In this document: one piece after another, positions 1 through 64,000 of the stretch | Position numbering within the stretch: the stretch's first letter is position 1 | How the letters are laid out: the number at the start of each line of letters is the position of its first letter | From: Candidatus Zambryskiibacteriota bacterium | Lineage (GTDB): Bacteria > Patescibacteriota > Minisyncoccia > Phycocordibacterales > Zambryskibacteraceae | Assembly: GCA_016180955.1 (NCBI GenBank) | Contig: JACPAD010000001.1 | Location: forward strand, 75,516-139,515 | Direction: 5' to 3' | Length of the DNA stretch: 64,000 nt | The notes under the pieces: generated by a model | Told to the model about the DNA's origin: nothing | What the model saw: only the letters and a program-made list of their open reading frames with translations | Database searches by the model: none | Program-made: the position numbers and the translations under genes

Positions 1-222
1 AGCCTTGGTAACATTCTCAAAAGCGCTGGCTTCGTGTATGGCATAACCCTTGACTGTGTTGACAAGATTTGGAATTAGGTCATAGCGACGCTTGAGCTGA
101 ACGTCGATATCGGCCCACGCTTCCTTTGCCCTGTTAATAAGACGAATGAAAGAGTTATAAACAAAAATAACCCAGAGTACTAAAACAGCGACAATAAGCA
201 AAATTATCATTAGTGATGACAT
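1..222 (-). CDS. lemA: LemA family membrane protein (N-terminal part; gene continues past window start)
   Basis: Reverse-strand translation from ATG at 220-222 gives [61 protein letters not shown]..., matching the LemA N-terminal TM helix plus the conserved [15 protein letters not shown] motif. Not in the ORF track because it is truncated by the window edge. Confidence 0.6.
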
Positions 223-242
223 ACTGCTATTTTAGCACACCT

Positions 243-1898
243 CTAATAATCTATCCCTGGAGCGTGGTTGTACTTTTCTTGTTTAGATTCTGGTTCATCT
301 GCAATAGCCACTTCGGTAGTAAGGAGAATGGCTACGGCGGAAGCGGCGTTTTCGAGCGCGCATCTAGTCACTTTTAACGGATCAACGATGCCGGCTTCAA
401 ACATGTTTGTTACAAACTCGTCCTTCAAGGCGTCGTAGCCAGAAGCTGTGCCACCTTTGAGCACTTCGTTGACCACTACCCCTTCGTCCTTGCCAGCATT
501 CTTGGCAATCTGGCGAAGCGGCTCCTTAAGCGCCTCAATCACTGCCGTATAGCCAGCAGTAAATTCAGCTTCACTGGCTTCGCTAGCTTCGATAGCTTTA
601 TGAGATTCTTTAAATTTAGTTTCAATTTTCTTGGAAACTTTGGCGAAAGCACTGCCGCCGCCGGCGACAATACCCTCGCTGATAGCAGCTTTGGTAGCAT
701 TGACGGCATCTTCGATTTTCAACTTCAAATATTTCATCTCGGTCTCGGTAGCGGCGCCGACTTTGATGACCGCTACTCCTCCCACAAGCTTGGCTATGCG
801 CTTCTCCAAATTTTCAATATCGAATTTTGAATCCGTGTTTTCTTTCTCTGTTTGAAGACTCTGAATTCTGGCTACAACGTCAGCTTTCTTGCCCTTGCCG
901 CCGACAATAATAGTATTATCTTTGGTCGAAACTACCCGTGAGGCACGGCCGAGGACGTTGAGTTCGGCAGTCTCGAATCTAAGGTCAACTTCGTCGGAAA
1001 TCACTTTAGCACCGATAGTGACGGCAATATCGGCGAGCATTTCCTTTTTCTTATCACCGTAGCCCGGGGCTTTGACAGCAAGGACGTTGAACGAGCCACG
1101 GAGTTTATTGAGTACGAAAGTAGTTAAGGCCTCCCCGTCCACGTCGTCTGCAACGATGACTAAATCTTTCTTGCCTGTTGCCGCAAGTTTCTCAAGGAGC
1201 GGCAAGAGCTCTTTGATAGTGGAGATCTTTTTATCTGTCAGAAGAATGGCCGGGTCACGGTACTCCGCTTCCATCCTCTCCGGATTGGTAATCATGTAAG
1301 GCGATATGTAGCCCTTGTCGAATTCCAGCCCTTCGACAATTTCGGAGTCGATGCCGAAAGACTGGGATTCCTCGACGGTCACCACGCCGTCCTTGCCAAT
1401 TTTTTTAATCGTACCTGCAATAATAGTGCCGATTTCCTCAGACTCGGCGGCAATGGCGGCTACTTGCCGCACTTCCGCGTCACTCTTGATGGGCTTACTC
1501 ATTTTCTTAAGAGCTTCGATTGCATCATGCGTGGCAGCTTCAATACCGCGCCGTATTGCCATAGAGTTGGCAGTGACTAGTGATTTCTTGAAGCCGGCTT
1601 CGACAAGTGCTTGAGTAAAAACGATAGAAGTGGTAGTGCCGTCGCCGGCAGTGTCGTTGGTCTTACTGGCCACTTCTTTTACAATCTCGGCGCCCATGTT
1701 CTCGAACTTATTCGCCAAGGTAATGTCTTTGGCAATTGTTACGCCGTCGTTGGTCACAGTCGGAGAGCCGTAGCCCTTGTCCAAGACGACGTTCCGGCCA
1801 CGCGGACCAAGGGTTATGGAAACCGCATCGGCAACGGCATCGATGCCGCGCTTTAAAGCATCTCTTGCTTCTTGATTGAATAGAATTTTTTTAGCCAT
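243..1898 (-). CDS. groEL: Chaperonin GroEL (60 kDa)
   Basis: 551 aa. N-terminus [41 protein letters not shown] and full-length colinearity with Cpn60. The C-terminal GGM-like tail is absent but the sequence ends in a typical acidic tail. Confidence 0.95.
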
Positions 1899-2235
1899 TT
1901 TTGATTACTGCTAGTACATTATCTTCTTTTAACAAGTAGAGTTCTTCGCCATTTTGTTCAACTTCGTCGTAGCCATATTTGGAAAAGAGAACCGTGTCAC
2001 CTATTCTAATGCGCACTGGTACCAATTTACCGTCAACAATTTTACCCTCGCCAACTGCAAGTACCTTGCCTTGAGCCGACTTCTCTTTGGTCATCGACTC
2101 AGGCAAAACAAAATCTGTCATTGGCTTCTTGCCTTGAGCCCGTCGAATGGCCTCTTCGCTAAAAGGCCTTAAGAGCACCCTGTCTCCCAAAGGGATAATT
2201 CTTGAATTTGAACCAGTTTTTTTCTCCATAATCAT
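1891..2235 (-). CDS. groES: Co-chaperonin GroES (10 kDa); true start probably the internal Met (MEKK...)
   Basis: RIIPLGDRVLLRP...GKVLAVGEGK...GDTVLFSKYG is the classic GroES signature. It overlaps groEL by 8 nt (operon). Confidence 0.9.
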   Translation of the reverse strand: MIMEKKTGSNSRIIPLGDRVLLRPFSEEAIRRAQGKKPMTDFVLPESMTKEKSAQGKVLAVGEGKIVDGKLVPVRIRIGDTVLFSKYGYDEVEQNGEELYLLKEDNVLAVIKNG

Positions 2236-2287
2236 CCATCATACACAAATTGCCTATTTAGGGAAATTAAGGTAACATTTCACCAGC

Positions 2288-2323
2288 TTCTAGCTGCTAG
2301 TCCCTAGAACCTAGCAGCTAGAA
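2288..2323. promoter_or_regulatory. 13-bp perfect inverted repeat (ttctagctgctag N10 ctagcagctagaa) in the groES/secG divergent intergenic region; candidate operator
   Basis: Read directly. The arms at 2288-2300 and 2311-2323 are exact reverse complements. It lies about 55-90 bp upstream of the groES start on the minus strand. Confidence 0.35.
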
Positions 2324-2329
2324 CCTAGA

Positions 2330-2554
2330 ATGTCTTATCTTCCTTATATTCAAGTTGCTTTAAGTATCCTTCTGGTTATAGGGGTGCTTCTCCAGCGCTC
2401 TGAAGCAGGCCTCGGTGCCGGTTTCGGCTCAGATTCGGGCACTGGGTATCGCTTCATGCGCCGCGGATTCGAGAAAACTCTTTTCAACGCCACCATTCTC
2501 ATTGCCGTCCTTTTCGCGCTCTCCGCGCTGACACCTCTTCTTGTTGTTCGTTAA
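2330..2554 (+). CDS. secG: Preprotein translocase subunit SecG
   Basis: 74 aa. Two TM helices with the LLQ-gly-rich loop (VLLQRSEAGLGAGFGSDSGTGYRF), typical SecG architecture. Confidence 0.6.
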   Translation: MSYLPYIQVALSILLVIGVLLQRSEAGLGAGFGSDSGTGYRFMRRGFEKTLFNATILIAVLFALSALTPLLVVR

Positions 2555-4313
2555 CTCAATGCGTTATAAAGAATTACAAGCCCTCCTACGGAGACGCTTT
2601 CAAATACCTAGAGAGCGCTCTGTCCGCCGGACTATCCAGTCTTTTACTCTTGCGGAAAAAGCGGTCTTCTACTTCTTTACGGCATTTTTTATCCTCTCCG
2701 GTTTCTCTCTTATCTGGCAGGTAAGCAACGCTTATCTTGTCCAAGTCCCTACCGAAGGCGGCGCTTTAACTGAAGGGGTGGTCGGCAATCCTCGCTTCAT
2801 TAATCCGGTATTAGCACTCTCGGAAGCGGACAAAAATCTTACCGCACTCATCTACTCCGGCCTTTTGCGCGTCACTCCCCAAGGAGAAATCATCAACAAC
2901 TTGGCCGAAAAAGTTAGTATCTCCGAGAACCGACTAGTTTACACCGTGACCATCGCTTCAGGCGCGCGCTTCCACGACGGCATACCTGTCACGGCAGACG
3001 ATGTTGTTTTTACCGTCAGTAAGATTACCGACCCGCTCATCAAGAGCCCTCGACGGGGTAATTGGGACGGGGTGATTGTAGAGAAAGTCGACGAGCGCAC
3101 GGTGCGATTTACTCTGAAGAAAGCTTATACTCCCTTCATATATAACTTAACTACCGGCATCCTCCCGCACCACATCTGGAAAAATGTTACTGACGATGAG
3201 TTCTCCTTTAGCCAGTTCAATACTTTGCCTGTCGGCTCCGGTCCTTACAAGATAGGCCGTGTCGAGAGAAATGACGGCGGCATTCCGGACTACTACAGAC
3301 TCTCGCCTTTCAAAGGCACTTTGGCCAAAACTGTGTTTGTAAGAAATTTATCTTTCCGCTTCTATCCGTCCGAGACGGCTCTTATCGAAGCTTATAAAAA
3401 GGGCGGGGTTGAGAGTATCGCGGGCATTTCGCCGGAGCGCCTCTCGGAACTTAATTTAGGAAACGCGGAGATTATCAGCGCGCCGTTGCCGAGAATCTTC
3501 GCCGTCTTCTTTAATCAAAGTCAGTCGCGAGTACTTTTAAATAAAGAGGTACGGGAAGCGCTCGACATGGCAGCGCCGAAAGAGAAAATCGTGGAAGAAG
3601 TGCTCGGTGGCTATGGTACGGCTATCGACGGGCCACTGCCGGCGACACTTTTTTCTTGGGTGACAGAACATAGAGAACTTTCTTCGGAAGAGAGAATGGT
3701 AAGGGCCAGAAAGCTTCTCACTGAAAATGGCTGGAAACCGAATGATGAGACCGGTGTACTTGAAAAAAAATCCGGCAATGCTAAAATATCCTTGTCGTTT
3801 TCCATCTCTACCGGCGACGCTCCAGAATTGCGTCTGGTAAGCGAGCTCTTAAAGGCAAGCTGGCAAGAGCTCGGGGCCGAAGTCGAGGTTTTATACTTCG
3901 AATCGGGCGAGCTTAACCAGAGCGTCATCAGGCCGAGACACTTCGACGCGCTTCTCTTCGGAGAAGTGGTAGGCAGAGAAGCGGACCTCTACCCATTCTG
4001 GCATTCCTCGCAACGCTCTGACCCCGGCTTAAACATTGCTTTATACGCCAATTCCAGGACTGACCGGCTCTTGGAAGAGATCAGAACGCTGAGCAACAAA
4101 GAAGAGGTGGAAGAAAGTTACAATACATTCTACGAGGAGTTGAAGAAGGATATGCCGGCAGTCTTCCTCTACTCTCCGAGTTTCCTATACATAGTGCCGG
4201 AAAAGCTCAAGGGAGTCGAGCTTATTTCTCTCTCCGTCTCCCAAGACAGATTCCTCAATATTCGGGACTGGTTCGTGGAGACAGACAAGGTGTGGAAAAT
4301 ATTTTTGGATTAA
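2541..4313 (+). CDS. ABC transporter substrate-binding protein, family 5 (peptide/nickel Opp/Dpp-like), N-terminally membrane-anchored; real start probably downstream of 2541
   Basis: 590 aa. N-terminal TM helix followed by the SBP_bac_5-like region (RVTPQGEIINNLAEKVSISENRLVYTVTIASGARFHDGIPVTADDVVFT). Overlaps the secG 3' end by 14 nt. Confidence 0.6.
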   Translation: MLFVNSMRYKELQALLRRRFQIPRERSVRRTIQSFTLAEKAVFYFFTAFFILSGFSLIWQVSNAYLVQVPTEGGALTEGVVGNPRFINPVLALSEADKNLTALIYSGLLRVTPQGEIINNLAEKVSISENRLVYTVTIASGARFHDGIPVTADDVVFTVSKITDPLIKSPRRGNWDGVIVEKVDERTVRFTLKKAYTPFIYNLTTGILPHHIWKNVTDDEFSFSQFNTLPVGSGPYKIGRVERNDGGIPDYYRLSPFKGTLAKTVFVRNLSFRFYPSETALIEAYKKGGVESIAGISPERLSELNLGNAEIISAPLPRIFAVFFNQSQSRVLLNKEVREALDMAAPKEKIVEEVLGGYGTAIDGPLPATLFSWVTEHRELSSEERMVRARKLLTENGWKPNDETGVLEKKSGNAKISLSFSISTGDAPELRLVSELLKASWQELGAEVEVLYFESGELNQSVIRPRHFDALLFGEVVGREADLYPFWHSSQRSDPGLNIALYANSRTDRLLEEIRTLSNKEEVEESYNTFYEELKKDMPAVFLYSPSFLYIVPEKLKGVELISLSVSQDRFLNIRDWFVETDKVWKIFLD

Positions 4314-4326
4314 AAATTAAATAATT

Positions 4327-6102
4327 ATGCTTTCTACTAAATTTGCAAGCAGCTTACGGCATAAGTCTATTCGACGACATGGCCAAAGCGCGATACCGAT
4401 GAAGAAGCCAGCAGACATAATCCCTCCTATTAATGACGCTTTGCGCATCATTCCTCTCGGCGGCGTCGAGGAGATCGGCAAAAATATGACGGTCGTCGAA
4501 TTTAAGGACGACATTATCGTCATTGATGCGGGCATCCAGTTTACCGACGACGATACGCCGGGTATCGACTATATCCTGCCCAACGTCAAATATCTCGAGG
4601 ACCGCAAGGATAAGATCCGCGCCCTCGTCATTACCCACGGCCACTTAGACCACATCGGCGGCATTCCTTATCTCATTACCCGTCTTGGCAACCCGCCAAT
4701 CTACACCCGCGAGTTCGGCGCGCTCCTCATCAGAAAGCGCCAAGCGGAGTTCCCTCATCTTCCTCCGCTCGATATCCGCATCGTGGACAGCGGCGACCAA
4801 TCCATCCCCATCTCGCCAAACTTTAAAGTGCGCTTCTTCGGTCTTACTCACTCCATACCCGACTCAACCGGCATCATCATCGAGACCCCTTACGGCGACA
4901 TCGTCAATACCGGCGATGTCCGCGTCGAGAACGAGAACGGCGTTGTCGCGGAGAAAGAGCTTGAGCAATACAAGATGTTCAAGGACAGGAACATCATTCT
5001 CTTTACCATGGATTCGACCGGCATCGAGAAGCCCGGTTTCTCGCCCTCCGAGGCCTCGATACTTAAAAATATCGACGCTATAGTCAAGGACGCTCCCGGC
5101 CGCATCATCATCGCCACCTTTGCTTCCCAAGTGGAGCGCATTATCGAGTTCTTGAAGAGCGCCCGCCGCTACGGCAGAAAGGTTTTGATCGAAGGTCGCA
5201 GCATGAAGACCAACGTGGAGATTATCAAGCACCTAAACCTCGTCGACACTACCGACATTGTCCCTATCGAAGAGATTGAAAAATATCCGCCCAACAAGAT
5301 TATGATTATCGCCACCGGCGCCCAAGGCGAGGAATTTGCCGCCCTGATGCGCATGTCCAATAAGACCCACAAATACGTGCGGCTGGAGCGTTCCGATACC
5401 ATTGTCTTATCTTCCTCTGTTATCCCGGGCAACGACCGCGCCGTCGAGAAGCTCAAAGATAACCTTTTCCGTCATGACGCCAAGATTATTACCTACCTCG
5501 ACTCCGACGTCCACACCTCGGGACACGGCAAACGGGGCGAACTTGAGTGGATACATAAGCAGATTAATTACAAATACTTCATGCCGGTGCACGGCAGCCA
5601 CTTCCGCCTCAAGATGCACGCCGAACTGGCGGCCTCTCTTGGCTGTCCGCGCGAGAATATTATTGTGCCCGAGAACGGTTCTATCATCGAAATCCGTGAC
5701 GAAGGCCGCCAGTTCTTGAAGCTTACGGAAAAAGCGCCATCGGACGATATGGTTGTCGAAGGGCTTTCCATCGGAGATATCTCCGAAGTAGTCATCCGCG
5801 ACAGGAAGATGCTTGCCGAGGATGGCATCTTTGTCATCATCGCCCTTATCAATACCCGAAACGGCCGTTTGAAGAAGAGTCCGGATATCATCGCCCGCGG
5901 CTTCGTCTACTTGCGCGAATCGCAAGAGCTTTTAAGCGAGGCCAGAGTGATCATCAAGCGCTCCATCGAATCCGCCGCCGCGGGCTCCAACCCCATCAAC
6001 TTCGACCACGTCAAGAACGTGGTAACCGAAGACATTTCCCGCTTCTTATTTCAGAGGACAGCCAAAAAACCCATCGTCATTCCTGTTATCCTCGGTGTCT
6101 AG
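4327..6102 (+). CDS. rnj: Ribonuclease J (metallo-beta-lactamase / beta-CASP RNase); likely start at Met near 4399 (MKKPADII)
   Basis: HxHxDH motif ITHGHLDHIGGIPYL. Beta-CASP region and C-terminal domain colinear with RNase J1/J2. Confidence 0.85.
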   Translation: MLSTKFASSLRHKSIRRHGQSAIPMKKPADIIPPINDALRIIPLGGVEEIGKNMTVVEFKDDIIVIDAGIQFTDDDTPGIDYILPNVKYLEDRKDKIRALVITHGHLDHIGGIPYLITRLGNPPIYTREFGALLIRKRQAEFPHLPPLDIRIVDSGDQSIPISPNFKVRFFGLTHSIPDSTGIIIETPYGDIVNTGDVRVENENGVVAEKELEQYKMFKDRNIILFTMDSTGIEKPGFSPSEASILKNIDAIVKDAPGRIIIATFASQVERIIEFLKSARRYGRKVLIEGRSMKTNVEIIKHLNLVDTTDIVPIEEIEKYPPNKIMIIATGAQGEEFAALMRMSNKTHKYVRLERSDTIVLSSSVIPGNDRAVEKLKDNLFRHDAKIITYLDSDVHTSGHGKRGELEWIHKQINYKYFMPVHGSHFRLKMHAELAASLGCPRENIIVPENGSIIEIRDEGRQFLKLTEKAPSDDMVVEGLSIGDISEVVIRDRKMLAEDGIFVIIALINTRNGRLKKSPDIIARGFVYLRESQELLSEARVIIKRSIESAAAGSNPINFDHVKNVVTEDISRFLFQRTAKKPIVIPVILGV

Positions 6103-6141
6103 TACATGAAGTTGACAAATTGTATTTGCTATACTTAAGGT

Positions 6142-7278
6142 ATGTGGAAGACTATCAGGATCTTCGTGCTCGCCTTTTTTATCTCGCTTAATTTCGGATT
6201 GCTTCTATATATCAACTCCTCGTTTCTAAGTATTTTCTTTCCTTCGTGGATCGTTAGCCTGCTATTCATCCTGGGGGCCATGGGCAATATTACTCTTTTC
6301 TTTTTGGCGCCGAGATTTTTGAAAGTTTTGGATAAATCGTTTTTACTTTTTCTTTTTCTCGTCATTGCATTTTTATCCGGCCTTTATATGTCCACGGCTA
6401 CAGGTGCGGCGGGAGTAGCTATTGCCTTTCTCTCTTATTCAAGTGTGATTTATATGATCTACTACTGCCTCGACATTTTTCTTGAAGAGCTTTCCGTAGA
6501 TCGCCATACCGGCGAGTTGAGAGGGCTTTACAGCATCTTTTTAAACGGCGGCATCATGCTCGGGCCGCTTTTGGTCGTTCTGATAGCCAGAGACGATAAT
6601 GTCAGGCCAGTTTATCTTGTTGGGGCGGCACTCCTTATCGTTGCCGTGCTTCTTTTGTCAAACTCTTTCAAAATTAAAAACAATCATCATAAAGAGCCAA
6701 TACCGTTGCCTTTCAAAAAGTGGCGGCACTCCGCCAATATTCGCCGTGTTACTCTAGCTAAATTAGTCTTAGAGATATTCTTTACGCTTATGGTCATCTA
6801 CACTCCTCTCTACCTTCATAATGAACTTGGTTTCGCGTGGAGAGAACTTGGCATCATCTTTACGATAATGCTTTTGCCTTTTGTGATATTTGAATGGCCC
6901 GTGGGAGAATTGGCCGATCGCTTCTGGGGTGAGAAAGAGATGATGTCCTTGGGTTTTTTTATCACCGGGTCCGCTCTTCTTATTATGCCTTTCCTCGACA
7001 AAGTCTTTGCCGCTTGGCTTCTAATCCTTCTTCTCTCACGCGTGGGCGCGAGTATTGTTGAGATTACAACAGAGAGTTATTTCTTCAAACAGATTAGCGC
7101 TTCTGAAACGGGCATGTTGAGTATCTTTCGCTTAGTCAGACCGGTCGGCATTATTCTCGGTGCTCTTATTGGTGCACTGACCCTTCAAATCCTTGCTTTT
7201 ACTACAATTTTCTTCGTCGTCGCTTTCGTGATATTTCTCGGCATTCGCGAGAGTGCTTACCTCAAAGATACTCTCTGA
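6142..7278 (+). CDS. Polytopic membrane transporter (MFS-like)
   Basis: 378 aa. About 10-12 predicted TM helices with a central loop, resembling the major facilitator superfamily. No specific motif assigned. Confidence 0.45.
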   Translation: MWKTIRIFVLAFFISLNFGLLLYINSSFLSIFFPSWIVSLLFILGAMGNITLFFLAPRFLKVLDKSFLLFLFLVIAFLSGLYMSTATGAAGVAIAFLSYSSVIYMIYYCLDIFLEELSVDRHTGELRGLYSIFLNGGIMLGPLLVVLIARDDNVRPVYLVGAALLIVAVLLLSNSFKIKNNHHKEPIPLPFKKWRHSANIRRVTLAKLVLEIFFTLMVIYTPLYLHNELGFAWRELGIIFTIMLLPFVIFEWPVGELADRFWGEKEMMSLGFFITGSALLIMPFLDKVFAAWLLILLLSRVGASIVEITTESYFFKQISASETGMLSIFRLVRPVGIILGALIGALTLQILAFTTIFFVVAFVIFLGIRESAYLKDTL

Positions 7279-7894
7279 TTTCTCCTGCTTTTATTTCAAT
7301 CGGATCTGCTTTGCGGAGGTCTTTAATTTGTTTACTGGAAAGGATTCTGGTATGGGGCGAGTGGTCGAGTTTGTAAGCGAGACTGGTAAGGTTTTCTTTT
7401 GTAGTAAGCCATGCTGTTCCGTGTTTCGAGAGATCGAAAGGTTTGGAGAAATTTCTCAAAGTTTTCTTGCCGCTTGGCAGAAAGTATTCGTGGAAATAGG
7501 ACATGGCCAGTTCGCCCGCGCTTTTATAAACCGGTTCGCGATAGCGAAGCACGGCGTGATTGGTCTTCGAAATTGCGCCCCAGCACTTCCCTTCTCTGAA
7601 TAATGCAACCACATGATCGAAATCAGGCCGAATTGTTTTAAGATCCAAAAGAAGTGGTTTCTGACCCTGTACCCAAAGCGCTGCGGCAGCCAAGAGAGCC
7701 CCTTCGAAGCATTGAGCCTTGCGCCTTTTTAACGTTAAACTCACGGAGCTATTGGTCTCTCCTTCTTTTTCAAAATTGAATTTAAGGGAATTAAGGAAGT
7801 CCTGAATTTTGGCCGGAGTATTGAGCTTCTTGAGCAGCTGCCATTCTTTGTGGTCTAGTCCTGATTTTTTCAGATTAAGTGGTTGTATCGGCAT
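7262..7894 (-). CDS. Hypothetical protein; possible Cys/His hydrolase fold (transglutaminase/NAT-like), unassigned
   Basis: 210 aa. KAQCFEGALLAAAALW ... DHVVALFREGKCWGAISKTNH pattern is compatible with a Cys-His-Asp enzyme. No confident family call from sequence alone. Confidence 0.3.
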   Translation of the reverse strand: MPIQPLNLKKSGLDHKEWQLLKKLNTPAKIQDFLNSLKFNFEKEGETNSSVSLTLKRRKAQCFEGALLAAAALWVQGQKPLLLDLKTIRPDFDHVVALFREGKCWGAISKTNHAVLRYREPVYKSAGELAMSYFHEYFLPSGKKTLRNFSKPFDLSKHGTAWLTTKENLTSLAYKLDHSPHTRILSSKQIKDLRKADPIEIKAGEIREYL

Positions 7895-8215
7895 GGGCCT
7901 TATCTTACAATATAATTCCAGAAACGTACCCGGGAGGAGCCCTTGGTAGACTATTCAAACCCGCGAAAGTGGCCAGTGGGCCTGCTCATCGCCACCAAGC
8001 AGCTCGTGCTTGATCGGCTCAAGCTCAATCCCCACGATGCTCGCGAGCAGGCGGAACTTGCACGCATTGACGAAGACCTCAGGCGTGCCGAAACCCAACC
8101 ACAGCGCTGACGAAAGAATCGTCAGCGCTGTACCGTATTATCTAGTACCAAGAAGCGCCACGAATTTCATCGAATCAAATGAAAGCCGCCCGAAAGCACG
8201 ACGGCTTTCTGGCGG

Positions 8216-8746
8216 CTAGTCGGCAAGAGCTTCGCCCAAGAGGTCCATCACCCTGCCGAGAGACAAAGAGTAGATCTCCGAGACGACCATGTTGACTTGA
8301 TCGTTGTTGGATGGACGGAGAGCGAGAAAGTCAGCGACATCTCTGAATCCAACCACGACCAGATTTTCTTGCGGTATTTGCACCAGATTGTCCTTCAATG
8401 AAGAAGGGTTTTGCAGACTCTGACCCATGCTGAAGACCACAATCGTGACGATTCCTCCATTCAGGACTTCGCCAAACACTTGAGCCATTCTGCCGCAGAA
8501 GACCGAGTCATCCCAGATGAAGATCTTCTGCCCGTAGGCAAAGAGCTCGTTATTGCAGTACATCTGGCCGCCGCGCTTCTCGAAGCGGGACCTCTTCATT
8601 ACCCAACGCCCAAGCACGAACTGAGACTGGATTTTCTCGGCGGAGAATTCAGGGTGATTCTTGAGGTCAATCCCGGCCTGACCCTGTCCCGAAAACACGG
8701 CTGGAAATAGAACCAGCACCAGAATGCAAGCTAATGCACTTCGCAT
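8216..8746 (-). CDS. Secreted hypothetical protein (signal peptide)
   Basis: 176 aa. N-terminal MRSALACILVLVLFPAVFSGQGQAG signal peptide. A hairpin lies downstream at ~8174-8210. Confidence 0.4.
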   Translation of the reverse strand: MRSALACILVLVLFPAVFSGQGQAGIDLKNHPEFSAEKIQSQFVLGRWVMKRSRFEKRGGQMYCNNELFAYGQKIFIWDDSVFCGRMAQVFGEVLNGGIVTIVVFSMGQSLQNPSSLKDNLVQIPQENLVVVGFRDVADFLALRPSNNDQVNMVVSEIYSLSLGRVMDLLGEALAD

Positions 8747-8830
8747 TTCTACCTCCTAATAACTGTCCATGGTCATGCTAACATAATCGTAATTGAAAAA
8801 AGCTTAAAATTCCTGTATCTTAACGTATAT

Positions 8831-8901
8831 TGCGGGATCGTCTAATGGTAGGACTGCAGATTCTGGATCTGCGTATCTTGGTTCGAGTCCAAGTCCCGCA
8901 G
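8831..8901 (+). tRNA. tRNA-Gln (anticodon CUG)
   Basis: Cloverleaf read by eye. Acceptor TGCGGGA/TCCCGCA with U1-A72 (Gln hallmark). Anticodon stem GCAGA/TCTGC, loop TTCTGGA. T-arm CTTGG-TTCGAGT-CCAAG. Confidence 0.8.
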
Positions 8902-8996
8902 CCTCTATAAAACTCACCTCATTTTCGGGGAATTTTTGGCGCGCGGCGCGGAGCGCCGAGTATGGAAATAAAGGGGAATCTTCTATACGCCGGTCG
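8897..8996. repeat. Left terminal inverted repeat of tRNA-Gln-adjacent cassette (pairs with 11830-11918; 9-bp indel tataaaact)
   Basis: The reverse complement of 11830-11918 matches 8897-8996 base for base apart from one 9-bp insertion. The repeat starts inside the last 4 nt of the tRNA. Confidence 0.75.
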
Positions 8997-10379
8997 GGTT
9001 CGAGCCGAAGATTTTGGGAGTAGAGATTTTTTGGAGGGGAGGTCGTTCCTTTGAGCGGCTTCAGCTAAGCTTGAAGCCACATTTAGCCATTCCTGCATCG
9101 GTTCGAGCCACGCTTTAGCGTTCCTTTCTAAATTACTTATTTTCTCTTCAAAACTTTTCTTATTAGAGAAAAGTTTTGAGCGCTCTTTGAGATAGGTTTC
9201 TCGGTCTATGTCTTGGGCTATGTAGATATCTAAGAGTCTCTGTATTTTCTCGGAGATAGTAGAAACCCTGTTTCGAAGGTCTTCAATTATTACTGCGCTT
9301 TCTTGCTCGGCCTTCTTTTCATCTTCTTTCATTAACTTTTCAAATTCTTCAGCCCAACGGCTCGGCATAGATGAGCCGTTGAGGATTTCGTTAACCTGTT
9401 CTAACAGCGCTTCTTCTCTTATATGCGGTTCGTTGCAAGGAGTCGTTTTGGACTTCTTCGTGCAATGGTAATAAATATATTTATGGACATTGCCGTTCTT
9501 CTGTCTTTTAACCTTATCCTCTGCCGTTATCATCATCCCGCAAGTAGCACAGCGTAGAAGCCCGCAGAAAGCTTTTGGCTCATTATGTGGCTTCATAGGA
9601 TGGCCTCGCTCAAGGATTACATCTTGGACTTTATCCCAGAGTTTCTTACTAACTATCGGAGGATGCTTACCCTCGTGAATTTCTCCACCATAGAAAAAGT
9701 GGCCATAATAGAATGGATTTGAAAGAATCCACTTAACTCTATCCTTGTGCATTTTCTTTCCGCTTATGGTTCTAACATTTCTCTCGTAAAGAAAATTAGA
9801 AACATCTTCCAGCCGAGCATCGCCGTTTGAATAAAGCTCAAAAGCTTGTTTGAGTATTGGAGCTTTCTTTCTATCCACCACAATAGTTCTTCTCCTTGTA
9901 TCGTTTAAATATCCAGTGGGAGCGGTGCTTGGAAATTCGCCTCGCTTAACCTTTGCCCTTAACCCCCTTTTTACATTAGTACTTAAATCTCTAATAAATT
10001 GGTTGGCCATACCAAACTCCACAGACATCATTAAGACATTGTCTGTGGGGTAGTAACTTCTATCGTGTATAAGCAAGTGCTGAATAATGCCTTGCTGAAG
10101 CATCCAGCTGATCTGTCCGCCGTCTACCGGATTACGGGCAAGGCGATCTAATTTCCAGCACACAATACCTTGCGCCTCGCCCTTTTGAATCTTTTTGACC
10201 ATTTCGTTAAAGACAGGTCTGTCAGGCATTTTAGCCGTGCGCTTTTCCACGAATTCTTCTGTAATAGGCAGACCTTCTTTCTTGGCTAAAGCTCTTAATT
10301 CTGAAAGCTGGGCTTCAATAGAAAGTACTTGTTTGTCTTCGACATCTGTAGATTTTCTAGTGTAGAGAAAGTAATTCAT
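8919..10379 (-). CDS. Large serine recombinase (resolvase/invertase catalytic domain + recombinase domain + zinc ribbon + coiled coil)
   Basis: N-terminus YTRKSTDVEDKQVLSIEAQ (catalytic Ser in the RKST context) ... GIVCWKLDRLARN. Zinc ribbon CGLLRCATCG...YYHC. The C-terminal ~20 codons run into the inverted repeat and may be read-through. Confidence 0.85.
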   Translation of the reverse strand: MNYFLYTRKSTDVEDKQVLSIEAQLSELRALAKKEGLPITEEFVEKRTAKMPDRPVFNEMVKKIQKGEAQGIVCWKLDRLARNPVDGGQISWMLQQGIIQHLLIHDRSYYPTDNVLMMSVEFGMANQFIRDLSTNVKRGLRAKVKRGEFPSTAPTGYLNDTRRRTIVVDRKKAPILKQAFELYSNGDARLEDVSNFLYERNVRTISGKKMHKDRVKWILSNPFYYGHFFYGGEIHEGKHPPIVSKKLWDKVQDVILERGHPMKPHNEPKAFCGLLRCATCGMMITAEDKVKRQKNGNVHKYIYYHCTKKSKTTPCNEPHIREEALLEQVNEILNGSSMPSRWAEEFEKLMKEDEKKAEQESAVIIEDLRNRVSTISEKIQRLLDIYIAQDIDRETYLKERSKLFSNKKSFEEKISNLERNAKAWLEPMQEWLNVASSLAEAAQRNDLPSKKSLLPKSSARTRPAYRRFPFISILGAPRRAPKIPRK

Positions 10380-10387
10380 GGTTAAGT

Positions 10388-10969
10388 TTATCCAACTTGC
10401 CTAGTCCAATCTCGTGCAATACTTTCTATTCGCCCCACCTCAAGTTCTGGTAGCAAGCCTGTATGCATAATTATATTTCGAGATAATTCCAGATCGTTCA
10501 AACGAGAAGAAACCCAATGTTGGTCAGGGAATAAATCAGAAAAATCCTGCCAATTATTTATGATTAGCTGTGATAAATTCGCAAAAGTAGTATAACCAAT
10601 CATCGCTGATGCTCTAGGGGTATGATATTTATTTTTCTCCTCTTTCTCTTTTAAATCAGTTGACGCTTTTTTAATTTTTTCACTCACACAATTAGTTTCC
10701 CACCAACCAGCGCCGTGCCTCTCGCTAAGCCTATCGTCTATGAGCTCCCGAACAGCATTTTCAATACAATAAAACAAGGCATACACCGTGGCCATTCGAC
10801 TAGCCTCATGAATTAAAATCGGACTAAAGTCTGTTTCCTCTATCTTTGCTACAGGGCTTAGTGGAACGCGAATCCCAATTCCTTCATTTTCCAAAGTTTT
10901 CAGGTCCTGTTGAGCAAGAAGGCCATTGAAAACCATCTTTTTAAGACGCGAGACGTGATAATGCTTCAT
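10388..10969 (-). CDS. HEPN-domain protein (Abi/Swt1-like; C-terminal R-x4-H motif)
   Basis: 193 aa, all-helical. C-terminal LELSRNIIMHTG fits the HEPN Rx4-6H nuclease motif. 8 bp upstream of the recombinase gene, same strand. Confidence 0.5.
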   Translation of the reverse strand: MKHYHVSRLKKMVFNGLLAQQDLKTLENEGIGIRVPLSPVAKIEETDFSPILIHEASRMATVYALFYCIENAVRELIDDRLSERHGAGWWETNCVSEKIKKASTDLKEKEEKNKYHTPRASAMIGYTTFANLSQLIINNWQDFSDLFPDQHWVSSRLNDLELSRNIIMHTGLLPELEVGRIESIARDWTRQVG

Positions 10970-11580
10970 TCTCCAAGTAAATTATCCCGAATACTCTTAA
11001 ATATTGCGTTATAAACGCTGATATCGGTAGTAGCTGGTAAGTGAATTTGAATGTTTTGACAGAATTCTATCTGTTTTCCATTCTCAATAGGCAATTTAAG
11101 TGGTAGCATAATATCCTTATCCTTTTTCTCATCAACTGGTTTTTCTTTCACGCGTGGAGAAACACCAAATTTTGCCAAAGCCGCAAGCGTCTTAAATGTT
11201 GCTAAGTATCTGCCAACACTTGCTTCATCCTTGCCCGTTGTACGTGAAATTGCTCCCTTAATTTCACTATCACTTGCTTTTTGGATTTCAGTATTAATAT
11301 TAAATAGATCCCGATATAACTCATTCATTCTTTCCCCAAGAACAAATTGCCAATCCGTCTCATCCTTGAGTCTGTCGTAATATTCTGTAGGCGTTCCCTC
11401 CTCCGTGATAAAACCAAGTCTTTTAAAAAGCGGGATAATGGCTCGGTCATTAGAGCTAGAAAATCCTAAATTTTTTAAAAATTCATGAGTGAATTTAGTA
11501 GGTTTAGCAGCAGTTCTTATTTTTGTAAGAATTGCCTCAATTTTGTTATTAGAAAGCATGTAAGGATATGAATCAGTCAT
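10966..11580 (-). CDS. Hypothetical protein, partner of the HEPN gene (4-nt overlap)
   Basis: 204 aa, no recognisable motif. Translationally coupled to the HEPN gene. Confidence 0.4.
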   Translation of the reverse strand: MTDSYPYMLSNNKIEAILTKIRTAAKPTKFTHEFLKNLGFSSSNDRAIIPLFKRLGFITEEGTPTEYYDRLKDETDWQFVLGERMNELYRDLFNINTEIQKASDSEIKGAISRTTGKDEASVGRYLATFKTLAALAKFGVSPRVKEKPVDEKKDKDIMLPLKLPIENGKQIEFCQNIQIHLPATTDISVYNAIFKSIRDNLLGE

Positions 11581-11678
11581 GATGTTGTATTAAATAAATA
11601 AAAGATTTTGACAGGACGTATTACGAATTACAGAGCAAAGCTACTAAAGTGTAAGATATTTGTGTCAAACTGTAAATC

Positions 11679-11738
11679 AAGGGAGCTTCGCTAATGCGAA
11701 GAACGTGCGCGCGAAAGGGCGGGTGGGTCAAGCGCACA
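11679..11738. ncRNA. Copy 1 of a duplicated ~60-75-nt structured element (aagggag - variable hairpin - gtgcgcgcgaa.ggg.gggtgggtcaag.gcaca); function unknown
   Basis: Direct comparison with 17738-17815. The flanks are conserved and the hairpin sequence differs but keeps its stem structure. Confidence 0.3.
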
Positions 11739-11829
11739 CACGAAACAGAACGACCGACCCGAACCCAAGTATTTAAAAATCTCCCCTCCAAAATCTTCCG
11801 GCTTTGGATTTTCTGAACCCCACCCTCCA

Positions 11830-11918
11830 CGACCGGCGTATAGAAGATTCCCCTTTATTTCCATACTCGGCGCTCCGCGCCGCGCGCCAAAAATTCCCCG
11901 AAAATGAGGTGAGGCTGC
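11830..11918. repeat. Right terminal inverted repeat of the cassette
   Basis: Exact reverse complement of 8897-8996 apart from the 9-bp indel. Confidence 0.75.
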
Positions 11919-12003
11919 TTTGTATGACCCAATCCGAACCTATTTCCAGAAATTATAATGCAGATTAACCTTACCGCCCAGCGCCTTCGGCGCTGGGCTT
12001 GGC

Positions 12004-12082
12004 CTCGCCCCTTTCCGCTATCATACTTTCAATGTTGGCGGTGATAAGACTTTTTTGAATGGAATGAGCGGAAAGGGGCGAG
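12004..12082. other. Long stem-loop: 15-bp perfect stem (tcgcccctttccgct / agcggaaaggggcga) with a ~48-nt loop, preceded by a second hairpin at 11977-11997
   Basis: Read directly. Located downstream of the minus-strand gene ending at 12089. No canonical T-run follows. Confidence 0.4.
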
Positions 12083-12088
12083 AAAATT

Positions 12089-12730
12089 TTAAAACAAAAC
12101 ATTATTGTAAAATCTAAAAGATTTTGCTGGAGATTTAGTTAATCTAAAGCTCCTGACGTAGCTCTTGCCTCTAAAATTTTCCCATTTACCATCCCACTCT
12201 ACTAAAAATAAAAATCTTGTAGGTCTCAGAGCGTTTTTACTGACTATTACTATTTCAAATAAATAATTTCCTACCGGCAAAGCATTTCTAATTGTTCCAC
12301 TGGGATAACCCTCAGCCATAAGATGTAAAATTTCTTCATTGTCACAGATATAACAGACATCTAAGCGCCTAGAGTGTTTTGGTAGAATGTCAATTGGAGC
12401 TATTGATGGTTCGTGTGCCCACTTTAATTTAACAGGCGACCTAAAACTAGCTAATGCATTAAATTTTGAACCTTCTTTTTCCCAAATTTTAGTAATGTAT
12501 GCCTCGGCATTTCGAGAAACTTCAAATCCTCGATTTTTAACCATTAAATGTAGCCATAAGGACTGCGGTTTATTGGGGTGGTCGACAAGAGTAACTTCAT
12601 AATATGTTTCTGAAGGGACAAAAACTACTTTATGCTTAGACTTATAAAGCATCCATTGCAAAAAGGCATAAGGAATTGCAATTAAGGTAAGTAGTGAAGC
12701 TAACCAAGGAATTGTAATATTTTCTTCCAT
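12089..12730 (-). CDS. Membrane-anchored hypothetical protein
   Basis: 213 aa. One N-terminal TM helix, then a soluble domain with no recognised motif. Last gene of a three-gene minus-strand operon. Confidence 0.4.
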   Translation of the reverse strand: MEENITIPWLASLLTLIAIPYAFLQWMLYKSKHKVVFVPSETYYEVTLVDHPNKPQSLWLHLMVKNRGFEVSRNAEAYITKIWEKEGSKFNALASFRSPVKLKWAHEPSIAPIDILPKHSRRLDVCYICDNEEILHLMAEGYPSGTIRNALPVGNYLFEIVIVSKNALRPTRFLFLVEWDGKWENFRGKSYVRSFRLTKSPAKSFRFYNNVLF

Positions 12731-12742
12731 TACTTCAAATTT

Positions 12743-13117
12743 TTATTCTGGTCTACAATAAAATTCCAATCTGTATCCGTTCGGGTCATCAAACCAGATA
12801 AATTCCTTATTTCCATACTTATCAATCTTCACTCCGTTATTATAGATACCAGCTTCATTAAGAACTTTCTCAAAACCTCTTAATTCTTCGGCAGTCCTCA
12901 CTCCAAAAGCCAAATGATTTAGACTACCTTTGTCTTTATCAATCTTTTGGAAGTCTCCATCAGACAACGCAAGGTATATCGTTGATTCTCCTATTTTATA
13001 TGCCATATATTCCTCATCTAAATGGGATGGGCTACCTAAAAAGGCAGTATAGAACTTCTCAGTTTCCTTAAGATCCTTAACTATCAAAACTATGTGGTCT
13101 ATGAATGAGGGTTTCAT
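12743..13117 (-). CDS. VOC-family protein (glyoxalase / bleomycin-resistance / dioxygenase fold)
   Basis: 124 aa. IDHIVLIVKDLKETEKFY...LNHLAFGV...GYRLEFY follows the paired beta-alpha-beta-beta-beta VOC pattern. Confidence 0.65.
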   Translation of the reverse strand: MKPSFIDHIVLIVKDLKETEKFYTAFLGSPSHLDEEYMAYKIGESTIYLALSDGDFQKIDKDKGSLNHLAFGVRTAEELRGFEKVLNEAGIYNNGVKIDKYGNKEFIWFDDPNGYRLEFYCRPE

Positions 13118-13743
13118 TTCAAATTATTTAGCCTATCAAGTATTTGTTTTGTAAATTTTATTCTTTCCGCAGAAATAGAAGTGGTAAAAGAATTCAGCAA
13201 TTCATAAAAATCTTTGTCTTCTAATTTAATAACCCTGATTGCTTCTACGGGAGCTAAAGACCACTTATCTTGAAGTTCAAACCAGGCTCGTATGGCAAAT
13301 TCATAAAATACTCCAGCATAGAAAAATTCCACCATAGGATTATCACAATATTTTTCTATCTTGAGTTTCCAGCTATCTAATTTCTCAAATCGCTCCAAGA
13401 CACCATTTTTATATAGAGTTAGTGGACCTTTACTAAAATCTTCCTCTGTTTTAGTTAAAACTTTAGAGAGCTTACCCTCAGAGTTATCAAGCAGAATTTT
13501 TAACGGCCATAGTGGGCCTGACGGAATAGTTAGCGGTTTATCCTCGTCTGGCCAGTTCTTAAAAGTAATATCCAGACGCTCACCCTCAAAATCTATAAAC
13601 CCGCCATTTCCTTTCTTTGGACCAAGAAGAAATATATCCCAATCACTTCCGCTAGTTTCTTTTCCTTTTGCGCGAGAGCCGGCAAGAAGAATTACTTCTG
13701 GGTCGTGTTCTGTTTTGATGTATTTAATAATCTTGCCTTCCAT
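13114..13743 (-). CDS. Nucleotidyltransferase (Pol-beta superfamily, KNTase/ANT-like) with C-terminal helical domain
   Basis: GSRAKGKETSGSDWDIFLL matches the GS...DxD NTase signature. 4-nt overlap with the VOC gene. Confidence 0.6.
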   Translation of the reverse strand: MEGKIIKYIKTEHDPEVILLAGSRAKGKETSGSDWDIFLLGPKKGNGGFIDFEGERLDITFKNWPDEDKPLTIPSGPLWPLKILLDNSEGKLSKVLTKTEEDFSKGPLTLYKNGVLERFEKLDSWKLKIEKYCDNPMVEFFYAGVFYEFAIRAWFELQDKWSLAPVEAIRVIKLEDKDFYELLNSFTTSISAERIKFTKQILDRLNNLK

Positions 13744-13777
13744 ACTTAAAAATTAACAGAAATTAGACTTTTTAGCT

Positions 13778-13801
13778 AACGGCTCAATGGGTTGAGCCGT
13801 T
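13778..13801. promoter_or_regulatory. 10-bp perfect inverted repeat (aacggctcaa tggg ttgagccgtt) in the divergent promoter region between the NTase operon and the five-gene operon
   Basis: Read directly. Sits ~50 bp upstream of the 13852 start. Confidence 0.35.
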
Positions 13802-13851
13802 GATAAATTAGTAAGTTTCAAAAATGATGATTTTGTGGGATTATCTTATGC

Positions 13852-14535
13852 ATGGGAGGGACTATATACATCCTAATCAACGAGGCAATGCCTGGGTATG
13901 TCAAGATAGGAAAAACGACTAATTCAGTCGAGCAACGAATGCTTGAATTATCGCGCTCATCGGCCGTGCCAATGCCTTTTGAATGTTACTACGCGGCGGT
14001 GGTAAAAGACATGAATCAAGTAGAAAGAGCATTCCATGATGCTTTCGGCGACTACCGAATAAATCCGAAAAGAGAATTTTTTAATGTGGCTCCAGAACGA
14101 GTAGTTGCTATCCTCAAGCTACTCACCTTAAAAGAAGTTACACCTGGTAGAAATACTGGTATTGAGACAAAAGAGGATGCGATTGCTATTGAGATAGCAA
14201 GGAAAAAGCGATCGGCTTTCAATTTTAAAATGGTAGGTATTCCAGCCGGAGCGGAGCTTAAGTTTGTCCGTGATGAAAATATTATATGTATAGTAGCTCC
14301 AGACCAAAAACATGTTGTATTCGATGGTCGAGAGATGTCCTCCTCTGAAGCTGCCGCTTCAGCATTAGGTAGCAAGTGGTGGCCTCAAGGTCCTGGCTAC
14401 TGGACTTATAATGGGGAAACTTTAGATGCCCGTCGTTTGCGTATGGAAGAGGGTGATGAACCTACTCCGGAAGAAATAGAAGCTGCAGGTGACCAATGGC
14501 TATCATTGCAAGCAGATATAGCTAGAGGCAAATAA
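13852..14535 (+). CDS. GIY-YIG family protein (T5orf172-like N-terminal domain) with uncharacterised C-terminal domain
   Basis: GTIYILINEAMPGYVKIGKT supplies the GIY and YIG motifs. Conserved Arg/Glu/Asn follow (RMLEL...FNVAPE). First gene of the operon. Confidence 0.6.
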   Translation: MGGTIYILINEAMPGYVKIGKTTNSVEQRMLELSRSSAVPMPFECYYAAVVKDMNQVERAFHDAFGDYRINPKREFFNVAPERVVAILKLLTLKEVTPGRNTGIETKEDAIAIEIARKKRSAFNFKMVGIPAGAELKFVRDENIICIVAPDQKHVVFDGREMSSSEAAASALGSKWWPQGPGYWTYNGETLDARRLRMEEGDEPTPEEIEAAGDQWLSLQADIARGK

Positions 14536-14539
14536 GTTT

Positions 14540-15682
14540 ATGGCAAACAAAAATCTTACAAATGCGAAACGGGCAAAGAACGACGAGTTTTATACCCAAT
14601 ATGGCGATATCCAAAAGGAAATTCAAGCATATTTGGATTTTAGTCCTAATGTATTTCGAGGCAAGGTAGTCTATTGCAACTGTGATGACCCATTCGAGAG
14701 CAACTTCTTTCGTTATTTTGTGCTTAATTTCAACAAGCTTGGATTAAAACAACTTATTACTACCAGCTACAAACCTTCGCCGATTGCCAATACGGAGCTT
14801 GTATTACAGTCTTCTCTTCTCCCTGGCTATGAAGGTAGTATCGTGAGAAAACCATCAGAATCAAAAGGTCGACCAAAAATAACTGCCAATAAATTTATTA
14901 TTAATGAAGTGCAGGATGTGGACGGCGACGGCGAGTTCAATTTGAAGGATGTTGCTAAGCAGTTAAAGGCAAACAAAAACAACGAATGGATGCCGCTTGA
15001 GAAAGATGGCGATTTCAGAAGTCCCGAGTGCGTAAAATTACTGGAGCAATCTGACATTATAGTGACAAATCCACCCTTTAGTCTATTCCGCGAATATGTT
15101 AAACAACTCTTTGATTACAACAAAAAGTTTGTCATTATCGGCAACATGAATGCAATTATGTATAAGGAAATTTTTCCATTGATGAAGGCCGATAAAATGT
15201 GGCTGGGTAATGGTTTCCATGCCGGAAACGCCTATTTTTCTACCCCTTTTGCCAAAGAATACGGTGAGGGCGTATACAATCCTGAAACAGGTTTGGTAAA
15301 GTTCAGAAATGTTTGTTGGTTTACGAACCTTGATCATGGGCGTCGTCATCAACCATTGCCACTTATGACAATGAGTGAGAATTTAAAATATAGTAAACAT
15401 AAGGAAATCAAAGGTAAAAAATCCTATGATAAATATGACAACTACGACGCAATAGAAGTTTCGTTTACTGACGCTATTCCCAGTGATTATGATGGCGTAA
15501 TGGGTGTGCCAGTTAGTTTTTTAGACAAATATTCACCAGAACAATTTGAAATTATAGGAACTAGCGCCAATGGATTAGTGAGTAATGAATGGAAGTCGCC
15601 ACATTTTAAAAAACATAATAATCCATTTATAGGTAAAAAGCCGATCTTCCAGAGAGTGCTGATAAGACACAGAAAAAAATAA
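14540..15682 (+). CDS. N6-adenine DNA methyltransferase
   Basis: Catalytic NPPF tetrapeptide ([11 protein letters not shown]). N-terminal NDEFYT motif. 4-bp gap after the upstream gene. Confidence 0.75.
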
Positions 15683-15683
15683 T

Positions 15684-16847
15684 ATGAAAACGACTCTAAA
15701 AACTAATATGACTGTCAAAGAAATCTGCGAAGGGTTCGTTTATAACGAACTTGAAGGTAAGGGTTTATTCGGGTTATCTGGCAAGCTTACAATTCAGCCA
15801 GAGTATCAGCGTAACTATATTTATGCAGAAGAAGGAAGGGAGACGGCAGTTATTGATTCAATCCTAAAAGGATATCCACTTGGGTTAATTTACTTCCATA
15901 AGGTTAATGATGATACTTTCGAAGTTTTAGATGGACAGCAACGTATCACCAGTATCGGGCGTTTTGTGAATGAAAAGTTTGCCATTAAAGATGAAAACGG
16001 GATGCAACAAAATTTTAGTGGTATGGCAGAGAACAAGAAAACCAAGATTTGGGAAACGAAATTACTCATTTACGAATGTGAGGGTGAAGAAAGTGAAATA
16101 AAAGATTGGTTTAAAACGATTAATATTGCTGGAATCCCACTTAGGAATCAGGAATTACTCAATGCTGTGTATTCTGGGTCATTCGTGACGTTAGCAAGAG
16201 AGGAATTTAGCAACCGCCAAAATGCGAACATTCAGAAATGGGGCGCATATATATCAGGCAGTGCGAACCGTCAGGATTTCTTAGAGCGAGCACTTGAATG
16301 GGTAAGTAAGGGAAATATTGAGGGCTATATGACGCTTCATCGTCACGATAAAAACATCACTGAGCTAAAGAAATATTTCAACAGCGTGATTGACTGGGTA
16401 TCTAGTGTGTTTACCGATGTAGAAAACGAAATGCGTGGGCTTGAGTGGGGGCGATTATACGAGGAGTATCACAAAAAGGCATATAGTCCGGCAAAAGTAT
16501 CGGCAGATGTGCGTAAGCTCTATGGCGATCCGTATATAAAAAATCGCAAAGGTATTTTTGAATATATTCTTGGCGGTTCAGTTGATACGAAGTTGCTAGA
16601 TGTTCGGATTTTTGATGAAACAATCAAAAGAGCTGTTTATGCAAAACAAACTAGCGAAGCTGAAACTAAAGAGAAATCAAACTGCCCGCATTGTGCTATT
16701 GGACACGATGCTAACAAGAGCAAGATTTGGAGTTTTGGCGAAATGGAAGCAGATCATGTATCCGCTTGGGTTAAAGGTGGTGCGACTTCAGCCAAGAATT
16801 GTCAGATGCTCTGCAAGACACATAATCGAGCAAAGGGTAATCGTTAA
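15684..16847 (+). CDS. DUF262 (ParB/Srx-like, DGQQR motif) fused to a C-terminal HNH endonuclease; GmrSD/SspE-like type IV restriction architecture
   Basis: [15 protein letters not shown] is the DUF262 hallmark. C-terminal CPHCAIGHD...EADHVSAW...[15 protein letters not shown] is a canonical HNH motif. Confidence 0.75.
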
Positions 16848-16871
16848 AGAACTTTAGTGTAAAATTAAATT

Positions 16872-17159
16872 ATGTACTATATATTCACTCTAATTATCGG
16901 TTTTCTACTCGGTTATTTTATTGCTTCTAAAAAGCAGGAGGTCGGCTTCATTTCTAAGCAACAGGAAGAAAAGAAACGGAATAAACAAGCAATTTTTGAG
17001 CTTCTGGAAACTAATCACCCTCTTACCAATAACGATGTGGAAGTAATGCTTGGCATTTCTGACGCCACCGCCACCAGATATTTCGACGAGTTAGAGAAAG
17101 AAGGTAAAGTGCGCCAAGTGGGGAAAACTGGTCGATACGTGAATTACGAAAGAGTTTAA
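16872..17159 (+). CDS. Small membrane-anchored protein with C-terminal wHTH-like domain (paralogous to C-terminus of 17161-17739)
   Basis: 95 aa. N-terminal TM helix. C-terminus LTNNDVEVMLGISDATATRYFDELEKEGKVRQVGKTGRYVNY. Confidence 0.4.
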   Translation: MYYIFTLIIGFLLGYFIASKKQEVGFISKQQEEKKRNKQAIFELLETNHPLTNNDVEVMLGISDATATRYFDELEKEGKVRQVGKTGRYVNYERV

Positions 17160-17160
17160 A

Positions 17161-17739
17161 ATGGCAGAAGAAACTACAACTGAACCTGTAGCAAACGAGT
17201 CGGTTGCCGAACCTGCTCCGGTCCAACCTGAACCGGTAGTAATAACTCCACCCGCATCCGAATCAACTGCAGAACCGGCAGTGGTCGAGGAAACCCCAAC
17301 GCCTCAACCCGCTGAGCCGTTGAATCCAGAGCCGATTTTAGAACCCCCGTTGACTCCTGAACCTGTGCAAGAGCCAGCCATTGAAACTCCACCTATAACC
17401 CATAGTCCCGAGCCTGAATCGGTGTCCCAACCTGAATCTTCCGCTACTTCCGCACCTGTTACCGTTCCCGAACCACAAGTTATCGCCTCTGCTTTTTCAA
17501 TTAGCCGAGCTCACGAACTTCTGATCAAGGCTCGTGAAGCTATACAATTCCGCAAGCGTAAAAAGCTAGAAAAGATTATGAGTATGTTTCTGAAACAAAG
17601 CAGTATCACGAATGATGAAGTGGAGAAACTTTTGCATATCTCTGACGCAACAGCCACACGCTACCTAGACCAACTTGAACGTGAAGGAAAGATTAAGAAA
17701 GGGAATGCTGGAAAGTATCTGTCGTATTCCAGAATGTAA
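17161..17739 (+). CDS. Pro/Glu-rich low-complexity protein with the same C-terminal wHTH-like domain
   Basis: 192 aa. Residues ~10-110 are PEP/TPE repeats. C-terminus ITNDEVEKLLHISDATATRYLDQLEREGKIKKGNAGKYLSY. 1-bp gap from the previous gene. Confidence 0.4.
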   Translation: MAEETTTEPVANESVAEPAPVQPEPVVITPPASESTAEPAVVEETPTPQPAEPLNPEPILEPPLTPEPVQEPAIETPPITHSPEPESVSQPESSATSAPVTVPEPQVIASAFSISRAHELLIKAREAIQFRKRKKLEKIMSMFLKQSSITNDEVEKLLHISDATATRYLDQLEREGKIKKGNAGKYLSYSRM

Positions 17740-17815
17740 GGGAGTATCTGCCGTATCCTCTCTGACCTACGGCAGATGGTGCGCGCGAACGGGAGGGTGG
17801 GTCAAGTGCACATGG
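17738..17815. ncRNA. Copy 2 of the duplicated structured element, starting at the stop codon of the 17161-17739 gene
   Basis: Flanks are conserved with copy 1 (35 aligned positions, 4 mismatches). The hairpin has a different sequence but the same structure. Confidence 0.3.
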
Positions 17816-18117
17816 ATTTTGAGGCCTCGGGCATTTCCGCGACGGGCGTCCTGGCCAACGGGTGAGCATCGCCGCTAAACGAAGGTACTGACTAACGAAA
17901 CTTGCCACTAAACGCAGTAATGAAAACGAGGAAGGGGGTTGTGCAACGACGGAATCCGAAGGAACGAGGATGAGGAGGAGCTGGGGGAAGGATTCCTTCC
18001 TTTCCAACCTCTGGTTTAGTTTCTGATTTTATTGTTATGTAAAAATTAACAGAATCACTATTTTTTGCCAGAAACTTACCATCCATTATAATTTTCCTAT
18101 AGGATTGTTATGAAAAG

Positions 18118-18146
18118 GCCCCGCTCCGACTTCGGTCGGAGCGGGG
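18118..18146. terminator. Bidirectional hairpin ccccgctccgac ttcg gtcggagcgggg, terminator of the minus-strand phosphoesterase gene
   Basis: Perfect 12-bp stem. On the minus strand it is followed by ttttcat. Same hairpin family as 27187-27212. Confidence 0.55.
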
Positions 18147-18153
18147 CCATGCA

Positions 18154-19188
18154 TTACTCAACTTGCGGTTCGATGTAACCGCCGGGGTTATCGTGACACA
18201 CCGTAATACCGGACGGCCACTCTTTCCTCTGCGCGCGTCGCGATGGTACGGGCAAGAATTCCCACTGAAGCTTCCCCGGCCAGAGGTCAATTTGAACGAC
18301 ACCCGGAGTATTCGTGACAACTTCTTCCCCTTCCCTTGCCCACTTGCGTTTCCCTTGCTCTGGATAGTGAGGAACGGCTCCGCCGGCGCCGGCGATGATG
18401 CCTTCGATACCGTAGACACTATCTACTCTCGGCGACCTTCCGTCGATTGGAAAGAGCGAGGGCAGCTTAGCAAACATATGTTCGTGGCCGACAAGATAGA
18501 AGTCCACGCCGTACTTAATGGACTTCCTGAATAACGGCCCAACCCATGACGGACTGGCGAATCGACCCGACGAAAACATCGGCCGGTGATACGCTGTCAG
18601 CACGCACTGGCGTTTGTAACGTTCCCGCAGTTCCCACTCCATCCAGTCCAGCTGTAATTTTGCCAGCGGATTGTTAAGCTTGCCGCCAGTAGTGCTCATC
18701 ACCTCGCTATTCAAGAGCATTACACTCCAGCCACCCCAGTCGAAGACCTGCCAGCCCTTCCCGCGCACACCGTGGTTAAAGGTGTAGTTGAAGAAGAATG
18801 GCACGCCTCCTACGGCCCGTACGCCATCATAGTCGTGATTACCCGGCAGGGAGTAGGCGACGCGTAGGATGGAACCGCAAGAGGTTCTCTCGAGACGTTC
18901 GTACGCTTCGGGAGTGCCTGCACTGCCATCATTGTCGTTAGAGATGTCTCCCAAGAGAAGCACGCGGGCCTGCGGATTCTCTTCCAACAGCCGCACCAGC
19001 ATCCGACAGACTTCTTCGGTATCAGGAGACTTACTGTCCAAATCCCCCACCGCGTAGAGCCGCGCGGGCAGTATCTGGGCCTGACCTAAAGCCGGCAGCA
19101 AAACGAAGAGAGCCAGAAGCAGTATTCTCATATCGCCTCCAGTGAACGATTCTCTTTGTATTAGATACCCACGTCTTAAATTAAGCAA
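18154..19188 (-). CDS. Secreted metallophosphoesterase (calcineurin-like)
   Basis: Signal peptide MRILLLALFVLLPALGQAQ. Motifs GDLD...GDISNDNDG...GNHDY. Confidence 0.7.
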   Translation of the reverse strand: MLNLRRGYLIQRESFTGGDMRILLLALFVLLPALGQAQILPARLYAVGDLDSKSPDTEEVCRMLVRLLEENPQARVLLLGDISNDNDGSAGTPEAYERLERTSCGSILRVAYSLPGNHDYDGVRAVGGVPFFFNYTFNHGVRGKGWQVFDWGGWSVMLLNSEVMSTTGGKLNNPLAKLQLDWMEWELRERYKRQCVLTAYHRPMFSSGRFASPSWVGPLFRKSIKYGVDFYLVGHEHMFAKLPSLFPIDGRSPRVDSVYGIEGIIAGAGGAVPHYPEQGKRKWAREGEEVVTNTPGVVQIDLWPGKLQWEFLPVPSRRAQRKEWPSGITVCHDNPGGYIEPQVE

Positions 19189-19254
19189 GTAAAAGGGAGC
19201 CTGTGTGCTCGGCTCCCCTTTGAATGTCTGAACTGGGTCTAGGTCTCCTTTCGT

Positions 19255-19458
19255 TTAGTCTCCGGCAGTGGGTGGTAGGAGTTTATTCACAAACTTCTCC
19301 GGTTTCTTCTCGGGTTGCGGATCAATCTGGACTCGGAACTCCTCCAACGTTTCAGCGTGACAATGCTGACACAAGCCAAAATATTTGCCGTTTCGCGCTC
19401 GGCACTTGTAACACTTCCACTCTCTGGTTTTCATACAGACCCCCGATACTAGACCCAC
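19255..19458 (-). CDS. Small zinc-ribbon protein (CxxC...CxxC), hypothetical
   Basis: WKCYKCRARNGKYFGLCQHCH. Confidence 0.3.
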   Translation of the reverse strand: MGLVSGVCMKTREWKCYKCRARNGKYFGLCQHCHAETLEEFRVQIDPQPEKKPEKFVNKLLPPTAGD

Positions 19459-19498
19459 AAGAGCGGCCTGTCCTGACTATAACATAAACACAACTTTT

Positions 19499-20437
19499 TT
19501 AAACCTTAAGATATTTTCTTATAGCCAGAACACTCGAGAGCGCGCCGATAAGCACCCCAGAGACGAGAATAATGAAAGCGATTTCGAAGAAATTGCGCAA
19601 ATAATAAGAAAAGATATTGAAGCCGACAAAGAAGCTCTCTGTAACTCTAGCTAGAAAATACGTAATGGGAAAAAAGATGATAAGAGTAATGAGGGTGGCC
19701 ACCAAGCCATAGATAATGCCAACCACCACAAACGGTCCTTGAATGTAGCTTGTCGAAGCACCGACGAGGCGCATGACTGCTATTTCATCCTTGGCGATAT
19801 AAATGGTAAGCCGGATGGTGTTAAAAGCGATAAGCATCGAGATGGCCGCAAGAAGCACTGTCAGTACAAAGCCTAGCCGGTCGGCGACAGAAATAATGGA
19901 GGAAAGTCTATCGATGGCCTGCTTGTTCTGGAAGTAATTAACGCGGTCGATAACGGTCACGCCGGAGGCCGAGAGAGCAGAGCCCTCCTCGAGAAATTCC
20001 GCCACCGAGCCGTACTGCGAGGGGTCGCGGGCTTTGACATTGAGCACCGCACCTAAGGGGTTCTCCCCCAGCTCCTCGAGGGCGGCGAGAATGGATTGGT
20101 CGTTCTGGTGCCGTTCTTTAAATGCAACTAAAGCCTCGTCGCGCGAGACGTAAGTGACAAGGAGCACTTCCGGCAGGGATTCGAGGTCCTGCTTAATGCG
20201 CAGAATTTCTTCTTCTAGAGCTGTCGGAACGAAAGTGACGTTGATGTCTATTTTGTTAGAAAGCTCCGCAAGAGAAGTGCTGAGAATAGCGCCGGCAAAA
20301 GAGATAAGCCCGATGACGACCAGAGTTATCATCATCACTAAAACCGAGGCGAAGGAAACTGTGCTATTCCTCCAGAAGTTGAATAAGCCTGCTCGGATAA
20401 CCCTCTTAATTTTTAATCTAAAATTTTCAGTTTTCAT
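19499..20437 (-). CDS. ftsX: Cell-division ABC transporter permease FtsX
   Basis: 312 aa. Four TM helices with a large periplasmic loop. Immediately downstream of ftsE. Confidence 0.75.
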   Translation of the reverse strand: MKTENFRLKIKRVIRAGLFNFWRNSTVSFASVLVMMITLVVIGLISFAGAILSTSLAELSNKIDINVTFVPTALEEEILRIKQDLESLPEVLLVTYVSRDEALVAFKERHQNDQSILAALEELGENPLGAVLNVKARDPSQYGSVAEFLEEGSALSASGVTVIDRVNYFQNKQAIDRLSSIISVADRLGFVLTVLLAAISMLIAFNTIRLTIYIAKDEIAVMRLVGASTSYIQGPFVVVGIIYGLVATLITLIIFFPITYFLARVTESFFVGFNIFSYYLRNFFEIAFIILVSGVLIGALSSVLAIRKYLKV

Positions 20438-20448
20438 TAAATTTTAAA

Positions 20449-21129
20449 TTATACGTAGTATTTGCCGGACCGGTCGTCGCGGACAACTCTGCCTTTATCC
20501 ATAGCGATGACGCGCTTGCCGAGCGAATCTATTATGCCCTTGTTGTGAGTGGTCAGTATCACGGTGGTGCCGAGATCATTGATTTTTTTCAAGATTTGAA
20601 CCACGTCATAGGTATTGACTGGATCGAGGTTCCCCGTCGGCTCATCGGCAATAATCACGTCCGGTTCGTTGACGAGAGCCCGCGCGATGGCCACCCGCTG
20701 TTTCTCTCCGCCGGAGAGCTCATGGGGGAAGTTCCAGATCTTGGGCAGAAGGTCGACAAGCTCGAGCACGTGCGGCACGTCTGCCTCGATCTCCTCGTCT
20801 GTGCGGCCGGAGGCTTCCATAGTGAAAGCAATATTTTCATAAACTGTCTTATTGGGCAGCAGACGAAAGTCTTGGAAAACCATGCCGACATTCCTTCTGA
20901 ATTTATCTATCTCCCCTCTCCCGAGAGTGTGGACGTTTGTATCGTTGTAGAAGACCGCCCCTTCGGTCGGACGCTCCTCAACCAGAAAAAGTTTGAGAAG
21001 GGTCGTCTTGCCGGCGCCTGACGGACCGACGATAGAAATAAACTCTCTCGGTTCGATGGAGAGCGTGACATTCTCGAGCGCTACCGATGAGTCGGGATAA
21101 ACTTTGGAAACACGGTCAAAAAAGATCAT
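20449..21129 (-). CDS. ftsE: Cell-division ATP-binding protein FtsE
   Basis: Walker [13 protein letters not shown] signature [15 protein letters not shown], Walker [12 protein letters not shown]. Confidence 0.85.
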
Positions 21130-21192
21130 GCCTTACAATTTTATCATCCACAGCGCCTCCATACAACCAGAGAGTTGTGATATATTGTTTTT

Positions 21193-21744
21193 ATGCAAAG
21201 AATAATAGCCGTCGCCACCGCTCTTCTAGTAGTGGCAATATTTTTTAGTAAGAGTTTACTGCCTTTGGGTTTGGAGTTGAGGCTCCCGTCTTTCCAAACT
21301 TTTCAAGAAAGCACTGAAGCCGGGGAAGCTTGGACTGTTTTTGAAAAATACCTGGAATTTGCCAAAAGCCATGATCTCGAGGGTATTAAATCTCTTTCTC
21401 ACCAGATTTCTGATACTTGCAATAACCCAGCGCGAGAGACGGAATGTTTCGCCTTAATGGATAGCGTCTACGCCATAGCAAGCCCTCTTAAGTCAAGCGA
21501 CTTCAAACATATCGTATCGGATGAGCATCAGATTGTCATGTACACGGACGGGCCGACAGTAGCAGTCCTTTACTTCACCAGAGATAAAATCGGTGCTCTT
21601 AAAGTGCTGGGTTTGAGTCTTTGCTTCGAGGACGAGACCTCGGTGGGTAGTTGCATTAAGACCGATTCTATAAAGCAAGACCGAGACAGCGACGGTTGGT
21701 GGGATAGCGTCGAGGCACTCTTTTACGAGAACAAGACTAATTAA
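21193..21744 (+). CDS. Hypothetical secreted/anchored protein
   Basis: 183 aa. N-terminal hydrophobic helix. Confidence 0.35.
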   Translation: MQRIIAVATALLVVAIFFSKSLLPLGLELRLPSFQTFQESTEAGEAWTVFEKYLEFAKSHDLEGIKSLSHQISDTCNNPARETECFALMDSVYAIASPLKSSDFKHIVSDEHQIVMYTDGPTVAVLYFTRDKIGALKVLGLSLCFEDETSVGSCIKTDSIKQDRDSDGWWDSVEALFYENKTN

Positions 21745-21767
21745 TTGAAAGTGAGGTTTCTGTTTAT

Positions 21768-24700
21768 CTAGAGAGTAGTTGAGAGGCCCGGATGACTGGA
21801 CGATTCCATAGCTTGTATTGTTTGGAGTTGCTGTATCAAGAGAACAAGAAGTTGCTGAATAAGAGAGATCAGGTGGATCTTGATGGCCGTGATAACCTTC
21901 TGGTTGGCCTGCTCAACATTTAGCGTGGGAGCTACAGTAGTAAGTCCTTGGGCTATTTGAATAACAGGAGAGGTCGTAAAGGAGTTAGTCCCCCCGCCAC
22001 CGCTGCCACCGCCGTTGTTACCATTGGAGCTAGGCGCAGGCGCTGGTTCTGATTTGGGTTCTGGTTCTGCTTCGCCCGCCGGAGGTTTATCCGACGTGTC
22101 CGTCGGGGCTTCAATAGAGTCGGAAGGCTCGGGAATTAGCTCGGGCGTTGGTTCTGGTTCAGCTTCGCCCGCCGGAGGTTTATCCGAAGGCTGGGGAATA
22201 GGTTCCGATATTGATTCTGGTTCAGGAATTTGTCCTGCGAGTTCTTGGATCTCTGCCAGTGAAAGCGCTCGGTTGTAGATGCGAACATCGTCAAGTGAAC
22301 CTTTAAATTTTTCGGTCAATCCCCCGTTAGTGGCAATTCTCAAAGGAGTACTGTAGGAGCTGATAGAACCCGTAACGGATTTCGAGCCGAACTCTACTCC
22401 ATCAACGTAAATCTTAATAGTCGAGCCGTCATAGACTCCGACAATGTGGTGCCAAACAGAAGCATTGATAAAAATACTGGAAGCGATATGTTGACGGCTT
22501 CCGCCAATAGTCACCCAGAAACGAGGCTCTAGTGCAGTCGGGGAAACGTACAGTCCATGCAAACCATAAGAAAAATAGGGAGGCTCGTGACTGGCGGCAT
22601 TCACCGGTTTGGCGATAAATATCTGATGCGTCCCTGTATTGCTGAAATTCACCCAAGTAGACAATGAGACTGCATTTCCGGAAAGAGCAAGCGATGGCGA
22701 ATGCGCTACCTCCATATAATCATTAATGCCGTTAAAGTTGAGTGCGCCATTGGCTTGGTTAATAGTCCAGATTAGACCGTTTATGAGAGTGCCACCGCTT
22801 TCTGGCTCTGGCGTTGGCTCGGGCGTTGGTTCTGGTTGTGGTTCCGGAGTCGGCTCTGGTTCGGGAATAGGTTCTGGTATTGGTTCAGGCTCGGGAGTAG
22901 GCTCTGGATCTGGAGTAGGGGCACCGACAAATTCATAAGCGCCTATGTCATATGCCAAACCCTGCGGTCTCACTATGCCATCACGGTCGTTGGTAACTGA
23001 TTCAATAGAAACTCCGTTATTTACTGCCGGAGAAGAAGGAGTTAAATGATAATCATTGCTACCTACACTGACAAATGAATCTAGAGTAACAGCTCTATTA
23101 GATACTCCTGACGCTTGGGATGGAAGGGTTTCTCTTAAGAATAATGAGTTTTTCGCGTCAAAAATGGTGGACGGAGATGAAGCGCTGAAGAACGGATTAG
23201 GAACATTGGCTCCAAAAGTAGTGTTGTATACTTTCGGGTTCACTATGTTGTCTTCATACCTGATGCCGTACGTTGTATCGTATATAACTGCATTTTGAAT
23301 GGTAACATCTGCTCCGCCGTTAGGACCCGGTCCTCTCAACCTAAATCCAATTTCCGAATCATGAACGGTTATTTGGTCAAATACGGCTTGAACATTTTCC
23401 TTGATGTTGAAAGCGGCCATATTAGTGACGAGGCCGTTTCTAAACCCAAAGACAGTAGTATTTTTGATAGTGATGAGAGCCCGACTGAAGGCGCCATTAG
23501 ACTTAGTATCGACCGCATTTTCGCCGGGGACAAAGCCGGCCGGCATGCCGTTCTCTGTGGCAGGCAAAGGACCGGTCCAAAATTTAGAATTCTCAATCAC
23601 AATATTATTCCAGCCCGGAGAATTCCTGCCGGGGTCAACTTGGACAGAATCCCCAGTAACATGGTAAATCTCGGTATCGCGTATGGTGAGATTTTTAACA
23701 GCCGCGCCGGTGATACCGTGAGCGTCGCTTTGAGAAGTGCCCGCATACCAGATGCAGTGATGGATGATATCGTTTTCAAACAAGACATCTGTAGGAGAAG
23801 CCATATCAACGCAATCTCTGCCCGCTCTTTTTATTTCAGAGTTCTTGATGATTAAATTAGTAGCACTGCTCCCCACTGAAATAAGGTCGGAGGCGCCGTA
23901 TTGGCCATCGAACACGAGGCCGTCGATAATGATATAAGGATGCGAGAAGTTGGCAACACTGCCGCTTTTAGTCACAACGGCCGTGCCTCTGCCGGATTCA
24001 GAACGGATAGTGATTGGCAGAGAAGCTGTGCCCGCTCTCACCGTAAAGATTAATTCATTGTAGGTGCCCGACTTAACGATGACGGTATGTCCTGCTTGGG
24101 CGACATTGATGGCGTCTTGGATTTTTCCAAAAGGACTTGCGGCATTACCGTTACCGGAAGCGCCGGAAGCGACATACCAGACTGTGTTAGCAGGCACCGG
24201 CTCTGGTTCTGGGACTGGTTCAGGTTCAGGCGTTGGTTCCGGAGTAGGTTCTGGTTCCGGCTCTGGAGTGGGTATAGGTGTTGGAGTTGGGTCTGTTATA
24301 GGATTGGTGGAGACGATGAGTTCGTCATACCAGGTGACCGCAGGGTCATGGATAACGGAGAGAAGCTTGCCTTGATTGTCCGGTCCCAAAATAATTTTAT
24401 TGTATCCGGAGCCCGGATCATTGGGATTTTCAACCAACACGGCGTCAGTAACATTGAAAATCTCTCTAAGCAACTCTCCTTCTTTCGCGACCCAGATACT
24501 GATAGCGCTGTTTTCCTCACCCCAATTGCCGATAATCACTTTCATGTAGAAGGTCATCCATTGGTCCGCGACATAAGTGAATGGTGTGCCGTTAGGATTG
24601 TGGGTAATGCCGTTTTCAAACAGAATTGGTACACCTTGAAAGACGCGGTTGTAGAGTCCTATCTCTATCGGGTCGCCGTAAGTGCCAAATTGAGAGGTCA

Positions 24701-25121
24701 AAAGAACTTGGTTCCATCCATTGCCGCCCATTTCAGCATTGAACATCTCGCTTGAAAACTTTTGTCTGAACTGGACATAGAAGGTAGAGCCGGGGCTAAA
24801 TCCGTTTCCGAATTCGTCAAAAACCTTCTCGAAAGCTCCAGACGAGTTATTGCCGGAAAGAGACGGGACTACAAACTTTAAAGACCCCTCGCCGGAAGCA
24901 TAATTAGTGTCATCAAACGTCCCCCAAATGTTACCCAAATTGTCTCCGTAGACATAGGTATCCACTTGAGAGACAGAGTCGAAGCCATTGCATAAAACTA
25001 CCCCCGGTTCCAAACATTTGGAAGCAAAGTCGTTGCCAGCGGCATTGACCGTATTAATGCCAGCCGGCGTTAAGATAAAAACCCCAATAAACGCTGTATT
25101 TAATATAAGATTTTTAGCCAT
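21768..25121 (-). CDS. Large secreted surface protein: signal peptide, right-handed beta-helix (pectate-lyase-like) region, LamG/ConA-like lectin domain, three PE/PT-rich linkers, Gly-rich tail
   Basis: 1117 aa. Signal peptide [29 protein letters not shown]. NxxIxxN-type beta-helix repeats. LamG-like [20 protein letters not shown]. Linkers [22 protein letters not shown]. Confidence 0.6.
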
Positions 25122-25227
25122 TTAGCTTTAGTCCTTAATGGTGGTTTGTCCTTTATATTAAAGACAAAAATTAAATAAAAGAGACAAAAACGATGCTAGC
25201 ATTAAGGACACTAGAAGTCAAATATTC

Positions 25228-25255
25228 TTGACTTACTTTATGCTTAAGTTATAAT
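25228..25255 (+). promoter_or_regulatory. Sigma-70-type promoter (TTGACT - 16 bp - TATAAT) upstream of the HD-domain gene
   Basis: Read directly: ttgact tactttatgcttaagt tataat. Confidence 0.45.
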
Positions 25256-25293
25256 CGCAAATAGAAGACCAGTTACCGAAGAAAGGGCAAAAA

Positions 25294-26043
25294 ATGCAGA
25301 CGCAGCTGATAGCTCCCCCGCTTTCTGGCGTAGTTGAAAGTCTTTCGCCACGCAGACTAGCGGTCAACCCATTCTCACGAAGCCAGATTCATCTTCGGCC
25401 AGGCAGGCAGAGTCTGCTCAACCACATGAAGAGGGTCGAGTGGCTCTCGGGCCTTATCGCGCTCGAGATGGGACTGACTTCGGAAGTCACGGCCCGTCTG
25501 AAGCGCGCCGCGGTAAACCACGACATCGGTGAGGACCTGAAACCCTGGTTGTTTTATGACAACAGAGACCAAGACTTCACTCAAGACAATGTCCTGGAGG
25601 CGAAAAGTCACCCCCGCGACGGCGCGGAAATGCTTCTCGAGAACCCGTTGGCGTTCGGTGTTCGGGAAGAAGATGCCGCAGAAGTTTCTGTGATGATCGA
25701 ATTTCATCACGAGCACTTCGAGAGCTCCAGAGAAAAGTGCAGGACGAGAGCCAAGGAACTTGGAATCCAGTTCCGCAAAACCTCGCTCGATTGTCTTGTG
25801 CGGTGCGTGAACATTCTCAAGGTAGCGGACTACTTTTTCGCTCGCGCGGAAAAACGTCCCTATCAGAAGGAGCAAGTGGAGGGAAAGAGAAATTCAAAAG
25901 AAATCCTCACCCCCACCGAGATCCTCGACGTCATGGCATTCACTGTGGGCAGGCAGTTCTGCCCGGACACTTACAAGGCCTTGGTTGAGCTGAAGGAAGC
26001 CGCGTTCCAATACGTGACCCTGACCCTCACTCTGGCCTCCTAG
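25294..26043 (+). CDS. HD-domain phosphohydrolase-like protein
   Basis: AAVNHDIGE gives the H...HD metal-binding motif. Further His/Asp residues lie downstream (IEFHHEHF). Confidence 0.5.
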   Translation: MQTQLIAPPLSGVVESLSPRRLAVNPFSRSQIHLRPGRQSLLNHMKRVEWLSGLIALEMGLTSEVTARLKRAAVNHDIGEDLKPWLFYDNRDQDFTQDNVLEAKSHPRDGAEMLLENPLAFGVREEDAAEVSVMIEFHHEHFESSREKCRTRAKELGIQFRKTSLDCLVRCVNILKVADYFFARAEKRPYQKEQVEGKRNSKEILTPTEILDVMAFTVGRQFCPDTYKALVELKEAAFQYVTLTLTLAS

Positions 26044-26054
26044 GTCTACGACCT

Positions 26055-27146
26055 TTGACATCAATTAGAAAGGAAAATATGTCTCTAACATTGGTTAAGC
26101 CAGACTCCGCTCCTGTGGAGTCCGGCCTGGTCCAAGTCGGCGGCAAGGACGGCTTCGACCAAGTCGTCGGCTTAAGCGGCACGCTTAAGCCAGTGTTCGA
26201 TATCGTCCGCAAGGTGGCCAAAAGTAACGCCACCGTACTCATTTATGGCGAGACCGGCACAGGCAAAGAGCTCGTCGCGAAAGCGATCCATCACGACTCT
26301 CACCGTGCCTCGCAGAACTTCATCAAAGTGAACTGCGCGGCGCTACCGGAAAACCTCCTGGTGTCCGAATTGTTCGGCCACGAGAAAGGCGCTTTCACCG
26401 ACGCCAACGACCGGCGCATCGGCCGTTTCGAACAGGCCGAAGGCGGCACGCTCTTCCTCGATGAAGTCGGCGATATGAGCGTGAGCATGCAGGCGATAAT
26501 CCTGCGCGCGGTCCAGGAGCGCGAGTTCGAGCGGCTGGGCGGGACGCGCACGATCAAAGTCGACATCCGGCTGATTGCCGCCACCAATCGCAACCTGTCC
26601 GCGATGGTCGAATCGAGGACCTTCCGCGAGGATTTGTACTACCGTCTCGATGTTGTCAACATCGAGATTCCACCCCTCCGAGAACGGAGGGGAGACATCG
26701 ACGAGTTGACAACACTCTTCCTCGACCATTTCAATGGCGAGTTTGGGAAGAAAATCAAAGGCGTGGGAAGAGAAGCAATGAAAATACTCACGCGCTACCA
26801 CTGGCCCGGCAACATTCGCGAGCTAGCCTACACAATCTGGCACGCAGCACTCCTCTCTGACGGCGACACAATCAGAGTAGAGAATTTGCAGCTCAAAGGA
26901 AGCGCCAGCGCCGCAGACCTTCAAGATGATGGGTTCGTCCTCAAACTTCCGCTGACCGGTATCTCGCTTGAGGACATCGAGCGACAAGCGGTCCTCGAGG
27001 CGTTAAGGATGTCAGATTGGGTTCAGAAGGATGCGGCTGAACTTTTAAAGATCACGCCGCGCGCGTTGAACTACAAGATTGACATCCTAGGGATAAAGTT
27101 CCCGAACAAACTTCCGACTGGCTGTCGACGGAGGAAGGGAAACTAA
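26055..27146 (+). CDS. Sigma-54-dependent transcriptional activator (bacterial enhancer-binding protein), AAA+ plus C-terminal HTH, no receiver domain
   Basis: Walker A GETGTGKELVA. GAFTGA variant EKGAFTDA. Walker B LFLDEVGD. C-terminal Fis-type HTH AAELLKITPRALNYKI. Confidence 0.8.
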   Translation: MTSIRKENMSLTLVKPDSAPVESGLVQVGGKDGFDQVVGLSGTLKPVFDIVRKVAKSNATVLIYGETGTGKELVAKAIHHDSHRASQNFIKVNCAALPENLLVSELFGHEKGAFTDANDRRIGRFEQAEGGTLFLDEVGDMSVSMQAIILRAVQEREFERLGGTRTIKVDIRLIAATNRNLSAMVESRTFREDLYYRLDVVNIEIPPLRERRGDIDELTTLFLDHFNGEFGKKIKGVGREAMKILTRYHWPGNIRELAYTIWHAALLSDGDTIRVENLQLKGSASAADLQDDGFVLKLPLTGISLEDIERQAVLEALRMSDWVQKDAAELLKITPRALNYKIDILGIKFPNKLPTGCRRRKGN

Positions 27147-27186
27147 GCTCTAGCTGGAAAATCATCCGTCAACCACCCGCTCCGAC

Positions 27187-27212
27187 CTAGGTCGGAGCGG
27201 GTTTTTCGTATA
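27187..27212 (+). terminator. Rho-independent terminator (cccgctccgac ctag gtcggagcggg ttttt). A second hairpin at 27220-27245 serves the convergent minus-strand gene
   Basis: Stem plus T-run, read directly. Confidence 0.6.
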
Positions 27213-27275
27213 AAAATTACCCCTCGCGTGCGCGCACGCGAGGGGCGATGTAGAACAGTCGTTCTACAGCTCGAC

Positions 27276-28307
27276 TCATTGAGGTGTTGGAACAACTCGA
27301 AGCCCAGTTGCCGCAGGCGGTTCCTGTGGCTCTGGCGGCAGAGCAGAACCCACAGCGTTTGTAGGCACCAAGGTGCAGGCCTCGTTGCCTAAATTATCCC
27401 CAGTGACAAAAACGCTTAAGATCGAGCTCCTCTCCGCTCTTACTGCGAAGCACCAGAATCCGTTTGGGATCTCAGTGTCGGAAAATGATGAGAACGTTGT
27501 CGCTGTTCCGACATCCTTGCACCTCGTAGTGTAATTGCCGGAGCTTGGTCCCCAACAAACCCAGTACTTGTCCACTTCACCAGTTAGAAAGTCGGGAGAG
27601 TGGTCCCATGCCAGCGTTAGGCGGCTTGCCGGCGCCGGCGGCGGGAATATAAAGGTTCTGAACTTATTCCCGAGAACGGGCCCCTCGTCACAGCCGGCCG
27701 GACAGTTCGCGTTCGGCGGCGTTAACCACCTCACCTCGGCATGATTAATGCCGTCGCCGTCCTCGACTCTGATGAGCTGGAGGCAATACTTCTGTCCCAG
27801 ACCCATGGTTTGAGGCGTCGACTTCTGTTCTGCGCTCTTCGTCCATTGACGGAAATTTGGCGACGGCCGTTTGGTCGACTTGGCAATCCGTATCCATCCG
27901 GAGCCGCAATCCAGTGCTGTCGAGACGAAGAGCGCTGCCTGGCTGTTGGCCGAGACCCAAAACAGATATCCTGCGGCTACTCCGTCAGCGACGAATGAAC
28001 CGTAGATTCTGTCCACAAACACCCCCGCGCGGTTCTGCCCCGCGTAGAAATTTACAAGCCCCTGTTGGACGTTGTTTGTCGGCGCTCCAAGCAGGTGAGG
28101 ATTGTCGGCAAGAAGCTGAAAGTTCGGAACTTCAGCTCCCGCTTCGGTCACAAGCGGCAAGGCCTTCCCCGCCCAGTAATCCCGGGCAAATCCGGGGTAT
28201 TGGGCAGAAACTTGACCAGCCGCTGTAAACCAGACGAGCGAAAAAAGGCAAGTGAGCCTCACGAACTTAATGGCCATTCCATGTCCTCCTTCAGAAAGCA
28301 GTGCCAA
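27276..28307 (-). CDS. Secreted hypothetical protein with fibronectin-III-like C-terminal domain
   Basis: Signal peptide MAIKFVRLTCLFSLVWFTAAGQVSA. The W...Y...C pattern LTLAWDHSPDFLTGEVDKYWVCWG resembles FN3. Confidence 0.4.
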   Translation of the reverse strand: MALLSEGGHGMAIKFVRLTCLFSLVWFTAAGQVSAQYPGFARDYWAGKALPLVTEAGAEVPNFQLLADNPHLLGAPTNNVQQGLVNFYAGQNRAGVFVDRIYGSFVADGVAAGYLFWVSANSQAALFVSTALDCGSGWIRIAKSTKRPSPNFRQWTKSAEQKSTPQTMGLGQKYCLQLIRVEDGDGINHAEVRWLTPPNANCPAGCDEGPVLGNKFRTFIFPPPAPASRLTLAWDHSPDFLTGEVDKYWVCWGPSSGNYTTRCKDVGTATTFSSFSDTEIPNGFWCFAVRAERSSILSVFVTGDNLGNEACTLVPTNAVGSALPPEPQEPPAATGLRVVPTPQ

Positions 28308-28447
28308 AAAAAACCGTGTCCGCCAAACAGACTAACAAACTGTTGACAACGCGTCAAATGTAAAATATTGTTTTGAGTTTAGAAATCTTTTTTAAATAAA
28401 AAGGGCGGGTCGTGTGACGACCCGCCCTGTCGATGCTGGCGACAACT

Positions 28448-28588
28448 CTAAGAGCATCCGCGCCGGTGCATTTCCCTAAGCCGGCGTTTCGCCTCTCGTC
28501 TGTGGTAGAGAAAATCTTTCACAGCCGGCGCCAAAACGTACACGACACCGAGAACCAAGAACAAGACAAGAAATGTAAACACAGACAT
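28448..28588 (-). CDS. Unannotated small membrane protein (46 aa), followed by a hairpin terminator
   Basis: Translation MSVFTFLVLFLVLGVVYVLAPAVKDFLYHRREAKRRLREMHRRGCS. Terminator gggcgggtcgtcacacgacccgccc plus T-run on the minus strand at ~28400-28425. Confidence 0.25.
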   Translation of the reverse strand: MSVFTFLVLFLVLGVVYVLAPAVKDFLYHRREAKRRLREMHRRGCS

Positions 28589-28642
28589 GGCTGCCTCCAA
28601 AAACATTGTACAATACTAAATATTGAAAAGCAAGATTAACCT

Positions 28643-30832
28643 TTATTTTTTTATTTGTGACAGAGGAATGCTAACATAGAAAATCGAGCCCTTGCCTTTA
28701 TCTGAAGCGACGGCTACTTTACCTTGATGCGCTTCCGCGATACCCTTAACGATAGCCAGACCGAGTCCAGTCCCTTTCTGGGCTGAAGTCCGGCTTTCTT
28801 CAAACTGCCTGAACTTGTTGAAAAGTTGCGGCAACTTTTCCTTAGAAATACCGTTACCGGTATCAGAGACGGCAATGGTCAGAGATTTGTCGGCAAGCGG
28901 CTCGAGGTTCAACGTATCTATATATTCAGGGAGACCTTCTTTCGCACCTGCCTTGGCCGGTGATACTCCCTCGGAGGTGATGTAGGCCCATAATTTAACC
29001 CTGCCCTGTTCCGCGCTAAATTTAAGAGAGTTTGACAAGAGATTATTTAAAACTTGATTTATTCTCATACCATCAAGCGAAACTTCCGGCGGCACATCGC
29101 CAGACGCGTAAAGTTCCAGGGTAATCTTCTTATCTTTAGCCACACCTTCAAAAAAGCGTGTTCTTTCTTCAAAAAGTTTCCGCAAGTCTGTCGGTTCAGG
29201 TTTTATTTCAAATTTGCCCGCCTCGATTTTTGCCACATCGAGAAGGTCGTTGACTAAAAGGAGCATTTGAGATGCATTGGTGTGAACAAGGCTAAGATAA
29301 GAACTCCGTCTGTCTGCTTTATCGATATCGCCGCCGCGAAGCGCTTCCATCAGCTTCTTGATAGCGTCGAGAGGCGAGCGTAATTCATGGACCATCATAG
29401 AGATAAAGTCTTCCCGCAAACGTTCTACTTCTTTCTCGTGAGTGATGTCGTGAAAGATGATTACGCTACCGAGGTTTTCCGAAATTATGGTCTCACGGCC
29501 TATAGGGTCGATAAATATTTGGTAGTAACTATCGTCGATAAGCACGCTTTCAAGTTGTATTATTGATTGTCTGTCCCGGCTTTCCTTGAGACCATTCTTT
29601 AGGTTAAGTGTTGACGGCAATTTTCGAGCGCACTCTTCAAGCGAGAGGGAGAAGCGGTCAGATACTTTAAAAAGACTGCGGGCAGTCTTATTGAGAACTC
29701 TAATTCTATGACTGTTGTCAACAAGCACGACGCCGTCATTCATACTTTCAACCATAGCGGCAAGATAAGTAAACGAACGGCGTACGATTCTTTCTCTCTC
29801 GGAAATTACGAGATACTGGGAAATGCTAGTTACCATGACAGTCGCAACGACTGCCATGGACGGGTAAAGCGGATCAAGAATGAGAAAGTTTGCGAAACCA
29901 ATCACTATGACTACTATGTAGAGCACAATAATCGCACCTAAAGTAAGAAGCAGCAGATAAAGTCTCCTGATATATATGCTCGAGAGCATAGCGAGGAAGA
30001 TCAGAATGATTATCGTCGCCACAGTAACCAACTTGCTGCTGTAATAGATTGAATCCTCCAAAACAGTATCGACCTTATTTGCCTGCGTCTCTACACCGCT
30101 AATAAATCCGAACGGAGTAAGTTGAAAGTTCCGCAAGTCGCTTGCCGTTACTCCTACCAGAATAACTTTCCCGTCAAAGAGCTCATCGATATCGGGATTA
30201 TCCAAAACATCTGTAAATGAAAAGGCCGGGTAAGTCTCGTTGCCGCCTCGATAATTTATTCGGATTGGCCCAGATGAGCCTGGCGGCGGCGGCTCAAGTA
30301 TACTCTTTCGGGTAAGCAGCGAGACGGCATAGGCGAAACTTGGCATGTTCTCTTGCCAGTAAACCATTTCACGCGTCTTCCCGTCGCTATCGATTAAGAC
30401 ATCAGAGAATCCGTAATAGGCATGGTCAAATATTGATAAAGTTTCTTGGCCGGCACTTCGAAAAGGCGCGGATAGCACCACTGGCGCGGCGCTCTGTTCG
30501 ATGGCTTGAGCAAGTTGTTGATCGTCTCTTTCTCCGAAGCGCGACGGTTCACGGAAACTGACGTCTATCCCTATGACCGACGCCTTTTCCAATCTGTTAA
30601 TAAGTTCGGCAAAAGTGGCCCGCGGCCAAGGCCACTGGCCTATTTTATTCAAGCTGCGGTCATCTATTTTGACAAGGACTATGTCGCTTCTCGGACTAGT
30701 TTCGAAAAAGAAAGCATCCTCAAGACTAAGCCTAGTTTCCGGAAAAGGATCGATTGATACGACTGCTGCAAAAAATAGAGAAATTAAGACCCAGATAAAT
30801 AAGTGCCTAAATTCGAACAATAACGAGTTCAT
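28643..30832 (-). CDS. Sensor histidine kinase with extracytoplasmic CHASE2 domain, PAS, HisKA, HATPase_c
   Basis: N-terminal CHASE2-like region (IDDRSLNKIGQWPWPR). H-box HELRSPL. G-box GTGLGLAIVKGIAEAHQGKV. Confidence 0.8.
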   Translation of the reverse strand: MNSLLFEFRHLFIWVLISLFFAAVVSIDPFPETRLSLEDAFFFETSPRSDIVLVKIDDRSLNKIGQWPWPRATFAELINRLEKASVIGIDVSFREPSRFGERDDQQLAQAIEQSAAPVVLSAPFRSAGQETLSIFDHAYYGFSDVLIDSDGKTREMVYWQENMPSFAYAVSLLTRKSILEPPPPGSSGPIRINYRGGNETYPAFSFTDVLDNPDIDELFDGKVILVGVTASDLRNFQLTPFGFISGVETQANKVDTVLEDSIYYSSKLVTVATIIILIFLAMLSSIYIRRLYLLLLTLGAIIVLYIVVIVIGFANFLILDPLYPSMAVVATVMVTSISQYLVISERERIVRRSFTYLAAMVESMNDGVVLVDNSHRIRVLNKTARSLFKVSDRFSLSLEECARKLPSTLNLKNGLKESRDRQSIIQLESVLIDDSYYQIFIDPIGRETIISENLGSVIIFHDITHEKEVERLREDFISMMVHELRSPLDAIKKLMEALRGGDIDKADRRSSYLSLVHTNASQMLLLVNDLLDVAKIEAGKFEIKPEPTDLRKLFEERTRFFEGVAKDKKITLELYASGDVPPEVSLDGMRINQVLNNLLSNSLKFSAEQGRVKLWAYITSEGVSPAKAGAKEGLPEYIDTLNLEPLADKSLTIAVSDTGNGISKEKLPQLFNKFRQFEESRTSAQKGTGLGLAIVKGIAEAHQGKVAVASDKGKGSIFYVSIPLSQIKK

Positions 30833-32967
30833 CTTCCGCCGCCTCTATCGGAGGCTGGGATAGTTTGAATGGATGGGGCTGAATCGGGTATTCTGGGTAA
30901 GGCGCTCTCTGGAATAATTGTATTCGTCGGTGGTTCTGGTGTCTTCCGCTCTTCGAGCTCTCTCTCGCCAGAAGTTGGAGCCGGAGTTGGAATTTCAGTA
31001 GGTAATTCCAAAGGCAATTCTAATTCTCCGGATGGACGCTCGGTTTTCTTCTGTTCTACGAAACGCTCCAGCACTCTCATGCTCTCTGTCGGTGTGGGCG
31101 GCGGTTCAGGAGTTGGCTCTACTTCACTTGCGGAAATGGCTTGCTTTATCCCTCTCTCCGCTTCGGCCGGCACTTTCCTCGCTACATTCTCCAGAACTTT
31201 ATTATGCTGTGAGGTAGCCACGTCGACTAGTTCTTTTACGGTCGTGTCTCCGACTCGCAAACCGGCGGCGAGAGACGAAACGTCGGCGCCAAATTTAGCG
31301 TATTTCTCATATGTCATAACAAGCTCTTCAAAATTTTCTTGACCTGATTGGCCGCGTTCTTGTTCTTTTTGAATCTTATCGACAAGCTTTCCTGCCGACT
31401 GGGTGTATAAAGAGACGGCCCGTTCCGGATCCGTAAGCATTACATCTGCTATGGCAGTCAGCTGAATATCCACTACCCGATTCTTCACTGCTTTTACAGT
31501 TTGAGTAACTCCTGGAGACAAGGTCTCGGACACGCGACCAAGCATCTCCATAGTACCTAGATCTTTTGTCAACGAACCGGCAAATGAACTAAGCGAGTCT
31601 GGGTCATCTTCCACTAAAATGTCGAGACGTCTGTTCATCGCGTCGTAGGCTCGAAGAGTCCAGAAAACATTGAGCGAATCGAGGGAAGCGGCTTGTTCTT
31701 GAGCCCGTCTTAAAAATTGCTTCTGCGCTTCGACGCCAAGCTCGAGAGCTTTGTCAGGATTATCCTCCGCCAAAGCCGAGAGAGCAGTAAGACTACCCTG
31801 TTCGGAAGCGTGGAGAGCCTGCCTAAGGAAAGGTCTTGCCACCTCGGCGACTTTTCCATCTAAGTCGTCGATGAGTTGCGTATGCTTGACGCTAGCTTCT
31901 GCTAAAAGCGCCCGGACATCTTCAGATGCTTCAGTCGATGCTACTATGCCGATAAGCCGGCTATACTCCTTAAGAGGGACTTGGACCTTTTCACTGCCGA
32001 GAGCGGCAAGCTCTTGAGCTTCATTTAGACGTTCTTCGGCCAAAGCGAGCAGGCGGCTGGCTTTTCTGTCTTGATTAAGTGTTGTTGCCGTTGCCAGATT
32101 CTCAATAAATCTTTCCAGTCCGTAAAAGATTGGTTGCTCAGCTGTTATACCCGCGGAGGGTAAATCCGAGTTCAAAGCCTTCCGTGTTTCTACGTTCGCC
32201 ATGAGCCGGCTGACAGCGGTAGAATGAGCGGTGATACGCTGGATTGCTTCTTCTCTCCCAAGCGCCCCCACTCTCACTTGGTCTGTAACCAGACCTGCTC
32301 CGTCTCTTCTTACACTTGCTTGTTCGCCTGCCGCGACGGTAAATTGAGATGTGCTTCCGATCGGAGCCTCCGCACCCAGCGCCACTTCACCACTCAAGAC
32401 AGTTATCGCAATCGTCTCGCCTTGCGCTTCTATCTCAAATTCAGTGCCCCGAACCGAGGTCACCAATCCGCCCGACCGGACCTCGTATTTCTCCTCTTCT
32501 TTCAGCAGACGCTCCAGTCTTGTCCATATGCCGCCGGCCAGAAGATGTAAGCGAGAACTGTTGCCCCCTTCTTCCAGAGATTCTATAACCACTTGAGTGT
32601 CAGGTCCCAGTATGGTCAAAGCGCCATTCGGATAAACCAAAGCCGCTTCACCGGTTCTCGAAGTTCTTAACTCCATTCCCGCTTTAACTTCCAATGCTTT
32701 TTCCACTCGCATTTCTTCTCTGCCGGTAGCCGGTACAACAAAAGTATCCGGATTAATGGCTATAATCACTGCTGAAAGAGGGACGCTCTTGTATGAAAGG
32801 GTGTCCCGGTTACGTTCGATTAAAACAGCGACGACAGCAGTGCCGAGAAACAGCAAGATTATGACAATCGCTATAAAAAAAGCGCCGCCGCGATACGAAG
32901 TTTGCGGTCCAGGAAACTGACTAGGATTCGTCGAGATATTTATCGGTTCTGCCTCTGTCGGTTCCAT
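30829..32967 (-). CDS. FecR-domain protein (membrane-anchored, C-terminal Pro-rich tail)
   Basis: N-terminal TM helix. FecR-like beta region (AALVYPNGALTILGPDTQVVIE...LLAGGIWT). 4-nt overlap with the kinase gene. Confidence 0.55.
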   Translation of the reverse strand: MEPTEAEPINISTNPSQFPGPQTSYRGGAFFIAIVIILLFLGTAVVAVLIERNRDTLSYKSVPLSAVIIAINPDTFVVPATGREEMRVEKALEVKAGMELRTSRTGEAALVYPNGALTILGPDTQVVIESLEEGGNSSRLHLLAGGIWTRLERLLKEEEKYEVRSGGLVTSVRGTEFEIEAQGETIAITVLSGEVALGAEAPIGSTSQFTVAAGEQASVRRDGAGLVTDQVRVGALGREEAIQRITAHSTAVSRLMANVETRKALNSDLPSAGITAEQPIFYGLERFIENLATATTLNQDRKASRLLALAEERLNEAQELAALGSEKVQVPLKEYSRLIGIVASTEASEDVRALLAEASVKHTQLIDDLDGKVAEVARPFLRQALHASEQGSLTALSALAEDNPDKALELGVEAQKQFLRRAQEQAASLDSLNVFWTLRAYDAMNRRLDILVEDDPDSLSSFAGSLTKDLGTMEMLGRVSETLSPGVTQTVKAVKNRVVDIQLTAIADVMLTDPERAVSLYTQSAGKLVDKIQKEQERGQSGQENFEELVMTYEKYAKFGADVSSLAAGLRVGDTTVKELVDVATSQHNKVLENVARKVPAEAERGIKQAISASEVEPTPEPPPTPTESMRVLERFVEQKKTERPSGELELPLELPTEIPTPAPTSGERELEERKTPEPPTNTIIPESALPRIPDSAPSIQTIPASDRGGGR

Positions 32968-32983
32968 GTCTCTGTCAGTTATA

Positions 32984-33364
32984 TTATTTATAGAGCCGTT
33001 TCTTTACCTGCTCCACCATATATTCGATCGGGTGCTCACTCTTGATAAAGTAGCCTAAGGCATGCTTCGAGGCCGCCTTCGCAATAGTATCCATGTCGCT
33101 CATCTGGGTAAGCATAAATATCGGCACGTTATCTCCGAGTTCTTTGTACAACTCATCTAAAATTTCAATACCGTCTCGTCCCGGCATCTTGATGTCAAGT
33201 AAGACAATATCAGGATGCTCCTCTTTCGCTAATCTTAGCGCCTCATTGCCATCCTTAGCTTGCAGCACTAGAAAACCGGCGTCGACAAGACCGTTGGCTA
33301 AAAGCATTCTATAAGCTTCTTCATCATCGGCGATTAAAATTTTTTTTACTGTTTCTTCTGTCAT
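32984..33364 (-). CDS. Single-domain response regulator (CheY-like receiver)
   Basis: ILIADDEEAYRMLL...DIVLLDIKMPGRDGIEIL carries the phospho-acceptor Asp and the conserved Lys region. Confidence 0.8.
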   Translation of the reverse strand: MTEETVKKILIADDEEAYRMLLANGLVDAGFLVLQAKDGNEALRLAKEEHPDIVLLDIKMPGRDGIEILDELYKELGDNVPIFMLTQMSDMDTIAKAASKHALGYFIKSEHPIEYMVEQVKKRLYK

Positions 33365-33484
33365 TCTTGGAAATAAATTACTAACAACTTAATAAATATA
33401 ATACCACTAACGTCCGGCAACTTAGGCGCACTTATCCACAGCTGTGCCAATTAACCGGCGCACTCCTCCCCGTATTTAAATAGA

Positions 33485-33682
33485 TTAGCCCTTATCCTCG
33501 AACTCGCTAGTGTCGATGTCATCTCCGGAATCTTGAGTATCTTCTGAAGATTGATTCAGGTCATCTAGAGCGCCACCCACCTGTGCTTCCTGACCGCCTA
33601 CCGGCTCGGAGCCGTTTCTAGTCCATGCCCAGATCCCCCACGCGACGAGTGCAATGATAATAATCCAAATTATAACTTTCAT
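33485..33682 (-). CDS. Small membrane protein with acidic C-terminal tail
   Basis: 65 aa. TM helix IIWIIIIALVAWGIWAW followed by a D/E-rich tail. Confidence 0.3.
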   Translation of the reverse strand: MKVIIWIIIIALVAWGIWAWTRNGSEPVGGQEAQVGGALDDLNQSSEDTQDSGDDIDTSEFEDKG

Positions 33683-33712
33683 ATTTATTTTATAGATGTT
33701 CTTAAACTTAAA

Positions 33713-34342
33713 CTATGTCAGCTCGGCCTTGGCTTTCTCCAGTAACTCTACCACTTCTCTGTCAGTGGTTTGAGGAAAGTCCTCGTACCATTCTCCGACG
33801 GCAACGAAGTTGTCGGCCTCATTTAAGCATACAACATCCACTAGGTTACGCAACGCCTCGGCAGTATCCTTGGCGCAGACCGGAGCGGCAAAAATTAGTT
33901 TAAGCGGTTTATATTGGAGGAGTGCTGACTCAATTGCCGCTCTGGCCGTCACACCTGTAGCTAAGCCGTCATCGACGATTATCACGGTCTTAGCAGGAAT
34001 ATTTTTGGCGAATTCTCCGCTCCGATAGCGGAGAATTCGCCTCTTCATCTCGTCTTTTTCCTGTTTAATGACGGGGCCAAGCTCTTCTCTGTTTATATCT
34101 TTACCGAGTATGAGTACATCATTTGGAGCGACCGCTCCAACGCCGAATTCCGGATTGGACGGCGAGCCAATTTTTCTTGCTACAAGCGTATCAAGCGGCG
34201 CCTCGAGAGCTTGAACCACCTCATAAGCGACCGGCACTCCGCCTCGCGGCAGTGCCAGTATCAGAGGTTTTTCCTCTTTGTAACCCAACAATTTCTGCGC
34301 AAGAAGTTTTCCCGCCTCTTTTCTGTTTTTAAATTTTCGCAC
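33713..34342 (-). CDS. Type-I phosphoribosyltransferase-family protein
   Basis: PRPP-binding motif VIIVDDGLATGVT. Confidence 0.65.
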   Translation of the reverse strand: MRKFKNRKEAGKLLAQKLLGYKEEKPLILALPRGGVPVAYEVVQALEAPLDTLVARKIGSPSNPEFGVGAVAPNDVLILGKDINREELGPVIKQEKDEMKRRILRYRSGEFAKNIPAKTVIIVDDGLATGVTARAAIESALLQYKPLKLIFAAPVCAKDTAEALRNLVDVVCLNEADNFVAVGEWYEDFPQTTDREVVELLEKAKAELT

Positions 34343-34353
34343 TTAGAATAATT

Positions 34354-34890
34354 TTATTTTACACCAAACACAACATGGACTCTATCAACTTCAAACGGTT
34401 CTTTAGAATGAGAGAATGAGATTTTTACCGTATTGAAGGCGCCCTTGATTTTCTTAGCCAGCCTGTCTGCCAGTTGATTTTCCGTAGTGGTAATTCTCCA
34501 ACCCGCTTGCGTCTTCTCGAGAGTTATGATTCTGTCTTGCGGGTCTCTTTTCAGAGCCTCCTTTTCAAAGTTCTTAATCAGGTTAAGCAAAACCTTTCTA
34601 TGTTCTTTAAGAAAGTCGTCTATGAAAACTTCTCCCTCAAATACTCGCTCTTTTATCATCGTGCAGGCAGGACAGCGCTCTTTGCGGGAAACTTTAATCT
34701 TCAAAGGCGGATTTTTCAAATGCGACTTTACCGCACTTGCCGAGCGATACCAGCGCTTTCTGAACTTGACGTTACCGCAATCAGGGCATTCCGAAATACC
34801 CGCGCCCTCGCGGCCATATTCCTCACGTTGAGCCTCGCGATCGCGTTGCGGCAGCTTTATCGAACTAGGTTTTCTAAATATCCGCGCCAT
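34354..34890 (-). CDS. Zinc-ribbon hypothetical protein
   Basis: CPDCG...CPAC pair, then a basic helical domain. Confidence 0.35.
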   Translation of the reverse strand: MARIFRKPSSIKLPQRDREAQREEYGREGAGISECPDCGNVKFRKRWYRSASAVKSHLKNPPLKIKVSRKERCPACTMIKERVFEGEVFIDDFLKEHRKVLLNLIKNFEKEALKRDPQDRIITLEKTQAGWRITTTENQLADRLAKKIKGAFNTVKISFSHSKEPFEVDRVHVVFGVK

Positions 34891-34912
34891 CTTTTATATT
34901 TTTATAGACATT

Positions 34913-35527
34913 TTAGCTTGAAGTTAATTCCAGCAGAGCCTCTAGAGCAGATGGCAAGTTATCAATTCCATCACTTCCACTAAAATGGCCCTTGTTATTT
35001 TCTACAATAATTTTTGCGCCCAATTTTTCTTTGAAGATCTCTGCATCACTTAATGGAACTAATGAATCATTATCGGAGAATATAGCTATAAATTTCTTTG
35101 TATGATATTTAATCTTTGCCCAATTTATTGGAGTTTCCAACCAAGACTTCGCAATTTCTGCGTCTTCCGCGTCATCATAAGCTTCATTAGTTAAGTTGAC
35201 CCACCCGGCAAGAAACACGGCTCCACCGATTTTTACATTATCAGGAAGATTTTCTAAGTATCTTAAAATAGTTTGTACTCCGATAGAGTGCCCAAACAGG
35301 TAAGTATTTTCGTCTGGAGTTCCAATTAAATTATTAAGAAATGAGACCCAGGTCTCAATTTCCGGCCTTAAGGGATTCGGCATAGCGGGGTTAAATACTT
35401 GGAAGCCTTTAGTTTGAAGTTCTTTCTTTAACCATGGAAAACAGCCTTCTTCTGGATGCCCACCCCAACCATGAATGATAAAGACTCTTTTCATATCAGA
35501 AACTGATAGTTTATTTATATCCACCAT
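34913..35527 (-). CDS. Alpha/beta hydrolase, RBBP9/YdeN-like serine hydrolase
   Basis: IIHGWGGHPEE...LFGHSIGVQ (GxSxG). Confidence 0.55.
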   Translation of the reverse strand: MVDINKLSVSDMKRVFIIHGWGGHPEEGCFPWLKKELQTKGFQVFNPAMPNPLRPEIETWVSFLNNLIGTPDENTYLFGHSIGVQTILRYLENLPDNVKIGGAVFLAGWVNLTNEAYDDAEDAEIAKSWLETPINWAKIKYHTKKFIAIFSDNDSLVPLSDAEIFKEKLGAKIIVENNKGHFSGSDGIDNLPSALEALLELTSS

Positions 35528-36251
35528 CTACTACAATGATCGAGCCTGTTATAAAACTGGCATCTTCTGATGATAGGAATAAAACTGCTTTAGCAATTTC
35601 CTCTGGACGACCAAACCTACCTAAAGCAATTTTTTCTGTTTCACTCTTAATAAACTCTTTCGGTAAATTTTTGTTTATTTCTGTATCAACCCAGCCCGGG
35701 GCTACGGAATTAACTCTAATATGAGGCGCAAGAGCTTGTGATAAATTTTTGGTCAAACTTATCATTCCTGCTTTGGAGGCATCATAGTCAGTAGAGTCCG
35801 GACTAAGGGTATCAATACCATTTGTAGAGGAAATGTTGGTTATGGATACTCCTTGCCTGTTTTCCATATGAGGAATAGCGTATTTAGCGCACAGAAAAGC
35901 TCCGATTAAGTTTACTCTTAGTGTTCGTTCCCATTGCTCGACAGTTTTTGTAAATACCGGAATATCCCATACAATACCGGCATTGTTAATGAGGATATCA
36001 ATCGCCCCAAACTTCTTTACAGTTTCTTCGACCATTCTTTTGACATCGTCTTCACTTGCCACATCCGCTTGAATAACAAGGACTTCACCACCTAGATTTT
36101 TGATCTCTGTTGCCGTCTTTTCAGCCGCAACTTTATTTTTTACATAATTTATTACTACCTTGGCCCCCTCTTGTGCAAAAGCAATTGCTGTTACCTTGCC
36201 AATCCCCCGACTCGAGCCTGTAATCAATACAACTTTATTTTTGAATTTCAT
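35511..36251 (-). CDS. Short-chain dehydrogenase/reductase (FabG-like)
   Basis: TGSSRGIG Rossmann motif. Catalytic YDASKAG (YxxxK). Confidence 0.8.
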   Translation of the reverse strand: MKFKNKVVLITGSSRGIGKVTAIAFAQEGAKVVINYVKNKVAAEKTATEIKNLGGEVLVIQADVASEDDVKRMVEETVKKFGAIDILINNAGIVWDIPVFTKTVEQWERTLRVNLIGAFLCAKYAIPHMENRQGVSITNISSTNGIDTLSPDSTDYDASKAGMISLTKNLSQALAPHIRVNSVAPGWVDTEINKNLPKEFIKSETEKIALGRFGRPEEIAKAVLFLSSEDASFITGSIIVVDGGYK

Positions 36252-36255
36252 AATA

Positions 36256-36699
36256 TTAAATTATATAATTTTTCTTATCCCACCCATAATTTTCTGTATC
36301 GAGTAAATCGATTTTATTTGGACGAAGCACATACCACGAGTGTCCCTCCAATACATCTTTATCTTCTTCAGGCGCAGGGTCGCCGTTCTTGGCACAATAT
36401 TTAACTACCAAGTCATAACTTAGTGTGTCGAGCTTCTCTGCCTTACCAGAAAACTGGATGCCCAGCTCTGGTTTCTCTCCATAACTTGTAACGGTAATGG
36501 TACCGGCAGCTTGGCCGTTCTTCTCTATCGCTTGGGAATGCCTCACATCCGGATAGGACATCCAGTAAATATTGAGGTCTTCATCATAGATATAGATCAC
36601 GTCCGCCACCCAAACTCCACCCTCATCTTGAGTCGCGAGACTCATTAGGTATCCTCGGCTCAAAACCTCCATAATTTTAGTTTTTATATCCATATTCAC
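36256..36699 (-). CDS. Pyridoxamine 5-phosphate oxidase-like FMN-binding split-barrel protein
   Basis: 147 aa. MSLATQDEGGVWVADVIY is a PNPOx-like N-terminal pattern. Confidence 0.45.
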   Translation of the reverse strand: MNMDIKTKIMEVLSRGYLMSLATQDEGGVWVADVIYIYDEDLNIYWMSYPDVRHSQAIEKNGQAAGTITVTSYGEKPELGIQFSGKAEKLDTLSYDLVVKYCAKNGDPAPEEDKDVLEGHSWYVLRPNKIDLLDTENYGWDKKNYII

Positions 36700-37295
36700 A
36701 GTAGATTTTTTATATCCTCAAGAAGCTCTGGGAATTCAGGTTGATTTAGATGTTGTCTATCTTCAAAAACTCTCACCTGTGCATTCGGTAAGGCTTTTTG
36801 ATATTGCTCCAGAGCAGAAAATGGAACAACCGGATCATCTTTACTGTGATAGAGATAAATTTTATCTGTTTGTAGATTTATAATTTCTGGAAGCGAAAAA
36901 CTTAGTACGGGATAACCCTCACAATCTTTGTCATAGACTGCGCCCACAAGCATTACAGCTCTAATTTTTCTAGGAAACTGATTTAGAGACAAGTACTTAG
37001 CCAAGAAAACTCCTCCTAAAGAGTGGCCTATCAAGATTACTTCGTCATTTAGAAAAGGGATAAATTTTTCAAGCCAAAGTTTCCACTCCTCATACCGGGC
37101 ATTTGTCTTATTGGGCATCTGCGGAGTGATAACTTCATAATCATCTTGAAGCGTTTTTCTTATCCACGGTTTCCAGTCGTCTTTGTCGGTTTTATACCTT
37201 TCAATATCAATCTCGTATTTGCGCAGGAAATTAAGATAAGCCTCTTGTGTCGCAAAGGTATCCCCGCCGTGAATTATCACTATCTGCCTTTTCAT
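36696..37295 (-). CDS. Alpha/beta hydrolase (YdeN-like), second copy of the fold in this patch
   Basis: IIHGGDTF...LIGHSLGG (GxSxG). Confidence 0.5.
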   Translation of the reverse strand: MKRQIVIIHGGDTFATQEAYLNFLRKYEIDIERYKTDKDDWKPWIRKTLQDDYEVITPQMPNKTNARYEEWKLWLEKFIPFLNDEVILIGHSLGGVFLAKYLSLNQFPRKIRAVMLVGAVYDKDCEGYPVLSFSLPEIINLQTDKIYLYHSKDDPVVPFSALEQYQKALPNAQVRVFEDRQHLNQPEFPELLEDIKNLL

Positions 37296-37327
37296 ACCGA
37301 TACTGTAAATATAGCAAATTATTCACT

Positions 37328-37420
37328 TTATAGCCCTCTAAATTCACCCTTAAAAACTCCAGTTTTTAAGGGTGTTATAGCCCTCTAAATTCACCCTTAA
37401 AAACTCCAGTTTTTAAGGGT
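37328..37420. repeat. Tandem direct repeat, 2 x 47 bp, each unit containing a 12-bp perfect palindrome (cccttaaaaact cc agtttttaaggg)
   Basis: The units at 37328-37374 and 37375-37420 are identical except for the last base. Confidence 0.7.
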
Positions 37421-37889
37421 GGTTTAGAGTACGGAGATCGGAGAGGACTTCGGAAGCGTGTTTGGGCGGCTTCACATTTTCATAAACTTTTTTGATTTTG
37501 CCATCCGGTCCGATGAGGAATGAGGTCCTGCGGACGCCCATATACTTCTTCCCTGCCATATTCTTCTCTCCCCAGACCCCATATTTTTTAATTATCTTTT
37601 TATCTTCGTCTGAGAGAAGTACGAACGGCAGGTCATAAGTATCCGCAAATTTCCTGTGACTCTCCACAGAGTCTTTCGAAACTCCCAGCACTATAGCTTT
37701 TATCTTTTTAAAATCCTGGAACTGGTCGCGGATAGTACAAGCCTCAACCGTACACCCCGGCGTATCATCCTTCGGATAGAAATACAACAACACCCACTTG
37801 CCCTTGTAGTCCGAGAGCTTATGAGTCTTCCCGTCTTGGTCCGGAAGTGAGAAATTTGGAGCTTTGGAATTAAGTTTAGGTAATGGCAT
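37413..37889 (-). CDS. bcp: Peroxiredoxin Bcp (thiol peroxidase, AhpC/TSA family)
   Basis: KDDTPGCTVEAC contains the peroxidatic and resolving Cys. Confidence 0.8.
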   Translation of the reverse strand: MPLPKLNSKAPNFSLPDQDGKTHKLSDYKGKWVLLYFYPKDDTPGCTVEACTIRDQFQDFKKIKAIVLGVSKDSVESHRKFADTYDLPFVLLSDEDKKIIKKYGVWGEKNMAGKKYMGVRRTSFLIGPDGKIKKVYENVKPPKHASEVLSDLRTLNHP

Positions 37890-37968
37890 GCTGTAATACT
37901 ACTATATAGGTTGCGTTAATTGTATATGGCGTCTAGAATCGAATGCAGACACAATAGGAGGCTGGACG

Positions 37969-38466
37969 ATGGAATTCAAAGAGCTTTTACAGGTAGGCGA
38001 GCATGAGACTCTAAATTTCTTCTTCGCCGGCCTTTATAAGAAAGTTCCGGCGGGAGTAGTCACGCGAGACGAGACCGTCCATGTAGCGAGCGTGCTCGCT
38101 AGCGGCTCTCTGACATCCCGCTACGATACCGAGTCGATTCCAACCCTCACAGACCTTTCCGAAGTCTTCGACGAGTTTTTCATCAAGCTGAAAGACAGCT
38201 TCGATCAAGAACTTCTCGAGATGGCCGGCGCTCAGATTCTCTTACTCAACGGCTTCTTCCGAGGCCAGATGAGGCGGCGACACAACGTGAGGTGGTACGA
38301 CAAGATAGGTAGCGATTTCTACGAACGAGCGGCCGCCCACACTACCAGCGCCCGGCGCGGGACGCTCTTCTGCAACATGTCCAGAAACTTTCCCATCTGG
38401 ACCATGATTTGCTGGGAACTTAGCCAAGAGATGCGTGAGAGCAGATATCTCCTGTATCTAGAGTAG
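37969..38466 (+). CDS. Hypothetical protein
   Basis: 165 aa, no motif. Followed by a hairpin terminator (gagccgcagcgcgaaagcgctgcggctc plus T-rich). Confidence 0.35.
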   Translation: MEFKELLQVGEHETLNFFFAGLYKKVPAGVVTRDETVHVASVLASGSLTSRYDTESIPTLTDLSEVFDEFFIKLKDSFDQELLEMAGAQILLLNGFFRGQMRRRHNVRWYDKIGSDFYERAAAHTTSARRGTLFCNMSRNFPIWTMICWELSQEMRESRYLLYLE

Positions 38467-38527
38467 ACATTCGAGCCGCAGCGCGAAAGCGCTGCGGCTC
38501 TTCAATTTAATTTATGGAAAAAACTTT

Positions 38528-38599
38528 GCTGCCGGGGAACGACTCGAACGTTCATACTCGCCTCCAAAGGGCGATGTCCTACCATTAGACGACCCGGCA
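38528..38599 (-). tRNA. tRNA-Gln (anticodon UUG)
   Basis: Reverse complement folds as TGCCGGG / D-arm GTCTAATGGTAGGAC / anticodon stem TCGCC, loop CTTTGGA / T-arm GAACG-TTCGAGT-CGTTC / CCCGGCA, with U1-A72. Confidence 0.75.
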
Positions 38600-38738
38600 A
38601 TAAAGCACAATTTACCAGAAAAACCGTCAATTTTCTAGGATTTTAAAAACGAGGACCTAGATTGCTCGCAGAATACAAAACATACAGAACAAAAGCTATA
38701 AGCAGAAAAATAAATATCGTTTTTATCATATTTTTTTA

Positions 38739-41198
38739 TTATAACTTACTTTTAACCCACAACCACAACCCTAAGAACACAGACTTAAATTTCTGTCCGA
38801 AAGATTTGTAGACGATAGCAGTATTTTCGAATTGAACAGGTTCTAGGGACTTGGTGCCAGGTTCTAGCTTTTTTGATATAGAGGAGGCAGAGGTATTAAC
38901 GGGGTTAAGTGGGATAAGAGTAAGAGAGGAAGTTGTCTCGATAACATCCGGAGTGCTTGTGGCAGTCTCGATAATCGGCTCGGAAGAAGTTGCGGAAGAT
39001 TTAGAACTTCCGAAGTCAGTTGCACTAGCTGCAACTGTTGCAACTGCTGCGACCTTGCCTGTGGACTCTAGAAGACCTGTGGTTGTGGTGGAGACATTTA
39101 GAACAGATTCATACACTCCGTCGTTTTCATGGTCTAAGATGATTTGGGTAGGTGTATTGGAATTTACAGTAAACTGAGTTTGTGTTGTAGCGGTCAAAGT
39201 AATGCCAGTAAAGAGAGTGGTAGTGGCTACTTCTCCGCTGACGAGTTCCTGGATGCGGACATCAAATGTTCCTTCTGCTGTGGCATTACCTTTGATTATG
39301 TATTCAACACCGTTCGGCAGGAAGGCAAACTTATTGTCATCTATCACCTCAAAAGTCACTCCGGTAATTTCATTCTCAATATCACCATTAGAGTCTGGTC
39401 CGGTATGGTTGTCGGAGCTATCGTAAATATGAAGTTCAATCGGGCTATGAAAGCTCACTATCCTGCCGTCTGGGATATTGCAGCCGCTAGATGTGGTGGA
39501 GAGGTTGGAGTAAAGCGAGATATCGGGGGTAGTAGTAGATAGTAAGCTGGTAATTAATTCTTTGACGCCGGAGGTACTCGGCATGAGGGCGTGTTTGGCA
39601 GACTTTACATAATAAGTACCGGTGGCGGGCATAGCTTCAGCACTCTTGAGAGGTACGGTGCCATCGCCGTTAATCATCTTGATGTTGTAGATATAGTGGT
39701 CATCGGTGTTGTCGAGAATATAGAATTGTCCAATAGTCGGCGTACCACAGCCGACGATATTGTAAGTTTCCACTCCGTAAGTGGCTGGGTCTAGATTATC
39801 TATCTCTTGGTGGAACTCATTGGCTCTGTCTACTAAAGCGCTGTTTCTGCCCGCGCTTTTCATGTAAGTACTGGTCTGATCGAAAGTAAGGCGATCACTG
39901 CCGCTTACAGCGTCAAAGACATAATATTTATAATCATTATCTGAATCATTAAAATATTCTCGGCTCGGTAACAATTGATAAACAGCCGGCATATTTTGTG
40001 AAATTATTTTGACTCTCTCACTATTTAAACCTAATAGACTGAAGAAGAAAGTTGCATCCAAACTATCTCCATAATTTAAAATTTTGAATGCTTTTGGAGC
40101 CCCAGTATGTGGGGTTCCAATATCAATAAATTTATCTACGGAATCACCGCCATTATCATGCAAATACTTTTTAACCACTAAACCACCCATACTATGAGCT
40201 ACTAAATCGACTTTTGTTACTCCTCTTTCAGCTTTTATTCCGTCTATTTTTTCTTTCAATTTTTCTGCCGTGATGTCTATATCAAGACGCCAATCATAAG
40301 GAAAGGTAAAAAGATCCTTTCCTTTTTGATAATTCTCGAGTTTAATCAACTCAATCAGTCCTGAGAAAAAATCTGAGTCACCTATCACATCTATTAAATC
40401 TCCAACTTGTATATCAGATGTAGAAGTAACACCATTATCTCCAAGAATAAGGTCATTCAAGTGCAAATCAAATGGAAATAAAAGAAGAGGACCAGCTGGC
40501 CATATCTCACTACTTATTGAATCAACCAACTTAATTAATTTACTCCCTATTATCCCCGGCACGATGATAACAGGAGTGGTAGTTGCTGGAGATGAGAGTG
40601 CGGGAGCGGAGTAAATATTGAGCGGCGTAAAGGCCATGGAAGAGCTATTGACAGAATCTTGTATAGGGTTGAGATTGGCCAAAGCTGCCCAGTCAGTGTT
40701 GCTTAAATTATGTCCAGTGAAGTTGTAAGGGTTTACATGCTCGTTATATATTTCTGTCTCTCCGTCTCGTTTGACCACAACAGTGTAACCGGTAGCATCG
40801 AATTGAATGTCGTATAAATACCAGCCGGTTATATGGTCCGGGTTGTGGCTAGCTTGCGCTAATAAGTACACGTCTTTACTTAATTTTATCTCCGGTGTTG
40901 TGGTTGCTGTCGGGTCGGTGCCAGTGATATATAGACGCGGCGGATAGGAAGCGAAGCAGCAGAAAGCTCCATGAGCAAGATGCGTATATGTAAAGGTTAT
41001 GTGCAGATAATTATTGACGTAATTTGTCGTATAACTCTCTAGGCCGTTGTAGGTAGAAGTAGCCGTAATAGTGATACTGTCTCCGAAAAGCACTTGGGAT
41101 TTTTCATCAACTGTGTATGGATTGGTTATGGTGGCTGAAGCTGTAGTAAATAGTAAAAAGTAGAAAGCAAGTAGGAAGATGGAAAAGAACTTTTTCAT
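38739..41198 (-). CDS. Secreted lipase/esterase (alpha/beta hydrolase, lipase class-2/PGAP1-like) with Thr-rich C-terminal region
   Basis: Signal peptide MKKFFSIFLLAFYFLLFTTASA. Nucleophile elbow VAHSMGG. Confidence 0.55.
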   Translation of the reverse strand: MKKFFSIFLLAFYFLLFTTASATITNPYTVDEKSQVLFGDSITITATSTYNGLESYTTNYVNNYLHITFTYTHLAHGAFCCFASYPPRLYITGTDPTATTTPEIKLSKDVYLLAQASHNPDHITGWYLYDIQFDATGYTVVVKRDGETEIYNEHVNPYNFTGHNLSNTDWAALANLNPIQDSVNSSSMAFTPLNIYSAPALSSPATTTPVIIVPGIIGSKLIKLVDSISSEIWPAGPLLLFPFDLHLNDLILGDNGVTSTSDIQVGDLIDVIGDSDFFSGLIELIKLENYQKGKDLFTFPYDWRLDIDITAEKLKEKIDGIKAERGVTKVDLVAHSMGGLVVKKYLHDNGGDSVDKFIDIGTPHTGAPKAFKILNYGDSLDATFFFSLLGLNSERVKIISQNMPAVYQLLPSREYFNDSDNDYKYYVFDAVSGSDRLTFDQTSTYMKSAGRNSALVDRANEFHQEIDNLDPATYGVETYNIVGCGTPTIGQFYILDNTDDHYIYNIKMINGDGTVPLKSAEAMPATGTYYVKSAKHALMPSTSGVKELITSLLSTTTPDISLYSNLSTTSSGCNIPDGRIVSFHSPIELHIYDSSDNHTGPDSNGDIENEITGVTFEVIDDNKFAFLPNGVEYIIKGNATAEGTFDVRIQELVSGEVATTTLFTGITLTATTQTQFTVNSNTPTQIILDHENDGVYESVLNVSTTTTGLLESTGKVAAVATVAASATDFGSSKSSATSSEPIIETATSTPDVIETTSSLTLIPLNPVNTSASSISKKLEPGTKSLEPVQFENTAIVYKSFGQKFKSVFLGLWLWVKSKL

Positions 41199-42340
41199 TT
41201 TCCGGTACTGAGGGGGTCTGCCAGGGCGAGTTCGAGAGCGAGTTCGGGAATGCTGGTGCGGCCGGATGATTCATAAGCTTCGATGAAGCGTAAGAGTGTT
41301 TCGGCGGTGAGGTCCGGACCGGCTTTGCCGGCAAGATTTTTGAGAAATTGAAAATCGTCTTCGGAGACTTGTTTGGCAATATAATCATCCATTCCTGCTT
41401 TGAGACGCAGGAGGAAAAGGAAGCGCAAGCGCTCAAGTATCAGCTTGGCAAAGAGCTTCATGTCGGCATTGGCCTTCCCCGCTCTTTGAATAGCTTTCAT
41501 CCCTTTCTCCAAATCTTTCTCTACAATTGATTCCAGAATATTTTTGACCAATTCCGATTTCGGTGCGCCTGTTACCACTTCGACTTCCTCCCTAGTGACG
41601 GTCTTGTCTTTCGTCGAACTCAACACCTTCTCCAAAACACCATGCACGTCGCGGAAGGAACCGTCGCCGAGGAGAGCCACGAGTTCGGCGGCGGCTGGCT
41701 CAAGCTTGGCATCTTCTTGCTTGGCTATCGAGAGCGCAAACTCCTTGAGAAGCACTAAATTAGGCTGTTTAAAAGTAAAAGTCTGACAGCGGGAGATGAC
41801 TGTTTCCGGGACTTTCTCTATCTCGGTTGTGGCTAATATAAAGACGACATAAGAAGGCGGTTCTTCAAGAGTTTTGAGAAAAGCATTCCAAGCTTGTTTA
41901 GAGAGCATGTGGGCCTCATCAATGATATACACCTTGAAGCGCGATTCGTAAGGCAGAGTGTAGACGCTCTCGTTTAAGTTACGGATGTCATCTACGCCGG
42001 TCTGCGAGGCGGCATCCATTTCGACGAGGTCGTTGGGCGAGGTGCCGATGGCTCTGGCAAGAATTCTAGCCAGAGAGGTCTTGCCCGTGCCGCGCGAGCC
42101 GGAGAAAAGATAGGCGTGGGAGACATTGCCGAACGAGACCGCGCCCTCAAGCACTTTGACAATATGCTCCTGACCAATGACATCCTTAAATTCCTGCGGA
42201 CGATATTTTCTGTAGAGCACGCCGGCACTTTTTTCTTTCTTCATGATGTAAAGTATATCTTGCCTACTTGAATTTGTCTGATTACAGCAAGTTCGGCGTT
42301 CGGAGAGAGAAAGGGAGCAAGCTCCTTTTCTCCTCCTCAC
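41195..42340 (-). CDS. dnaX: DNA polymerase III subunit gamma/tau (short form); probable true start at 42244 (MKKEKS...)
   Basis: AAA+ Walker A GSRGTGKTS, Walker B YIIDEAH, sensor SRCQ. Confidence 0.85.
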   Translation of the reverse strand: MRRRKGACSLSLSERRTCCNQTNSSRQDILYIMKKEKSAGVLYRKYRPQEFKDVIGQEHIVKVLEGAVSFGNVSHAYLFSGSRGTGKTSLARILARAIGTSPNDLVEMDAASQTGVDDIRNLNESVYTLPYESRFKVYIIDEAHMLSKQAWNAFLKTLEEPPSYVVFILATTEIEKVPETVISRCQTFTFKQPNLVLLKEFALSIAKQEDAKLEPAAAELVALLGDGSFRDVHGVLEKVLSSTKDKTVTREEVEVVTGAPKSELVKNILESIVEKDLEKGMKAIQRAGKANADMKLFAKLILERLRFLFLLRLKAGMDDYIAKQVSEDDFQFLKNLAGKAGPDLTAETLLRFIEAYESSGRTSIPELALELALADPLSTGK

Positions 42341-43221
42341 TTGAACTTGTAGAATATTTTGTTTTCCGTTCTCAAATCCAGTTCGGAAATTTTCTTAAGA
42401 AAATCAGGCTGACTCCTTATCTCTTCCGCATTGAGAAACACTTCGAGATTGGAGCGGATGAGGTCGAAGTTGCTGTCACGCCGCCACAAGAGCCGTGCTC
42501 CGCTAGAGTCGGTGAGAATAAGGTCTCTCTCCCCCACCTTAAGAGAAATTGGCTCAAATCCCAAAGCATGCAGAGTCGTTAGAAACCCGTGGAGCTCCCA
42601 GAACTCGTCACGCTCCACAAACTCACGTCCTAAAGGAGACTCGAACGGCACTTCGCTGTAATAGATGAAATAAACTCCTTCGGAAAAAGTGGGCGCGGAG
42701 TCGAAGATAAATCCAGTCTCGTCCAGAAAATAACAATTGCTCCGACGTGAGTCGGAGTCCTCGATTTGATAAATCAAATCGGGACAATAAAGCGCCAAGG
42801 GCTCCCGCTCGGCAACAACCGCTTCAAGCGTACGCAAACCCTCGAGAGAAATTTCCGCCAGATTGAAGCGCGGGAATCTGCGAAGAAGCTCCCGCTCTAT
42901 CTCCCGGCTTGAATAAAAGAGAGTGCTATCCTTCGGAATAAGCCCGAAATAGTAGCCGGAAAGAGACTCTTTGACAACCGCCGTCACATTTGAAGAAGTC
43001 ACTACTTCGTTGCCGACAACCTTTACTTCGGCAATGCGAAGCGCATCCCGGCGCAAGAGAAGGACAGCCGTGGCAAGAACAATTATAAGAGCTGTTCCCC
43101 ACAAGAAGAGCCGTTTGCGCCGAGCCCGAAGTTTTTTCCGATGAAATTCCGGCGACGACAAAGTCGAACCAGTAGAAACTATCTTGACCATGTTACTTAG
43201 CTTTGATCTCGGAGAGACCAT
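42337..43221 (-). CDS. ftsQ: Cell-division protein FtsQ/DivIB-like (TM + POTRA)
   Basis: N-terminal TM helix. POTRA-like IAEVKVVGNEVVTSSNV. Confidence 0.5.
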   Translation of the reverse strand: MVSPRSKLSNMVKIVSTGSTLSSPEFHRKKLRARRKRLFLWGTALIIVLATAVLLLRRDALRIAEVKVVGNEVVTSSNVTAVVKESLSGYYFGLIPKDSTLFYSSREIERELLRRFPRFNLAEISLEGLRTLEAVVAEREPLALYCPDLIYQIEDSDSRRSNCYFLDETGFIFDSAPTFSEGVYFIYYSEVPFESPLGREFVERDEFWELHGFLTTLHALGFEPISLKVGERDLILTDSSGARLLWRRDSNFDLIRSNLEVFLNAEEIRSQPDFLKKISELDLRTENKIFYKFK

Positions 43222-44545
43222 TCATATAGGGGATGAGCGCCTCAGGAATTTTGACGGAGCCGTCCGCTTGCTGGAAATTTTCCATAAGAGAAACGAGAAT
43301 GCGCGGCGTAGCTATGGCTGTAGCATTTAGAGAATGTGCATATTGAGTCTTGCCTAGAGCATCTTTATAGCGGATATTCAGGCGGCGAGTCTGGAAGTCG
43401 TGGAAATAAGAAGTAGAACCAATCTCGCGGTAAGTGTTCTCGAGCGGCACCCAGAGTTCGATGTCGTATTTCTTGACCTGACCGAGCCCAAGATCAGAAC
43501 CGCAGTTGATAACGGTATGATACGGAATATTTAACGACTCTACAAACTCTTCCGTATTGCGGTGAAGCCACTCATGCCATTTAACCGATTCTTCGTGGCT
43601 TGCCTCGCAAAGCACCACTTGTTCGACCTTGAAAAATTCATGCACTCGTATCAAACCTTTTACATCTTTAGAGTAGCTGCCGATTTCTCTGCGGAAACAC
43701 GGGGAGAAAGCGACATACTTTTTCGGCAACTTTTCTTTAGCAATAACTTCGTTCATGTGATACCCCATCATTGCCACCTCCGCCGTGCCTGCCAAGTACT
43801 TATCATCCTGGACTTTATATAAATCGTCTTCGCTTTGCGGCAAAAATCCGGTACCTAAAAGAGACTCTCGCTTGACCATCGATGGAGCAATAAAGGGCTC
43901 TAGACCCTTTTCCATAAAAAATTTTTGGGCATATTGCCAAATTGCCATTTCAAGCATCGCTCCTTGATTCTTGAGAAAGTACCCTCGAAATCCAGCGACT
44001 TTTACCCCGCGCTCGAAATCAGCTATGTCGAGCAGAGTCATGATTTCTATATGAGACTTAGGTTGGAAACTGAACTCAGGCAAGGTTCCCCACTTTTTGA
44101 CTTCTTTGTTATCTGCGTCACTTTCTCCTTCGGGAACAGAGATATCGGGAATATTGGGTACAGCAAGCATTAGAATCTGCCATTCAACCATAACTTTCTT
44201 ATGCTCGTCTTCGAGCGTCACGAGCTCCTGTTTGAGAAATTTCATTCTCTCGAGAATATTTGACCTCTCCGGACCTACGGCTTTAATAATTTCTTTATTG
44301 GCTCCATTCTGCTCCGCGCGTTTTTCCTCGATTTTGGAGAGTAGCTCTCGGCGCTTGTCATCTGCCTTGAGAAGTTTTTCGACATCGAACTCTACACGCT
44401 TTTTGCGCGCCGCTTCTTTTACCAGCTCCTTGTTCTCTCTGATAAATTTTATGTCGAGCATGATGTTACAATAATATACAATGATTCGCGCCCTCTCGCC
44501 AGATGAGTATCCCGAGCTTCTCAAGGAAATTCCGGAGCCACCCAA
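43193..44545 (-). CDS. serS: Seryl-tRNA synthetase; start probably the internal MLDIKFIRE
   Basis: N-terminal coiled-coil arm plus class-II catalytic core (FRRE..., GSALA-like motifs). Confidence 0.9.
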   Translation of the reverse strand: MGGSGISLRSSGYSSGERARIIVYYCNIMLDIKFIRENKELVKEAARKKRVEFDVEKLLKADDKRRELLSKIEEKRAEQNGANKEIIKAVGPERSNILERMKFLKQELVTLEDEHKKVMVEWQILMLAVPNIPDISVPEGESDADNKEVKKWGTLPEFSFQPKSHIEIMTLLDIADFERGVKVAGFRGYFLKNQGAMLEMAIWQYAQKFFMEKGLEPFIAPSMVKRESLLGTGFLPQSEDDLYKVQDDKYLAGTAEVAMMGYHMNEVIAKEKLPKKYVAFSPCFRREIGSYSKDVKGLIRVHEFFKVEQVVLCEASHEESVKWHEWLHRNTEEFVESLNIPYHTVINCGSDLGLGQVKKYDIELWVPLENTYREIGSTSYFHDFQTRRLNIRYKDALGKTQYAHSLNATAIATPRILVSLMENFQQADGSVKIPEALIPYMNGLSEIKAK

Positions 44546-45338
44546 GCAGCTTCGTTATGAAGGCAGTTTGCCACGCGAGGGCAATAAGCTCTTAGCCGTA
44601 GTCGGATCAAGAAAGTATTCTGCGTATGCCAGAGAAGCTTGCGAGGCACTTATTGGCGGTTTAGCCGGCGAGCCGGTCACTATCGTATCTGGGTTGGCTC
44701 TCGGTATAGATTCGATAGCGCACAGAGCAGCCATGCGCGTAGGGCTTCAGACTATCGCTCTGCCTGGCTCTGGTCTGGACAGGAAAGTGATTCATCCCCG
44801 TTCTCACGCGGGACTGGCAGATGAAATAGTAGAGAACGGCGGCGGACTAATGTCTGAATATGATGACACCATGCCGGCCGGCGTCTGGGCCTTCCCCCGC
44901 CGGAATCGCATCATGGCCGGGATGTGCCACGCCACGCTTGTGATAGAAGCGGAGAAGAGATCGGGAACTCTCATTACTTCGCGACTTGCTACGGAGTATA
45001 ATCGCGAGGTCGGAGCTGTTCCCGGCCCGCTTCACTCCTCTACTTCTGAAGGGCCGCATATGCTGATACGGCTCGGAGCAGCACTCATCCGCGACCATAA
45101 CGATCTTTTAGAACTTCTAGGACTGAAAAGAAGAGATGAAACACCAACACTTATGGATATCGAGGATCTGACAAACGAAGAGAAAATTTTTATAAAAATT
45201 CTTGATAATCCGTGCTCCCGCGACAAATTGATCAGAAAAAGTAAATTGGACACAGGTACGGCCTCTGCGATATTATCACTTCTCGAAATCAAGGGATTGA
45301 TAACGGAAAATATGGGGGAGGTGCGAAAAACATTTTGA
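44481..45338 (+). CDS. dprA: DNA processing protein DprA/Smf
   Basis: VVGSRKYSAYAREACEALIGGLA...VSGLALGIDSIAHRAA is the Rossmann-like DprA core. C-terminal wHTH. Confidence 0.8.
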   Translation: MIRALSPDEYPELLKEIPEPPKQLRYEGSLPREGNKLLAVVGSRKYSAYAREACEALIGGLAGEPVTIVSGLALGIDSIAHRAAMRVGLQTIALPGSGLDRKVIHPRSHAGLADEIVENGGGLMSEYDDTMPAGVWAFPRRNRIMAGMCHATLVIEAEKRSGTLITSRLATEYNREVGAVPGPLHSSTSEGPHMLIRLGAALIRDHNDLLELLGLKRRDETPTLMDIEDLTNEEKIFIKILDNPCSRDKLIRKSKLDTGTASAILSLLEIKGLITENMGEVRKTF

Positions 45339-45339
45339 A

Positions 45340-47496
45340 ATGAAGCTATTAATTGTAGAGAGTCCATCGAAGGCAAAGACGATTGAGAAATATCTCGGAG
45401 AGGATTTCCGCGTGGTTGCTTCTGTCGGCCATGTGCGTGATCTGCCTAAATCCAACAAAGCGGCAATTGACGTGGAAGGCGGCTTCATCCCTCACTACGA
45501 AGTGGTTAAGGGTAAAGAGAGGGTGATTTCTCAAATCAAATCTCTGGCTAAGAAAGCCGAGGAAGTACTCCTTGCCACCGACCCAGACCGCGAAGGAGAG
45601 GCAATTGCTTGGCACGTAGAACAAGCTGTCGGCTTAAAAGACCCGAAGCGCATAGTTTTCCACGAGATTACAAAAGAAGCGGTTGAGGAAGCGTTGGAAA
45701 GCCCGCGTAAGATTGACCAAAGTTTGCGCGAGGCGCAGGAGGCTAGACGAGTCTTAGACAGACTCGTCGGCTACGATCTCTCGGGACTCATCTGGAAAAA
45801 GGTCCGCTACGGACTCTCGGCCGGCCGAGTCCAATCTCCAGCGCTCCGTATCATCATGGAGCGCGAGCGTGAGATCCGCGCTTTCAAACCAGAAACTTTC
45901 TGGCAAATTGTTGCAGTTTTAAACGATCTTAATTTTGAATGTTCTGTCGAACCTAGAGACAAAAAGCAGGTTGATCAAATAATAGAAGAGGGTAAGAAAG
46001 ATAAATGGAAAGTCATAGATATAAAAGAGGCTAAGGTTGGCCGAGCTCCCCGGCCTCCGTTTATAACCTCAACTCTCCAGCAAAGAGCAAGCTCGAGACT
46101 CGGCTGGTCGCCTTCCCGCACTATGTCTGTTGCCCAAAGGCTTTATGAAGCGGGGCATATTACCTATATGCGCACCGATTCGACCAATCTCGGAGTTCAA
46201 GCGACGAGACAAATCGAAGCCGTAGTGAAAGAGAAATTCGGCCCTGACTATTTTGAATCCCATGTGTTTGCCAAAAAGTCTAAGAATGCGCAGGAAGCGC
46301 ATGAGGCTATTCGCCCAACGCATTTAAATATCGAGAGTGCTGGCGCAATGGACGAGCAAAAAAAACTCTATCAGCTCATCTGGCAACGCACGGTCGCAAG
46401 CCAGATGAAATCGGCAGAAATAATGCGTACCAAAGTGATAGCCAACATTGTTCAAAGCTCGGCTTTGAACATGCCTGACTTTTGGTTGAATGGGTCAAGA
46501 ATCATCTTTGACGGCTGGCTCAAAGCCGATCCGGCTTCTGCGAGCGAAGATGTCATCTTGCCGAAGTTTAATATTGACGATCCGCTGAAATTAATCAAAA
46601 TTGATTCGACTGAAAAACAAACCGAACCGCCTCTACGGTATTCTGAAGCCGGTCTCGTCAAAGAGCTCGAGAAACGCGGCATTGGCAGACCTTCCACTTA
46701 CGCTTCCATTATCAAAACGCTGGAAGACCGCGGTTATGTGGAGAAAATTTCTAAGGCCCTCCATCCTACCGACACCGGCGAAGTGGTCTCGACTTTTCTT
46801 GAAGAAAATTTCTCCACTTACATCAGCGACTCGTTTACCGCGGAGATGGAAGATGAGCTGGACGAAATTGCCAACGGAGAGCGCACTTATCTCAAAACTC
46901 TTTCTGACTTCTACACTCCATTCCAAAAAGAAGTAGAGAGTAAAGAAAATATCGAGAAGATTACAAATTTAGGTTCTGCTCCAGTCGATATCAAATGCCC
47001 TATTTGCGGATCAGGAATGATTATCAAATTGGGCCGTGGCGGCAAATTCTACTCTTGCGAAAAATTTCCGGAGTGCACAGGTGCACGAACACTTGAAGGC
47101 AAGGAACTGGCCGGGCCGAAAGATACGGGCGAGCTCTGCCCGCGCTGCGGCAAAGGTAATCTAGTGACGCGTGAAGGTAAGTTTGGCATGTTTACCGCCT
47201 GCTCGCGTTTCCCGAAATGCAAATTTGTAAAAAAAGACCCCGAAGGACAAGCCAACGGGGCAGGTTCGACTGGTATACAGTGTCCAGTTTGCAAATCTGG
47301 ATATATGTCCGAGCGTCGTGGCCGCTTCGGAGTATTTTATAGTTGTTCTAATTATCCTGATTGTAAATACGCGATCAAAGCCAAACCAACTGGTGAGATT
47401 TGCAAAATCTGCGGCTCACTTATGATGGAAGGTACTAAAACAATACCAGAACGTTGCAGTGACAAATCGTGTCCTAACCACAACCCACCCAGCTAA
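45340..47496 (+). CDS. topA: DNA topoisomerase I with four C-terminal zinc ribbons
   Basis: TOPRIM domain MKLLIVESPSKAKTIEKYLG. Catalytic-Tyr region. CPICG/CPRCG/CPVCKSG zinc-ribbon repeats. Confidence 0.9.
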   Translation: MKLLIVESPSKAKTIEKYLGEDFRVVASVGHVRDLPKSNKAAIDVEGGFIPHYEVVKGKERVISQIKSLAKKAEEVLLATDPDREGEAIAWHVEQAVGLKDPKRIVFHEITKEAVEEALESPRKIDQSLREAQEARRVLDRLVGYDLSGLIWKKVRYGLSAGRVQSPALRIIMEREREIRAFKPETFWQIVAVLNDLNFECSVEPRDKKQVDQIIEEGKKDKWKVIDIKEAKVGRAPRPPFITSTLQQRASSRLGWSPSRTMSVAQRLYEAGHITYMRTDSTNLGVQATRQIEAVVKEKFGPDYFESHVFAKKSKNAQEAHEAIRPTHLNIESAGAMDEQKKLYQLIWQRTVASQMKSAEIMRTKVIANIVQSSALNMPDFWLNGSRIIFDGWLKADPASASEDVILPKFNIDDPLKLIKIDSTEKQTEPPLRYSEAGLVKELEKRGIGRPSTYASIIKTLEDRGYVEKISKALHPTDTGEVVSTFLEENFSTYISDSFTAEMEDELDEIANGERTYLKTLSDFYTPFQKEVESKENIEKITNLGSAPVDIKCPICGSGMIIKLGRGGKFYSCEKFPECTGARTLEGKELAGPKDTGELCPRCGKGNLVTREGKFGMFTACSRFPKCKFVKKDPEGQANGAGSTGIQCPVCKSGYMSERRGRFGVFYSCSNYPDCKYAIKAKPTGEICKICGSLMMEGTKTIPERCSDKSCPNHNPPS

Positions 47497-48387
47497 AATT
47501 TTCCCTGCCCCGTGGTCGCCTTGCGACTTTACGGGGTCTTCTTCTATTTGTGGAAGCCGAGCGTCCACGTTTTCAACATCAATTCTTTTTAAGAGAGCGC
47601 GCAAGTCATCTTTGTTAAAGAAATCAATTTTGACCGTACCGCCGTCTTCTTTTTTCTCAATACGCACCCTCGTTCCCAGCTTTTCTTTAAGTTGCCCCTC
47701 AAGTTCAATTAATTCCTGGTCGATCAGTTTACGCGCTCGTTCGACGGCAATGTTTCTGGCAATCCCTTCCGCTTCCCGGACATTGAGCTTTTTGAAAATT
47801 ATTTCTTTGAAAAGAGTTTCCTGTTCCTGCGGCCTGTCGATAAGCATCATTAAGGGGCGCGTGTGACCCTCACTAATTTTATTTTCCGAAAGAGCACTAA
47901 TGATATAATCGGGCAGAGTTAAGATGCGCAAAGAGTTGGAGACATACTCGCGACTCTTACCCACTTTCTTGCCTATCTCGTGGTGTTTGAAATTAAATTC
48001 TCTAACCAAGCGTTCAAAGGCGCGGGCGCGGTCGACAGGGCTTAAGTCCTCGCGCTGAATGTTCTCGATGATGGCGAGTTCGAGCTTCATCAGGTCGGTT
48101 TCCTCGCCGGTGCGAATGAGTGCTGGCACTTGGGCGAGGCCCGCTAGGCGAGCGGCGCGAAGGCGCCGCTCGCCAGCAACGAGCTCGTATTCTACCCCGA
48201 GTCCCCCGCCATCCTTCTCTACCTCTTTCCTCGTCACCACAAGCGCCTGAAGTACGCCGTACTGACGGATAGAATCCGCGAGACTTTTCAGCTGTGCTTC
48301 GTCGAAGTCGCGGCGCGGCTGGTAGGGATTGGGCTTGATTTTGTCAACCTCAATCCAGAAAATAGCGTCATTGTAGAACTGACTCAT
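47416..48387 (-). CDS. parB: Chromosome partitioning protein ParB
   Basis: ParB box GERRLRAARLAG. HTH and C-terminal dimerisation region. The 3' end overlaps topA convergently by 81 nt. Confidence 0.8.
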   Translation of the reverse strand: MSQFYNDAIFWIEVDKIKPNPYQPRRDFDEAQLKSLADSIRQYGVLQALVVTRKEVEKDGGGLGVEYELVAGERRLRAARLAGLAQVPALIRTGEETDLMKLELAIIENIQREDLSPVDRARAFERLVREFNFKHHEIGKKVGKSREYVSNSLRILTLPDYIISALSENKISEGHTRPLMMLIDRPQEQETLFKEIIFKKLNVREAEGIARNIAVERARKLIDQELIELEGQLKEKLGTRVRIEKKEDGGTVKIDFFNKDDLRALLKRIDVENVDARLPQIEEDPVKSQGDHGAGKILAGWVVVRTRFVTATFWYCFSTFHHK

Positions 48388-48433
48388 GAGAATATTATAT
48401 CGGATATTTTTGTGTTATTCTATCGCGTAAGAT

Positions 48434-48515
48434 GCCGGGATGGCGGAATTGGTAGACGCACACGACTCAAAATCGTGCGGAGTAATCCATGAGAGTTCGA
48501 TTCTCTCTCCCGGCA
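48434..48515 (+). tRNA. tRNA-Leu (anticodon CAA), long variable arm
   Basis: GCCGGGA / TGGCGGAATTGGTAGACGC / anticodon stem CACGA, loop CTCAAAA / variable arm / GAGAG-TTCGATT-CTCTC / TCCCGGC-A. Confidence 0.8.
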
Positions 48516-48520
48516 CATAC

Positions 48521-49390
48521 ATGGCAAATAAAGTACTTGTTATTCTCGGCCCTACAGCATCCGGAAAAAGCGATTTGGCAGTGCGACTCGCGAAGAAATT
48601 CAAAGGTGAGGTGATTTCCGCCGATTCGCGGCAAGTTTACAGAGGGCTAAACATAGGCACGGGCAAAATTACCAAGAAAGAAATGCAAGGTGTTCCCCAC
48701 TATCTCCTGGATGTAGCGAATCCGAAAAAGCAATTTTCTGCCAGTGATTTTGTGAAAAAGGCCAATGAGGCAATTGCTATGATATATCATAGCGGTCACT
48801 TGCCGATTGTCGTGGGTGGTACGGGATTTTATATAGATGCCCTGGCTGGAAATATTTTTCTACCAGATGTGCCTCCGAATAAAAAGTTACGGACAAAGTT
48901 AAGTAAAAAGTCCAACAAAGCACTCTTTAAAATGCTTCAGAAAAAAGATCCGCGGCGAGCAAAAACTATAGACTTCAACAACAAAGTGCGTCTAATACGA
49001 GCCCTCGAAATTGTAAAAGCTATAGGAAAAATCCCCCAACTTGGAAGCTCAACCTCCAAGTCTATATACAGCTTCATTTTTATCGGACTTAAACCGGATA
49101 ATTTAAAAAATCGGATAGAAAAGAGAGTCAAAAAAATGTTTAAACAAGGACTTCTGAAAGAAATCATAAAGCTGAAGAAATCAGGGGTCTCAAATAAAAG
49201 ATTGAAAGAACTCGGCTTTGAATATTGGAATCCGACTGAAGAAAGTGTCATCAAAAATAGCATTAAGTACGCCAAGCGGCAGATGACCTGGTTTAAGAGA
49301 AATAAGCAAATTAAATGGTTTACCTTGAGCGCAATCGAAGGATTTAAGCCGGAAGAATACAAGAAAATAGAGAAATATGTTAGGGTGTGA
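48521..49390 (+). CDS. miaA: tRNA dimethylallyltransferase MiaA (the ORF-track start at 48440 lies inside the tRNA; trimmed to ATG at 48521)
   Basis: P-loop LGPTASGKSDLAV and the ADSRQVYRGLNIGT motif. Confidence 0.85.
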   Translation: MANKVLVILGPTASGKSDLAVRLAKKFKGEVISADSRQVYRGLNIGTGKITKKEMQGVPHYLLDVANPKKQFSASDFVKKANEAIAMIYHSGHLPIVVGGTGFYIDALAGNIFLPDVPPNKKLRTKLSKKSNKALFKMLQKKDPRRAKTIDFNNKVRLIRALEIVKAIGKIPQLGSSTSKSIYSFIFIGLKPDNLKNRIEKRVKKMFKQGLLKEIIKLKKSGVSNKRLKELGFEYWNPTEESVIKNSIKYAKRQMTWFKRNKQIKWFTLSAIEGFKPEEYKKIEKYVRV

Positions 49391-49408
49391 AGAGAAACGG
49401 AGGGCTCG

Positions 49409-49924
49409 GTGAACAGTGAAGAAAAAGACCTCAAGAACGGCGCGAACCTTATTGTGCTCGACGAGCACGAGAAGATTCTCGTCGTGAAAGAAAAAACCCG
49501 CAAGCAGAAATGGCTACTCCCCGGAGGCGAGGTAGAGCGCGGCGAATCACCGCGGCACGCGGCACAGTCTGAAACCGAGGAAGAGACCGGAGTCGTCACA
49601 GACGAGGCCGACTTTCTCCTCATCGGTGCCTTTGTTCAACGACCAAAAGGCGTCGTCTTCTTGTACGAAACGCGCCACGTCAAAAGCGGGATCCATGTTT
49701 CGCCCGACAGTACCGAAGCAGAGAAGGCCGAGTACATGAGCTTCGAGGAAGTCATAGAGATAGGAGAGGACGGGTTCAGAACTGCCTATCTGCGAATGAT
49801 TTTGCGCTGGAAACGGTGCCAGCTCGGAATCGACAAGATCCCGTACGAAGGCCGCCTTAGCGATCGGGTAGAATTTCCGCGACACCTTATCGGAAACTAT
49901 TCCGACATTGTTCTTACCGTCTAG
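49409..49924 (+). CDS. NUDIX hydrolase
   Basis: Nudix box LPGGEVERGESPRHAAQSETEEETG. Confidence 0.7.
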   Translation: MNSEEKDLKNGANLIVLDEHEKILVVKEKTRKQKWLLPGGEVERGESPRHAAQSETEEETGVVTDEADFLLIGAFVQRPKGVVFLYETRHVKSGIHVSPDSTEAEKAEYMSFEEVIEIGEDGFRTAYLRMILRWKRCQLGIDKIPYEGRLSDRVEFPRHLIGNYSDIVLTV

Positions 49925-49991
49925 GGGAAGGCAATAGCCTTCCCCTACTCTTTTTATTGCCAGAATTTCCATAACAAATTAAAATTATCAG

Positions 49992-50669
49992 GTGAAAGCA
50001 ATAATTCTCGCAGCTGGAGTTGGAAGCAGATTACATCCTCTGACCCAAGAAACCCCGAAAACGCTTATAGAAATAAGCGGCAAGCCGATAGTTGAAAGAA
50101 TTTTTGAATCTTTGCCGGAGGAAATCGATGAGGTTGTTCTCGTCGTCGAGCACCTGAAAGAGAGAGTAAAAGCACATCTCGGCAACAACTTTAACAACAG
50201 GAAAATTATTTACGTTAATCAGGGTGATAAAAAGGGCACTTTCGGCGCGTTACTTTCTGCGAGAGAATTTGTAAATGACGATGAATTTTTTCTGGTTCTC
50301 AACGGTGATGACCTGCACAGTAAAAACGAGCTCAGCCAATTTCTAAACAATGGCAGAGCTTTAGGAGTACAGAGAGCAGTAATGCCAAATTACTATTCTG
50401 TAGTAGTAAACAGCGTTAGTTTCGTGGAAAAATTTCGGCCACAGACAGAAAAAGAAAAAATATTCGGGACACTTATAGCAACGGGAGTGTATGTACTAGA
50501 TTCAGAAATTTTCAAGCAGCCGGGTGTCGTAGTCTATGGCGGTGAATACGGCCTGCCGCAGACAATACTCGCCCAGAAAGACGACTTCCCCATCAAAGCA
50601 ATTGTGACTGAGAAATGGGTTCCGATAAACTCATTTGCTGATATCGAAAGAGCTAATAAACTGTGGTAG
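49992..50669 (+). CDS. Sugar-phosphate nucleotidyltransferase (GlmU/RmlA-like N-terminal fold)
   Basis: MKAIILAAGVGSRLHPLT matches the G-x-G-x-R-L nucleotidyltransferase signature. Confidence 0.7.
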   Translation: MKAIILAAGVGSRLHPLTQETPKTLIEISGKPIVERIFESLPEEIDEVVLVVEHLKERVKAHLGNNFNNRKIIYVNQGDKKGTFGALLSAREFVNDDEFFLVLNGDDLHSKNELSQFLNNGRALGVQRAVMPNYYSVVVNSVSFVEKFRPQTEKEKIFGTLIATGVYVLDSEIFKQPGVVVYGGEYGLPQTILAQKDDFPIKAIVTEKWVPINSFADIERANKLW

Positions 50670-50682
50670 GATGGCCCTGTTT

Positions 50683-50753
50683 GGGCGATTAGTTAAGTGG
50701 CATAACTTCGGTCTCCAAAACCGATGTCGGGGGTTCGATTCCCTCATCGCCCG
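50683..50753 (+). tRNA. tRNA-Trp (anticodon CCA)
   Basis: GGGCGAT / anticodon stem TCGGT, loop CTCCAAA / GGGGG-TTCGATT-CCCTC / ATCGCCC-G. Confidence 0.8.
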
Positions 50754-50823
50754 CCTTCGCTCGCCGAAGCTCGCCAGAGCGTAGTCGAGCTTCGCCATAG
50801 CTTCGGCGTGACACAGCCCGCTT

Positions 50824-50997
50824 TTACGCCTTTTTCTCTTTGTAAATCGTGTGTTTGCGAATCAGAGGGTTGTACTTTTTAAATTCGAGTTTTCTCTCAA
50901 CGGACTTTTTATTCTTACGCGAATAATAAGTGTGGCCACGGCCTGCCCCCATATCGTCTCCTACCGAGACGAGCTTGATGAGATGAATCTGTGACAT
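50824..50997 (-). CDS. rpmG: 50S ribosomal protein L33 (57 aa; missed by the ORF track)
   Basis: Translation MSQIHLIKLVSVGDDMGAGRGHTYYSRKNKKSVERKLEFKKYNPLIRKHTIYKEKKA. The ...RKNKK...KLELKKY.P..RKHT..KE.K core matches L33. Confidence 0.65.
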   Translation of the reverse strand: MSQIHLIKLVSVGDDMGAGRGHTYYSRKNKKSVERKLEFKKYNPLIRKHTIYKEKKA

Positions 50998-51773
50998 CCC
51001 AGTTAGACTACCTTAAATCCAGAGTTTTGCAACCTGCTATAAAACAGGTAAAATTGGTGGCGGAAAGGAGTGTGGCCTTGACCATACGCACAGTAAACGA
51101 CCTGATTAGGTCCTTCATGGAAAAGTGTAAGATCGAACGCGGCCAAGGCGGCACATCACTGCCTGCGCCACTGGGAACTTTCCCCATCTACTCGAAGCTC
51201 GTCAGAGTTCTGCGACAAGAAGGATTTCTGATCGAGAGATACCAAGACGGCTCGATAACACTCTCGGACCCCGAACAGAGACTGGTACGCAAGTTCCGTC
51301 CCCGTTCACAGCCGAAATTCTCACACCTCATGACGAGGCCGGAGATTTTCGTCTGGCCGACACCGGCCATGGACTACGAGCAAGAGCGTGTCACTTGTCC
51401 GCTTGTCATCCGTACCTGCGACGGAGAAACCTTCCCGCAGAGCTTCAACACACACATGTGTTGGGCCATCACTGCGGCTTATCCAAAGTGCCACTGGATA
51501 ATCCGCGAGACCAGCCACTCGAAGCTAGTGAGCAAAGAGTGGAGCGAGCTCGGCTTCGGCAAGCTTATTTCTACCTCGAAGCTCTTCGATGAGTTTGCCG
51601 GCGACAACGAGACTCTGCACAGGCTCTCGCGCGCCGGTATCGGGATCTTCAATCCAAACCCGAGCTCGTTCCAGTTCGTCGCCAAGAGAGATATCTCCGA
51701 AGTGCTCGCCTCTTGGTATGAGCAATTCCGTACTTTGCAGTCGAACTTAGAACGCTTCGCAATACAACTCTAG
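50991..51773 (+). CDS. Hypothetical protein (start uncertain)
   Basis: 260 aa, no motif. Followed by a strong terminator. Confidence 0.35.
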   Translation: MTSQLDYLKSRVLQPAIKQVKLVAERSVALTIRTVNDLIRSFMEKCKIERGQGGTSLPAPLGTFPIYSKLVRVLRQEGFLIERYQDGSITLSDPEQRLVRKFRPRSQPKFSHLMTRPEIFVWPTPAMDYEQERVTCPLVIRTCDGETFPQSFNTHMCWAITAAYPKCHWIIRETSHSKLVSKEWSELGFGKLISTSKLFDEFAGDNETLHRLSRAGIGIFNPNPSSFQFVAKRDISEVLASWYEQFRTLQSNLERFAIQL

Positions 51774-51792
51774 GTTCGACTTTTCCCGCCCC

Positions 51793-51825
51793 AGCTTCGC
51801 TAACGCGAAGCTGGGGCAAGTTTTT
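51793..51825 (+). terminator. Rho-independent terminator (ccccagcttcgc taac gcgaagctgggg caagttttt)
   Basis: 12-bp perfect stem plus T-run. Confidence 0.6.
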
Positions 51826-51861
51826 GCAAGTGTTGTAATTTTGTATTAAAATATCGCGGTT

Positions 51862-51944
51862 GCGCCGGTCGTATAGCGGCAATTACACCGCGCTGTAAAC
51901 GCGGCGGCCTTTGGCCTACGGGGGTCCGAGTCCCTCCCGGCGCA
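51862..51944 (+). tRNA. tRNA-Tyr (anticodon GUA), long variable arm
   Basis: GCGCCGG / anticodon stem CCGCG, loop CTGTAAA / variable hairpin CGGCCTTTGGCC / T-arm / CCGGCGC-A. Confidence 0.75.
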
Positions 51945-51969
51945 CAAAATTCCTGTGTCTTGTTATAAA

Positions 51970-54645
51970 CTACTTCAAAGCTTCAACTTTTCTCGTCGTG
52001 AGAGTGCTGATACGGCCGGAGTGTTTTGACTTCCTGACATCGAAAGTAAATTGTCCACTATCAACATCAACTGCGATGGTACCGCCAGAGAGCACTTTGT
52101 TTGAAATCATCATCGAGGCGACGGGATTCAAAATCTTTTCCTGTATCAAACGCTTCAACGGCCTTGCGCCGTACTGCGGGTTGTAGCCTTCTTTGGAGAG
52201 AAGCTCTAATACTTCTTCGGTGACGGAGAGCTCGATTTCTTTCTCCTTCATGCGCTCCTTAACGATGTTAATCTGGATTTTAACAATCTCTTTGATTGCC
52301 TCTTTAGAGAGCACGTCGAAGACAATAATGTCATCGAGGCGGTTCAGGAACTCGGGACGGAAGTGGTCCTTCAAGGTTCCAAGTACTTTCTCTTTCACTT
52401 CTCCATAGCTCTCTTTTTCACCCTTGTTGAAGCCAATCGACTGCATCTTGTCGATGTATTGCGCACCAATATTCGAAGTCATAATAATAACCGTGCTTTT
52501 GAAGTTGACCACTCTCCCCTTCGCATCCGTAAGTCTGCCGTTGTCGAGTATCTGCAAAAGGACGTTGAAGACTTCCGGATGTGCCTTCTCAATCTCGTCG
52601 AAGAGGACGACGGAATAAGGTCGATGGCGCACAGACTCCGCGAAAGGCGAGCCTTCTTCGAAACCGACGTAGCCAGGCGGCGAGCCGATCAGTTTCGATA
52701 CCGAGTGCCTCTCCATCATCTCCGACATATCGACACGAATAAGCGCTTTCTCGTCGTCGAACATGAACTCGGCCAGTGCTTTAGTAAGCTCGGTCTTGCC
52801 TACTCCGGTAGGTCCTAGGAATATAAAGGAGCCGATTGGACGGTTCGGGTCGGAAATGCCAGCGCGGCTTCGTTTAACGGTATCAGAAATTTTCCTCACC
52901 GCTTCATCCTGACCGACAATACGTTTCTTCAGAAACTCTTCCATGCGCGAGAGCTTCTCGGCTTCTTCTTCAAGCATCCTTGAGACGGGAATGCCGGTCC
53001 AACGGGAAACCACGTTGGCAATATCCTGCGCTGTAATCTCTTCCTTAAGAATGCGGCGTGAGCTCTGGAGTTTTTTAAGTCGCTTGGACTTTAAATCAAG
53101 TTCGCGGAGAAGTTCCGGCATCTTGCCGTAGCGCAGTTCGGCCGCGCGCGAGAGGTCTGCGCGGGCTTCGGCCGCTTCGGCCTCTAAGCGGGTGGCCTCA
53201 AGACTTTTCTTAATTTCTTTGATTTCGCCAACGGTTTCCTTCTCATTCTTCCACTTCAGTTCAATCTCGGCCGTCTTCTCGCGCAGGTCGGCAATCTCTT
53301 TGTCAATTACTTTTAGACGCGCCTTGACCTTCGGCGACCCTTCTTCTTTTTTAAGCGCTTCCTTTTCTATCTCAAGCTTCATGGTCTTGGAATGAGCGTC
53401 CTGAAGAATCGGCGGCATGTTTTCCAGAGAAATTTTGAGATAAGAAGAAGCTTCATCTATAAGGTCTACCGCTTTGTCTGGCAGAAACCGGTCAGTAATA
53501 TAACGCGAAGAGAGAGTGACTGCGGCCTGAATGGCATCGTCGGTGATGCGCACGCCATGGTAGAGCTCATAGCGTTCTTTGAGGCCGCGCAGAATGGTCA
53601 TGGCGTCCTCGATAGAAGGCTCCTGTACGTAGACCGGCTGGAAACGTCGGGTAAGCGCTGGATCTTTCTCGATATGCTTCTGGTACTCGCGCAAGGTGGT
53701 GGCCCCGATGGCGCGCAGCTCGCCTCTGGCAAGCGGCGGCTTCAGCATGTTGGAGGCGTCCATCGAACCTTCGGCCGCGCCGGCGCCGACTATAGTATGA
53801 ATCTCGTCAATGAAGAGAATGATCTTACCTTCTGATTTCTCAATATCTTTGATGATGTTTTTGAGCCGTTCCTCGAACTCGCCGCGATACTTCGTTCCCG
53901 CGATGAGTAAGCCGAGGTCAAGCGAGACCAGCTCCTTCTCCTTGAGCGACTCGGGAACATTGCCTGAAGCGATACGTAGAGCCAGTCCTTCGGCGATTGC
54001 TGTTTTGCCGACACCAGCTTCACCGATAAGAATAGGATTGTTTTTTGTGCGGCGAGAAAGAATTTGGATGATGCGGGAAATCTCGTCGTCGCGGCCGATG
54101 ACCGGATCGAGTTTGTTGTTCTTGGCAAGCGTTGTGAGCGAGCGAGTGTATTTCGTCAGCGATTTAAATTTCTTGGATTCTTTTGGCCCTTCGGTAGTGG
54201 TTTTCTTAAGCTCTTCGAGCACCTTAACCACTGTCTGGCGATCAATCTTGAATTTGAACAGAAGCTCGCGGGCTTCGCCAGGCACATCAAGGATAGCAAT
54301 GAAGAGATGTTCGGTGGAGACGAATTCATCGCCGAGCGATTGTGCTACTTTACTTGAAGTTTCTATGGCGTGAGCGAGCTCCGGCGTAAGGTAAATCTGA
54401 TAAGAAGGAGAGATTGTTTGACTAGCTTCCGGCTGCTCGATTGAATCGAGCACGGAGTCGGTAAGAAGAATAGTATCGACATCCATCTTATCGAGAATAG
54501 AGATAGCCATCGACTCTTCTTGAAGAAGAAGCGCTGCCAAGAGATGAACGGGACTGACATGATTCTGGCCACGCTCAATAGCCAGCTCATGGGCCTTGCG
54601 GATAACTTCTTTTGCTTTAGTGGTGAAGTGATTAAATGGTTGCAT
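51970..54645 (-). CDS. clpB: ATP-dependent chaperone ClpB
   Basis: Clp N domain. NBD1 GEAGVGKTA. Long middle coiled coil. NBD2 GPTGVGKTE. Confidence 0.9.
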
Positions 54646-54650
54646 GGGGA

Positions 54651-55634
54651 CTATTTTATCATACTTTGCACCGTCTCACAAAATATTTTTATGGCTATAT
54701 CTATATCTTTTTTTATCGTGGGACGGCCGAAAGAGAAGCGTACCGGCGTATCGGCCGGCTCGGATTTGTTGGACTCGCAAGCAGGCCCGGCAGAGACCGA
54801 CACCCCCTTATGATCGAGTGCCAGTACTAGGTATTCCGGAAGAATGCCAGGTATGAAGACATTAACTATATTTGGAGATATTTGCACCGCTTGAGCGTGC
54901 GGCACGAGCTGAGAAATAGACTCTAAAAAGTCCCGGCTCAAAGAAGACAGACGAATTGCTTCCGCTTCCCTGTCGCGCACGGCAATCTCTAAAGCTTTGG
55001 CAAATCCGGCAATAAGAGGGACTGGCGGCGTGCCAAGCGGGGGTAAATTCAAATAAACGCCTCTTCTTATAACCAAAGCCCCGATACCTTTCGGTCCGTA
55101 GAGTTTGGCTGCGTCGAGCGTAAGAATGTCGCAGGCCAGAGCTTCGAGACTGATATTGAAGTAAGAAGCTGTTTGCGAGGCATCAATATGAAGAAGTGGA
55201 TATGCGGAATTATTTTTTTTCCTCTCCTCGCGAATTTTGCGGCCCAGTTTGTTATCAGTAGCGACACTTGAGATAAGAGTGGTCTTCGAACCACTTATTC
55301 CTTTTGCGGCATCAAAAACAGACGGATGGCATTCCGGCTCAATAATAATCTTGCCGGACACAACGCCTCTTACAGCCAGAATATTTGCTTCTGTGCCTCC
55401 GGAAGTAAAAATTACAGAATCTTTTGCAACTCCCAGGAGTCCGGCAATCTTGGTGCGATATTTTTCAACTTCTTTTTTTACTCTTACTCCTTCTTCATAG
55501 ATAGCATTGGGATTATAAAAATTTTTCGTCCAGTATTTCTCCATCTCACGTTTCACTTCCGGCAAGACCGGCGTCGCCGACGCGTAGTCGAGATAAATCC
55601 TCTTTTTCTTAAATAAATTCTTAAACCAATCCAT
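54651..55634 (-). CDS. Cysteine desulfurase (class V aminotransferase, IscS/NifS-like)
   Basis: 327 aa. [11 protein letters not shown]-terminus and PLP-fold colinearity. Confidence 0.75.
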
Positions 55635-55694
55635 GCCGACATTCTATATGTCAGAAGTGTTTTTGCAATATATTTGTGATAGTCTAGCAGAGCA

Positions 55695-57179
55695 ATGGAA
55701 ACTCGCCCCCCAGTAGTAGGTATCTTCGGACATATCGACCATGGTAAGTCGACGCTCCTTGATTACATCCGGAAAACCAATGTGACGGAGAAAGAGATCG
55801 GCGGCATCACTCAGCACATCAGCGCTTACGAAGTAATGCATAAGCTCAAAGACGGCCTAGAGAGCAGAATCACTTTCCTCGACACGCCGGGACACGAGGC
55901 CTTCAGTTCGGTCCGTACTCGCGGAGCAAACGTCGCAGACATCGCTATCCTTGTTGTCTCGGCTGAGGACGGAGTAAAACCGCAAACGCTTGAAGTTTAT
56001 AAATACATAAAAGAAAGCTCTCTACCTTACATCGTCGCCATTACAAAAATTGACAAACCTTCAGCCGATATAGAAAGAGCGAAGCAAAATTTAGCAGAAA
56101 ACGGAATTTTCGTGGAGGGTTATGGCGGCGATATCTCTGTCGTCCCTCTTTCTGCCAAAACCGGCCAAGGTGTGGACGAACTGTTGGAAATGCTAACTTT
56201 AACGGCTGGACTTTTAGAATTGAAAGCAGACCCTGAAGAACTTGGCTCCGGAATAATCATCGAAAGTAGGCTCGACCCTAAGCGAGGAATCACGGCAGTT
56301 GGTATTATAAAAAACGGTACTGTGCGCAAGGGATGCTTTGCCGCCTCCAGCGAAGCGATAGCACCGCTTCGCTATCTCTTGGATGCAGGAGGCAATACGG
56401 TTGAAGAGCTTTCCTTCTCGTCTCCAGTGCAAATTGTCGGCTGGGATAAGCTTCCTCGCATCGGATCCGAATTCAAAACATTTTTGAAGAAAGAGGGCGC
56501 CTTTGCGTACGCAAAGACACATGATTTAGGATTTAAGATTAAAGATTCAGAAATAAGAGAAATCGCGGAAGGTGCGGCAATACTGCCGATAATTCTGAAA
56601 GCCGACACAGCCGGTTCACTTGAGGCGATTGAAAATGAGATCAGGAAAGTTTCCCGCGAAAGAATTGTGCCGAAGATTGTTCTCTCAAACGTCGGCGCTA
56701 TTAATGAAAACGATGTGAAGTCTGCCCTGTCTTCAACGAATGCGATAATCTTGGGATTCAATACTAAAGTGGATAATCAGGCAAAAGCGCTTGCCGAACG
56801 CTCCAGTGTCCCGATAGAACTTTTTGATATTATTTACGAACTCACTGACAGAGTTGCGGTGCTTCTCGCCGAACGCGAGCCGAAAATTGAGGTGGAGGAA
56901 GTGACAGGCAGTGCCCGAGTGCTTAAACTCTTCAGCTCTGCGAAGGGTAAACAAGTTATAGGCGCGAGAGTGCTCTCCGGAACACTCTCGCGCGGCGCTA
57001 ATTTAAAGATAGTGCGTCGCGAGACTGAAATTGCCAGCGGAAAAATTAAGGAACTCCAACAAGCCAAAGTGGCAACAGACTCTGTCGGTGAATGGTCGGA
57101 ATTCGGTGCTATGGTAGAGTCAAAAATAGAAATTGTTCCGGGAGATATTCTTGAAGCTTTTACTTTGGTTACAAAGTGA
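55695..57179 (+). CDS. infB: Translation initiation factor IF-2 (short form starting at the G domain)
   Basis: [16 protein letters not shown] (G1), DTPGHEAF (G3), NKID (G4). C-terminal beta-barrel domains. Confidence 0.85.
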
Positions 57180-57249
57180 GATTTAGAATTTAAAATTTAG
57201 AATTTTCATTGGAAATTTATTGAAAATTTTAAATTGAAAATTAAAAATT

Positions 57250-57570
57250 ATGAAAGAACTCAAGCGTGAACGAACGGCAGAGATAATACACAGGCTGGCT
57301 GCCAAATTTGTCAGAAATGTTTCGAGTATGGCCTCCCTCATCACCATCACTCGCGTCGAACTTAGCCAAACCGGCAAAGAGTCAAAGATATTTTTCACTA
57401 CTCTGCCTGAATCAGAGGAGGATACGGCGCTTAAATTTTTAGAAAGAAAAATTCCGGAATTTAAAAGATACGTCAGAGACGAATCCCGCCTCGGCTTGGT
57501 ACCGCATATCGACTTCAAAATAGATTATGGGGAAAGAAACCGCCAACGGCTCGACGAGCTCGGCCGTTAA
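57250..57570 (+). CDS. rbfA: Ribosome-binding factor A
   Basis: R..R..E.I...LA....R.....MASLITITRVELSQ...KIFF...PE...LERKIPEFKRYV....LGLVPHIDFKID matches the RbfA KH-like pattern. Sits downstream of infB. Confidence 0.75.
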   Translation: MKELKRERTAEIIHRLAAKFVRNVSSMASLITITRVELSQTGKESKIFFTTLPESEEDTALKFLERKIPEFKRYVRDESRLGLVPHIDFKIDYGERNRQRLDELGR

Positions 57571-57577
57571 AACTTTA

Positions 57578-57648
57578 TGCGGGTAGAGAGAATCGAACTC
57601 TCGCTTCAACCTTGGGAAGGTCGCGTCCTACCACTAAACCATACCCGC
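57578..57648 (-). tRNA. tRNA-Gly (anticodon CCC)
   Basis: RC: GCGGGTA / GTTTAGTGGTAGGAC / anticodon stem CGACC, loop TTCCCAA / GAGAG-TTCGATT-CTCTC / TACCCGC-A. Confidence 0.75.
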
Positions 57649-57656
57649 AAAAACTG

Positions 57657-57739
57657 TGGGTCAGGAGGGAGTCGGACCCTCATCCGCAGAGCGGACAACA
57701 TTTTAAGTGTTGCGCGTATACCTATTCCGCCACTGACCC
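57657..57739 (-). tRNA. tRNA-Leu (anticodon UAA), long variable arm
   Basis: RC: GGGTCAG / TGGCGGAATAGGTATACGC / anticodon stem CAACA, loop CTTAAAA / variable hairpin CCGCTCTGCGG / GAGGG-TCCGACT-CCCTC / CTGACCC-A. Architecture mirrors the Leu-CAA gene. Confidence 0.7.
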
Positions 57740-57771
57740 AAACTCGCCACTTAGTGATAGTATCACTAAGG

Positions 57772-57846
57772 TGGAGGCGTAGAGGGGAATTGAACCCCTG
57801 CATAACGGTTTTGCAGACCGCCGCGTTACCACTTCGCCACTACGCC
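57772..57846 (-). tRNA. tRNA-Cys (anticodon GCA), CCA encoded
   Basis: RC: GGCGTAG / anticodon stem CGGT, loop CTGCAAA / GGGGT-TCAATTC-CCCT / CTACGCC-T-CCA. Confidence 0.75.
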
Positions 57847-57907
57847 GATAAATTTACTTTATCATAATTGATTAATCGGTGCTTTTTTGAAATACTGATT
57901 GTTGTTT

Positions 57908-57980
57908 GCGCCCATAGCTCAGTTGGTAGAGCAGATCCCTCTTAAGGATAAGGTCCGAGGTTCGAGACCTCGTGGGCGCA
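57908..57980 (+). tRNA. tRNA-Lys (anticodon CUU)
   Basis: GCGCCCA / GCTCAGTTGGTAGAGC / anticodon loop CTCTTAA / CGAGG-TTCGAGA-CCTCG / TGGGCGC-A. The first anticodon-stem pair is a G-A mismatch. Confidence 0.65.
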
Positions 57981-57983
57981 CTG

Positions 57984-58063
57984 GGCGGGTGGCGAAATGG
58001 CAGACGCACTTGCTTTAGGAGCAAGCGGGGTAACCCGTGGAGGTTCAAGTCCTCTCCCGCCCA
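57984..58063 (+). tRNA. tRNA-Leu (anticodon UAG), long variable arm
   Basis: GGGCGGG / anticodon stem CTTGC, loop TTTAGGA / variable hairpin CGGGGTAACCCG / GGAGG-TTCAAGT-CCTCT / CCCGCCC-A. Confidence 0.75.
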
Positions 58064-58073
58064 CTTGGAATTT

Positions 58074-60032
58074 ATGAAGCAAGATTACAAAGATCCGTTT
58101 ATAGGCACGGTACGCGTCACAGGCAAAGGTGTCGGCTACTTTTCTTTACCCGCCGAAGCTAGGGCGTTGGCGGGCCTATTACCTAATGAAGATTTCGAAA
58201 TCCAGCCAGAGAATATCAATGCCGCGCTAAACCGCGACACCGTGCGTATAGAAGATTTAAAGAAAGAATTATTTGGCAGGAAGCAGGCTAAGGTAGTCGA
58301 GATTATCGAGCGCTACAAGACAGAATTCGTCGGCACTCTAGAGAAAGCTGATTCGCCGGCTGGCGGATTCTTTCTTGTGCCGGATGACAAGAGGATGTAT
58401 CGGGATATCTATGTCCCATTCGACTCCGCTCAAGGCGCCTCCGGGGGAGAAAAGGCGCAGGTAAAAATTACCGAATGGCCCGACTCGTCGAAAAGTCCGA
58501 AAGGAGAAGTAATGCGAGTCATCGGAGTAGCCGGGGAACACAACGCTGAGATGCTCGGCATTGTGTTCGAGTCTGGCTTCGAAGTGGACTTCCCCGCGGA
58601 AGTTGAGAATGAAGCGCAGGCTTGGAAAAAGAAGTATGAGAAGGAAGACAAATTGAAAGACCGCAAAGATTTCCGGGAAGTGACAACTTTTACCATCGAC
58701 CCCGCAGACGCCAAGGACTTCGACGATGCCATTTCCTTCAAAGTGCTGCCTAACGGAGATTATGAAGTCGGTATCCACATCGCTGACGTCTCACACTTCG
58801 TAGTGCCGAAGACCGAGCTCGATAAAGAAGCTCGTAAGCGCGGCACCTCCATCTATCTCGTGGACCGCACTATTCCAATGCTGCCGGAGATTCTATCAAA
58901 TGACCTCTGCTCTCTTAACCCGAACGAGCCGAAATACGCCTTTTCCGCCGTCTTTGTGATGAACAAGGAGGCGCAGGTCAAGGAGCGCTGGTTCGGCAAG
59001 ACTCTTATTGAGTCCGACAAGCGCTTCACTTACGAAGAGGCGCAGGAGATTTTGGACCAAAAATCTGGAATTTTTTATGAAGAACTAAATATCTTAAACG
59101 GACTGGCTTATAAACTACGCGAAGAGAAGTTTAGAAAAGGCGCCATCGACTTCGAGACCGAGGAGGTGAAGTTTGTGCTCGACGAGCTCGGCAAACCGAT
59201 TCGAGTGTACCGCAAGGAGCGCAAGGATACTCACAAACTCATAGAAGATTTCATGCTTTTAGCCAACCGCGAAGTAGCCACTTACATGAGTGCCGTTAAC
59301 CCCGAGCTAAGTCGAGGGGCCTTCGTCTACCGCATCCATGACACTCCGGACAGAGAAAAAATCCTCAATCTCGCCACCTTTGTCAAAGCGCTTGGCTTCG
59401 AGCTCAATAATAAAGAGGGGGAAACAACGGCTAGAGATATCGCTCAGATGCTCCGCTCGGTCGAAGGTACTTCTGCGGAAATGCTTGTCAAAACTGCCGC
59501 AGTGCGAGCCATGTCGAAAGCAATATACTCCACTTCAAACATCGGCCACTTCGGGTTGGCTTTCGAATACTACACCCACTTCACTTCTCCCATTCGCCGC
59601 TACCCTGACCTCATGGTGCATCGCTTGCTCTACCGATTCCTAAACAAAGGCCAGATCGAGCAAGATGAGGTCGTGAAGTATCAGAAGCTTTGCGACGACT
59701 CAAGCGAGCGCGAGATGGAAGCGGCAGAGGCCGAACGCGCTTCCATAAAGTACAAGCAAGTCGAATATATGCAGGAGCGCGTGGGTGAAATGTTTGACGC
59801 TATCATCTCCGGTATTTCAGAATGGGGTATTTATGTCGAAGAAGTCAATACTAAGGCCGAAGGCATGGTCAAGCTCCGCGATATGAAAGATGATTTCTAC
59901 GAATTGAACGAGAAGTTATACGCCATTGTCGGCAAAAATACCGGCAAGAAATATTCTCTCGGCGACCACCTCCGCGTTAAACTCATCGCCGCCGACCTGG
60001 AAAGGAAAATGCTGGACTTCGTGTTTGTGTAA
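58074..60032 (+). CDS. rnr: Ribonuclease R (RNB family exoribonuclease); ORF-track start trimmed to ATG at 58074 after the tRNAs
   Basis: Cold-shock/OB N-terminal domains. RNB motif HFGLAFEYYTHFTSPIRRYPDLMVHR. C-terminal S1 domain. Confidence 0.85.
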   Translation: MKQDYKDPFIGTVRVTGKGVGYFSLPAEARALAGLLPNEDFEIQPENINAALNRDTVRIEDLKKELFGRKQAKVVEIIERYKTEFVGTLEKADSPAGGFFLVPDDKRMYRDIYVPFDSAQGASGGEKAQVKITEWPDSSKSPKGEVMRVIGVAGEHNAEMLGIVFESGFEVDFPAEVENEAQAWKKKYEKEDKLKDRKDFREVTTFTIDPADAKDFDDAISFKVLPNGDYEVGIHIADVSHFVVPKTELDKEARKRGTSIYLVDRTIPMLPEILSNDLCSLNPNEPKYAFSAVFVMNKEAQVKERWFGKTLIESDKRFTYEEAQEILDQKSGIFYEELNILNGLAYKLREEKFRKGAIDFETEEVKFVLDELGKPIRVYRKERKDTHKLIEDFMLLANREVATYMSAVNPELSRGAFVYRIHDTPDREKILNLATFVKALGFELNNKEGETTARDIAQMLRSVEGTSAEMLVKTAAVRAMSKAIYSTSNIGHFGLAFEYYTHFTSPIRRYPDLMVHRLLYRFLNKGQIEQDEVVKYQKLCDDSSEREMEAAEAERASIKYKQVEYMQERVGEMFDAIISGISEWGIYVEEVNTKAEGMVKLRDMKDDFYELNEKLYAIVGKNTGKKYSLGDHLRVKLIAADLERKMLDFVFV

Positions 60033-60100
60033 ATTCCACCCACAGGTGTCAACCTGCCAGGTTGACACCTTGGGTGGACTGGCCTTTTTCTTTTCTGATT

Positions 60101-61906
60101 CTACTTAGCAACTTCGACAGCTTCATCAAAGGAAATAGAAAGAACTTTGGAGATACCACTCGAGCCCATAGTGACGCCGTAGATGACACCGGCGCGCAAC
60201 ATAGTTTCGCGGTTGTGGGTTATTAAAATAAGCTGGGAATATTTAGAAAGTGTCTCGACTAAATCCCCATATTTTTTTGAATTGGCTTCATCGAGAGCGG
60301 CATCGGTTTCATCAAGGATAATGAACGGCGGTGGATTAACAGCCGATATGGCAAAGATAAGCGCAATGGAAGTAAGCGCTCTCTCCCCGCCGGAGAGCAT
60401 CATCAGGCCCTTAACCTTCTTCCTCGGTAAATTTACTCTAATCTCTAAGCCTTCCTCCTTCGCTAAAGTTTCCGCCAATGCTAAAGCAGTGGCGGACAGG
60501 TCGGAGGACAAGTCTTCATCTTCCTTTGCTTCTTGTGTTAAAACAAGTTCTGCAACACCTCCGCCAAACATTTGGGCAAAAAGCTTCTGGAATTCTTTGT
60601 TGATATTGTCGAGCCCTGCTTTAAACTCCGTTCTAAGCCTCTCCTCGAGATCCCTGATGAGACCCTTAAGCGTATCGGCAGACTTCTCCAGATCGAGGAG
60701 CTCCTTGGTGAGAAATTCGTCCCGCTCGGAAGTCTCGCGATACTCCTTCATCATCTCATCCGATCCCATTGTGTTAGAATCTTCGAAGCGAATCTTTAAC
60801 CTTTCGAGCATTTTTCTTCTTTCTTCCTGTTTAGCTTGGTCTTCTTTATAAACTCCCGGTGTCCATGAAATTTTCCCAACTAAGCGCTCCAAATCTTGCA
60901 ATTCTTTTTTAAACTCTGCCTCTTCGAGTTCTTGGCGCTGCTTTTTTAACTTTTCTATCCTCGCTTTGGCTTCGGCCAAATTTTCTAGATTGCTATCGTG
61001 CTTTCTCTCGTGAATGAATTCTCCGATTCTTTTTATAATTGCTCCTACTTCTCCTAACAAACTCACTTCCTGATACAAATTCTCAACTTCTTTAAGTCGC
61101 ACGGTTTTGTGTTCATTCGATTGTAACTGCTTCCTTTCCCTCTCTAACATCTTCTCCTCGGTTATGATAATGCCATCAAGTTTGGCGAGTTCAGGTGAAG
61201 TTGGTATTTTGTGTTGAAAGTATTCCTTGGCAAGACTGACGAGTTCTTCACGCAGACTCTCAGTTTTTTCAAGCTTCTCAACCTGCTTTTGTAAGAATCT
61301 TAAATGCGGGGCAACTTCCTTTTTGAGCGCTTCCACTTGGGCGATATTTTCGAAGGTTTTCTCAAGCTTCCTTTCGCTCTCCAGCCGCTTGTATTGATAG
61401 AGCTTTAGGCCTAAGGCATCTTCGACCATACTTTTACGATCTACAGCCTTGGCGGAAATAATTTTGTCCGCCTCGCCTTGGGAAATGATGTGGTGGCCGG
61501 AAGTTCCGATGTGAGCTTTGGCCAGAAGTTCAATGATATCCTTCAACCGCACGGATGAACCGTTGACAAAATAATCATTGACTCCGTCGCGGTGCACTAC
61601 GCGTTCGATAGTCACTTCAGGGAAATCGATATCGAAGATCTTGTGTTCGTTATCAAAAGTAACCTTCACTCCCGCCATACCCGCTCGTGGTGAGTCTGTC
61701 GAACCATTCCAGATGAGATCCTCGCCGCGCTTGCCGCGCATGCTCTTGATACTCTGCTCCCCCAATACAAATCTGAACGCCTCCGCGACATTACTCTTAC
61801 CAGACCCATTGGGCCCCACAATAGCCGAAATCGGGGTATTAAATTCAAAAGAGTTCTTCTTGGCAAAAGATTTAAATCCCGATAACTCTATCGATTTTAG
61901 ATACAT
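60101..61906 (-). CDS. smc: SMC-family chromosome segregation ATPase with strongly shortened coiled coil (601 aa)
   Basis: N-terminal Walker A VGPNGSGKSN. C-terminal signature LSGGERALTSIALIFA plus Walker B ILDETDAALD. Confidence 0.75.
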   Translation of the reverse strand: MYLKSIELSGFKSFAKKNSFEFNTPISAIVGPNGSGKSNVAEAFRFVLGEQSIKSMRGKRGEDLIWNGSTDSPRAGMAGVKVTFDNEHKIFDIDFPEVTIERVVHRDGVNDYFVNGSSVRLKDIIELLAKAHIGTSGHHIISQGEADKIISAKAVDRKSMVEDALGLKLYQYKRLESERKLEKTFENIAQVEALKKEVAPHLRFLQKQVEKLEKTESLREELVSLAKEYFQHKIPTSPELAKLDGIIITEEKMLERERKQLQSNEHKTVRLKEVENLYQEVSLLGEVGAIIKRIGEFIHERKHDSNLENLAEAKARIEKLKKQRQELEEAEFKKELQDLERLVGKISWTPGVYKEDQAKQEERRKMLERLKIRFEDSNTMGSDEMMKEYRETSERDEFLTKELLDLEKSADTLKGLIRDLEERLRTEFKAGLDNINKEFQKLFAQMFGGGVAELVLTQEAKEDEDLSSDLSATALALAETLAKEEGLEIRVNLPRKKVKGLMMLSGGERALTSIALIFAISAVNPPPFIILDETDAALDEANSKKYGDLVETLSKYSQLILITHNRETMLRAGVIYGVTMGSSGISKVLSISFDEAVEVAK

Positions 61907-62118
61907 GCAAAAGATATTTTACCACAACGGCTCAACTTAATAAGATTTATACGATTTAATTGTCCTATAGGCAGATTAAATCGTATATGTTAATTTTACG
62001 CGGCCGTATTATTTTAACGTATGTCTATATATACATTATAACGATGCTATAGCTTTCTTATAATGTATTAAGTAATTTTTAAAAAACGAGAGGCGGACCA
62101 CGAAGGTCCGCCATGGAA

Positions 62119-62496
62119 CTACCGACCGCCGCTGTTGCGAAACGAGTGAGTCCTACCCGATACACGCCCAGAAGCAGGCAGGTCGTAGTTAGCCGCCTTA
62201 ATGAACTTGGTAGTGCGACAACGAGAGACGGGCTCGCGCCGACATTCCATTTCTGCTTGGCGCCCAACTTTGCCCTTTTCATAAGCGAGAGTGAGCTCGT
62301 CAAGATCAACGCCGTACGCAAGAGCAATCACGGGTAGCCTCTTTCGCGCCGGAAACCCGTTATAGGTATGCCATGCGCCCAAGCATTTCATACCTATTTC
62401 GCTTTCTAGCTGAGTGAAGTTTTTTCCCACTTTCGCTTTTGCTTCCGACAAAAAATCGCCGAAAGCTTTGTAATCGTCGATTTCTGCCATGTGCAC
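62119..62496 (-). CDS. Hypothetical protein with Arg-rich C-terminus, followed by a hairpin terminator at ~62088-62112
   Basis: The first ~75 aa are protein-like (MAEIDDYKAFGDFLSEAKAKVGKNF...). The C-terminal third is GC-rich and Arg-rich, so its true length is uncertain. Confidence 0.3.
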   Translation of the reverse strand: MHMAEIDDYKAFGDFLSEAKAKVGKNFTQLESEIGMKCLGAWHTYNGFPARKRLPVIALAYGVDLDELTLAYEKGKVGRQAEMECRREPVSRCRTTKFIKAANYDLPASGRVSGRTHSFRNSGGR

Positions 62497-62526
62497 CTCT
62501 AGAGAAATCTTACAATATTAAATTTA

Positions 62527-63216
62527 TTATTTCCACCCATTCTTCTCAAGTGCATCACGAGCGGCTTTTTGTTCGGCGTCTTGCTTGGACTTGCCTTCCC
62601 CTTCACCATAGACTTCGTTACCTACAGAGACACTGACGATGAAGTGCTTGTCGTGGTCGGGACCAGATTCGCGGATGGTTTTGTAAACAGGAGTGAAGCC
62701 CTTAAGCTCCTGCGCTTTCTCCTGGAAAAACGATTTAGCATCAATCCAAGTGCCTTCCCTAATAATTTCTTCCATCAATGGCGCCACGTGCATCAATATA
62801 AAATTTTTCGCCACTTCATAATTCTGGTCTAGATATATTGCGCCGATGACTGCTTCCAGAGTATTAGCCAAGATGTATTGGCGCGCCCGGCCGGTATCTT
62901 TGGCCTCCCCTTTCGAAAGCAGGAGAAATTCATTGGCTCCCAGAGCAGTGGCTACGCGTGCGCAAGTATCGGCATTGACCAGAGCCGAGCGCAAAGCTGT
63001 CATCTCGCCTTCAGCACTCTCCCTCATGCGGCCGTAAAGGTAGTCCGTAATGACAAGCTCCAGCACTGCATCGCCGAGAAATTCCAGCCGCTCATTGTGC
63101 TCGAGTCCGGAGTCGCGGTTCTCGTTGATATAAGAGCGATGCGTAAAAGCTTGCTTCAATAAGCGTTCGTCCTTAAACTTCACCCCCGCTGTTTCTTCAA
63201 ATTTAGAAAAATCCAT
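62527..63216 (-). CDS. rnc: Ribonuclease III
   Basis: Signature ERLEFLGDAVLELVITDYLY. C-terminal dsRBD (GPDHDKHFIVSVSVGNEVYGEGEGKSKQDAEQKAA). Confidence 0.9.
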   Translation of the reverse strand: MDFSKFEETAGVKFKDERLLKQAFTHRSYINENRDSGLEHNERLEFLGDAVLELVITDYLYGRMRESAEGEMTALRSALVNADTCARVATALGANEFLLLSKGEAKDTGRARQYILANTLEAVIGAIYLDQNYEVAKNFILMHVAPLMEEIIREGTWIDAKSFFQEKAQELKGFTPVYKTIRESGPDHDKHFIVSVSVGNEVYGEGEGKSKQDAEQKAARDALEKNGWK

Positions 63217-63304
63217 ATAGCGATACTAATCTACAAATGCATGCGAATTATACTAATGGAATTCCTATTCGTTTTATTCGTGTACATTCGCATATTGGTA
63301 TCGA

Positions 63305-63988
63305 TTACTTGCCTTCGGCAAGTTTGGTCAGAGCCTTGGTCACGATTGGCAGAATATCATCATAGAAATTAAGGTCAAGGATATCGGCAAGCTTAAACCA
63401 GCGCACGTCATCGAGCCCGCCCTTTTCTTCCTTCTGTTCGAGAGTCAGTTCCATAAAGGGCGCTTCGGCGAGAAAGTATGAGACATGCTTTACAATCTTG
63501 CCTTTTTCTGGGTGATAAGTCGAATAAGAATTTTCGCCCAACGGCTCCACAATCTTGATCGGAATTCCCAGTTCTTCTTTAACCTCTCGGATGAGACCTT
63601 CTTCAGTAGTCTCGTTGGCAATCTCCGGACTATCTCCTATCTTGCCTTTGGAAAGAGTCCAGTGGCCGAAGATGTCATGGACGAGCGCCAGATAAATATT
63701 CCCTTTGTGCTTGGCATAGACGACTGCCCCAGCGAGTCTCTCAACAGGCAACTGGTTAAGAGGAACATTGCCGTATTTTTTCTTCGGCTTGGATTGATCA
63801 TTTTTACCCGGCTCACCCATCTCTTTATAAACTGCGCCGAGAACACCGTTGACGAATTTGCCGGAAGTCTCGCCGCCGAAACTTTTGGCAAGCTCGATCG
63901 CTTCATTGATTGCCACTTTCGGCGGCACTTCGCGCCTATCAGCAAACAAAAGTTCCGCGAGTCCTATACGCAAAATGTTCCTGTCCAC
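63305..63988 (-). CDS. nusB: NusB C-terminal region fused in-frame to a NUDIX hydrolase domain (gene runs off the window end; N-terminus not seen)
   Basis: [46 protein letters not shown] matches the NusB C-terminal helices. Downstream Nudix box [34 protein letters not shown] in the same ORF. Confidence 0.5.
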
Positions 63989-64000
63989 CGGCGCAATCTT

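Follow-up and report, generated by a model that had tools for sequence, protein, structure and literature searches.

An integrative element at tRNA-Gln(CUG) of a Zambryskiibacteriota genome probably carries a second, inverted attP beside its large serine recombinase gene

The 3-kb cassette adjoining the tRNA-Gln(CUG) gene of Candidatus Zambryskiibacteriota bacterium is most likely (probability about 0.7) the integrase-proximal part of a single element. A large serine recombinase (LSR) would have inserted this element at the discriminator end of the tRNA gene by attP x attB recombination, and the element carries an extra, inverted attP. In the 64,000-nt stretch of contig JACPAD010000001.1 analyzed here (the window), it reaches from about 8903 to about 18000, roughly 9 kb (Table 1). 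On sequence grounds, the inverted repeat that bounds the cassette is best read as a duplicated attP arm overlapping the integrase's own 3' coding end. The element appears to belong to a hitherto undescribed family that is widespread in bacteria of the candidate phyla radiation; a literature search found no description of it.

Table 1. Features of the element and its target in the window.
Feature	Position	Strand	Remarks
tRNA-Gln(CUG), attB	8831–8903	+	ARAGORN 8831–8903; Rfam 8831–8901
Proximal repeat, putative P arm of the recombined attachment site	8898–9046	−	Junction J1: P-core-antisense tRNA; perfect part 8913–8996
Large serine recombinase (LSR), 486 aa	8919–10379	−	Pfam Resolvase PF00239, Recombinase PF07508, Zn_ribbon_recom PF13408
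HEPN_Swt1 protein (PADLOC PDC-M34B), arc 1 cargo	10388–10969	−	Pfam E = 3.4e-11; PADLOC E = 3.2e-65
DUF5343 protein (PADLOC PDC-M34A), arc 1 cargo	10966–11580	−	Pfam E = 2e-43; PADLOC E = 5.9e-67
N module	11680–11740	−	Conserved hairpin with C-rich loop, variable hairpin, CTCCC; immediately inside the distal repeat
Distal repeat, putative P arm of the intact internal attP copy	11775–11918	+	Junction J2; perfect part 11830–11913
P' arm	11917–11958	+	Encodes the conserved LSR C-terminus (A)LYDPIRTYFQKL-stop; kept outside the distal repeat in all loci examined
hp1	11976–11998	+	Conserved hairpin of the attP-associated module
M	12004–12082	+	Conserved hairpins; closes the attP-associated module
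Arc 2 cargo	12089–17739		Pfam, PADLOC; low-GC region
N' and truncated R region, far-end module	17741–18000	−	39-nt direct repeat of N; alignment with L001:1–620 and L003:8690–9305

The inverted repeat, described in an earlier note as about 90 bp, perfect and spanning 8897–11918, is real. Its perfect arms are complementary over 84 nt at 100%. On the outer side the match picks up again for 5 nt (GCAGC at 8898–8902 versus GCTGC at 11914–11918). The indel that separates this short match from the perfect arm is 10 nt long (8903–12) rather than the 9 bp reported before, and these 10 nt are absent at the outer end of the distal copy. The extended repeat starts at 8898, not at 8897, and the left copy indeed starts within the final 4 nt of the tRNA gene, as the ARAGORN and Rfam assignments show. 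Inwards, a degenerate similarity with indels continues (9003–9031 versus 11775–11803, 76%). Dinucleotide-preserving shuffles yielded 0 matches of the inverted-repeat kind, and there is no third repeat copy within the 64-kb window. Long inverted repeats had been called abnormal as an att structure for large serine integrases and this holds; identical arms are 110–170 nt here versus ~25 nt in the known systems.

Pfam confirms the proposed minus-strand LSR with its recombinase domain and zinc ribbon. Above gathering thresholds, PF00239 covers residues 4–148, PF07508 residues 171–258 and PF13408 residues 271–330, and the three domains in one protein place it in the large serine recombinase class. 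Weak but significant matches connect it to the A118 and SPbeta integrase structures and to a conjugative-transposon recombinase. Exact-protein look-ups found neither the LSR nor the adjacent HEPN protein on record. A scan of IMG/VR with the LSR alignment returned no relatives, so nothing points to a phage.

The proximal repeat is the 3' end of the LSR ORF. In homologues, which have 500–560 aa in the alignment, the repeat encodes ..KIFGSNPTLHDRRIQESPLFPYSALRAARQKFPENDVSFIRA and reading then continues into antisense tRNA. The C-terminal ~55 residues conserved there are out of frame in the window LSR, whose ORF stop falls inside the repeat after 29 out-of-frame residues. Compared with L001, one A is missing from a run of five, and compared with its own distal repeat (11820–11829) the gene lacks 10 nt adjoining 8996. 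The overlap of the repeat with the integrase 3' end escaped the earlier note because the tail is frameshifted.

Within 45 nt past the right-hand repeat, the LSR reading frame is completed (LYxxxRTYF-stop), and the right copy is thus likely to be an intact internal attP. The variation of P' across codon positions, measured as entropy, follows the pattern of a coding sequence. Positions 1 and 2 show no or almost no variation in the codons for Tyr, Thr and Phe, unlike position 3, which varies; position 2 of the Arg codon is invariant, and the Leu codon alternates between CTN and TTR.

In this family the attP would overlap the last ~60 codons of the integrase gene. Its P arm would be the last ~110–170 nt of the LSR ORF, its core 3–5 nt matching tRNA positions 72 and 73 plus C, and its P' arm would encode the final ~15 residues. 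Since this attP lies inside the integrase ORF, integration would part the gene body from its native C-terminus and fuse the body to the antisense tRNA. A second complete attP (P-core-P'-hp1-M) would sit in inverted orientation beyond the integrase and cargo module. The two arms of the inverted repeat would then be the P arm that belongs to the spare attP and the one that stayed behind at the tRNA junction. In intact relatives, a second repeat pair formed by P'-hp1-M brackets the remaining cargo. Simple integration of a circle with one attP was considered and rejected. It predicts rcM-rcP'-core-host by the cargo; the order observed beside the cargo is P-core-P'-M, which requires a second attP copy.

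Insertion took place directly after AGC at 8900–8902, which comprises tRNA positions 72 and 73 and the next base. In locus L101 the tRNA is identical over 8831–8902 and divergence begins right after 8902; the orientation of this tRNA relative to FtsX is opposite. The comparison with genomes lacking an insert at tRNA-Gln, suggested in the earlier note, identifies the window as the one with the insertion. Host relatives, which are related species and not the window's own, retain the order RNase J-MFS-(p210)-tRNA-Gln-FtsX-FtsE and have neither LSR nor N motif. Their tRNA-Gln and FtsX genes are 0.2–1.6 kb apart, compared with 10.6 kb in the window.

Counted from the repeat end, CGAAC occupies positions 15–19 in the antisense tRNA and 19–23 in P'. 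The CGAACC motif of the tRNA T-loop is 4 nt nearer to the core than its counterpart in P', one half of each site being comparable. This spacing agrees with the rule that puts the outer (zinc-ribbon) motif of B-type half-sites 4–5 bp nearer to the centre than that of P-type half-sites (PMC11722253). The P and P' arms have little dyad symmetry and no specific B' half-site stands out, both of which are atypical compared with characterized serine integrases. No candidate for a recombination directionality factor was identified.

A genome scan revealed 473 relatives, with several copies in some genomes. In 80 related loci from independent assemblies of Patescibacteria genomes, the inverted copy is present in 55, located 1.6–10 kb upstream of the LSR. 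The identity of the copies is 82–100% with one weaker case at 72%, and the breakpoint is the same in all 55 loci at LSR identities of 56–86%. A tRNA adjoins the LSR end in antisense in 44 loci and represents 14 specificities; the overlap is 2–6 nt where both repeat copies are detected. The distal repeat is adjoined by a tRNA in none of the 80 loci, and its flank is conserved regardless of tRNA or host.

The far end of the element is seen in eight relatives (L008, L010, L024, L025, L028, L034, L045 and L056). A second P'-hp1-M in opposite orientation is found there 3–7 kb further out, and at a third junction, J3, unrelated (host) DNA is followed by the same 3–5 nt core and then by P'. Housekeeping genes (aminoacyl-tRNA synthetase, Sua5/YrdC, PrsW) lie beyond J3 and accessory genes inside. 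In these relatives J1, J2 and J3 have 3–5 nt in common; the window possesses only J1 and the internal attP. Because J3 is missing from the window, the full model rests on the relatives. The far M, hp1, P' and J3 expected near 18000 are absent and no second P' or M is present in the window. Its right boundary is therefore undefined and only bracketed, at about 18000–19400. Tandem accretion, with the 39-nt repeat at 17774 marking where a second, older element ends, was considered and rejected, as N' and R form the regular far-end module of a single element in L001 and L003. Judged by its sequence, with the LSR tail frameshifted and the far junction lost, the window copy appears to be decaying and is probably immobile.

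The HEPN protein carries LELSRNIIMH and its gene ends 8 nt upstream of the LSR gene, both as described earlier. The third minus-strand gene, formerly called hypothetical, is present and encodes a DUF5343 protein according to Pfam. It overlaps the HEPN_Swt1 gene by 4 nt. PADLOC matches both components of PDC-M34, in line with the defence-type cargo proposed before. Both are at E about 1e-65, adjacent and overlapping, and nothing sets this copy apart from PDC-M34 as known to PADLOC; the defence function is a prediction only. The three minus-strand genes presumably form one transcription unit. Scans for promoters and terminators performed no better than chance.

Arc 2 encodes a 213-aa ORF, a VOC protein, a nucleotidyltransferase, T5orf172 (PDC-S57), an EcoRI-like type II methylase, a GmrSD_N/HNH restriction enzyme and two winged-HTH proteins. 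In L164, P-P'-M is followed by a 217-aa ORF that matches no family, by methylase and GmrSD homologues and by a 95-aa ORF. The methylase and restriction enzyme were matched by sequence and the 95-aa gene by size and position. The same genes after P-P'-M in L164 indicate that the 6 kb to the right of the repeat belong to the same element.

The two repeat copies evolve in concert, as judged from their sequences: median identity over the outer 100 nt of the repeat is 0.99 within elements versus 0.58 between elements. One orientation prevails in 75 of 82 classifiable homologue clusters and in all 44 loci with a visible adjacent tRNA. Of 120 homologue clusters, 7 have the LSR body joined to P', and the flipped state amounts to ~8% of homologues as assembled. 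In L003, M is followed by 6 kb and then by R and an inverted M; in L164, a homologous R-M cargo follows M. Both arrangements are expected from a flipped integrase arc, and L003, L063 and L164 are the contigs consistent with the other isomer. Joining errors through the repeat might account for these contigs. No contig contains the flipped state in full (tRNA-repeat-N-cargo-LSR-P-P'), and no circular form of the element was found. Look-ups with the flanking proteins and DUF5343 returned only short Logan contigs that end at the tRNA, the repeat or M and are uninformative about orientation. Presumably the two copies recombine with each other, which would flip the integrase arc and let the integrase regain its native C-terminus. 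Homologous recombination is the most likely route. The spare attP may serve a separate purpose, such as rebuilding an intact integrase gene in situ or permitting integration in either orientation.

The invertible segment proposed in the earlier note stands insofar as the inter-repeat segment is found in both orientations across the family. It is not of the Hin/Gin/Cin type, since the recombinase is large, the sites differ in one half (tRNA versus P') and one orientation strongly predominates. A dedicated switch is unlikely. The recombinase would flip the 3-kb segment as programmed phase variation, toggling its own C-terminus and orienting the cargo with or against read-through from the promoter of the tRNA. 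Besides the two orientations, the homogenized copies and the many contigs ending at repeats would fit. Furthermore, J1 and J2 have the P arm in common, the only difference being a B-type half-site in one and a P-type half-site in the other; a crossover at the core would hence recreate both sites. However, the orientation bias described above argues against a switch, the cargo is not always co-oriented with the LSR (L165, L166) and the window LSR meets the same in-repeat stop in both orientations. Inversion would also contravene the synapsis rules, under which attP does not pair with a hybrid (attL/attR-type) site and synapsis of attP with attP is blocked (PMC11722253). The notion of a self-contained transposable cassette bounded by inverted repeats, also raised earlier, is largely refuted and retains very little probability. 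In that case the 3-kb unit would be mobile alone and P'-hp1-M would be target or host sequence. Minimal versions of 1.8–1.9 kb, consisting of repeat-N-LSR-repeat only, do exist (L010, L015, L020), and short terminal inverted repeats are known from serine-recombinase transposons and SCCmec. Yet the cassette never occurs without P'-hp1-M, irrespective of tRNA and host, and P'-hp1-M is absent downstream of tRNA-Gln in 19 host relatives. Conserved element sequence (P', hp1, M) runs past the right repeat; selection maintains P' as coding sequence in the frame of the LSR tail, and the host junction of the relatives lies kilobases (3–7 kb) beyond the repeat. Moreover, the two repeat ends have their core nucleotides in inverted rather than direct orientation and therefore cannot be the two products of one crossover.

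Alternatively, the right repeat may be the remnant 3' end of a second, deleted integrase gene in a fossil of two head-to-head elements, ancestrally fixed and now functionless. The distal copy is literally a 3' gene fragment, and in one subfamily it has a private 9-nt insertion (FGFEFLN for IFGSN) that the LSR copy lacks. Such a relic is improbable given that the copy is kept at the same breakpoint in 55 loci and that P' retains its reading frame and codon pattern. A neutral relic would also decay, whereas the copy is ~99% identical to its partner at 58% between elements. Mis-assembly or collapsed contig ends as the source of the repeat have a negligible chance of being correct. Contigs often break at repeats (L036, L050, L058, L071) and the flipped contigs could be graph mis-joins, but the same architecture is found in 55 independent assemblies from different assemblers. 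A Logan contig from SRR12113430 corresponds exactly to window 10780–11844 and reaches 15 nt into the repeat. Many repeats are imperfect and hence cannot be collapsed copies.

A more far-reaching proposal is conceivable but doubtful, namely that the family consists of isomerizing integrative elements resembling the yeast 2-micron plasmid. Recombination between the inverted attP copies, perhaps catalyzed by the integrase, would switch the native C-terminus and thereby govern integration, excision and perhaps copy number. As RNAs or single-strand DNA sites, N, R and M would take part in this cycle, and the integrase would be a generalist. Conditions that lift the usual attP-attP block would permit its catalysis, and it would recognize the T-arm and acceptor end, which all tRNAs share, and read only the 3–5 nt target-specific core. 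The 2-micron plasmid and the phage Mu G and P1 C segments are inverted by Flp or by small serine invertases at identical sites, with repeats of hundreds of bp in P1. As in the element described here, two long inverted repeats with recombination sites separate two arcs, and the known systems occur as isomers. Here the two-arc, two-repeat layout is deduced from integrated copies. The element differs in being integrative, and catalyzed inversion would break the attP/attB rules.

Returning to the single element with a spare attP, its recombinase has the Resolvase, Recombinase and zinc-ribbon composition of A118/LI, SPbeta, phiC31, Bxb1, TnpX/TndX and CcrAB. Junctions with only a 3–5 nt core in common, as seen in the relatives, and the 4-nt B/P half-site spacing are likewise those of large serine integrases. 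In contrast to these, the target is the 3' end of many tRNA genes, the attP is inside the integrase ORF and a second, inverted attP is kept. In SSV1-type archaeal integrases, which are tyrosine recombinases, attP also lies inside the int gene and the gene is split into two large parts. In both cases integration splits the integrase frame and the integrated copy cannot encode the native protein. Unlike in SSV1, only the last ~15 codons are exchanged here and a spare 3' end is kept in the element. Cargo islands at tRNA genes, here with defence cargo, are shared with tRNA-targeting genomic islands and tycheposons. Those mostly use tyrosine recombinases and duplicate a 3' segment of the tRNA as direct repeats; the present element has no tRNA duplication, a crossover at positions 72–74 and inverted attP copies inside. 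Large serine recombinases are found in a minority of tycheposons (10.1101/2020.12.28.424599).

The window element is one decayed copy of what looks like a major mobile-element family of Patescibacteria. The family moves defence systems among very small genomes, including PDC-M34, Shedu, KAP NTPase, restriction-modification systems and reverse transcriptases. An attP in the integrase gene, a spare inverted attP and homogenized copies raise questions on the regulation of serine integrases. That a serine integrase lands precisely at the discriminator end in 14 or more kinds of tRNA is an unusual targeting logic and potentially useful for genome engineering.

N, R and M are three conserved, structured non-coding modules without an Rfam family. 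At gathering thresholds Rfam recognizes only tRNAs in the whole window, and in 11550–12200, 17600–18250 and L001:1–700 only chance-level hairpin matches were obtained. Region R was considered as a tmRNA or RNase P RNA and neither is supported. Conservation between loci ends at the 3' end of M, and hp1 and M recur in the second repeat pair of the relatives. A role of the N loop as a guide for the target tRNA was rejected, as the loop does not covary with the target. The N motif is present in 60 of 80 LSR loci versus 0 of 80 host-only loci, and 7 of 9 pairs of its stem have compensatory changes.

The perfect inverted repeat claimed in the earlier note beside tRNA-Gln(CUG) was confirmed. Its arms (8913–8996 and 11830–11913) comprise 84 nt each with perfect complementarity, and they are the only two copies in the 64-kb window when up to three mismatches are tolerated. 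No repeat match occurred in 100 shuffles. Stretches identical to parts of the window also occur in the read sets SRR12113430 and SRR12113383. On the outer side the left copy carries an indel, which was counted as 10 nt (8903–8912) instead of the 9 initially given; a further 5 nt match again behind it (8898–8902 and 11914–11918). On the inner side the similarity goes on in a degenerate form with indels. The 3' end of the tRNA falls at 8903 (ARAGORN) or 8901 (Rfam). The three minus-strand genes of the cassette include the reported large serine recombinase (LSR) and HEPN protein, whereas the third product, formerly listed as hypothetical, is a DUF5343 protein. The HEPN_Swt1 and DUF5343 proteins match the two components of PDC-M34, a candidate defence system in PADLOC (E about 1e-65).

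Features of the element in the window and in loci of relatives (L numbers); positions refer to the window unless a locus is named
Feature	Position	Strand	Remark
LSR (large serine recombinase)	8919–10379	-	
HEPN_Swt1 protein	10388–10969	-	
DUF5343 protein	10966–11580	-	
N module	11680–11740	-	inner side of distal copy
hp1	11976–11998		conserved hairpin module after P'
M	12004–12082		conserved hairpin module after hp1
N'	17741–17812	-	
N copies in L008	1896–2011 and 8840–8954		
R region	17812–~18000 (truncated); L001:56–570; L003:8690–9250		
M-to-N' genes 1			213-aa ORF, VOC, nucleotidyltransferase, T5orf172/PDC-S57 (Pfam, PADLOC)
M-to-N' genes 2			EcoRI-like methylase, GmrSD_N/HNH enzyme, two wHTH proteins (Pfam, PADLOC)

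The window LSR is a genuine large serine recombinase, though a distant one. Homologues at E ≤ 1e-20 amount to 6185 proteins among 8000 scored candidates; they are mostly 500–560 aa long, and those with names come mainly from Patescibacteria groups. The window LSR can be aligned to most of its best matches only as far as about residue 457. Past this point the homologues share a conserved tail (..KIFGSNPTLHDRRIQESPLFPYSALRAARQKFPENDVSFIRA) and then diverge into variable stretches such as GLGFEPRY..LPLDDPA, which are translated antisense tRNA genes. The window repeat codes for the conserved tail, but out of phase with the incoming LSR frame. A 5-A run in the gene is one A shorter than in the relative L001 and, compared with its own distal copy, the gene is 10 nt short right at the inner boundary of the perfect repeat. 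These two losses put the final 29 residues in the wrong frame. The tail is encoded on the + strand by the right-hand copy (ORF 11804–11968). Thus, the repeat is the 3' end of the integrase gene (the P arm) in an inverted duplicate.

Frameshifts at this A run are recurrent (the window, L060, L061 and the homologues P0062 and P0069). In the segment KK..QKIFGSN (AAAAAA...AAAATCTTCGGCTCGAAC; LSR codons ~461–472 of the family alignment, window about 9000–9040, ~110 nt inside the core) the third codon positions are nearly invariant, which is a constraint at the nucleotide level. This stretch contains a second CTCGAAC motif and is broken by a 9-nt insertion in the distal copy of one subfamily.

A scan of one genome per species gave 473 relatives, and 80 loci were retained. 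An inverted copy of the final 110–177 nt of the LSR region (less where the contig ends within it) is present in 55 of the 80 loci, 1.6–10 kb upstream of the LSR gene; in loci with no detected copy the upstream sequence is mostly too short to judge. The copies of one locus are 82–100% identical, with one weaker pair at 72%. Where both were detected, an antisense tRNA gene is found at the LSR-proximal copy in 34 loci, the repeat overlapping the final 2–6 nt of the tRNA. A tRNA at the distal copy is seen in none of the loci. The identical tRNA junction is seen in 10 more loci, whose inverted copy was undetected in the available sequence. Fourteen tRNA specificities are represented (Gln, Asn, Arg, Ala, Tyr, Leu, Ile, Phe, Glu, Gly, Trp, Thr, Ser and Val). 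The ends of both copies are the complement of tRNA positions 72 and 73 plus CC and fit the discriminator of the adjacent tRNA. An assembly artefact, the possibility which the earlier note had named against the repeat, is excluded since the assemblies are independent and many of the repeats are imperfect.

In L039, L049, L052 and L077 the LSR end adjoins only a ~43-nt 3' fragment of tRNA-Asn, after which shared non-tRNA sequence follows. These junctions suggest that the integrase may need only the T-arm and acceptor part; they likewise suggest a possible insertion into the att repeat of another island.

The sequence outside the distal copy is conserved over loci regardless of tRNA or genome and is element sequence, not host DNA. 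Its first ~45 nt, the P' arm, extend the frame of the tail (LYxxxRTYF, with a stop a few codons on). Over 37 loci the first and second positions of the Tyr, Thr and Phe codons of P' are (near-)invariant and the third is variable; the second position of the Arg codon is invariant and Leu alternates between CTN and TTR. This variation is of the coding type; in some state, therefore, the integrase is made with P' as its true C-terminus. The motif CGAACC is present in P' and in the antisense T-loop of every tRNA, 4 nt farther from the junction in P' than in the tRNA. Such an offset sets the P-type half-sites of serine integrases apart from the B-type ones (PMC11722253). Family-wide, the right-hand copy is an intact attP (P-core-P').

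Conservation between loci ends where M ends. In a comparison of window 11976–12082 with the distal flanks of L001, L004, L008, L010, L069 and others, the hp1 and M hairpins keep their pairing despite differing stems (e.g. CCCCTTTCCGCT/AGCGGAAAGGGG versus CCCCATCGCT/AGCGATGGGG), and the internal loop sequence TTGGCGGTGATAAGACTTTTTTGA is conserved. The N module is confined to these elements (60/80 LSR loci, 0/80 host-only loci), and an element usually has two copies that point the same way. In the stem, seven of nine pairs show compensatory changes and a U-G pair is invariant; the C-rich hairpin loop CCCaCCCaCCCgT is invariant, and behind it come a variable hairpin and CTCCC. The GC-rich, conserved, non-coding R region of about 450–550 nt, with a 19-bp long-range pairing (CCTCGGGCTGTTACCGCTA/TAGCGGTAACAGCCCGAGG), separates the far M hairpin from N', the second N copy. 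Neither N nor R matches a family in Rfam. R could be an RNA gene or a replication/transfer origin.

A P' profile search revealed a second P' in opposite orientation, 3–7 kb past the distal repeat (L008, L010, L024, L025, L028, L034, L045 and L056). Along 148–266 nt (P', hp1 and part of M) it matches the first copy exactly or almost exactly, and it is preceded by unrelated DNA and the same 3–5 nt core, not by the P arm. Beyond this far junction lie housekeeping genes (class I aminoacyl-tRNA synthetase, PrsW, Sua5/YrdC, trypsin-like peptidase), within it accessory genes (GmrSD, reverse transcriptase, multicopper oxidase, VirD4/TraG-like coupling protein). In integrase orientation the layout reads host - core - P' hp1 M - R N' - cargo 2 - (M hp1 P' core P, inverted) - N - cargo 1 - LSR - P - core - antisense tRNA. 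A circular form with two inverted attP copies, of which the one at the integrase gene end is used, would give this layout, and integration would be canonical attP x attB. The self-contained transposon bounded by inverted repeats that the earlier note considered is not compatible with element sequence past the right repeat and a host junction, in the relatives, 3–7 kb beyond it. Individual cargo genes of related elements code for a VirD4/TraG-like coupling protein (L008:3882–6614), a Shedu SduA_C protein (L166:10–1242), a KAP NTPase with an HTH gene (L165:98–2656), a reverse transcriptase (L045:4590–5675) and a group II intron reverse transcriptase/maturase (L003:322–1575).

Across the family, few parts of the gene vary as much as the outer ~100 nt of the P arm. 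The median identity of this stretch is 0.58 between elements and 0.99 for the two copies inside one element, and the nearest relative is the own partner copy in 47 of 49 elements. To judge from these identities the copies evolve in concert, and hence must recombine or convert one another. The LSR body is joined to P', not to a tRNA, in 7 of 120 homologue clusters. Of the contigs open to inspection, L003 comprises M, 6 kb, inverted N', R and M; L063 has the LSR joined to P'-hp1-M; in L164 restriction-modification cargo follows immediately after M; L166 starts in N and finishes in P'. Such arrangements would be expected from an integrase arc flipped in place. A simple excised circle would look different, with R following M. 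Mis-joins through the repeat would look the same as flipped contigs, none of which extends to the tRNA side of the flipped element. Inversion of the integrase arc is therefore regarded as supported at the family level but unproven. The initial interpretation holds in part: the segment is probably invertible and forms part of an integrative element with defence cargo. By known rules, the integrase itself is not expected to recombine these site pairs (PMC11722253), so homologous recombination across the 84–170 bp repeats is the default mechanism.

The chemistry would be ordinary serine-integrase recombination. Islands at tRNA genes are common, and a few tycheposons use large serine recombinases (10.1101/2020.12.28.424599). 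By the literature searched, the following appear to be new: insertion precisely at the discriminator end of a wide range of tRNAs; an attP overlapping the last ~60 codons of the integrase, so that integration exchanges its C-terminus; the spare inverted attP with its two-arc, two-repeat layout; and structured modules N, R and M tied to the element. In SSV1-type archaeal tyrosine integrases the attP lies inside the int gene, and the overlap in the present family is analogous. The spare inverted attP recalls the two-arc, two-repeat layout of the 2-micron plasmid. What makes the window copy interesting is the family it reveals.

The window agrees with the family plan from the tRNA through N' and R. 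A 39-nt direct repeat of N (17774–17812) is the beginning of the conserved R region in the alignment with L001 and L003. The genes from M to N', a region of low GC, are part of the same element. After the same P-P'-M module, L164 carries a 217-aa ORF (no family match), a homologous methylase and GmrSD, and a 95-aa ORF. This public contig opens with Illumina adapter sequence (L164:1–70, AGATCGGAAGAGCACACGTCTGAACTCCAGTCAC) and its 5' end is unreliable. The comparison with relatives lacking the insert, which the earlier note had proposed, defines the insertion site. Host relatives retain RNase J-MFS-(p210)-tRNA-Gln-FtsX-FtsE with just 0.2–1.6 kb from the tRNA to FtsX. The tRNA of the relative L101 is identical to window 8831–8902 and diverges straight after AGC, which places the crossover at 8900–8902.

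The window copy appears to be decaying. Its LSR tail has a shifted reading frame, 10 nt are absent from the outer end of the internal attP, R breaks off at about 18000, and there is no far M, P' or host junction. With these four kinds of damage the copy is expected to be incapable of excision.

A calcineurin-like phosphoesterase gene with host-like GC (18154–19188) lies between the element remnant and FtsX; 0 of the 80 host-related loci have a counterpart, so it may be a host gene or a further insertion. In the close host relatives L110 and L113, which share the flanking genes, the tRNA-Gln gene and a neighbouring ~1.6-kb segment are each inverted from one genome to the other. The tRNA-Gln(CUG) locus is a hot spot of rearrangement. 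At the otherwise empty site of L113 (13843–13865) the tRNA-Gln trailer AGCCTGAATAAATGTGAG is similar to the initial ~15 nt of the element's P arm (AGCCCGAATAAAACTCAC), which may be a scar or a coincidence.

Follow-up and report, generated by a model that had tools for sequence, protein, structure and literature searches.

Several described systems share parts of the architecture found here. The GOLLD, ROOL, and HEARO (omega) RNAs resemble the regions described below in being long, conserved, and non-coding, with covarying helices, and in lying on mobile DNA, often beside tRNA genes. The regions studied here differ in that they have no Rfam match (E ≤ 5), are restricted to CPR bacteria, form part of a serine-recombinase att arm, and have no phage context (0 matches among IMG/VR viral contigs). 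The put RNAs of phage HK022 and the 5' stabilisers of Gram-positive bacteria (STAB-SD) consist of a portable ~70-nt two-stem-loop module or an SD-like sequence placed where a long transcript begins, and act in cis on conserved host machinery. By analogy, our motif, which also has two copies per element, may be a portable module that opens a long transcript, but it has no sequence similarity to these RNAs, and one of its copies points away from any gene.

Among integrated elements, SCCmec (Ccr), the fdxN element (XisF), and tycheposon-type islands (bioRxiv 10.1101/2020.12.28.424599) share with the CPR islands a large serine recombinase (LSR) adjoining a junction, the end of a conserved host gene as target (here a tRNA 3' end), and variable, defense-rich cargo. 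In contrast to these, the CPR islands have near-perfect inverted repeats of 70-290 nt around the LSR and often around the cargo, keep an internal inverted attP-like junction, have a P arm that mimics a tRNA T-arm, use many different tRNAs, and carry a structured head motif. Integron attC/attI sites are similar to the motif in combining a folded, strand-specific element directly after stop codons with conserved flanks, a variable center, and a divergent recombinase gene; however, the motif lacks R''/L''-L'/R' boxes and a tyrosine integrase, the cargo of the CPR islands is multigenic and bidirectional, and the exchange boundaries lie off the element. Two unique segments separated by two inverted repeats are the architecture of the yeast 2-micron plasmid and of the chloroplast type. 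The same arrangement, with LSR and cargo segments split by two identical inverted repeats, occurs in loci L065, L011, L153, L175, L180, and L189, although the CPR element is integrated and its recombinase is of the serine type, not FLP.

Two copies of a motif in the window

The window, by which we mean the whole 64-kb stretch of DNA analyzed, had been described in a sequence-only reading as carrying a duplicated ~70-nt structured element around low-GC cargo. The duplication is real and not a product of chance: both copies lie where they had been placed, the 64 kb contain exactly two matches to a degenerate 34-nt pattern compared with 0.00 expected (100 shuffles), and a repeat search aligns the copies over 39 nt with 87% identity. 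There are two conserved copies, as claimed, but over the 34 nt of the conserved block they differ at 3 positions, rather than showing 4 mismatches in 35. The features are as follows.

11680-11737, plus strand: motif copy 1 ("type D"), from sequence inspection and pattern, CM score 54.5 bits
11680-11685, plus strand: AGGGAG of copy 1
11686-11701, plus strand: P1 hairpin of copy 1, cttcgc/taat/gcgaag
11705-11737, plus strand: P2 stem-loop of copy 1, GTGCG-CGCGAAAGGGCGGGTGGGTCAAG-CGCAC, stem 11705-11709/11733-11737, core 11710-11732
17161-17739, plus strand: wHTH gene (Pfam), stop codon abutting copy 2, conserved partner of type-A motifs
17739-17811, plus strand: motif copy 2 ("type A" head), from sequence inspection and pattern, CM score 57.8 bits
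17739-17744, plus strand: AGGGAG of copy 2
17746-17777, plus strand: P1 hairpin of copy 2, atctgccgta...tacggcagat
17779-17811, plus strand: P2 stem-loop of copy 2, GTGCG-CGCGAACGGGAGGGTGGGTCAAG-TGCAC, stem 17779-17783/17807-17811 with one G-U pair, core 17784-17806

The conserved 35-nt part itself folds into a hairpin, in which the c/t difference between the copies turns a G-C pair of P2 into G-U. The copies are direct repeats around the cargo and, as had been read, bracket a low-GC stretch (GC of 0.35-0.41 at 12-17 kb versus ~0.48 elsewhere); copy 2 does begin at the stop codon of the wHTH gene, its first A being the last base of TAA (17737-17739). Copy 1 is located ~100 nt upstream of a DUF5343-HEPN-recombinase operon, on the opposite strand, and abuts the divergent promoter-like site of that operon (11676-11648, minus strand). 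It points away from the LSR gene, an orientation that counts against reading the motif as the head of an RNA. The folding energy of the single sequences is only weakly unusual (z-scores: copy 1, -2.4; copy 2, -0.1), so the evidence for structure is comparative, not thermodynamic.

A family of folded elements in CPR genomes

Searching for further copies proved productive: an exact-pattern scan of genome contigs found at least 118 motif loci, nearly all in MAGs of CPR/Patescibacteria. The comparison with Rfam that had also been suggested gave no match for the motif; covariance-model searches of Rfam 15, down to E ≤ 5, returned only tRNAs, one rRNA, and chance-level matches, and no described family. 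The two window copies are members of a family of compact structured elements that is specific to CPR/Patescibacteria.

The motif consists of a single-stranded AGGGAG, an optional GC-rich hairpin with a CU-rich loop (P1), a covarying stem of 5-7 bp (P2), a short inner helix (P2b), and a G-rich terminal loop of 13 nt, AyGGGnGGGUGGG. Conservation sets in sharply at A|GGGAG across the family, with AGGGAG constant, and no conserved promoter was found upstream of this edge in the family; in 76 of 103 loci the motif follows the end of a co-oriented ORF by 0-30 nt. Loop positions CGCGAA and UCAAG are conserved as strongly as the G-tracts, with the invariance of 21 loop positions in the family being imposed by the search pattern itself. 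One relative tolerates a hairpin inserted between the loop G-tracts.

Pairing in P2 is backed by 95 double-sided changed cells, compared with 38.7 ± 7.4 in shuffles (0/500), and 90.5% of its cells are paired, versus 12-58% in slid registers. The compensatory change CG to UA occurs in 37 of 84 sequences, and the inner P2b pair A5-U19 becomes C5-G19 in L142, L125, and the left copy of L065. On sequence comparison, the motif has the pairs backed by compensatory changes across many sequences that generically mark a structured RNA; the strand test on P2 (3 G-U versus 5 A-C cells) is a weak one. P1 is present in 83 of 101 distinct spacers (mean ΔG of -17.3 versus -5.8 shuffled) and absent from 18. 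The element is therefore selected and folded with conserved flanks, as the sequence-only reading had it, but the variable hairpin to which it drew attention is the optional P1, and the covarying helix is P2, which closes the conserved block.

A GC-rich hairpin directly after a stop codon, followed by TTTT in several subfamilies (H3 and H6 heads), is also what one would expect of an ordinary intrinsic terminator, or of an insulator, that closes the cargo, and the likeness of the copies would then be a GC-rich terminator resemblance. We regard this as very improbable. A scan for intrinsic terminators scored neither window copy, P1 is dispensable, P2 (the conserved part) lacks a U-tract, conservation extends for hundreds of bases downstream, and the chance expectation of copies is 0.

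Long conserved regions behind the motif

The motif is not the stand-alone ~70-nt small RNA once proposed but the head of conserved non-coding regions that continue 0.3-0.9 kb downstream. In the type-A consensus fold, 98.5% of cells are paired, with 36 double-sided changes versus 12.2 ± 2.4, and there are long-range helices with many G-U pairs on the motif strand; the alifold energy is -52.7 on the plus strand versus -47.0 on the minus strand, again a weak strand test. Covariation support for these helices is modest, as many pairs are invariant. A 23-bp long-range helix mostly never varies, and gene conversion between homogenised inverted repeats could mimic covariation in it. C-rich boxes occur downstream on the same strand at 3-5.7 per kb, compared with ≤1.7 on the opposite strand and ≤0.6 upstream; no covariation between the G-rich loop and any C-box was found.

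Heads and bodies form a mosaic that breaks immediately behind P2: head H2 is combined with bodies B, C, D, and E, head H1 with A and C, and head H4 with B and D. This mosaicism also fits a recombination role at the level of DNA, which weighs against reading the motif as an RNA head. In the window, one body follows copy 2.

17812-18006, plus strand: proximal type-A body, truncated, lacking the P arm and the 3' partner of the long-range helix

Given this truncation, copy 2 may be a relic.

Recombinase, tRNA, and inverted repeats

To the left of and around copy 1 lie the parts of a recombinase unit.

8831-8903, plus strand: tRNA-Gln(ctg) (ARAGORN and Rfam), whose 3' end is the attB-like left island junction
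8913-9031, no strand: left inverted-repeat arm (IRa, P' arm), perfect at 8913-8996, imperfect extension with G-rich boxes at 9003-9031
8919-10379, minus strand: LSR (Pfam: Resolvase, Recombinase, and Zn-ribbon domains)
11775-11913, no strand: right inverted-repeat arm (IRa'), perfect at 11830-11913, imperfect with C-rich boxes at 11775-11803
11914-12088, minus strand: inverted copy of the distal type-A region (homology to +438..+589 of L009, reversed), with hairpins at 11976-11998 and 12004-12082

Against NCBIfam, the LSR has weak CcrB/XisF-like matches below the cut-offs. Its homologues are present at 26 motif loci, and most islands of the LSR family are without any canonical motif. Of 50 related loci, 42 have a tRNA no more than 450 nt from the LSR 3' end, with 13 tRNA species used. 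The 84-nt perfect inverted repeat (8913-8996/11830-11913) brackets the LSR unit, with copy 1 inside; such a repeat, 70-158 nt long, brackets the LSR in all 10 type-D loci checked, where its identity is 89-100% (93-100% if the arms have ≥69 nt), and does so in 36 of 50 metagenome loci. Similar G-rich and C-rich boxes recur in both arms, and positions 11819-11828 (CCCACCCTCC) of the right arm are complementary to the motif loop.

Junctions of att character are found at the end of tRNA-Gln, which is followed by CTCACCTC.. (8903-8913), and at ..GCAGC|CTCACCTC.. (11913/11914). At the outer edge of the 84-nt repeat, a tRNA-T-arm-like arm (..GGTTCGGATT..GCAGC|) meets CTCACCTC.., and the segment at 11914-12088 ends in this P arm (reverse complement: ..GGTTCGGATTGGGTCATACAAAGCAGC|), abutting the repeat. 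The junctions of L065 read ..GGAAC|ATGGTTGG, ..GCTGAAC|ATGGTTGG, and ..GCTGAAC|AAAAATT. The motif is thus not where the att-character junctions lie, which are the 3' end of tRNA-Gln and the outer edges of the inverted repeat. As serine-integrase att sites, the motif copies were considered and rejected; the motif lies 90-900 nt from the element/target junctions.

The motif could instead be a protein-binding operator or an accessory "arm" site, at which the wHTH protein or the LSR controls the divergent LSR promoter or shapes the synapse, a role that we think quite unlikely. Copy 1 abuts the promoter-like site of the LSR operon, similar G-rich and C-rich boxes recur in both repeat arms, and the wHTH gene is a conserved neighbor of type-A heads; in at least 10 type-A loci, a cluster 3 wHTH homologue immediately precedes the motif. 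However, the motif also occurs without a wHTH neighbor in types B, C, D, and E, and the pairing-preserving changes in P2 favor a folded strand over a duplex sequence.

A second role at the level of DNA would involve the G-rich strand, which during transcription or replication could form a hairpin plus a G-quadruplex from the three loop G-tracts and the 5' GGG, stimulating homologous recombination or gene conversion, through which inverted repeats are flipped and homogenised or cargo is swapped. A precedent for G-quadruplex-stimulated recombination is the Neisseria pilE G4. Consistent with this, the G-tracts are kept while the spacers (y, n) vary and a hairpin between tracts is tolerated, AGGGAG is constant, heads and bodies are mosaic, and the motif adjoins near-perfect inverted repeats that imply ongoing gene conversion. 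Nevertheless, we consider it improbable: by sequence, only three tracts are contiguous (GGGnGGGTGGG), compared with the four tracts of ≥3 G that make the stacked tetrads of a G-quadruplex, the fourth (the GGG of AGGGAG) lies 10-50 nt away across P1, other loop positions are equally conserved, and P2b pairing puts the tracts in an ordinary hairpin loop.

Cargo exchange in related islands

The genes between the LSR and copy 1 and those between the two copies are as follows.

10388-10969, minus strand: HEPN gene (Pfam), between LSR and copy 1
10966-11580, minus strand: DUF5343 gene (Pfam), between LSR and copy 1
12089-17159, no strand: variable cargo (ORFs, Pfam, PADLOC; comparison with L119)

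The HEPN/DUF5343 pair is a PADLOC candidate system (PDC-M34B/A). The variable cargo encodes a protein of 213 aa of unknown type, a glyoxalase-fold protein, a nucleotidyltransferase, T5orf172 (PDC-S57), an EcoRI-like methyltransferase, a GmrSD/HNH nuclease, and a small wHTH protein; the methyltransferase and GmrSD genes are common to L065. L119, the closest relative, has the layout of the window with completely different cargo, and the HEPN/DUF5343 pair is replaced in it by unrelated DNA. Its homology to the window covers 8828-10379, 11705-12091, and 17605-17850, and the variable DNA therefore runs from 12091 to ~17605. The expectation that relatives would lack exactly the DNA between the copies does not hold, as the swap limits lie inward of copy 1 by ~350 nt and of copy 2 by ~130 nt.

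These limits bear on the proposal that the copies are att-like recombination sites, with the LSR or some other enzyme cutting out or exchanging the 6-kb cargo between them in the style of integrons and cassettes. The direct orientation of the copies, the sharp edge A|GGGAG right after the last cargo gene, the independent assortment of heads and bodies with a breakpoint just past P2, and a recombinase gene divergent from copy 1, as intI is from attI, would all suit such sites. We nevertheless judge it unlikely. Cargo is swapped off the copies, and the junctions that look like att sites are tRNA|P', internal P|P', and P|B'. L120 has its copies convergent and L065 has them inverted, a canonical motif is missing from most islands of the LSR family, and covariation of a 5-bp stem is unexpected for a duplex site bound by a serine recombinase. 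Integron attC boxes (RYYYAAC/GTTRRRY) are absent from both copies, and the sole recombinase is of the serine type, with no tyrosine IntI. The tie to the recombinase island, in contrast, is supported.

In B- and C-type loci, the left part of L065, and L120, the motif, body, P|P' junction, and LSR follow in this order on one strand, and in L011 and L189 motif and body lie within an insert between two tRNA genes. Repeat identity and contig breaks, taken by themselves, suggest that island segments may undergo flip-flop inversion.

Proposed role and significance

We propose, with about even confidence, that the motif is the 5' head domain of an island-encoded structured RNA or leader in LSR-driven, tRNA-targeting defense islands. 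The proposal starts from established points: the motif belongs to the family, covariation supports its structure, and its architecture and its place relative to the att junctions are clear. That the motif acts as RNA is inferred. The islands are mobile, driven by the LSR and inserted at the 3' ends of tRNA genes, with the motif heading long conserved non-coding regions that form the island arms. The RNA domain would be produced when transcription of the last cargo gene reads through. The motif is always oriented towards an att arm and, in the canonical layout, also towards the LSR gene, so that it would start a long structured leader crossing the internal attP-like junction. Copy 1 is the head adjoining the P' arm, inside the repeat-bracketed LSR unit, and copy 2 heads a type-A arm that has decayed, downstream of the wHTH gene. 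The direct orientation of the copies around the cargo would follow from the island layout of this lineage and is no evidence of crossover sites. The exposed G-rich segments may nucleate folding, stabilise the transcript, or allow read-through, perhaps by pairing with the downstream C-rich boxes or some other conserved partner.

A bolder version of the RNA-head proposal, to which we give rather little weight, is that the motif heads large structured RNAs (0.3-0.9 kb) of a class not described before, which function as components of a serine-recombinase system, running from cargo through attP-like junction and tRNA-T-arm mimic to the recombinase gene. The LSR would then be RNA controlled or RNA assisted, on a 2-micron-like flip-flop element that shuttles defense genes among CPR bacteria. 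An RNA that spans the attP-like junction and carries a tRNA-T-arm mimic could sense or license recombination at diverse tRNA genes, or even help to target it.

Much of bacterial diversity belongs to the CPR/Patescibacteria, and little is known of their gene exchange. The finding leads to a conserved family of LSR-driven, tRNA-targeting islands with a double inverted-repeat layout, which carries restriction-modification and candidate defense systems and occurs in MAGs labelled as many CPR lineages. Neither the conserved structured non-coding element nor the long RNA-like region behind it, both brought to light here, has an Rfam match. Genome engineering makes wide use of serine recombinases, and control or assistance of the recombinase by the RNA, if real, would be a new mode of regulation for these enzymes. 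On a conservative reading, the motif is a useful marker of island boundaries and of contig breaks in CPR metagenome assemblies.

Results

The two copies and their island

Both copies of the element lie in the window where the sequence-only reading had placed them, each composed of AGGGAG, a variable hairpin (P1) and a conserved stem-loop (P2):

11680-11737 (+): copy 1, with AGGGAG at 11680-11685, P1 at 11686-11701 and GTGCG-CGCGAAAGGGCGGGTGGGTCAAG-CGCAC at 11705-11737
17739-17811 (+): copy 2, with AGGGAG at 17739-17744, P1 at 17746-17777 and GTGCG-CGCGAACGGGAGGGTGGGTCAAG-TGCAC at 17779-17811

Their near-identity also stands, although the conserved block shows 3 differences in 34 nt rather than the 4 in 35 positions counted earlier. 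A degenerate 34-nt pattern matches twice in the window (0.00 expected), and a chance origin of the similarity is excluded; a third candidate at 35195 was rejected as a chance match within a coding region. The block is a stem-loop in its own right, in which the c/t difference changes a G-C pair to G-U. Single-sequence folding z-scores of -2.4 (copy 1) and -0.1 (copy 2) are weakly unusual. As originally described, one copy lies on either side of the low-GC stretch at 12-17 kb. The AGGGAG of copy 2 overlaps the TAA stop of a wHTH gene (17161-17739), the protein of which is not on record by exact sequence look-up in public assemblies.

The copies belong to an island that carries a large serine recombinase (LSR). 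Behind each motif, or head, lies a non-coding body, of type D at copy 1 and type A at copy 2; P, P' and B' denote the att-like arms.

8831-8903: tRNA-Gln
8913-8996 and 11830-11913: perfect 84-nt inverted repeat
9003-9031 and 11775-11803: imperfect extension of this repeat
8919-10379 (-): LSR
10388-11580 (-): HEPN_Swt1 and DUF5343 pair, PADLOC candidate PDC-M34 (B and A), E about 1e-65
11914-12088: distal type-A region in inverted copy, including the P arm, right of the repeat
13852-16847 (+): cargo genes, including T5orf172 (PDC-S57), an EcoRI-like adenine methyltransferase and a GmrSD_N+HNH nuclease

The 84-nt repeat brackets the LSR, the stop codon of which falls within the left arm, together with the HEPN-DUF5343 pair and copy 1. 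Most related loci have equivalent inverted repeats, at which MAG contigs are prone to break, and this suggests ongoing inversion or gene conversion. The cargo nuclease is scored by PADLOC as a type II REase, and its pairing with the methyltransferase recurs in a Magasanikiibacteriota island (L065) adjoining the same tRNA-Gln(ctg). Past the cargo come the wHTH genes and then copy 2 with its type-A body, which matches the consensus to near 18006 and is without both the P arm and the 3' partner of the long helix of this type. It departs from the consensus directly after its version (17981-18006) of a 30-nt perfect hairpin (GGGGAGAGGAAACTTCCTCTCCCC-like) that also stands alone in the cargo of L004, L119, L120 (7429-7458), L126 and L131. 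Inverted and direct repeats at the two presumed breakpoints of an inversion (about 12090 and about 18006) did not rise above shuffled sequence. We make no claim for a degenerate P arm at 18017-18118, for which the alignments were marginal (score reached in 1-3 of 300 shuffles) and mutually inconsistent.

Elsewhere in the window, a second island in the low-GC 35-38 kb region was considered and rejected, as a recombinase is absent there. That stretch (35-37 kb), near tRNA-Gln(ttg) at 38528-38599 and with no recombinase gene nearby, holds two identical 47-nt units in tandem (37328-37421), each with a 30-nt palindrome CACCCTTAAAAACTCCAGTTTTTAAGGGTG. Gly/Ser-rich coding units of 63 nt are repeated at 22032-22907 within a 1117-aa ORF (21768-25121).

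A motif family in CPR bacteria

The sequence-only reading had proposed a search for further copies, and scanning one genome per species with the pattern CGCGAANGGGNGGGTGGGTCAAG yielded at least 118 loci, in which 21 specified loop positions are identical by construction because the pattern imposes them. Nearly all of the 80 loci listed are in CPR/Patescibacteria MAGs, with Nomurabacteria, Paceibacterota, Saccharibacteria, Gracilibacteria, Doudnabacteria, Uhrbacteria and Magasanikiibacteriota among the hosts. A phage origin is unlikely, as a scan of IMG/VR viral contigs gave 0 matches. The proposed Rfam comparison (Rfam 15, at gathering and permissive thresholds) returned no family for either window copy or for full-length relatives. 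Literature searches turned up no account of the motif, of the type-A region or of a CPR double inverted-repeat LSR island.

Conservation begins sharply at A|GGGAG; 96 of 109 sequences have the A, and a conserved promoter is absent upstream. In 76 of 103 loci GGGAG follows, at a distance of 0-30 nt, the end of an ORF (60 codons or more) on the same strand, the TAA or TAG of which is often fused to the motif. P1, which follows, is a GC-rich hairpin found in 83 of 101 distinct versions and missing from 18 (mean dG -17.3, versus -5.8 for shuffled sequence). A plain terminator behind these genes is the explanation that we consider least probable. AGGGAG was also considered as a Shine-Dalgarno sequence for a small ORF and rejected, there being no conserved start codon.

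P2, which closes the conserved block, shows covariation: 44 sequences have CG at pair 8/34 and 37 have UA, double-sided changes number 95 cells compared with 38.7 +/- 7.4 in shuffles (0 of 500), and pairing is 90.5% in register versus 12-58% out of register. In more divergent copies the inner pair A5-U19 (P2b) becomes C5-G19, leaving a 13-nt terminal loop, AyGGGnGGGUGGG, into which a hairpin is inserted in one relative. By inspection, the loop position n does not covary with the C-rich boxes that are enriched 3' of the motif, on the motif strand, in every type. That the motif acts as DNA, as a hairpin or G-quadruplex stimulating recombination, seems to us improbable, and a protein operator or arm site slightly more so.

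At least five types (A to E) can be told apart in the sequence 3' of the motif, each conserved and non-coding over 300-900 nt. Type A reaches about 900 nt in locus L021. Its consensus fold, in which 98.5% of cells are paired and G-U pairs are many on the motif strand, contains a 23-bp long-range helix that spans 280-470 nt and hairpin inserts that vary. Over the fold, double-sided changes number 36 (12.2 +/- 2.4 in shuffles). Most pairs of the long helix are invariant, and one strand is only modestly preferred (-52.7 for the motif strand versus -47.0 kcal/mol). ORFs on the type-A minus strand (cluster 0) start and end at inconsistent places and are regarded as spurious.

Junctions lie away from the motif

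In type-D islands the tRNA comes first and is followed by one inverted-repeat arm, the LSR (on the opposite strand), the motif and the other arm. The arms are 70-158 nt long and 89-100% identical (93-100% for arms of at least 69 nt) in 10 of 10 loci checked. The final 4-7 nt of the tRNA fall within the left arm, and MAG contigs typically stop where the right arm ends on its outer side. Metagenomes were scanned with an LSR alignment, which gave 80 loci; counts were made on 50 or 20 of these. In 42 of 50 loci a tRNA, of 13 species in all, is no more than 450 nt away from the LSR 3' end, and an inverted repeat brackets the LSR in 36 of 50; a second inverted repeat, abutting the first and bracketing the cargo, occurs in 7 of 20. 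The complete arrangement, tRNA|P'-LSR-rcP'.rcP-(rc body)-cargo-(motif-body)-P|B' (rc, reverse complement), is seen in L065, L011 (between tRNA-Val and tRNA-Arg) and L189 (between tRNA-Leu and tRNA-Pro). The P arm terminates in tRNA-T-arm-like sequence (in the window GGTTCGGATTGGGTCATACAAAGCAGC|, compared with GGTTCGAGTCCAAGTCCCGCAGC in tRNA-Gln), and analogous ends occur in L065, L021 and L120. The att-like junctions are tRNA|P', P|P' (an internal, attP-like junction) and P|B', and not the motif, which lies 90-900 nt from them and is always oriented towards one.

These positions contradict the suggestion that the copies are themselves att or cassette sites, as do comparisons with relatives. 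The related island L119 has an LSR 88% identical to that of the window, the same tRNA-Gln, the same layout and entirely different cargo; its second copy is direct, with a variant core. Homology with the window covers 8828-10379, 11705-12091 and 17605-17850, so the exchanged DNA lies wholly between the two copies, with ends that do not coincide with them, contrary to the expectation that relatives would differ by exactly the intervening DNA. The relative orientation of the copies also varies: they are inverted in L065, and in L120 (75%), where an intact type-A arm is joined to P', they converge on the internal junction. What keeps the site reading alive is mosaicism, as heads and bodies assort independently and join directly after P2; we regard it as unlikely, on a par with a recombination-stimulating DNA structure.

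Other arrangements were also seen. Unrelated DNA replaces the HEPN_Swt1-DUF5343 pair inside the recombinase unit of L119. In some metagenome contigs (L147, L162 and L171) the LSR is present twice and the inverted repeats are nested or multiple, one in L147 reaching 1.5 kb at 80% identity; this suggests tandem or composite islands. In L024, L096 and L018, the motif or only the P2 stem-loop directly follows a tRNA 3' end with no recombinase between, and just 30-130 nt of type-A body is left in L018 and L096; these have the look of scars, or of alternative joints, from the same recombination system.

Discussion

As tRNA-targeting cargo islands with LSRs, the nearest analogues are SCC elements and tycheposons; as large orphan RNAs of mobile elements, GOLLD and ROOL; and for the flip-flop architecture, 2-micron. 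The element did not qualify as a member of any specific family that could be checked.

We consider it an even call that the motif is a portable RNA head domain of the island arm, either a leader or a non-coding arm. This reading draws on the covariation of P2/P2b and the RNA-like long-range structure of the contiguous body, on the sharp 5' boundary behind co-oriented genes, and on an orientation that always faces the att arm and the recombinase. Any particular biochemical role is less probable than that. A single strand carries the motif, body, P|P' and LSR in that order in L120, in the left part of L065 and in loci of the B/C type, where the motif would begin a long leader of the recombinase gene. 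The exposed G-rich segments may pair with C-rich boxes downstream or bind a conserved host component, and such pairing or binding could nucleate folding, protect the 5' end or allow read-through.

Follow-up and report, generated by a model that had tools for sequence, protein, structure and literature searches.

Do five closely packed genes on one strand of a defence island make up one system, or did they arrive there separately? This question is raised by g1 to g5, which lie in the compact genome of a member of Candidatus Zambryskibacteria (Parcubacteria) within the window, a stretch of 64,000 nucleotides that was analysed as a whole (Table 1). A preliminary description of this DNA took the five genes for a single uncharacterised system with two nuclease effectors. 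Its factual groundwork proved sound: an ORF check returned the same five plus-strand frames, separated by 4, 1, 24 and 1 bp, and searches of the five proteins with Pfam and PADLOC profiles, together with motif inspection, confirmed all five domain calls. Its interpretation did not hold. The five genes are very probably a mosaic of three evolutionarily independent units, g1, g2-g3 and g4-g5, lying head to tail, and comparison with other loci shows, at the level of sequence, the independence of both g1 and g4-g5 from g2-g3.

Table 1. Features of the five-gene region and its surroundings (positions in the window).
Feature	Position	Strand	Length	Description
Left part of AT-rich island	8831-13743	.		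Low GC and GC3; tRNA-Gln, large serine recombinase, PDC-M34 pair (HEPN_Swt1 and DUF5343), unknown 213-aa protein, glyoxalase-fold protein, nucleotidyltransferase
tRNA-Gln	8831-8903			
Large serine recombinase	8919-10379			
Perfect palindrome	13778-13801	.		AACGGCTCA-ATGGGT-TGAGCCGTT, in the divergent intergenic region upstream of g1
g1	13852-14535	+	227 aa	
g2	14540-15682	+	380 aa	
g3	15684-16847	+	387 aa	R subunit of the cassette; DUF262 (ParB/Srx-like NTPase, DGQQR), helical middle domain, zinc-finger HNH
g4	16872-17159	+	95 aa	
g5	17161-17739	+	192 aa	
Conserved non-coding element	17740-18005	+		Directly after the g5 stop; AAGGGAG, two hairpins and more

The genomic setting is that of a defence island, as had been proposed, and PADLOC detects a further candidate in it, the PDC-M34 pair upstream of the five genes. 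Between 9 and 17 kb the GC content is 35-41%, the window as a whole having 46.6%, which agrees with the AT-rich island described earlier; the tRNA and the recombinase said to adjoin the genes in fact lie upstream of g1 at distances of 5 kb (tRNA) and 3.5 kb (recombinase). Homologues of the serine recombinase are also found near the restriction-modification (RM) cassette formed by g2 and g3 in four other loci (L008, L009, L027 and L079) and near a g1 homologue in another (L089). If all five genes formed one new defence system, the GIY-YIG and HNH proteins would be its effectors, the methylase would provide self-protection, and the winged-helix proteins would act as sensors or regulators. The tight spacing on one strand, the island setting and the fact that every domain is compatible with defence all speak for such a system. 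However, genes outside the five are spaced just as tightly, other same-strand neighbours in the island being 8, -4, 12 and -4 bp apart, so close packing is usual here and cannot count as evidence for a functional unit. A scan for promoters and terminators found nothing exceeding shuffle expectation, and with no convincing signal separating them all five genes may be co-transcribed.

What decides the matter is conservation across genomes. We examined 164 loci, taken from other genomes and from metagenomes, that encode a homologue of g3, and the five-gene block was conserved in none of them. Close homologues of g1 were likewise absent from all 164 RM loci (0 of 83 genome loci and none among 80 metagenome loci), and an HMM for g4/g5 matched in only three, leaving 161 without them. 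What flanks the cassette is almost always different: 32 ORFs directly upstream of the methyltransferase fall into 31 clusters, and 81 directly downstream of the nuclease into 69, nearly all singletons. The nearest relative of g3 on a long contig (L100, 90% identity) has the methyltransferase and nuclease genes and lacks g1, g4 and g5. Each module is found alone elsewhere, and the boundaries of homology match those of the modules. Taken together, these results make a single five-gene system highly improbable. The preliminary description had itself named an unconserved block, or a known RM pair with unrelated flanking genes, as outcomes that would speak against its proposal; the block is indeed unconserved, the pair is already filed by PADLOC as type II RM, and the flanking genes are independent of it.

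The first of the three units, g1, belongs to the Pfam family T5orf172 (4.8e-18), whose domain is of the GIY-YIG clan, and it contains TIY...YVKIG motifs, in agreement with the nuclease fold first assigned to it. It also matches the profile of a PADLOC single-gene candidate, PDC-S57 (PDLC05041, 1.7e-69, residues 3-200 against profile positions 6-208 of 212), a family that a literature search found named in no paper. Within the g1 family Y16, K18, G20, R29 and E75 are invariant and a C-terminal block (residues 120-200) is conserved, this C-terminal domain having no match in Pfam. Homologues 62-88% identical to g1 are single ORFs in unrelated contexts, one after dnaK (L088) and others in different islands (L087, L089-L091); neither g2 nor g3 occurs in their vicinity, and DNA homology between these loci and the window is confined to the ORF. 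This distribution suggests that g1 is an independent mobile module, which would move as a single ORF and could be either a homing-endonuclease-like selfish gene or a one-gene defence candidate. The T5orf172 proteins of phages are GIY-YIG-type homing endonucleases, encoded, like g1, as free-standing ORFs between unrelated genes (PMC10448857). Those of ICP1-like and T5-like phages share the T5orf172 core with g1, but they carry CapR, DUF723 or DUF4397 zinc-finger DNA-binding domains, and the C-terminal domain of g1 is none of these.

A different role for g1 has to be weighed here, because the RM cassette does take up genes of this kind. An insert lies between the methyltransferase and the nuclease in 32 of 139 pairs, and RhuM (13 of 83 loci when counted by cluster, or nine ORFs between the two genes), Bro-N (5-6), T5orf172-like (3-4) and DUF2130 (3-5) inserts are recurrent. 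One could thus propose that g1 is a facultative RM accessory, one of a set of phage-type genes for DNA-binding proteins or nucleases (RhuM, Bro-N, T5orf172, Fic) that modulate or extend the operon, for instance by serving as a second effector or in anti-anti-restriction. The 4-bp gap between g1 and g2 even mirrors the 4-bp gap in L008 between the methyltransferase (4200-5378) and a T5orf172-like gene (5383-5985). However, the inserted T5orf172 proteins, which a g1-family HMM detects in four of the 164 loci, are only distantly related to g1 (~25% identical) and occupy another slot, always between the two genes and never upstream of the methyltransferase. Since close g1 homologues never accompany the cassette, and selfish genes exploiting a well-expressed mobile operon would produce the same pattern, we regard an accessory role as improbable. 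We nevertheless count against the mosaic both this weak but recurrent association of T5orf172-type genes with the cassette and the lodging in it of RhuM and Bro-N, phage-type DNA-binding genes, which mean that g1 may not be a wholly random neighbour.

At the other end of the block, g4 and g5 are winged-helix proteins of the HTH_24 family (Pfam, 4.1e-5 for g4). They are paralogs, as had been noticed, and share a 45-aa C-terminal domain with 56% identity. The g4 protein begins with a hydrophobic, transmembrane helix, and the N-terminal half of g5 is rich in Pro, Glu and Thr. In four loci (L092-L095) with neither RM genes nor g1 nearby, a g4 orthologue (73-81% identity) immediately precedes a g5 orthologue, and the g4 start codon is where the homology of these loci to the window sets in. 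NCBI has a protein with 100% identity to g5 that comes from a Candidatus Zambryskibacteria MAG, and homologues of g5 (45-81% identity) are found across Parcubacteria in contexts without RM. In L092-L096, g4-g5 pairs and the same non-coding element that follows g5 in the window adjoin housekeeping genes. By these sequence comparisons, g4-g5 is a vertically inherited, lineage-specific pair of putative regulator genes in the Parcubacteria backbone that lies outside the RM cassette. The pair would have been inherited together with the element just downstream, and the stretch upstream of g4 would have served as a landing site for island DNA. Two observations were counted against this arrangement. 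The GC3 of g4 and g5 (0.38-0.41) resembles that of island genes and not that of the flanking housekeeping genes (0.57-0.64), and genes of the g4/g5 family do occur near g3 in three loci, directly after it in L055 and no more than 3 kb downstream in L020 and L107.

The non-coding element gives blastn matches in five loci (L092, L093, L094, L095 and L020) and is syntenic with g4-g5 in relatives. The sequence of its first hairpin differs among loci while the pairing is kept, with G·U pairs favouring the plus strand, which makes the element a candidate structured RNA. Rfam 15 yielded no match at E <= 0.1 in the window from 8000 to 20000 or in L092-L096, and in L020, where hits to E <= 1 were considered, only one sub-threshold sRNA match elsewhere in the locus. 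ARAGORN found no tmRNA.

Might g4 and g5 nonetheless regulate the neighbours inserted beside them? The two genes would then form a regulatory, though unconserved, unit with these neighbours, acting for example through the palindrome upstream of g1. That palindrome, with the core CTCAA...TTGAG, is unique in the window, where none is expected by chance, and it could be an operator or a hairpin. Its 9-mer TGAGCCGTT occurs six times against 0.57 expected, four of these between 9.3 and 17.4 kb. L020 has related palindromes at two places, one ahead of the methyltransferase gene and one in the g4-g5 gap, and the g4/g5-type genes near the cassette in L020, L055 and L107 point in the same direction. 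However, the palindromes are few and short, and the pair is conserved with its non-coding element in genomes that lack the cassette, so regulation of the inserted genes appears quite unlikely. We also considered and rejected the possibility that g4 and g5 are C-protein controllers of RM, which are small Xre-type HTH proteins that travel with the nuclease; g4 and g5 have a winged helix instead, are kept where there is no RM, and are missing from nearly all RM loci.

The middle unit, g2-g3, is a two-gene cassette of ancient origin, highly mobile and with its two members obligately paired. The assignment of g2 as an adenine methyltransferase is upheld by a nearly full-length match to Pfam EcoRI_methylase (2.8e-125, model positions 1-344 of 345) and by a TNPPF motif. 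In PADLOC, g2 matches MTase_II end to end (PDLC03297, 4.4e-99) and g3 matches REase_II (PDLC03418, 4.7e-82, residues 9-386 of 387), and the two genes, 1 bp apart, qualify as RM_type_II. An EcoRI-family methyltransferase lies directly upstream of the g3 homologue in 72 of 83 genome loci and 72 of 80 metagenome loci, and in each of the eight metagenome exceptions fewer than 800 nt precede the g3 homologue; the pairing thus extends to essentially all loci with enough upstream sequence. It is kept down to 38-42% g3 identity and is seen on plasmids, in islands and in a Flavobacterium phage. The cassette is present in at least 560 GTDB species from more than 12 phyla (~444 clusters at 50% identity). 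The early suggestion of an RM-like partnership between the DUF262-HNH protein and the methyltransferase is supported by the conservation of their pairing in essentially every locus examined. A few g3 genes (L010, L014 and L015) have no EcoRI-type methyltransferase within 3-6 kb upstream. Searches found no characterised member of the g2-g3 family in the literature and no solved structure.

The architecture of g3 is unusual for a type II nuclease. Pfam detects GmrSD_N/DUF262 (3.8e-22) with LDGQQR and a C-terminal HNH (PF01844, 5.3e-6) with CPHC...DH...N...C..HN, just as the motifs had been read at the outset; DGQQR and the HNH residues are invariant family-wide and the zinc-finger CxxC...C..H is conserved. 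For the fold predicted in the AF2 model (pLDDT 92.4), the nearest solved folds are those of BrxU, SspE and DndI, which are modification-sensing and NTP-dependent. Sequence similarity to 7p9k is marginal (E = 0.5), and the PADLOC models HEC-05, HEC-06 and Orf5 match g3 only at residues ~30-95. The N-terminal DUF262 with DGQQR is shared with type IV enzymes of the GmrSD family. However, GmrSD, BrxU, SspE and DndI are 560-594 aa long, some 200 residues longer than g3, and the GmrSD family ends in DUF1524, which g3 does not match, having a classical zinc-finger HNH in its place. Furthermore, GmrSD-type enzymes stand alone and the phosphorothioate-sensing SspE and DndI lie beside Dnd/Ssp genes, whereas g3 is paired with an m6A methyltransferase.

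How such a nuclease would work with its methyltransferase is suggested by the way in which the two proteins vary. Hypervariable cassettes occupy approximately aa 81-100, 221-260 and 341-375 of the methyltransferase, with at least 10 and at least 20 discrete types at two of the positions, which assort independently (45 combinations in 65 sequences). In contrast, g3 is ~82% identical over more than 12 phyla, without indels and with dN/dS ~0.05 and saturated dS, against a mean pairwise identity of 62% for the methyltransferase. It is also blind to the cassette type of its partner, its identity being 0.819 when types are the same and 0.816 when they differ. In type II systems the usual pattern is the opposite, and a classical type II nuclease alone recognises a fixed sequence and cuts at or near it with Mg2+ only and no NTP.

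By the simplest account, g2-g3 would still be an ordinary type II system, in which g3 alone recognises the fixed sequence of the methyltransferase and the variable segments are surface loops irrelevant to specificity. The end-to-end profile matches favour this account, as do the order of the genes and their 1-bp coupling, both of which are typical for a type II operon. Like type II systems as defined in PADLOC and DefenseFinder, the pair is mobile and places the gene of an N6-adenine methyltransferase next to, and in the same orientation as, that of a metal-dependent nuclease. However, the conservation of g3 relative to its partner, the free assortment of cassettes to which it is indifferent, the ParB/Srx-like NTPase with its invariant DGQQR, the modification-sensing folds nearest to it and the few g3 genes without a methyltransferase all sit badly with an ordinary type II enzyme, which we consider rather unlikely. 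We tentatively propose instead that g2-g3 is an unrecognised RM class, filed automatically as type II, whose nuclease has no sequence specificity of its own and is guided by the methyltransferase or senses m6A. In the mechanism that we prefer, g2 would mark adenines in host DNA and g3 would cut DNA without the methyl mark; g3 itself would not read the target sequence, its discrimination between self and non-self would depend on the methyltransferase or on the mark, and the ParB-like NTPase would be the switch. If guided, the two recombining cassettes might set a bipartite target, by the logic of type I/III systems without a translocase; if sensing, g3 might read m6A on self DNA as SspE reads phosphorothioate. 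In either case cassette exchange could re-programme specificity and leave the nuclease untouched. Like g2-g3, type III (Mod/Res) and type I systems combine variable, recombining target-recognition cassettes in the methyltransferase with an invariant NTP-dependent nuclease. In contrast to these systems, g3 has no helicase or translocase, its NTPase is ParB-like and its nuclease HNH, not PD-(D/E)XK, and g2 belongs to the EcoRI family. On its own, Res or HsdR does no harm, which would fit the few solitary g3 genes.

For compact CPR genomes, these findings imply that a system cannot be defined by tight same-strand packing in a defence island and that conservation of the block needs to be checked. 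The positive yield is the g2-g3 cassette, which has reached a large part of the bacterial tree as well as plasmids and at least one phage. Its oddity, a nuclease constrained by unusually strong purifying selection beside a methyltransferase that exchanges specificity-like cassettes, is the point of interest here, not the five-gene idea. If g3 is guided or licensed by the methyltransferase or its mark, the cassette would represent RM in a minimal and re-programmable form, based on a ParB-type nucleotide switch. This would bear on the interpretation of methylomes in uncultured bacteria and would link classical RM with the modification-sensing DUF262 enzymes BrxU, SspE and DndI.

The first finding of this analysis is that the segment carrying g1 to g5 is a mosaic, consisting of a T5orf172 singleton (g1), an RM cassette made of a methyltransferase (M, g2) and a DUF262-HNH nuclease (R, g3), and a backbone wHTH pair (g4 and g5) with a non-coding element downstream. 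The preliminary description had put the five genes forward as one candidate uncharacterised defence system, and much of what it described stands. ORF coordinates confirm five plus-strand ORFs with gaps of 4, 1, 24 and 1 bp, and Pfam matches and motifs bear out the domain assignments: T5orf172 in g1 (4.8e-18), EcoRI_methylase in g2 (2.8e-125, with TNPPF present), GmrSD_N/DUF262 including LDGQQR plus HNH in g3, and HTH_24 in both g4 and g5, which have in common a C-terminal 45-aa wHTH (56% identity). The surrounding AT-rich island is also real (GC 35-41% over 9-17 kb vs 46.6% for the whole window), and g1 is preceded at a distance of 3.5-5 kb by a tRNA-Gln and a large serine recombinase. Close spacing is no special mark of g1-g5, the remaining island genes being packed as closely (8, -4, 12 and -4 bp). 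A promoter/terminator scan gave no signal above shuffle expectation, and an NCBIfam search of g1-g3 gave no match. PADLOC profiles divide the region into separate entries: g1 is the candidate single-gene system PDC-S57 (1.7e-69, full length), g2 (MTase_II, 4.4e-99) and g3 (REase_II PDLC03418, 4.7e-82, residues 9-386) jointly yield a type II RM call, and matches on g4 and g5 are limited to generic wHTH segments.

Features of the region and of compared loci (window positions unless a locus is named)
Feature	Position	Strand	Length
tRNA-Gln	8831-8903
Inverted repeat, arms	8913-8996 / 11830-11913		84 nt
Large serine recombinase	8919-10379
PDC-M34 pair	10388-11580	-
Partial copy of non-coding element	11678-11740
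Direct repeats	11700-11738; 17774-17812
Hairpin element	11995-12082
Hairpin element, stem	12004-12019 / 12067-12082		16 bp
Three-gene group	12089-13743	-
Palindrome	13778-13801
Other palindrome-arm sites, including	9372; 17313; 53862; 61926
g1	13852-14535	+	227 aa
g2	14540-15682	+	380 aa
g3	15684-16847	+	387 aa
g4	16872-17159	+	95 aa
g5	17161-17739	+	192 aa
Non-coding element	17740-18005	+	~270 nt
rbfA-infB	53.4-57.6 kb
Non-coding element, L092	5056-5282
Non-coding element, L093	1954-2180
Non-coding element, L094	1639-1871
Non-coding element, L020	~6810-7085
Inverted repeat, L020	112-306 / 7337-7612

The five-gene system itself is not supported, since the block is not conserved over 164 loci with g3 homologues. 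There are more than 8000 such homologues, the best 120 being 80-94% identical, and scanning GTDB with one genome for each species gave relatives in at least 560 species, the best 80 loci (76-87% identical to g3) coming from Patescibacteria, Bacteroidota, Chloroflexota, Omnitrophota, Gammaproteobacteria, Bdellovibrionota, Elusimicrobiota, Nitrospirota, Planctomycetota, Bacillota, Desulfobacterota, Ignavibacteria, Saganbacteria and others. By tblastn, 72 of 83 non-redundant g3 loci have a g2-type methyltransferase and none has a close g1 homologue; a g4/g5-type gene is found in 3 loci of the full set of 86. Of 80 metagenome loci forming another, more divergent set (g3 identity 38-81%), 72 have a methyltransferase directly upstream of g3, and in each of the 8 exceptions the available upstream sequence is shorter than 800 nt. 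Across the 164 loci, a g1-family HMM retrieved only four distant (~25% identical) T5orf172 proteins, each between M and R, and a g4/g5 HMM matched in three (L020, L055 and L107). Neighbours differ from locus to locus, the 32 ORFs directly upstream of M forming 31 clusters and the 81 directly downstream of R forming 69. In L100/L101, with the nearest g3 (90% identity) among long contigs, M and R stand between unrelated genes, and plasmids of Pediococcus (such as P. pentosaceus CP146864) and Enterococcus (such as E. faecium pBN83-1), as well as Flavobacterium phage laban6-1, carry the two without g1, g4 or g5. Pairing of M with R is ancient and all but obligate; an EcoRI-type methyltransferase is absent within 3-6 kb upstream of g3 in L010, L014 and L015.

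Genes do lodge within the cassette, in 32 of 139 M-R pairs, the recurrent inserts being RhuM, Bro-N, T5orf172-like and DUF2130 genes. Fic genes recur just outside the pair, and phage-type inserts or an adjoining Fic were seen in L001 (where the methyltransferase is truncated to 186 aa), L008, L012, L014, L018, L053, L065, L104, L136, L150 and others. That g1 is a functional accessory of the RM cassette draws weak guilt by association from the T5orf172-like inserts, but these occupy another position than g1 and are only ~25% identical, and we consider such a role highly improbable. Homologues of g1 with 62-88% identity are single ORFs, found after dnaK (L088), on a Wildermuthbacteria contig (L087) and in another serine-recombinase island (L089-L091), with neither g2 nor g3 nearby and with DNA likeness to the window confined to the ORF. 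The family conserves the core T5orf172 residues Y16, K18, G20, R29 and E75, together with a C-terminal domain that has no Pfam match. T5orf172 proteins, a subfamily of GIY-YIG, are documented phage homing endonucleases (PMC10448857), and g1 is compatible both with a selfish homing-type gene and with a one-gene defence candidate.

The wHTH pair has a different history. A Candidatus Zambryskibacteria MAG encodes a protein with 100% identity to g5, and homologues with 45-81% identity occur widely in Parcubacteria. The g4-g5 pairs of L092-L096 have housekeeping or unrelated genes as neighbours, without RM or T5orf172, and homology to the window begins at the g4 start codon. Directly 3' of the g5 stop is a conserved non-coding element, syntenic with g4-g5 in several Parcubacteria, and a tRNA follows ~770 nt downstream in L094-L096, with rbfA-infB next in L094 and L095. 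Therefore, g4 and g5 are backbone genes and the stretch upstream is a landing place of foreign DNA; in L020 and L107 the RM cassette lies a few kilobases upstream of g4/g5-type genes, with other genes intervening. In base composition g4-g5 cannot be told from the island, and this measure was thus not used as evidence. The order g5, non-coding element, tRNA, rbfA, infB seen in L094 and L095 is broken here, rbfA-infB and a tRNA cluster lying ~36-40 kb from g5.

The non-coding element opens with AAGGGAG, followed by two hairpins and then more, and hairpin 1 varies in sequence between loci with its pairing kept, G·U pairs favouring the plus strand. Identification as tmRNA, RNase P, SRP or 6S was rejected, as neither Rfam nor ARAGORN gave a match, and by eye the alignment contains no conserved tag reading frame. 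We regard the non-coding element as a candidate for a new structured RNA or 3' UTR element; a second copy of its first ~70 nt lies 6 kb upstream. Sequence 3' of the non-coding element in L092 and L094 matches a hairpin element at 11995-12082 with 91-93% identity over 75-87 nt (42 nt at 100% for L093), and in L092 the hairpin element occurs at each end of the contig, in inverted orientation. The 11.6-12.1 kb stretch resembles a rearranged copy of the locus that follows g5. Direct repeats in these two places were rejected as a simple case of att sites of a g1-g5-bearing element, because g4-g5 and the non-coding element are syntenic backbone in relatives.

In the island, a perfect inverted repeat encloses a 2.8-kb segment that begins 10 nt past the tRNA-Gln and holds the serine recombinase, whose C-terminus is encoded by the left arm, and the adjoining PDC-M34 pair, a two-gene PADLOC candidate with a 4-bp ORF overlap (PDC-M34B, HEPN_Swt1, 3.2e-65; PDC-M34A, DUF5343, 5.9e-67). 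This segment could be invertible or mobile, or an assembly artefact. An analogous inverted repeat in L020, a Kaiserbacteria contig (81 nt at 100%, 64 nt at 97% and 26 nt), encloses the methyltransferase, g3, an SF1 helicase, g4, g5 and the non-coding element, which suggests that such long inverted repeats bound a variable hotspot. Three co-oriented genes spaced by 12 and -4 bp, encoding a 213-aa protein with no Pfam or PADLOC match, a glyoxalase-fold protein and a Pol-beta-type nucleotidyltransferase, precede g1 both here and in L102, the same locus from another sample. Upstream of g1 is a perfect palindrome, AACGGCTCA-ATGGGT-TGAGCCGTT, with a 9-mer arm found at 6 places in the window vs 0.57 expected; L020 has related CTCAA...TTGAG palindromes in the g4-g5 interval and ahead of the methyltransferase gene.

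The second finding concerns the RM cassette. A whole-library phmmer search found 5703 relatives of g3 at E <= 1e-3 and 444 clusters (50% identity) at E <= 1e-30, the ~380-aa architecture being kept down to 35% identity. Q42, R43, D83, G84 and R87 (DGQQR), C334 and H358 are invariant family-wide, and C337, D357, N372 and C377 nearly so; therefore, neither the NTPase pocket nor the zinc-finger HNH site is dispensable. An AlphaFold model of g3, built on an alignment of 35-90% identical relatives, has as structural neighbours BrxU (9.0), SspE (7.3), the HNH domains of McrA, Cas9 and GVE2 (~6.6), DndI (6.1) and ParB-like PadC (6.0), with weak Foldseek E-values (>= 0.01). The DUF262 neighbours are all NTP-dependent, DNA-modification-sensing enzymes (PMC10952713; PMC9646914). 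PDB sequence searches with g2, g3 and the g3 profile gave no meaningful match, and a literature search for the g2-g3 pair, PF13651 and PDC-S57 found no characterisation.

In type II systems the nuclease normally diverges more quickly than its methyltransferase, whose specificity it has to match. In contrast, across 64 loci with both genes full length, the nuclease is the more conserved partner, with a mean pairwise identity of 82%, no indels and a mean column conservation of 0.74-0.99 per 20-residue block, vs 62% for the methyltransferase (74% in its conserved framework). The methyltransferase (g2 and homologues in L003-L086) is hypervariable at about aa 81-100, 221-260 and 341-375, and its two main cassettes, of at least 10 and at least 20 discrete types differing in length, assort independently (45 combinations in 65 sequences). 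Identity of g3 is 0.819 where partner cassette types match vs 0.816 where they differ, and different types adjoin g3 proteins that are 96.7% identical. Between the window g3 and others, dS is saturated (>1 or not computable) and dN is ~0.07-0.12 (dN/dS ~0.05), so the conservation reflects purifying selection and not recent spread. A purine-rich stretch immediately before the g3 start codon, into which the last methyltransferase codons (...HRKK) extend, could be the g3 ribosome-binding site.

Given this departure from the usual pattern, that g2-g3 is plain type II, as the PADLOC call has it, seems rather unlikely. It is type I and type III systems that characteristically combine an invariant NTP-dependent nuclease with a modification subunit bearing variable cassettes that recombine, and SspE and DndI illustrate that the host's own modification can license a DUF262 nuclease. 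From this type I/III-like conservation and the SspE/DndI precedent we infer, and favour, a model in which g3 would obtain its self/non-self information from the methyltransferase or its methyl mark. The g2-g3 RM cassette is catalogued, yet mechanistically uncharacterised and unusual, and its pairing of an invariant nuclease with a cassette-shuffling methylase is the lead to carry forward.
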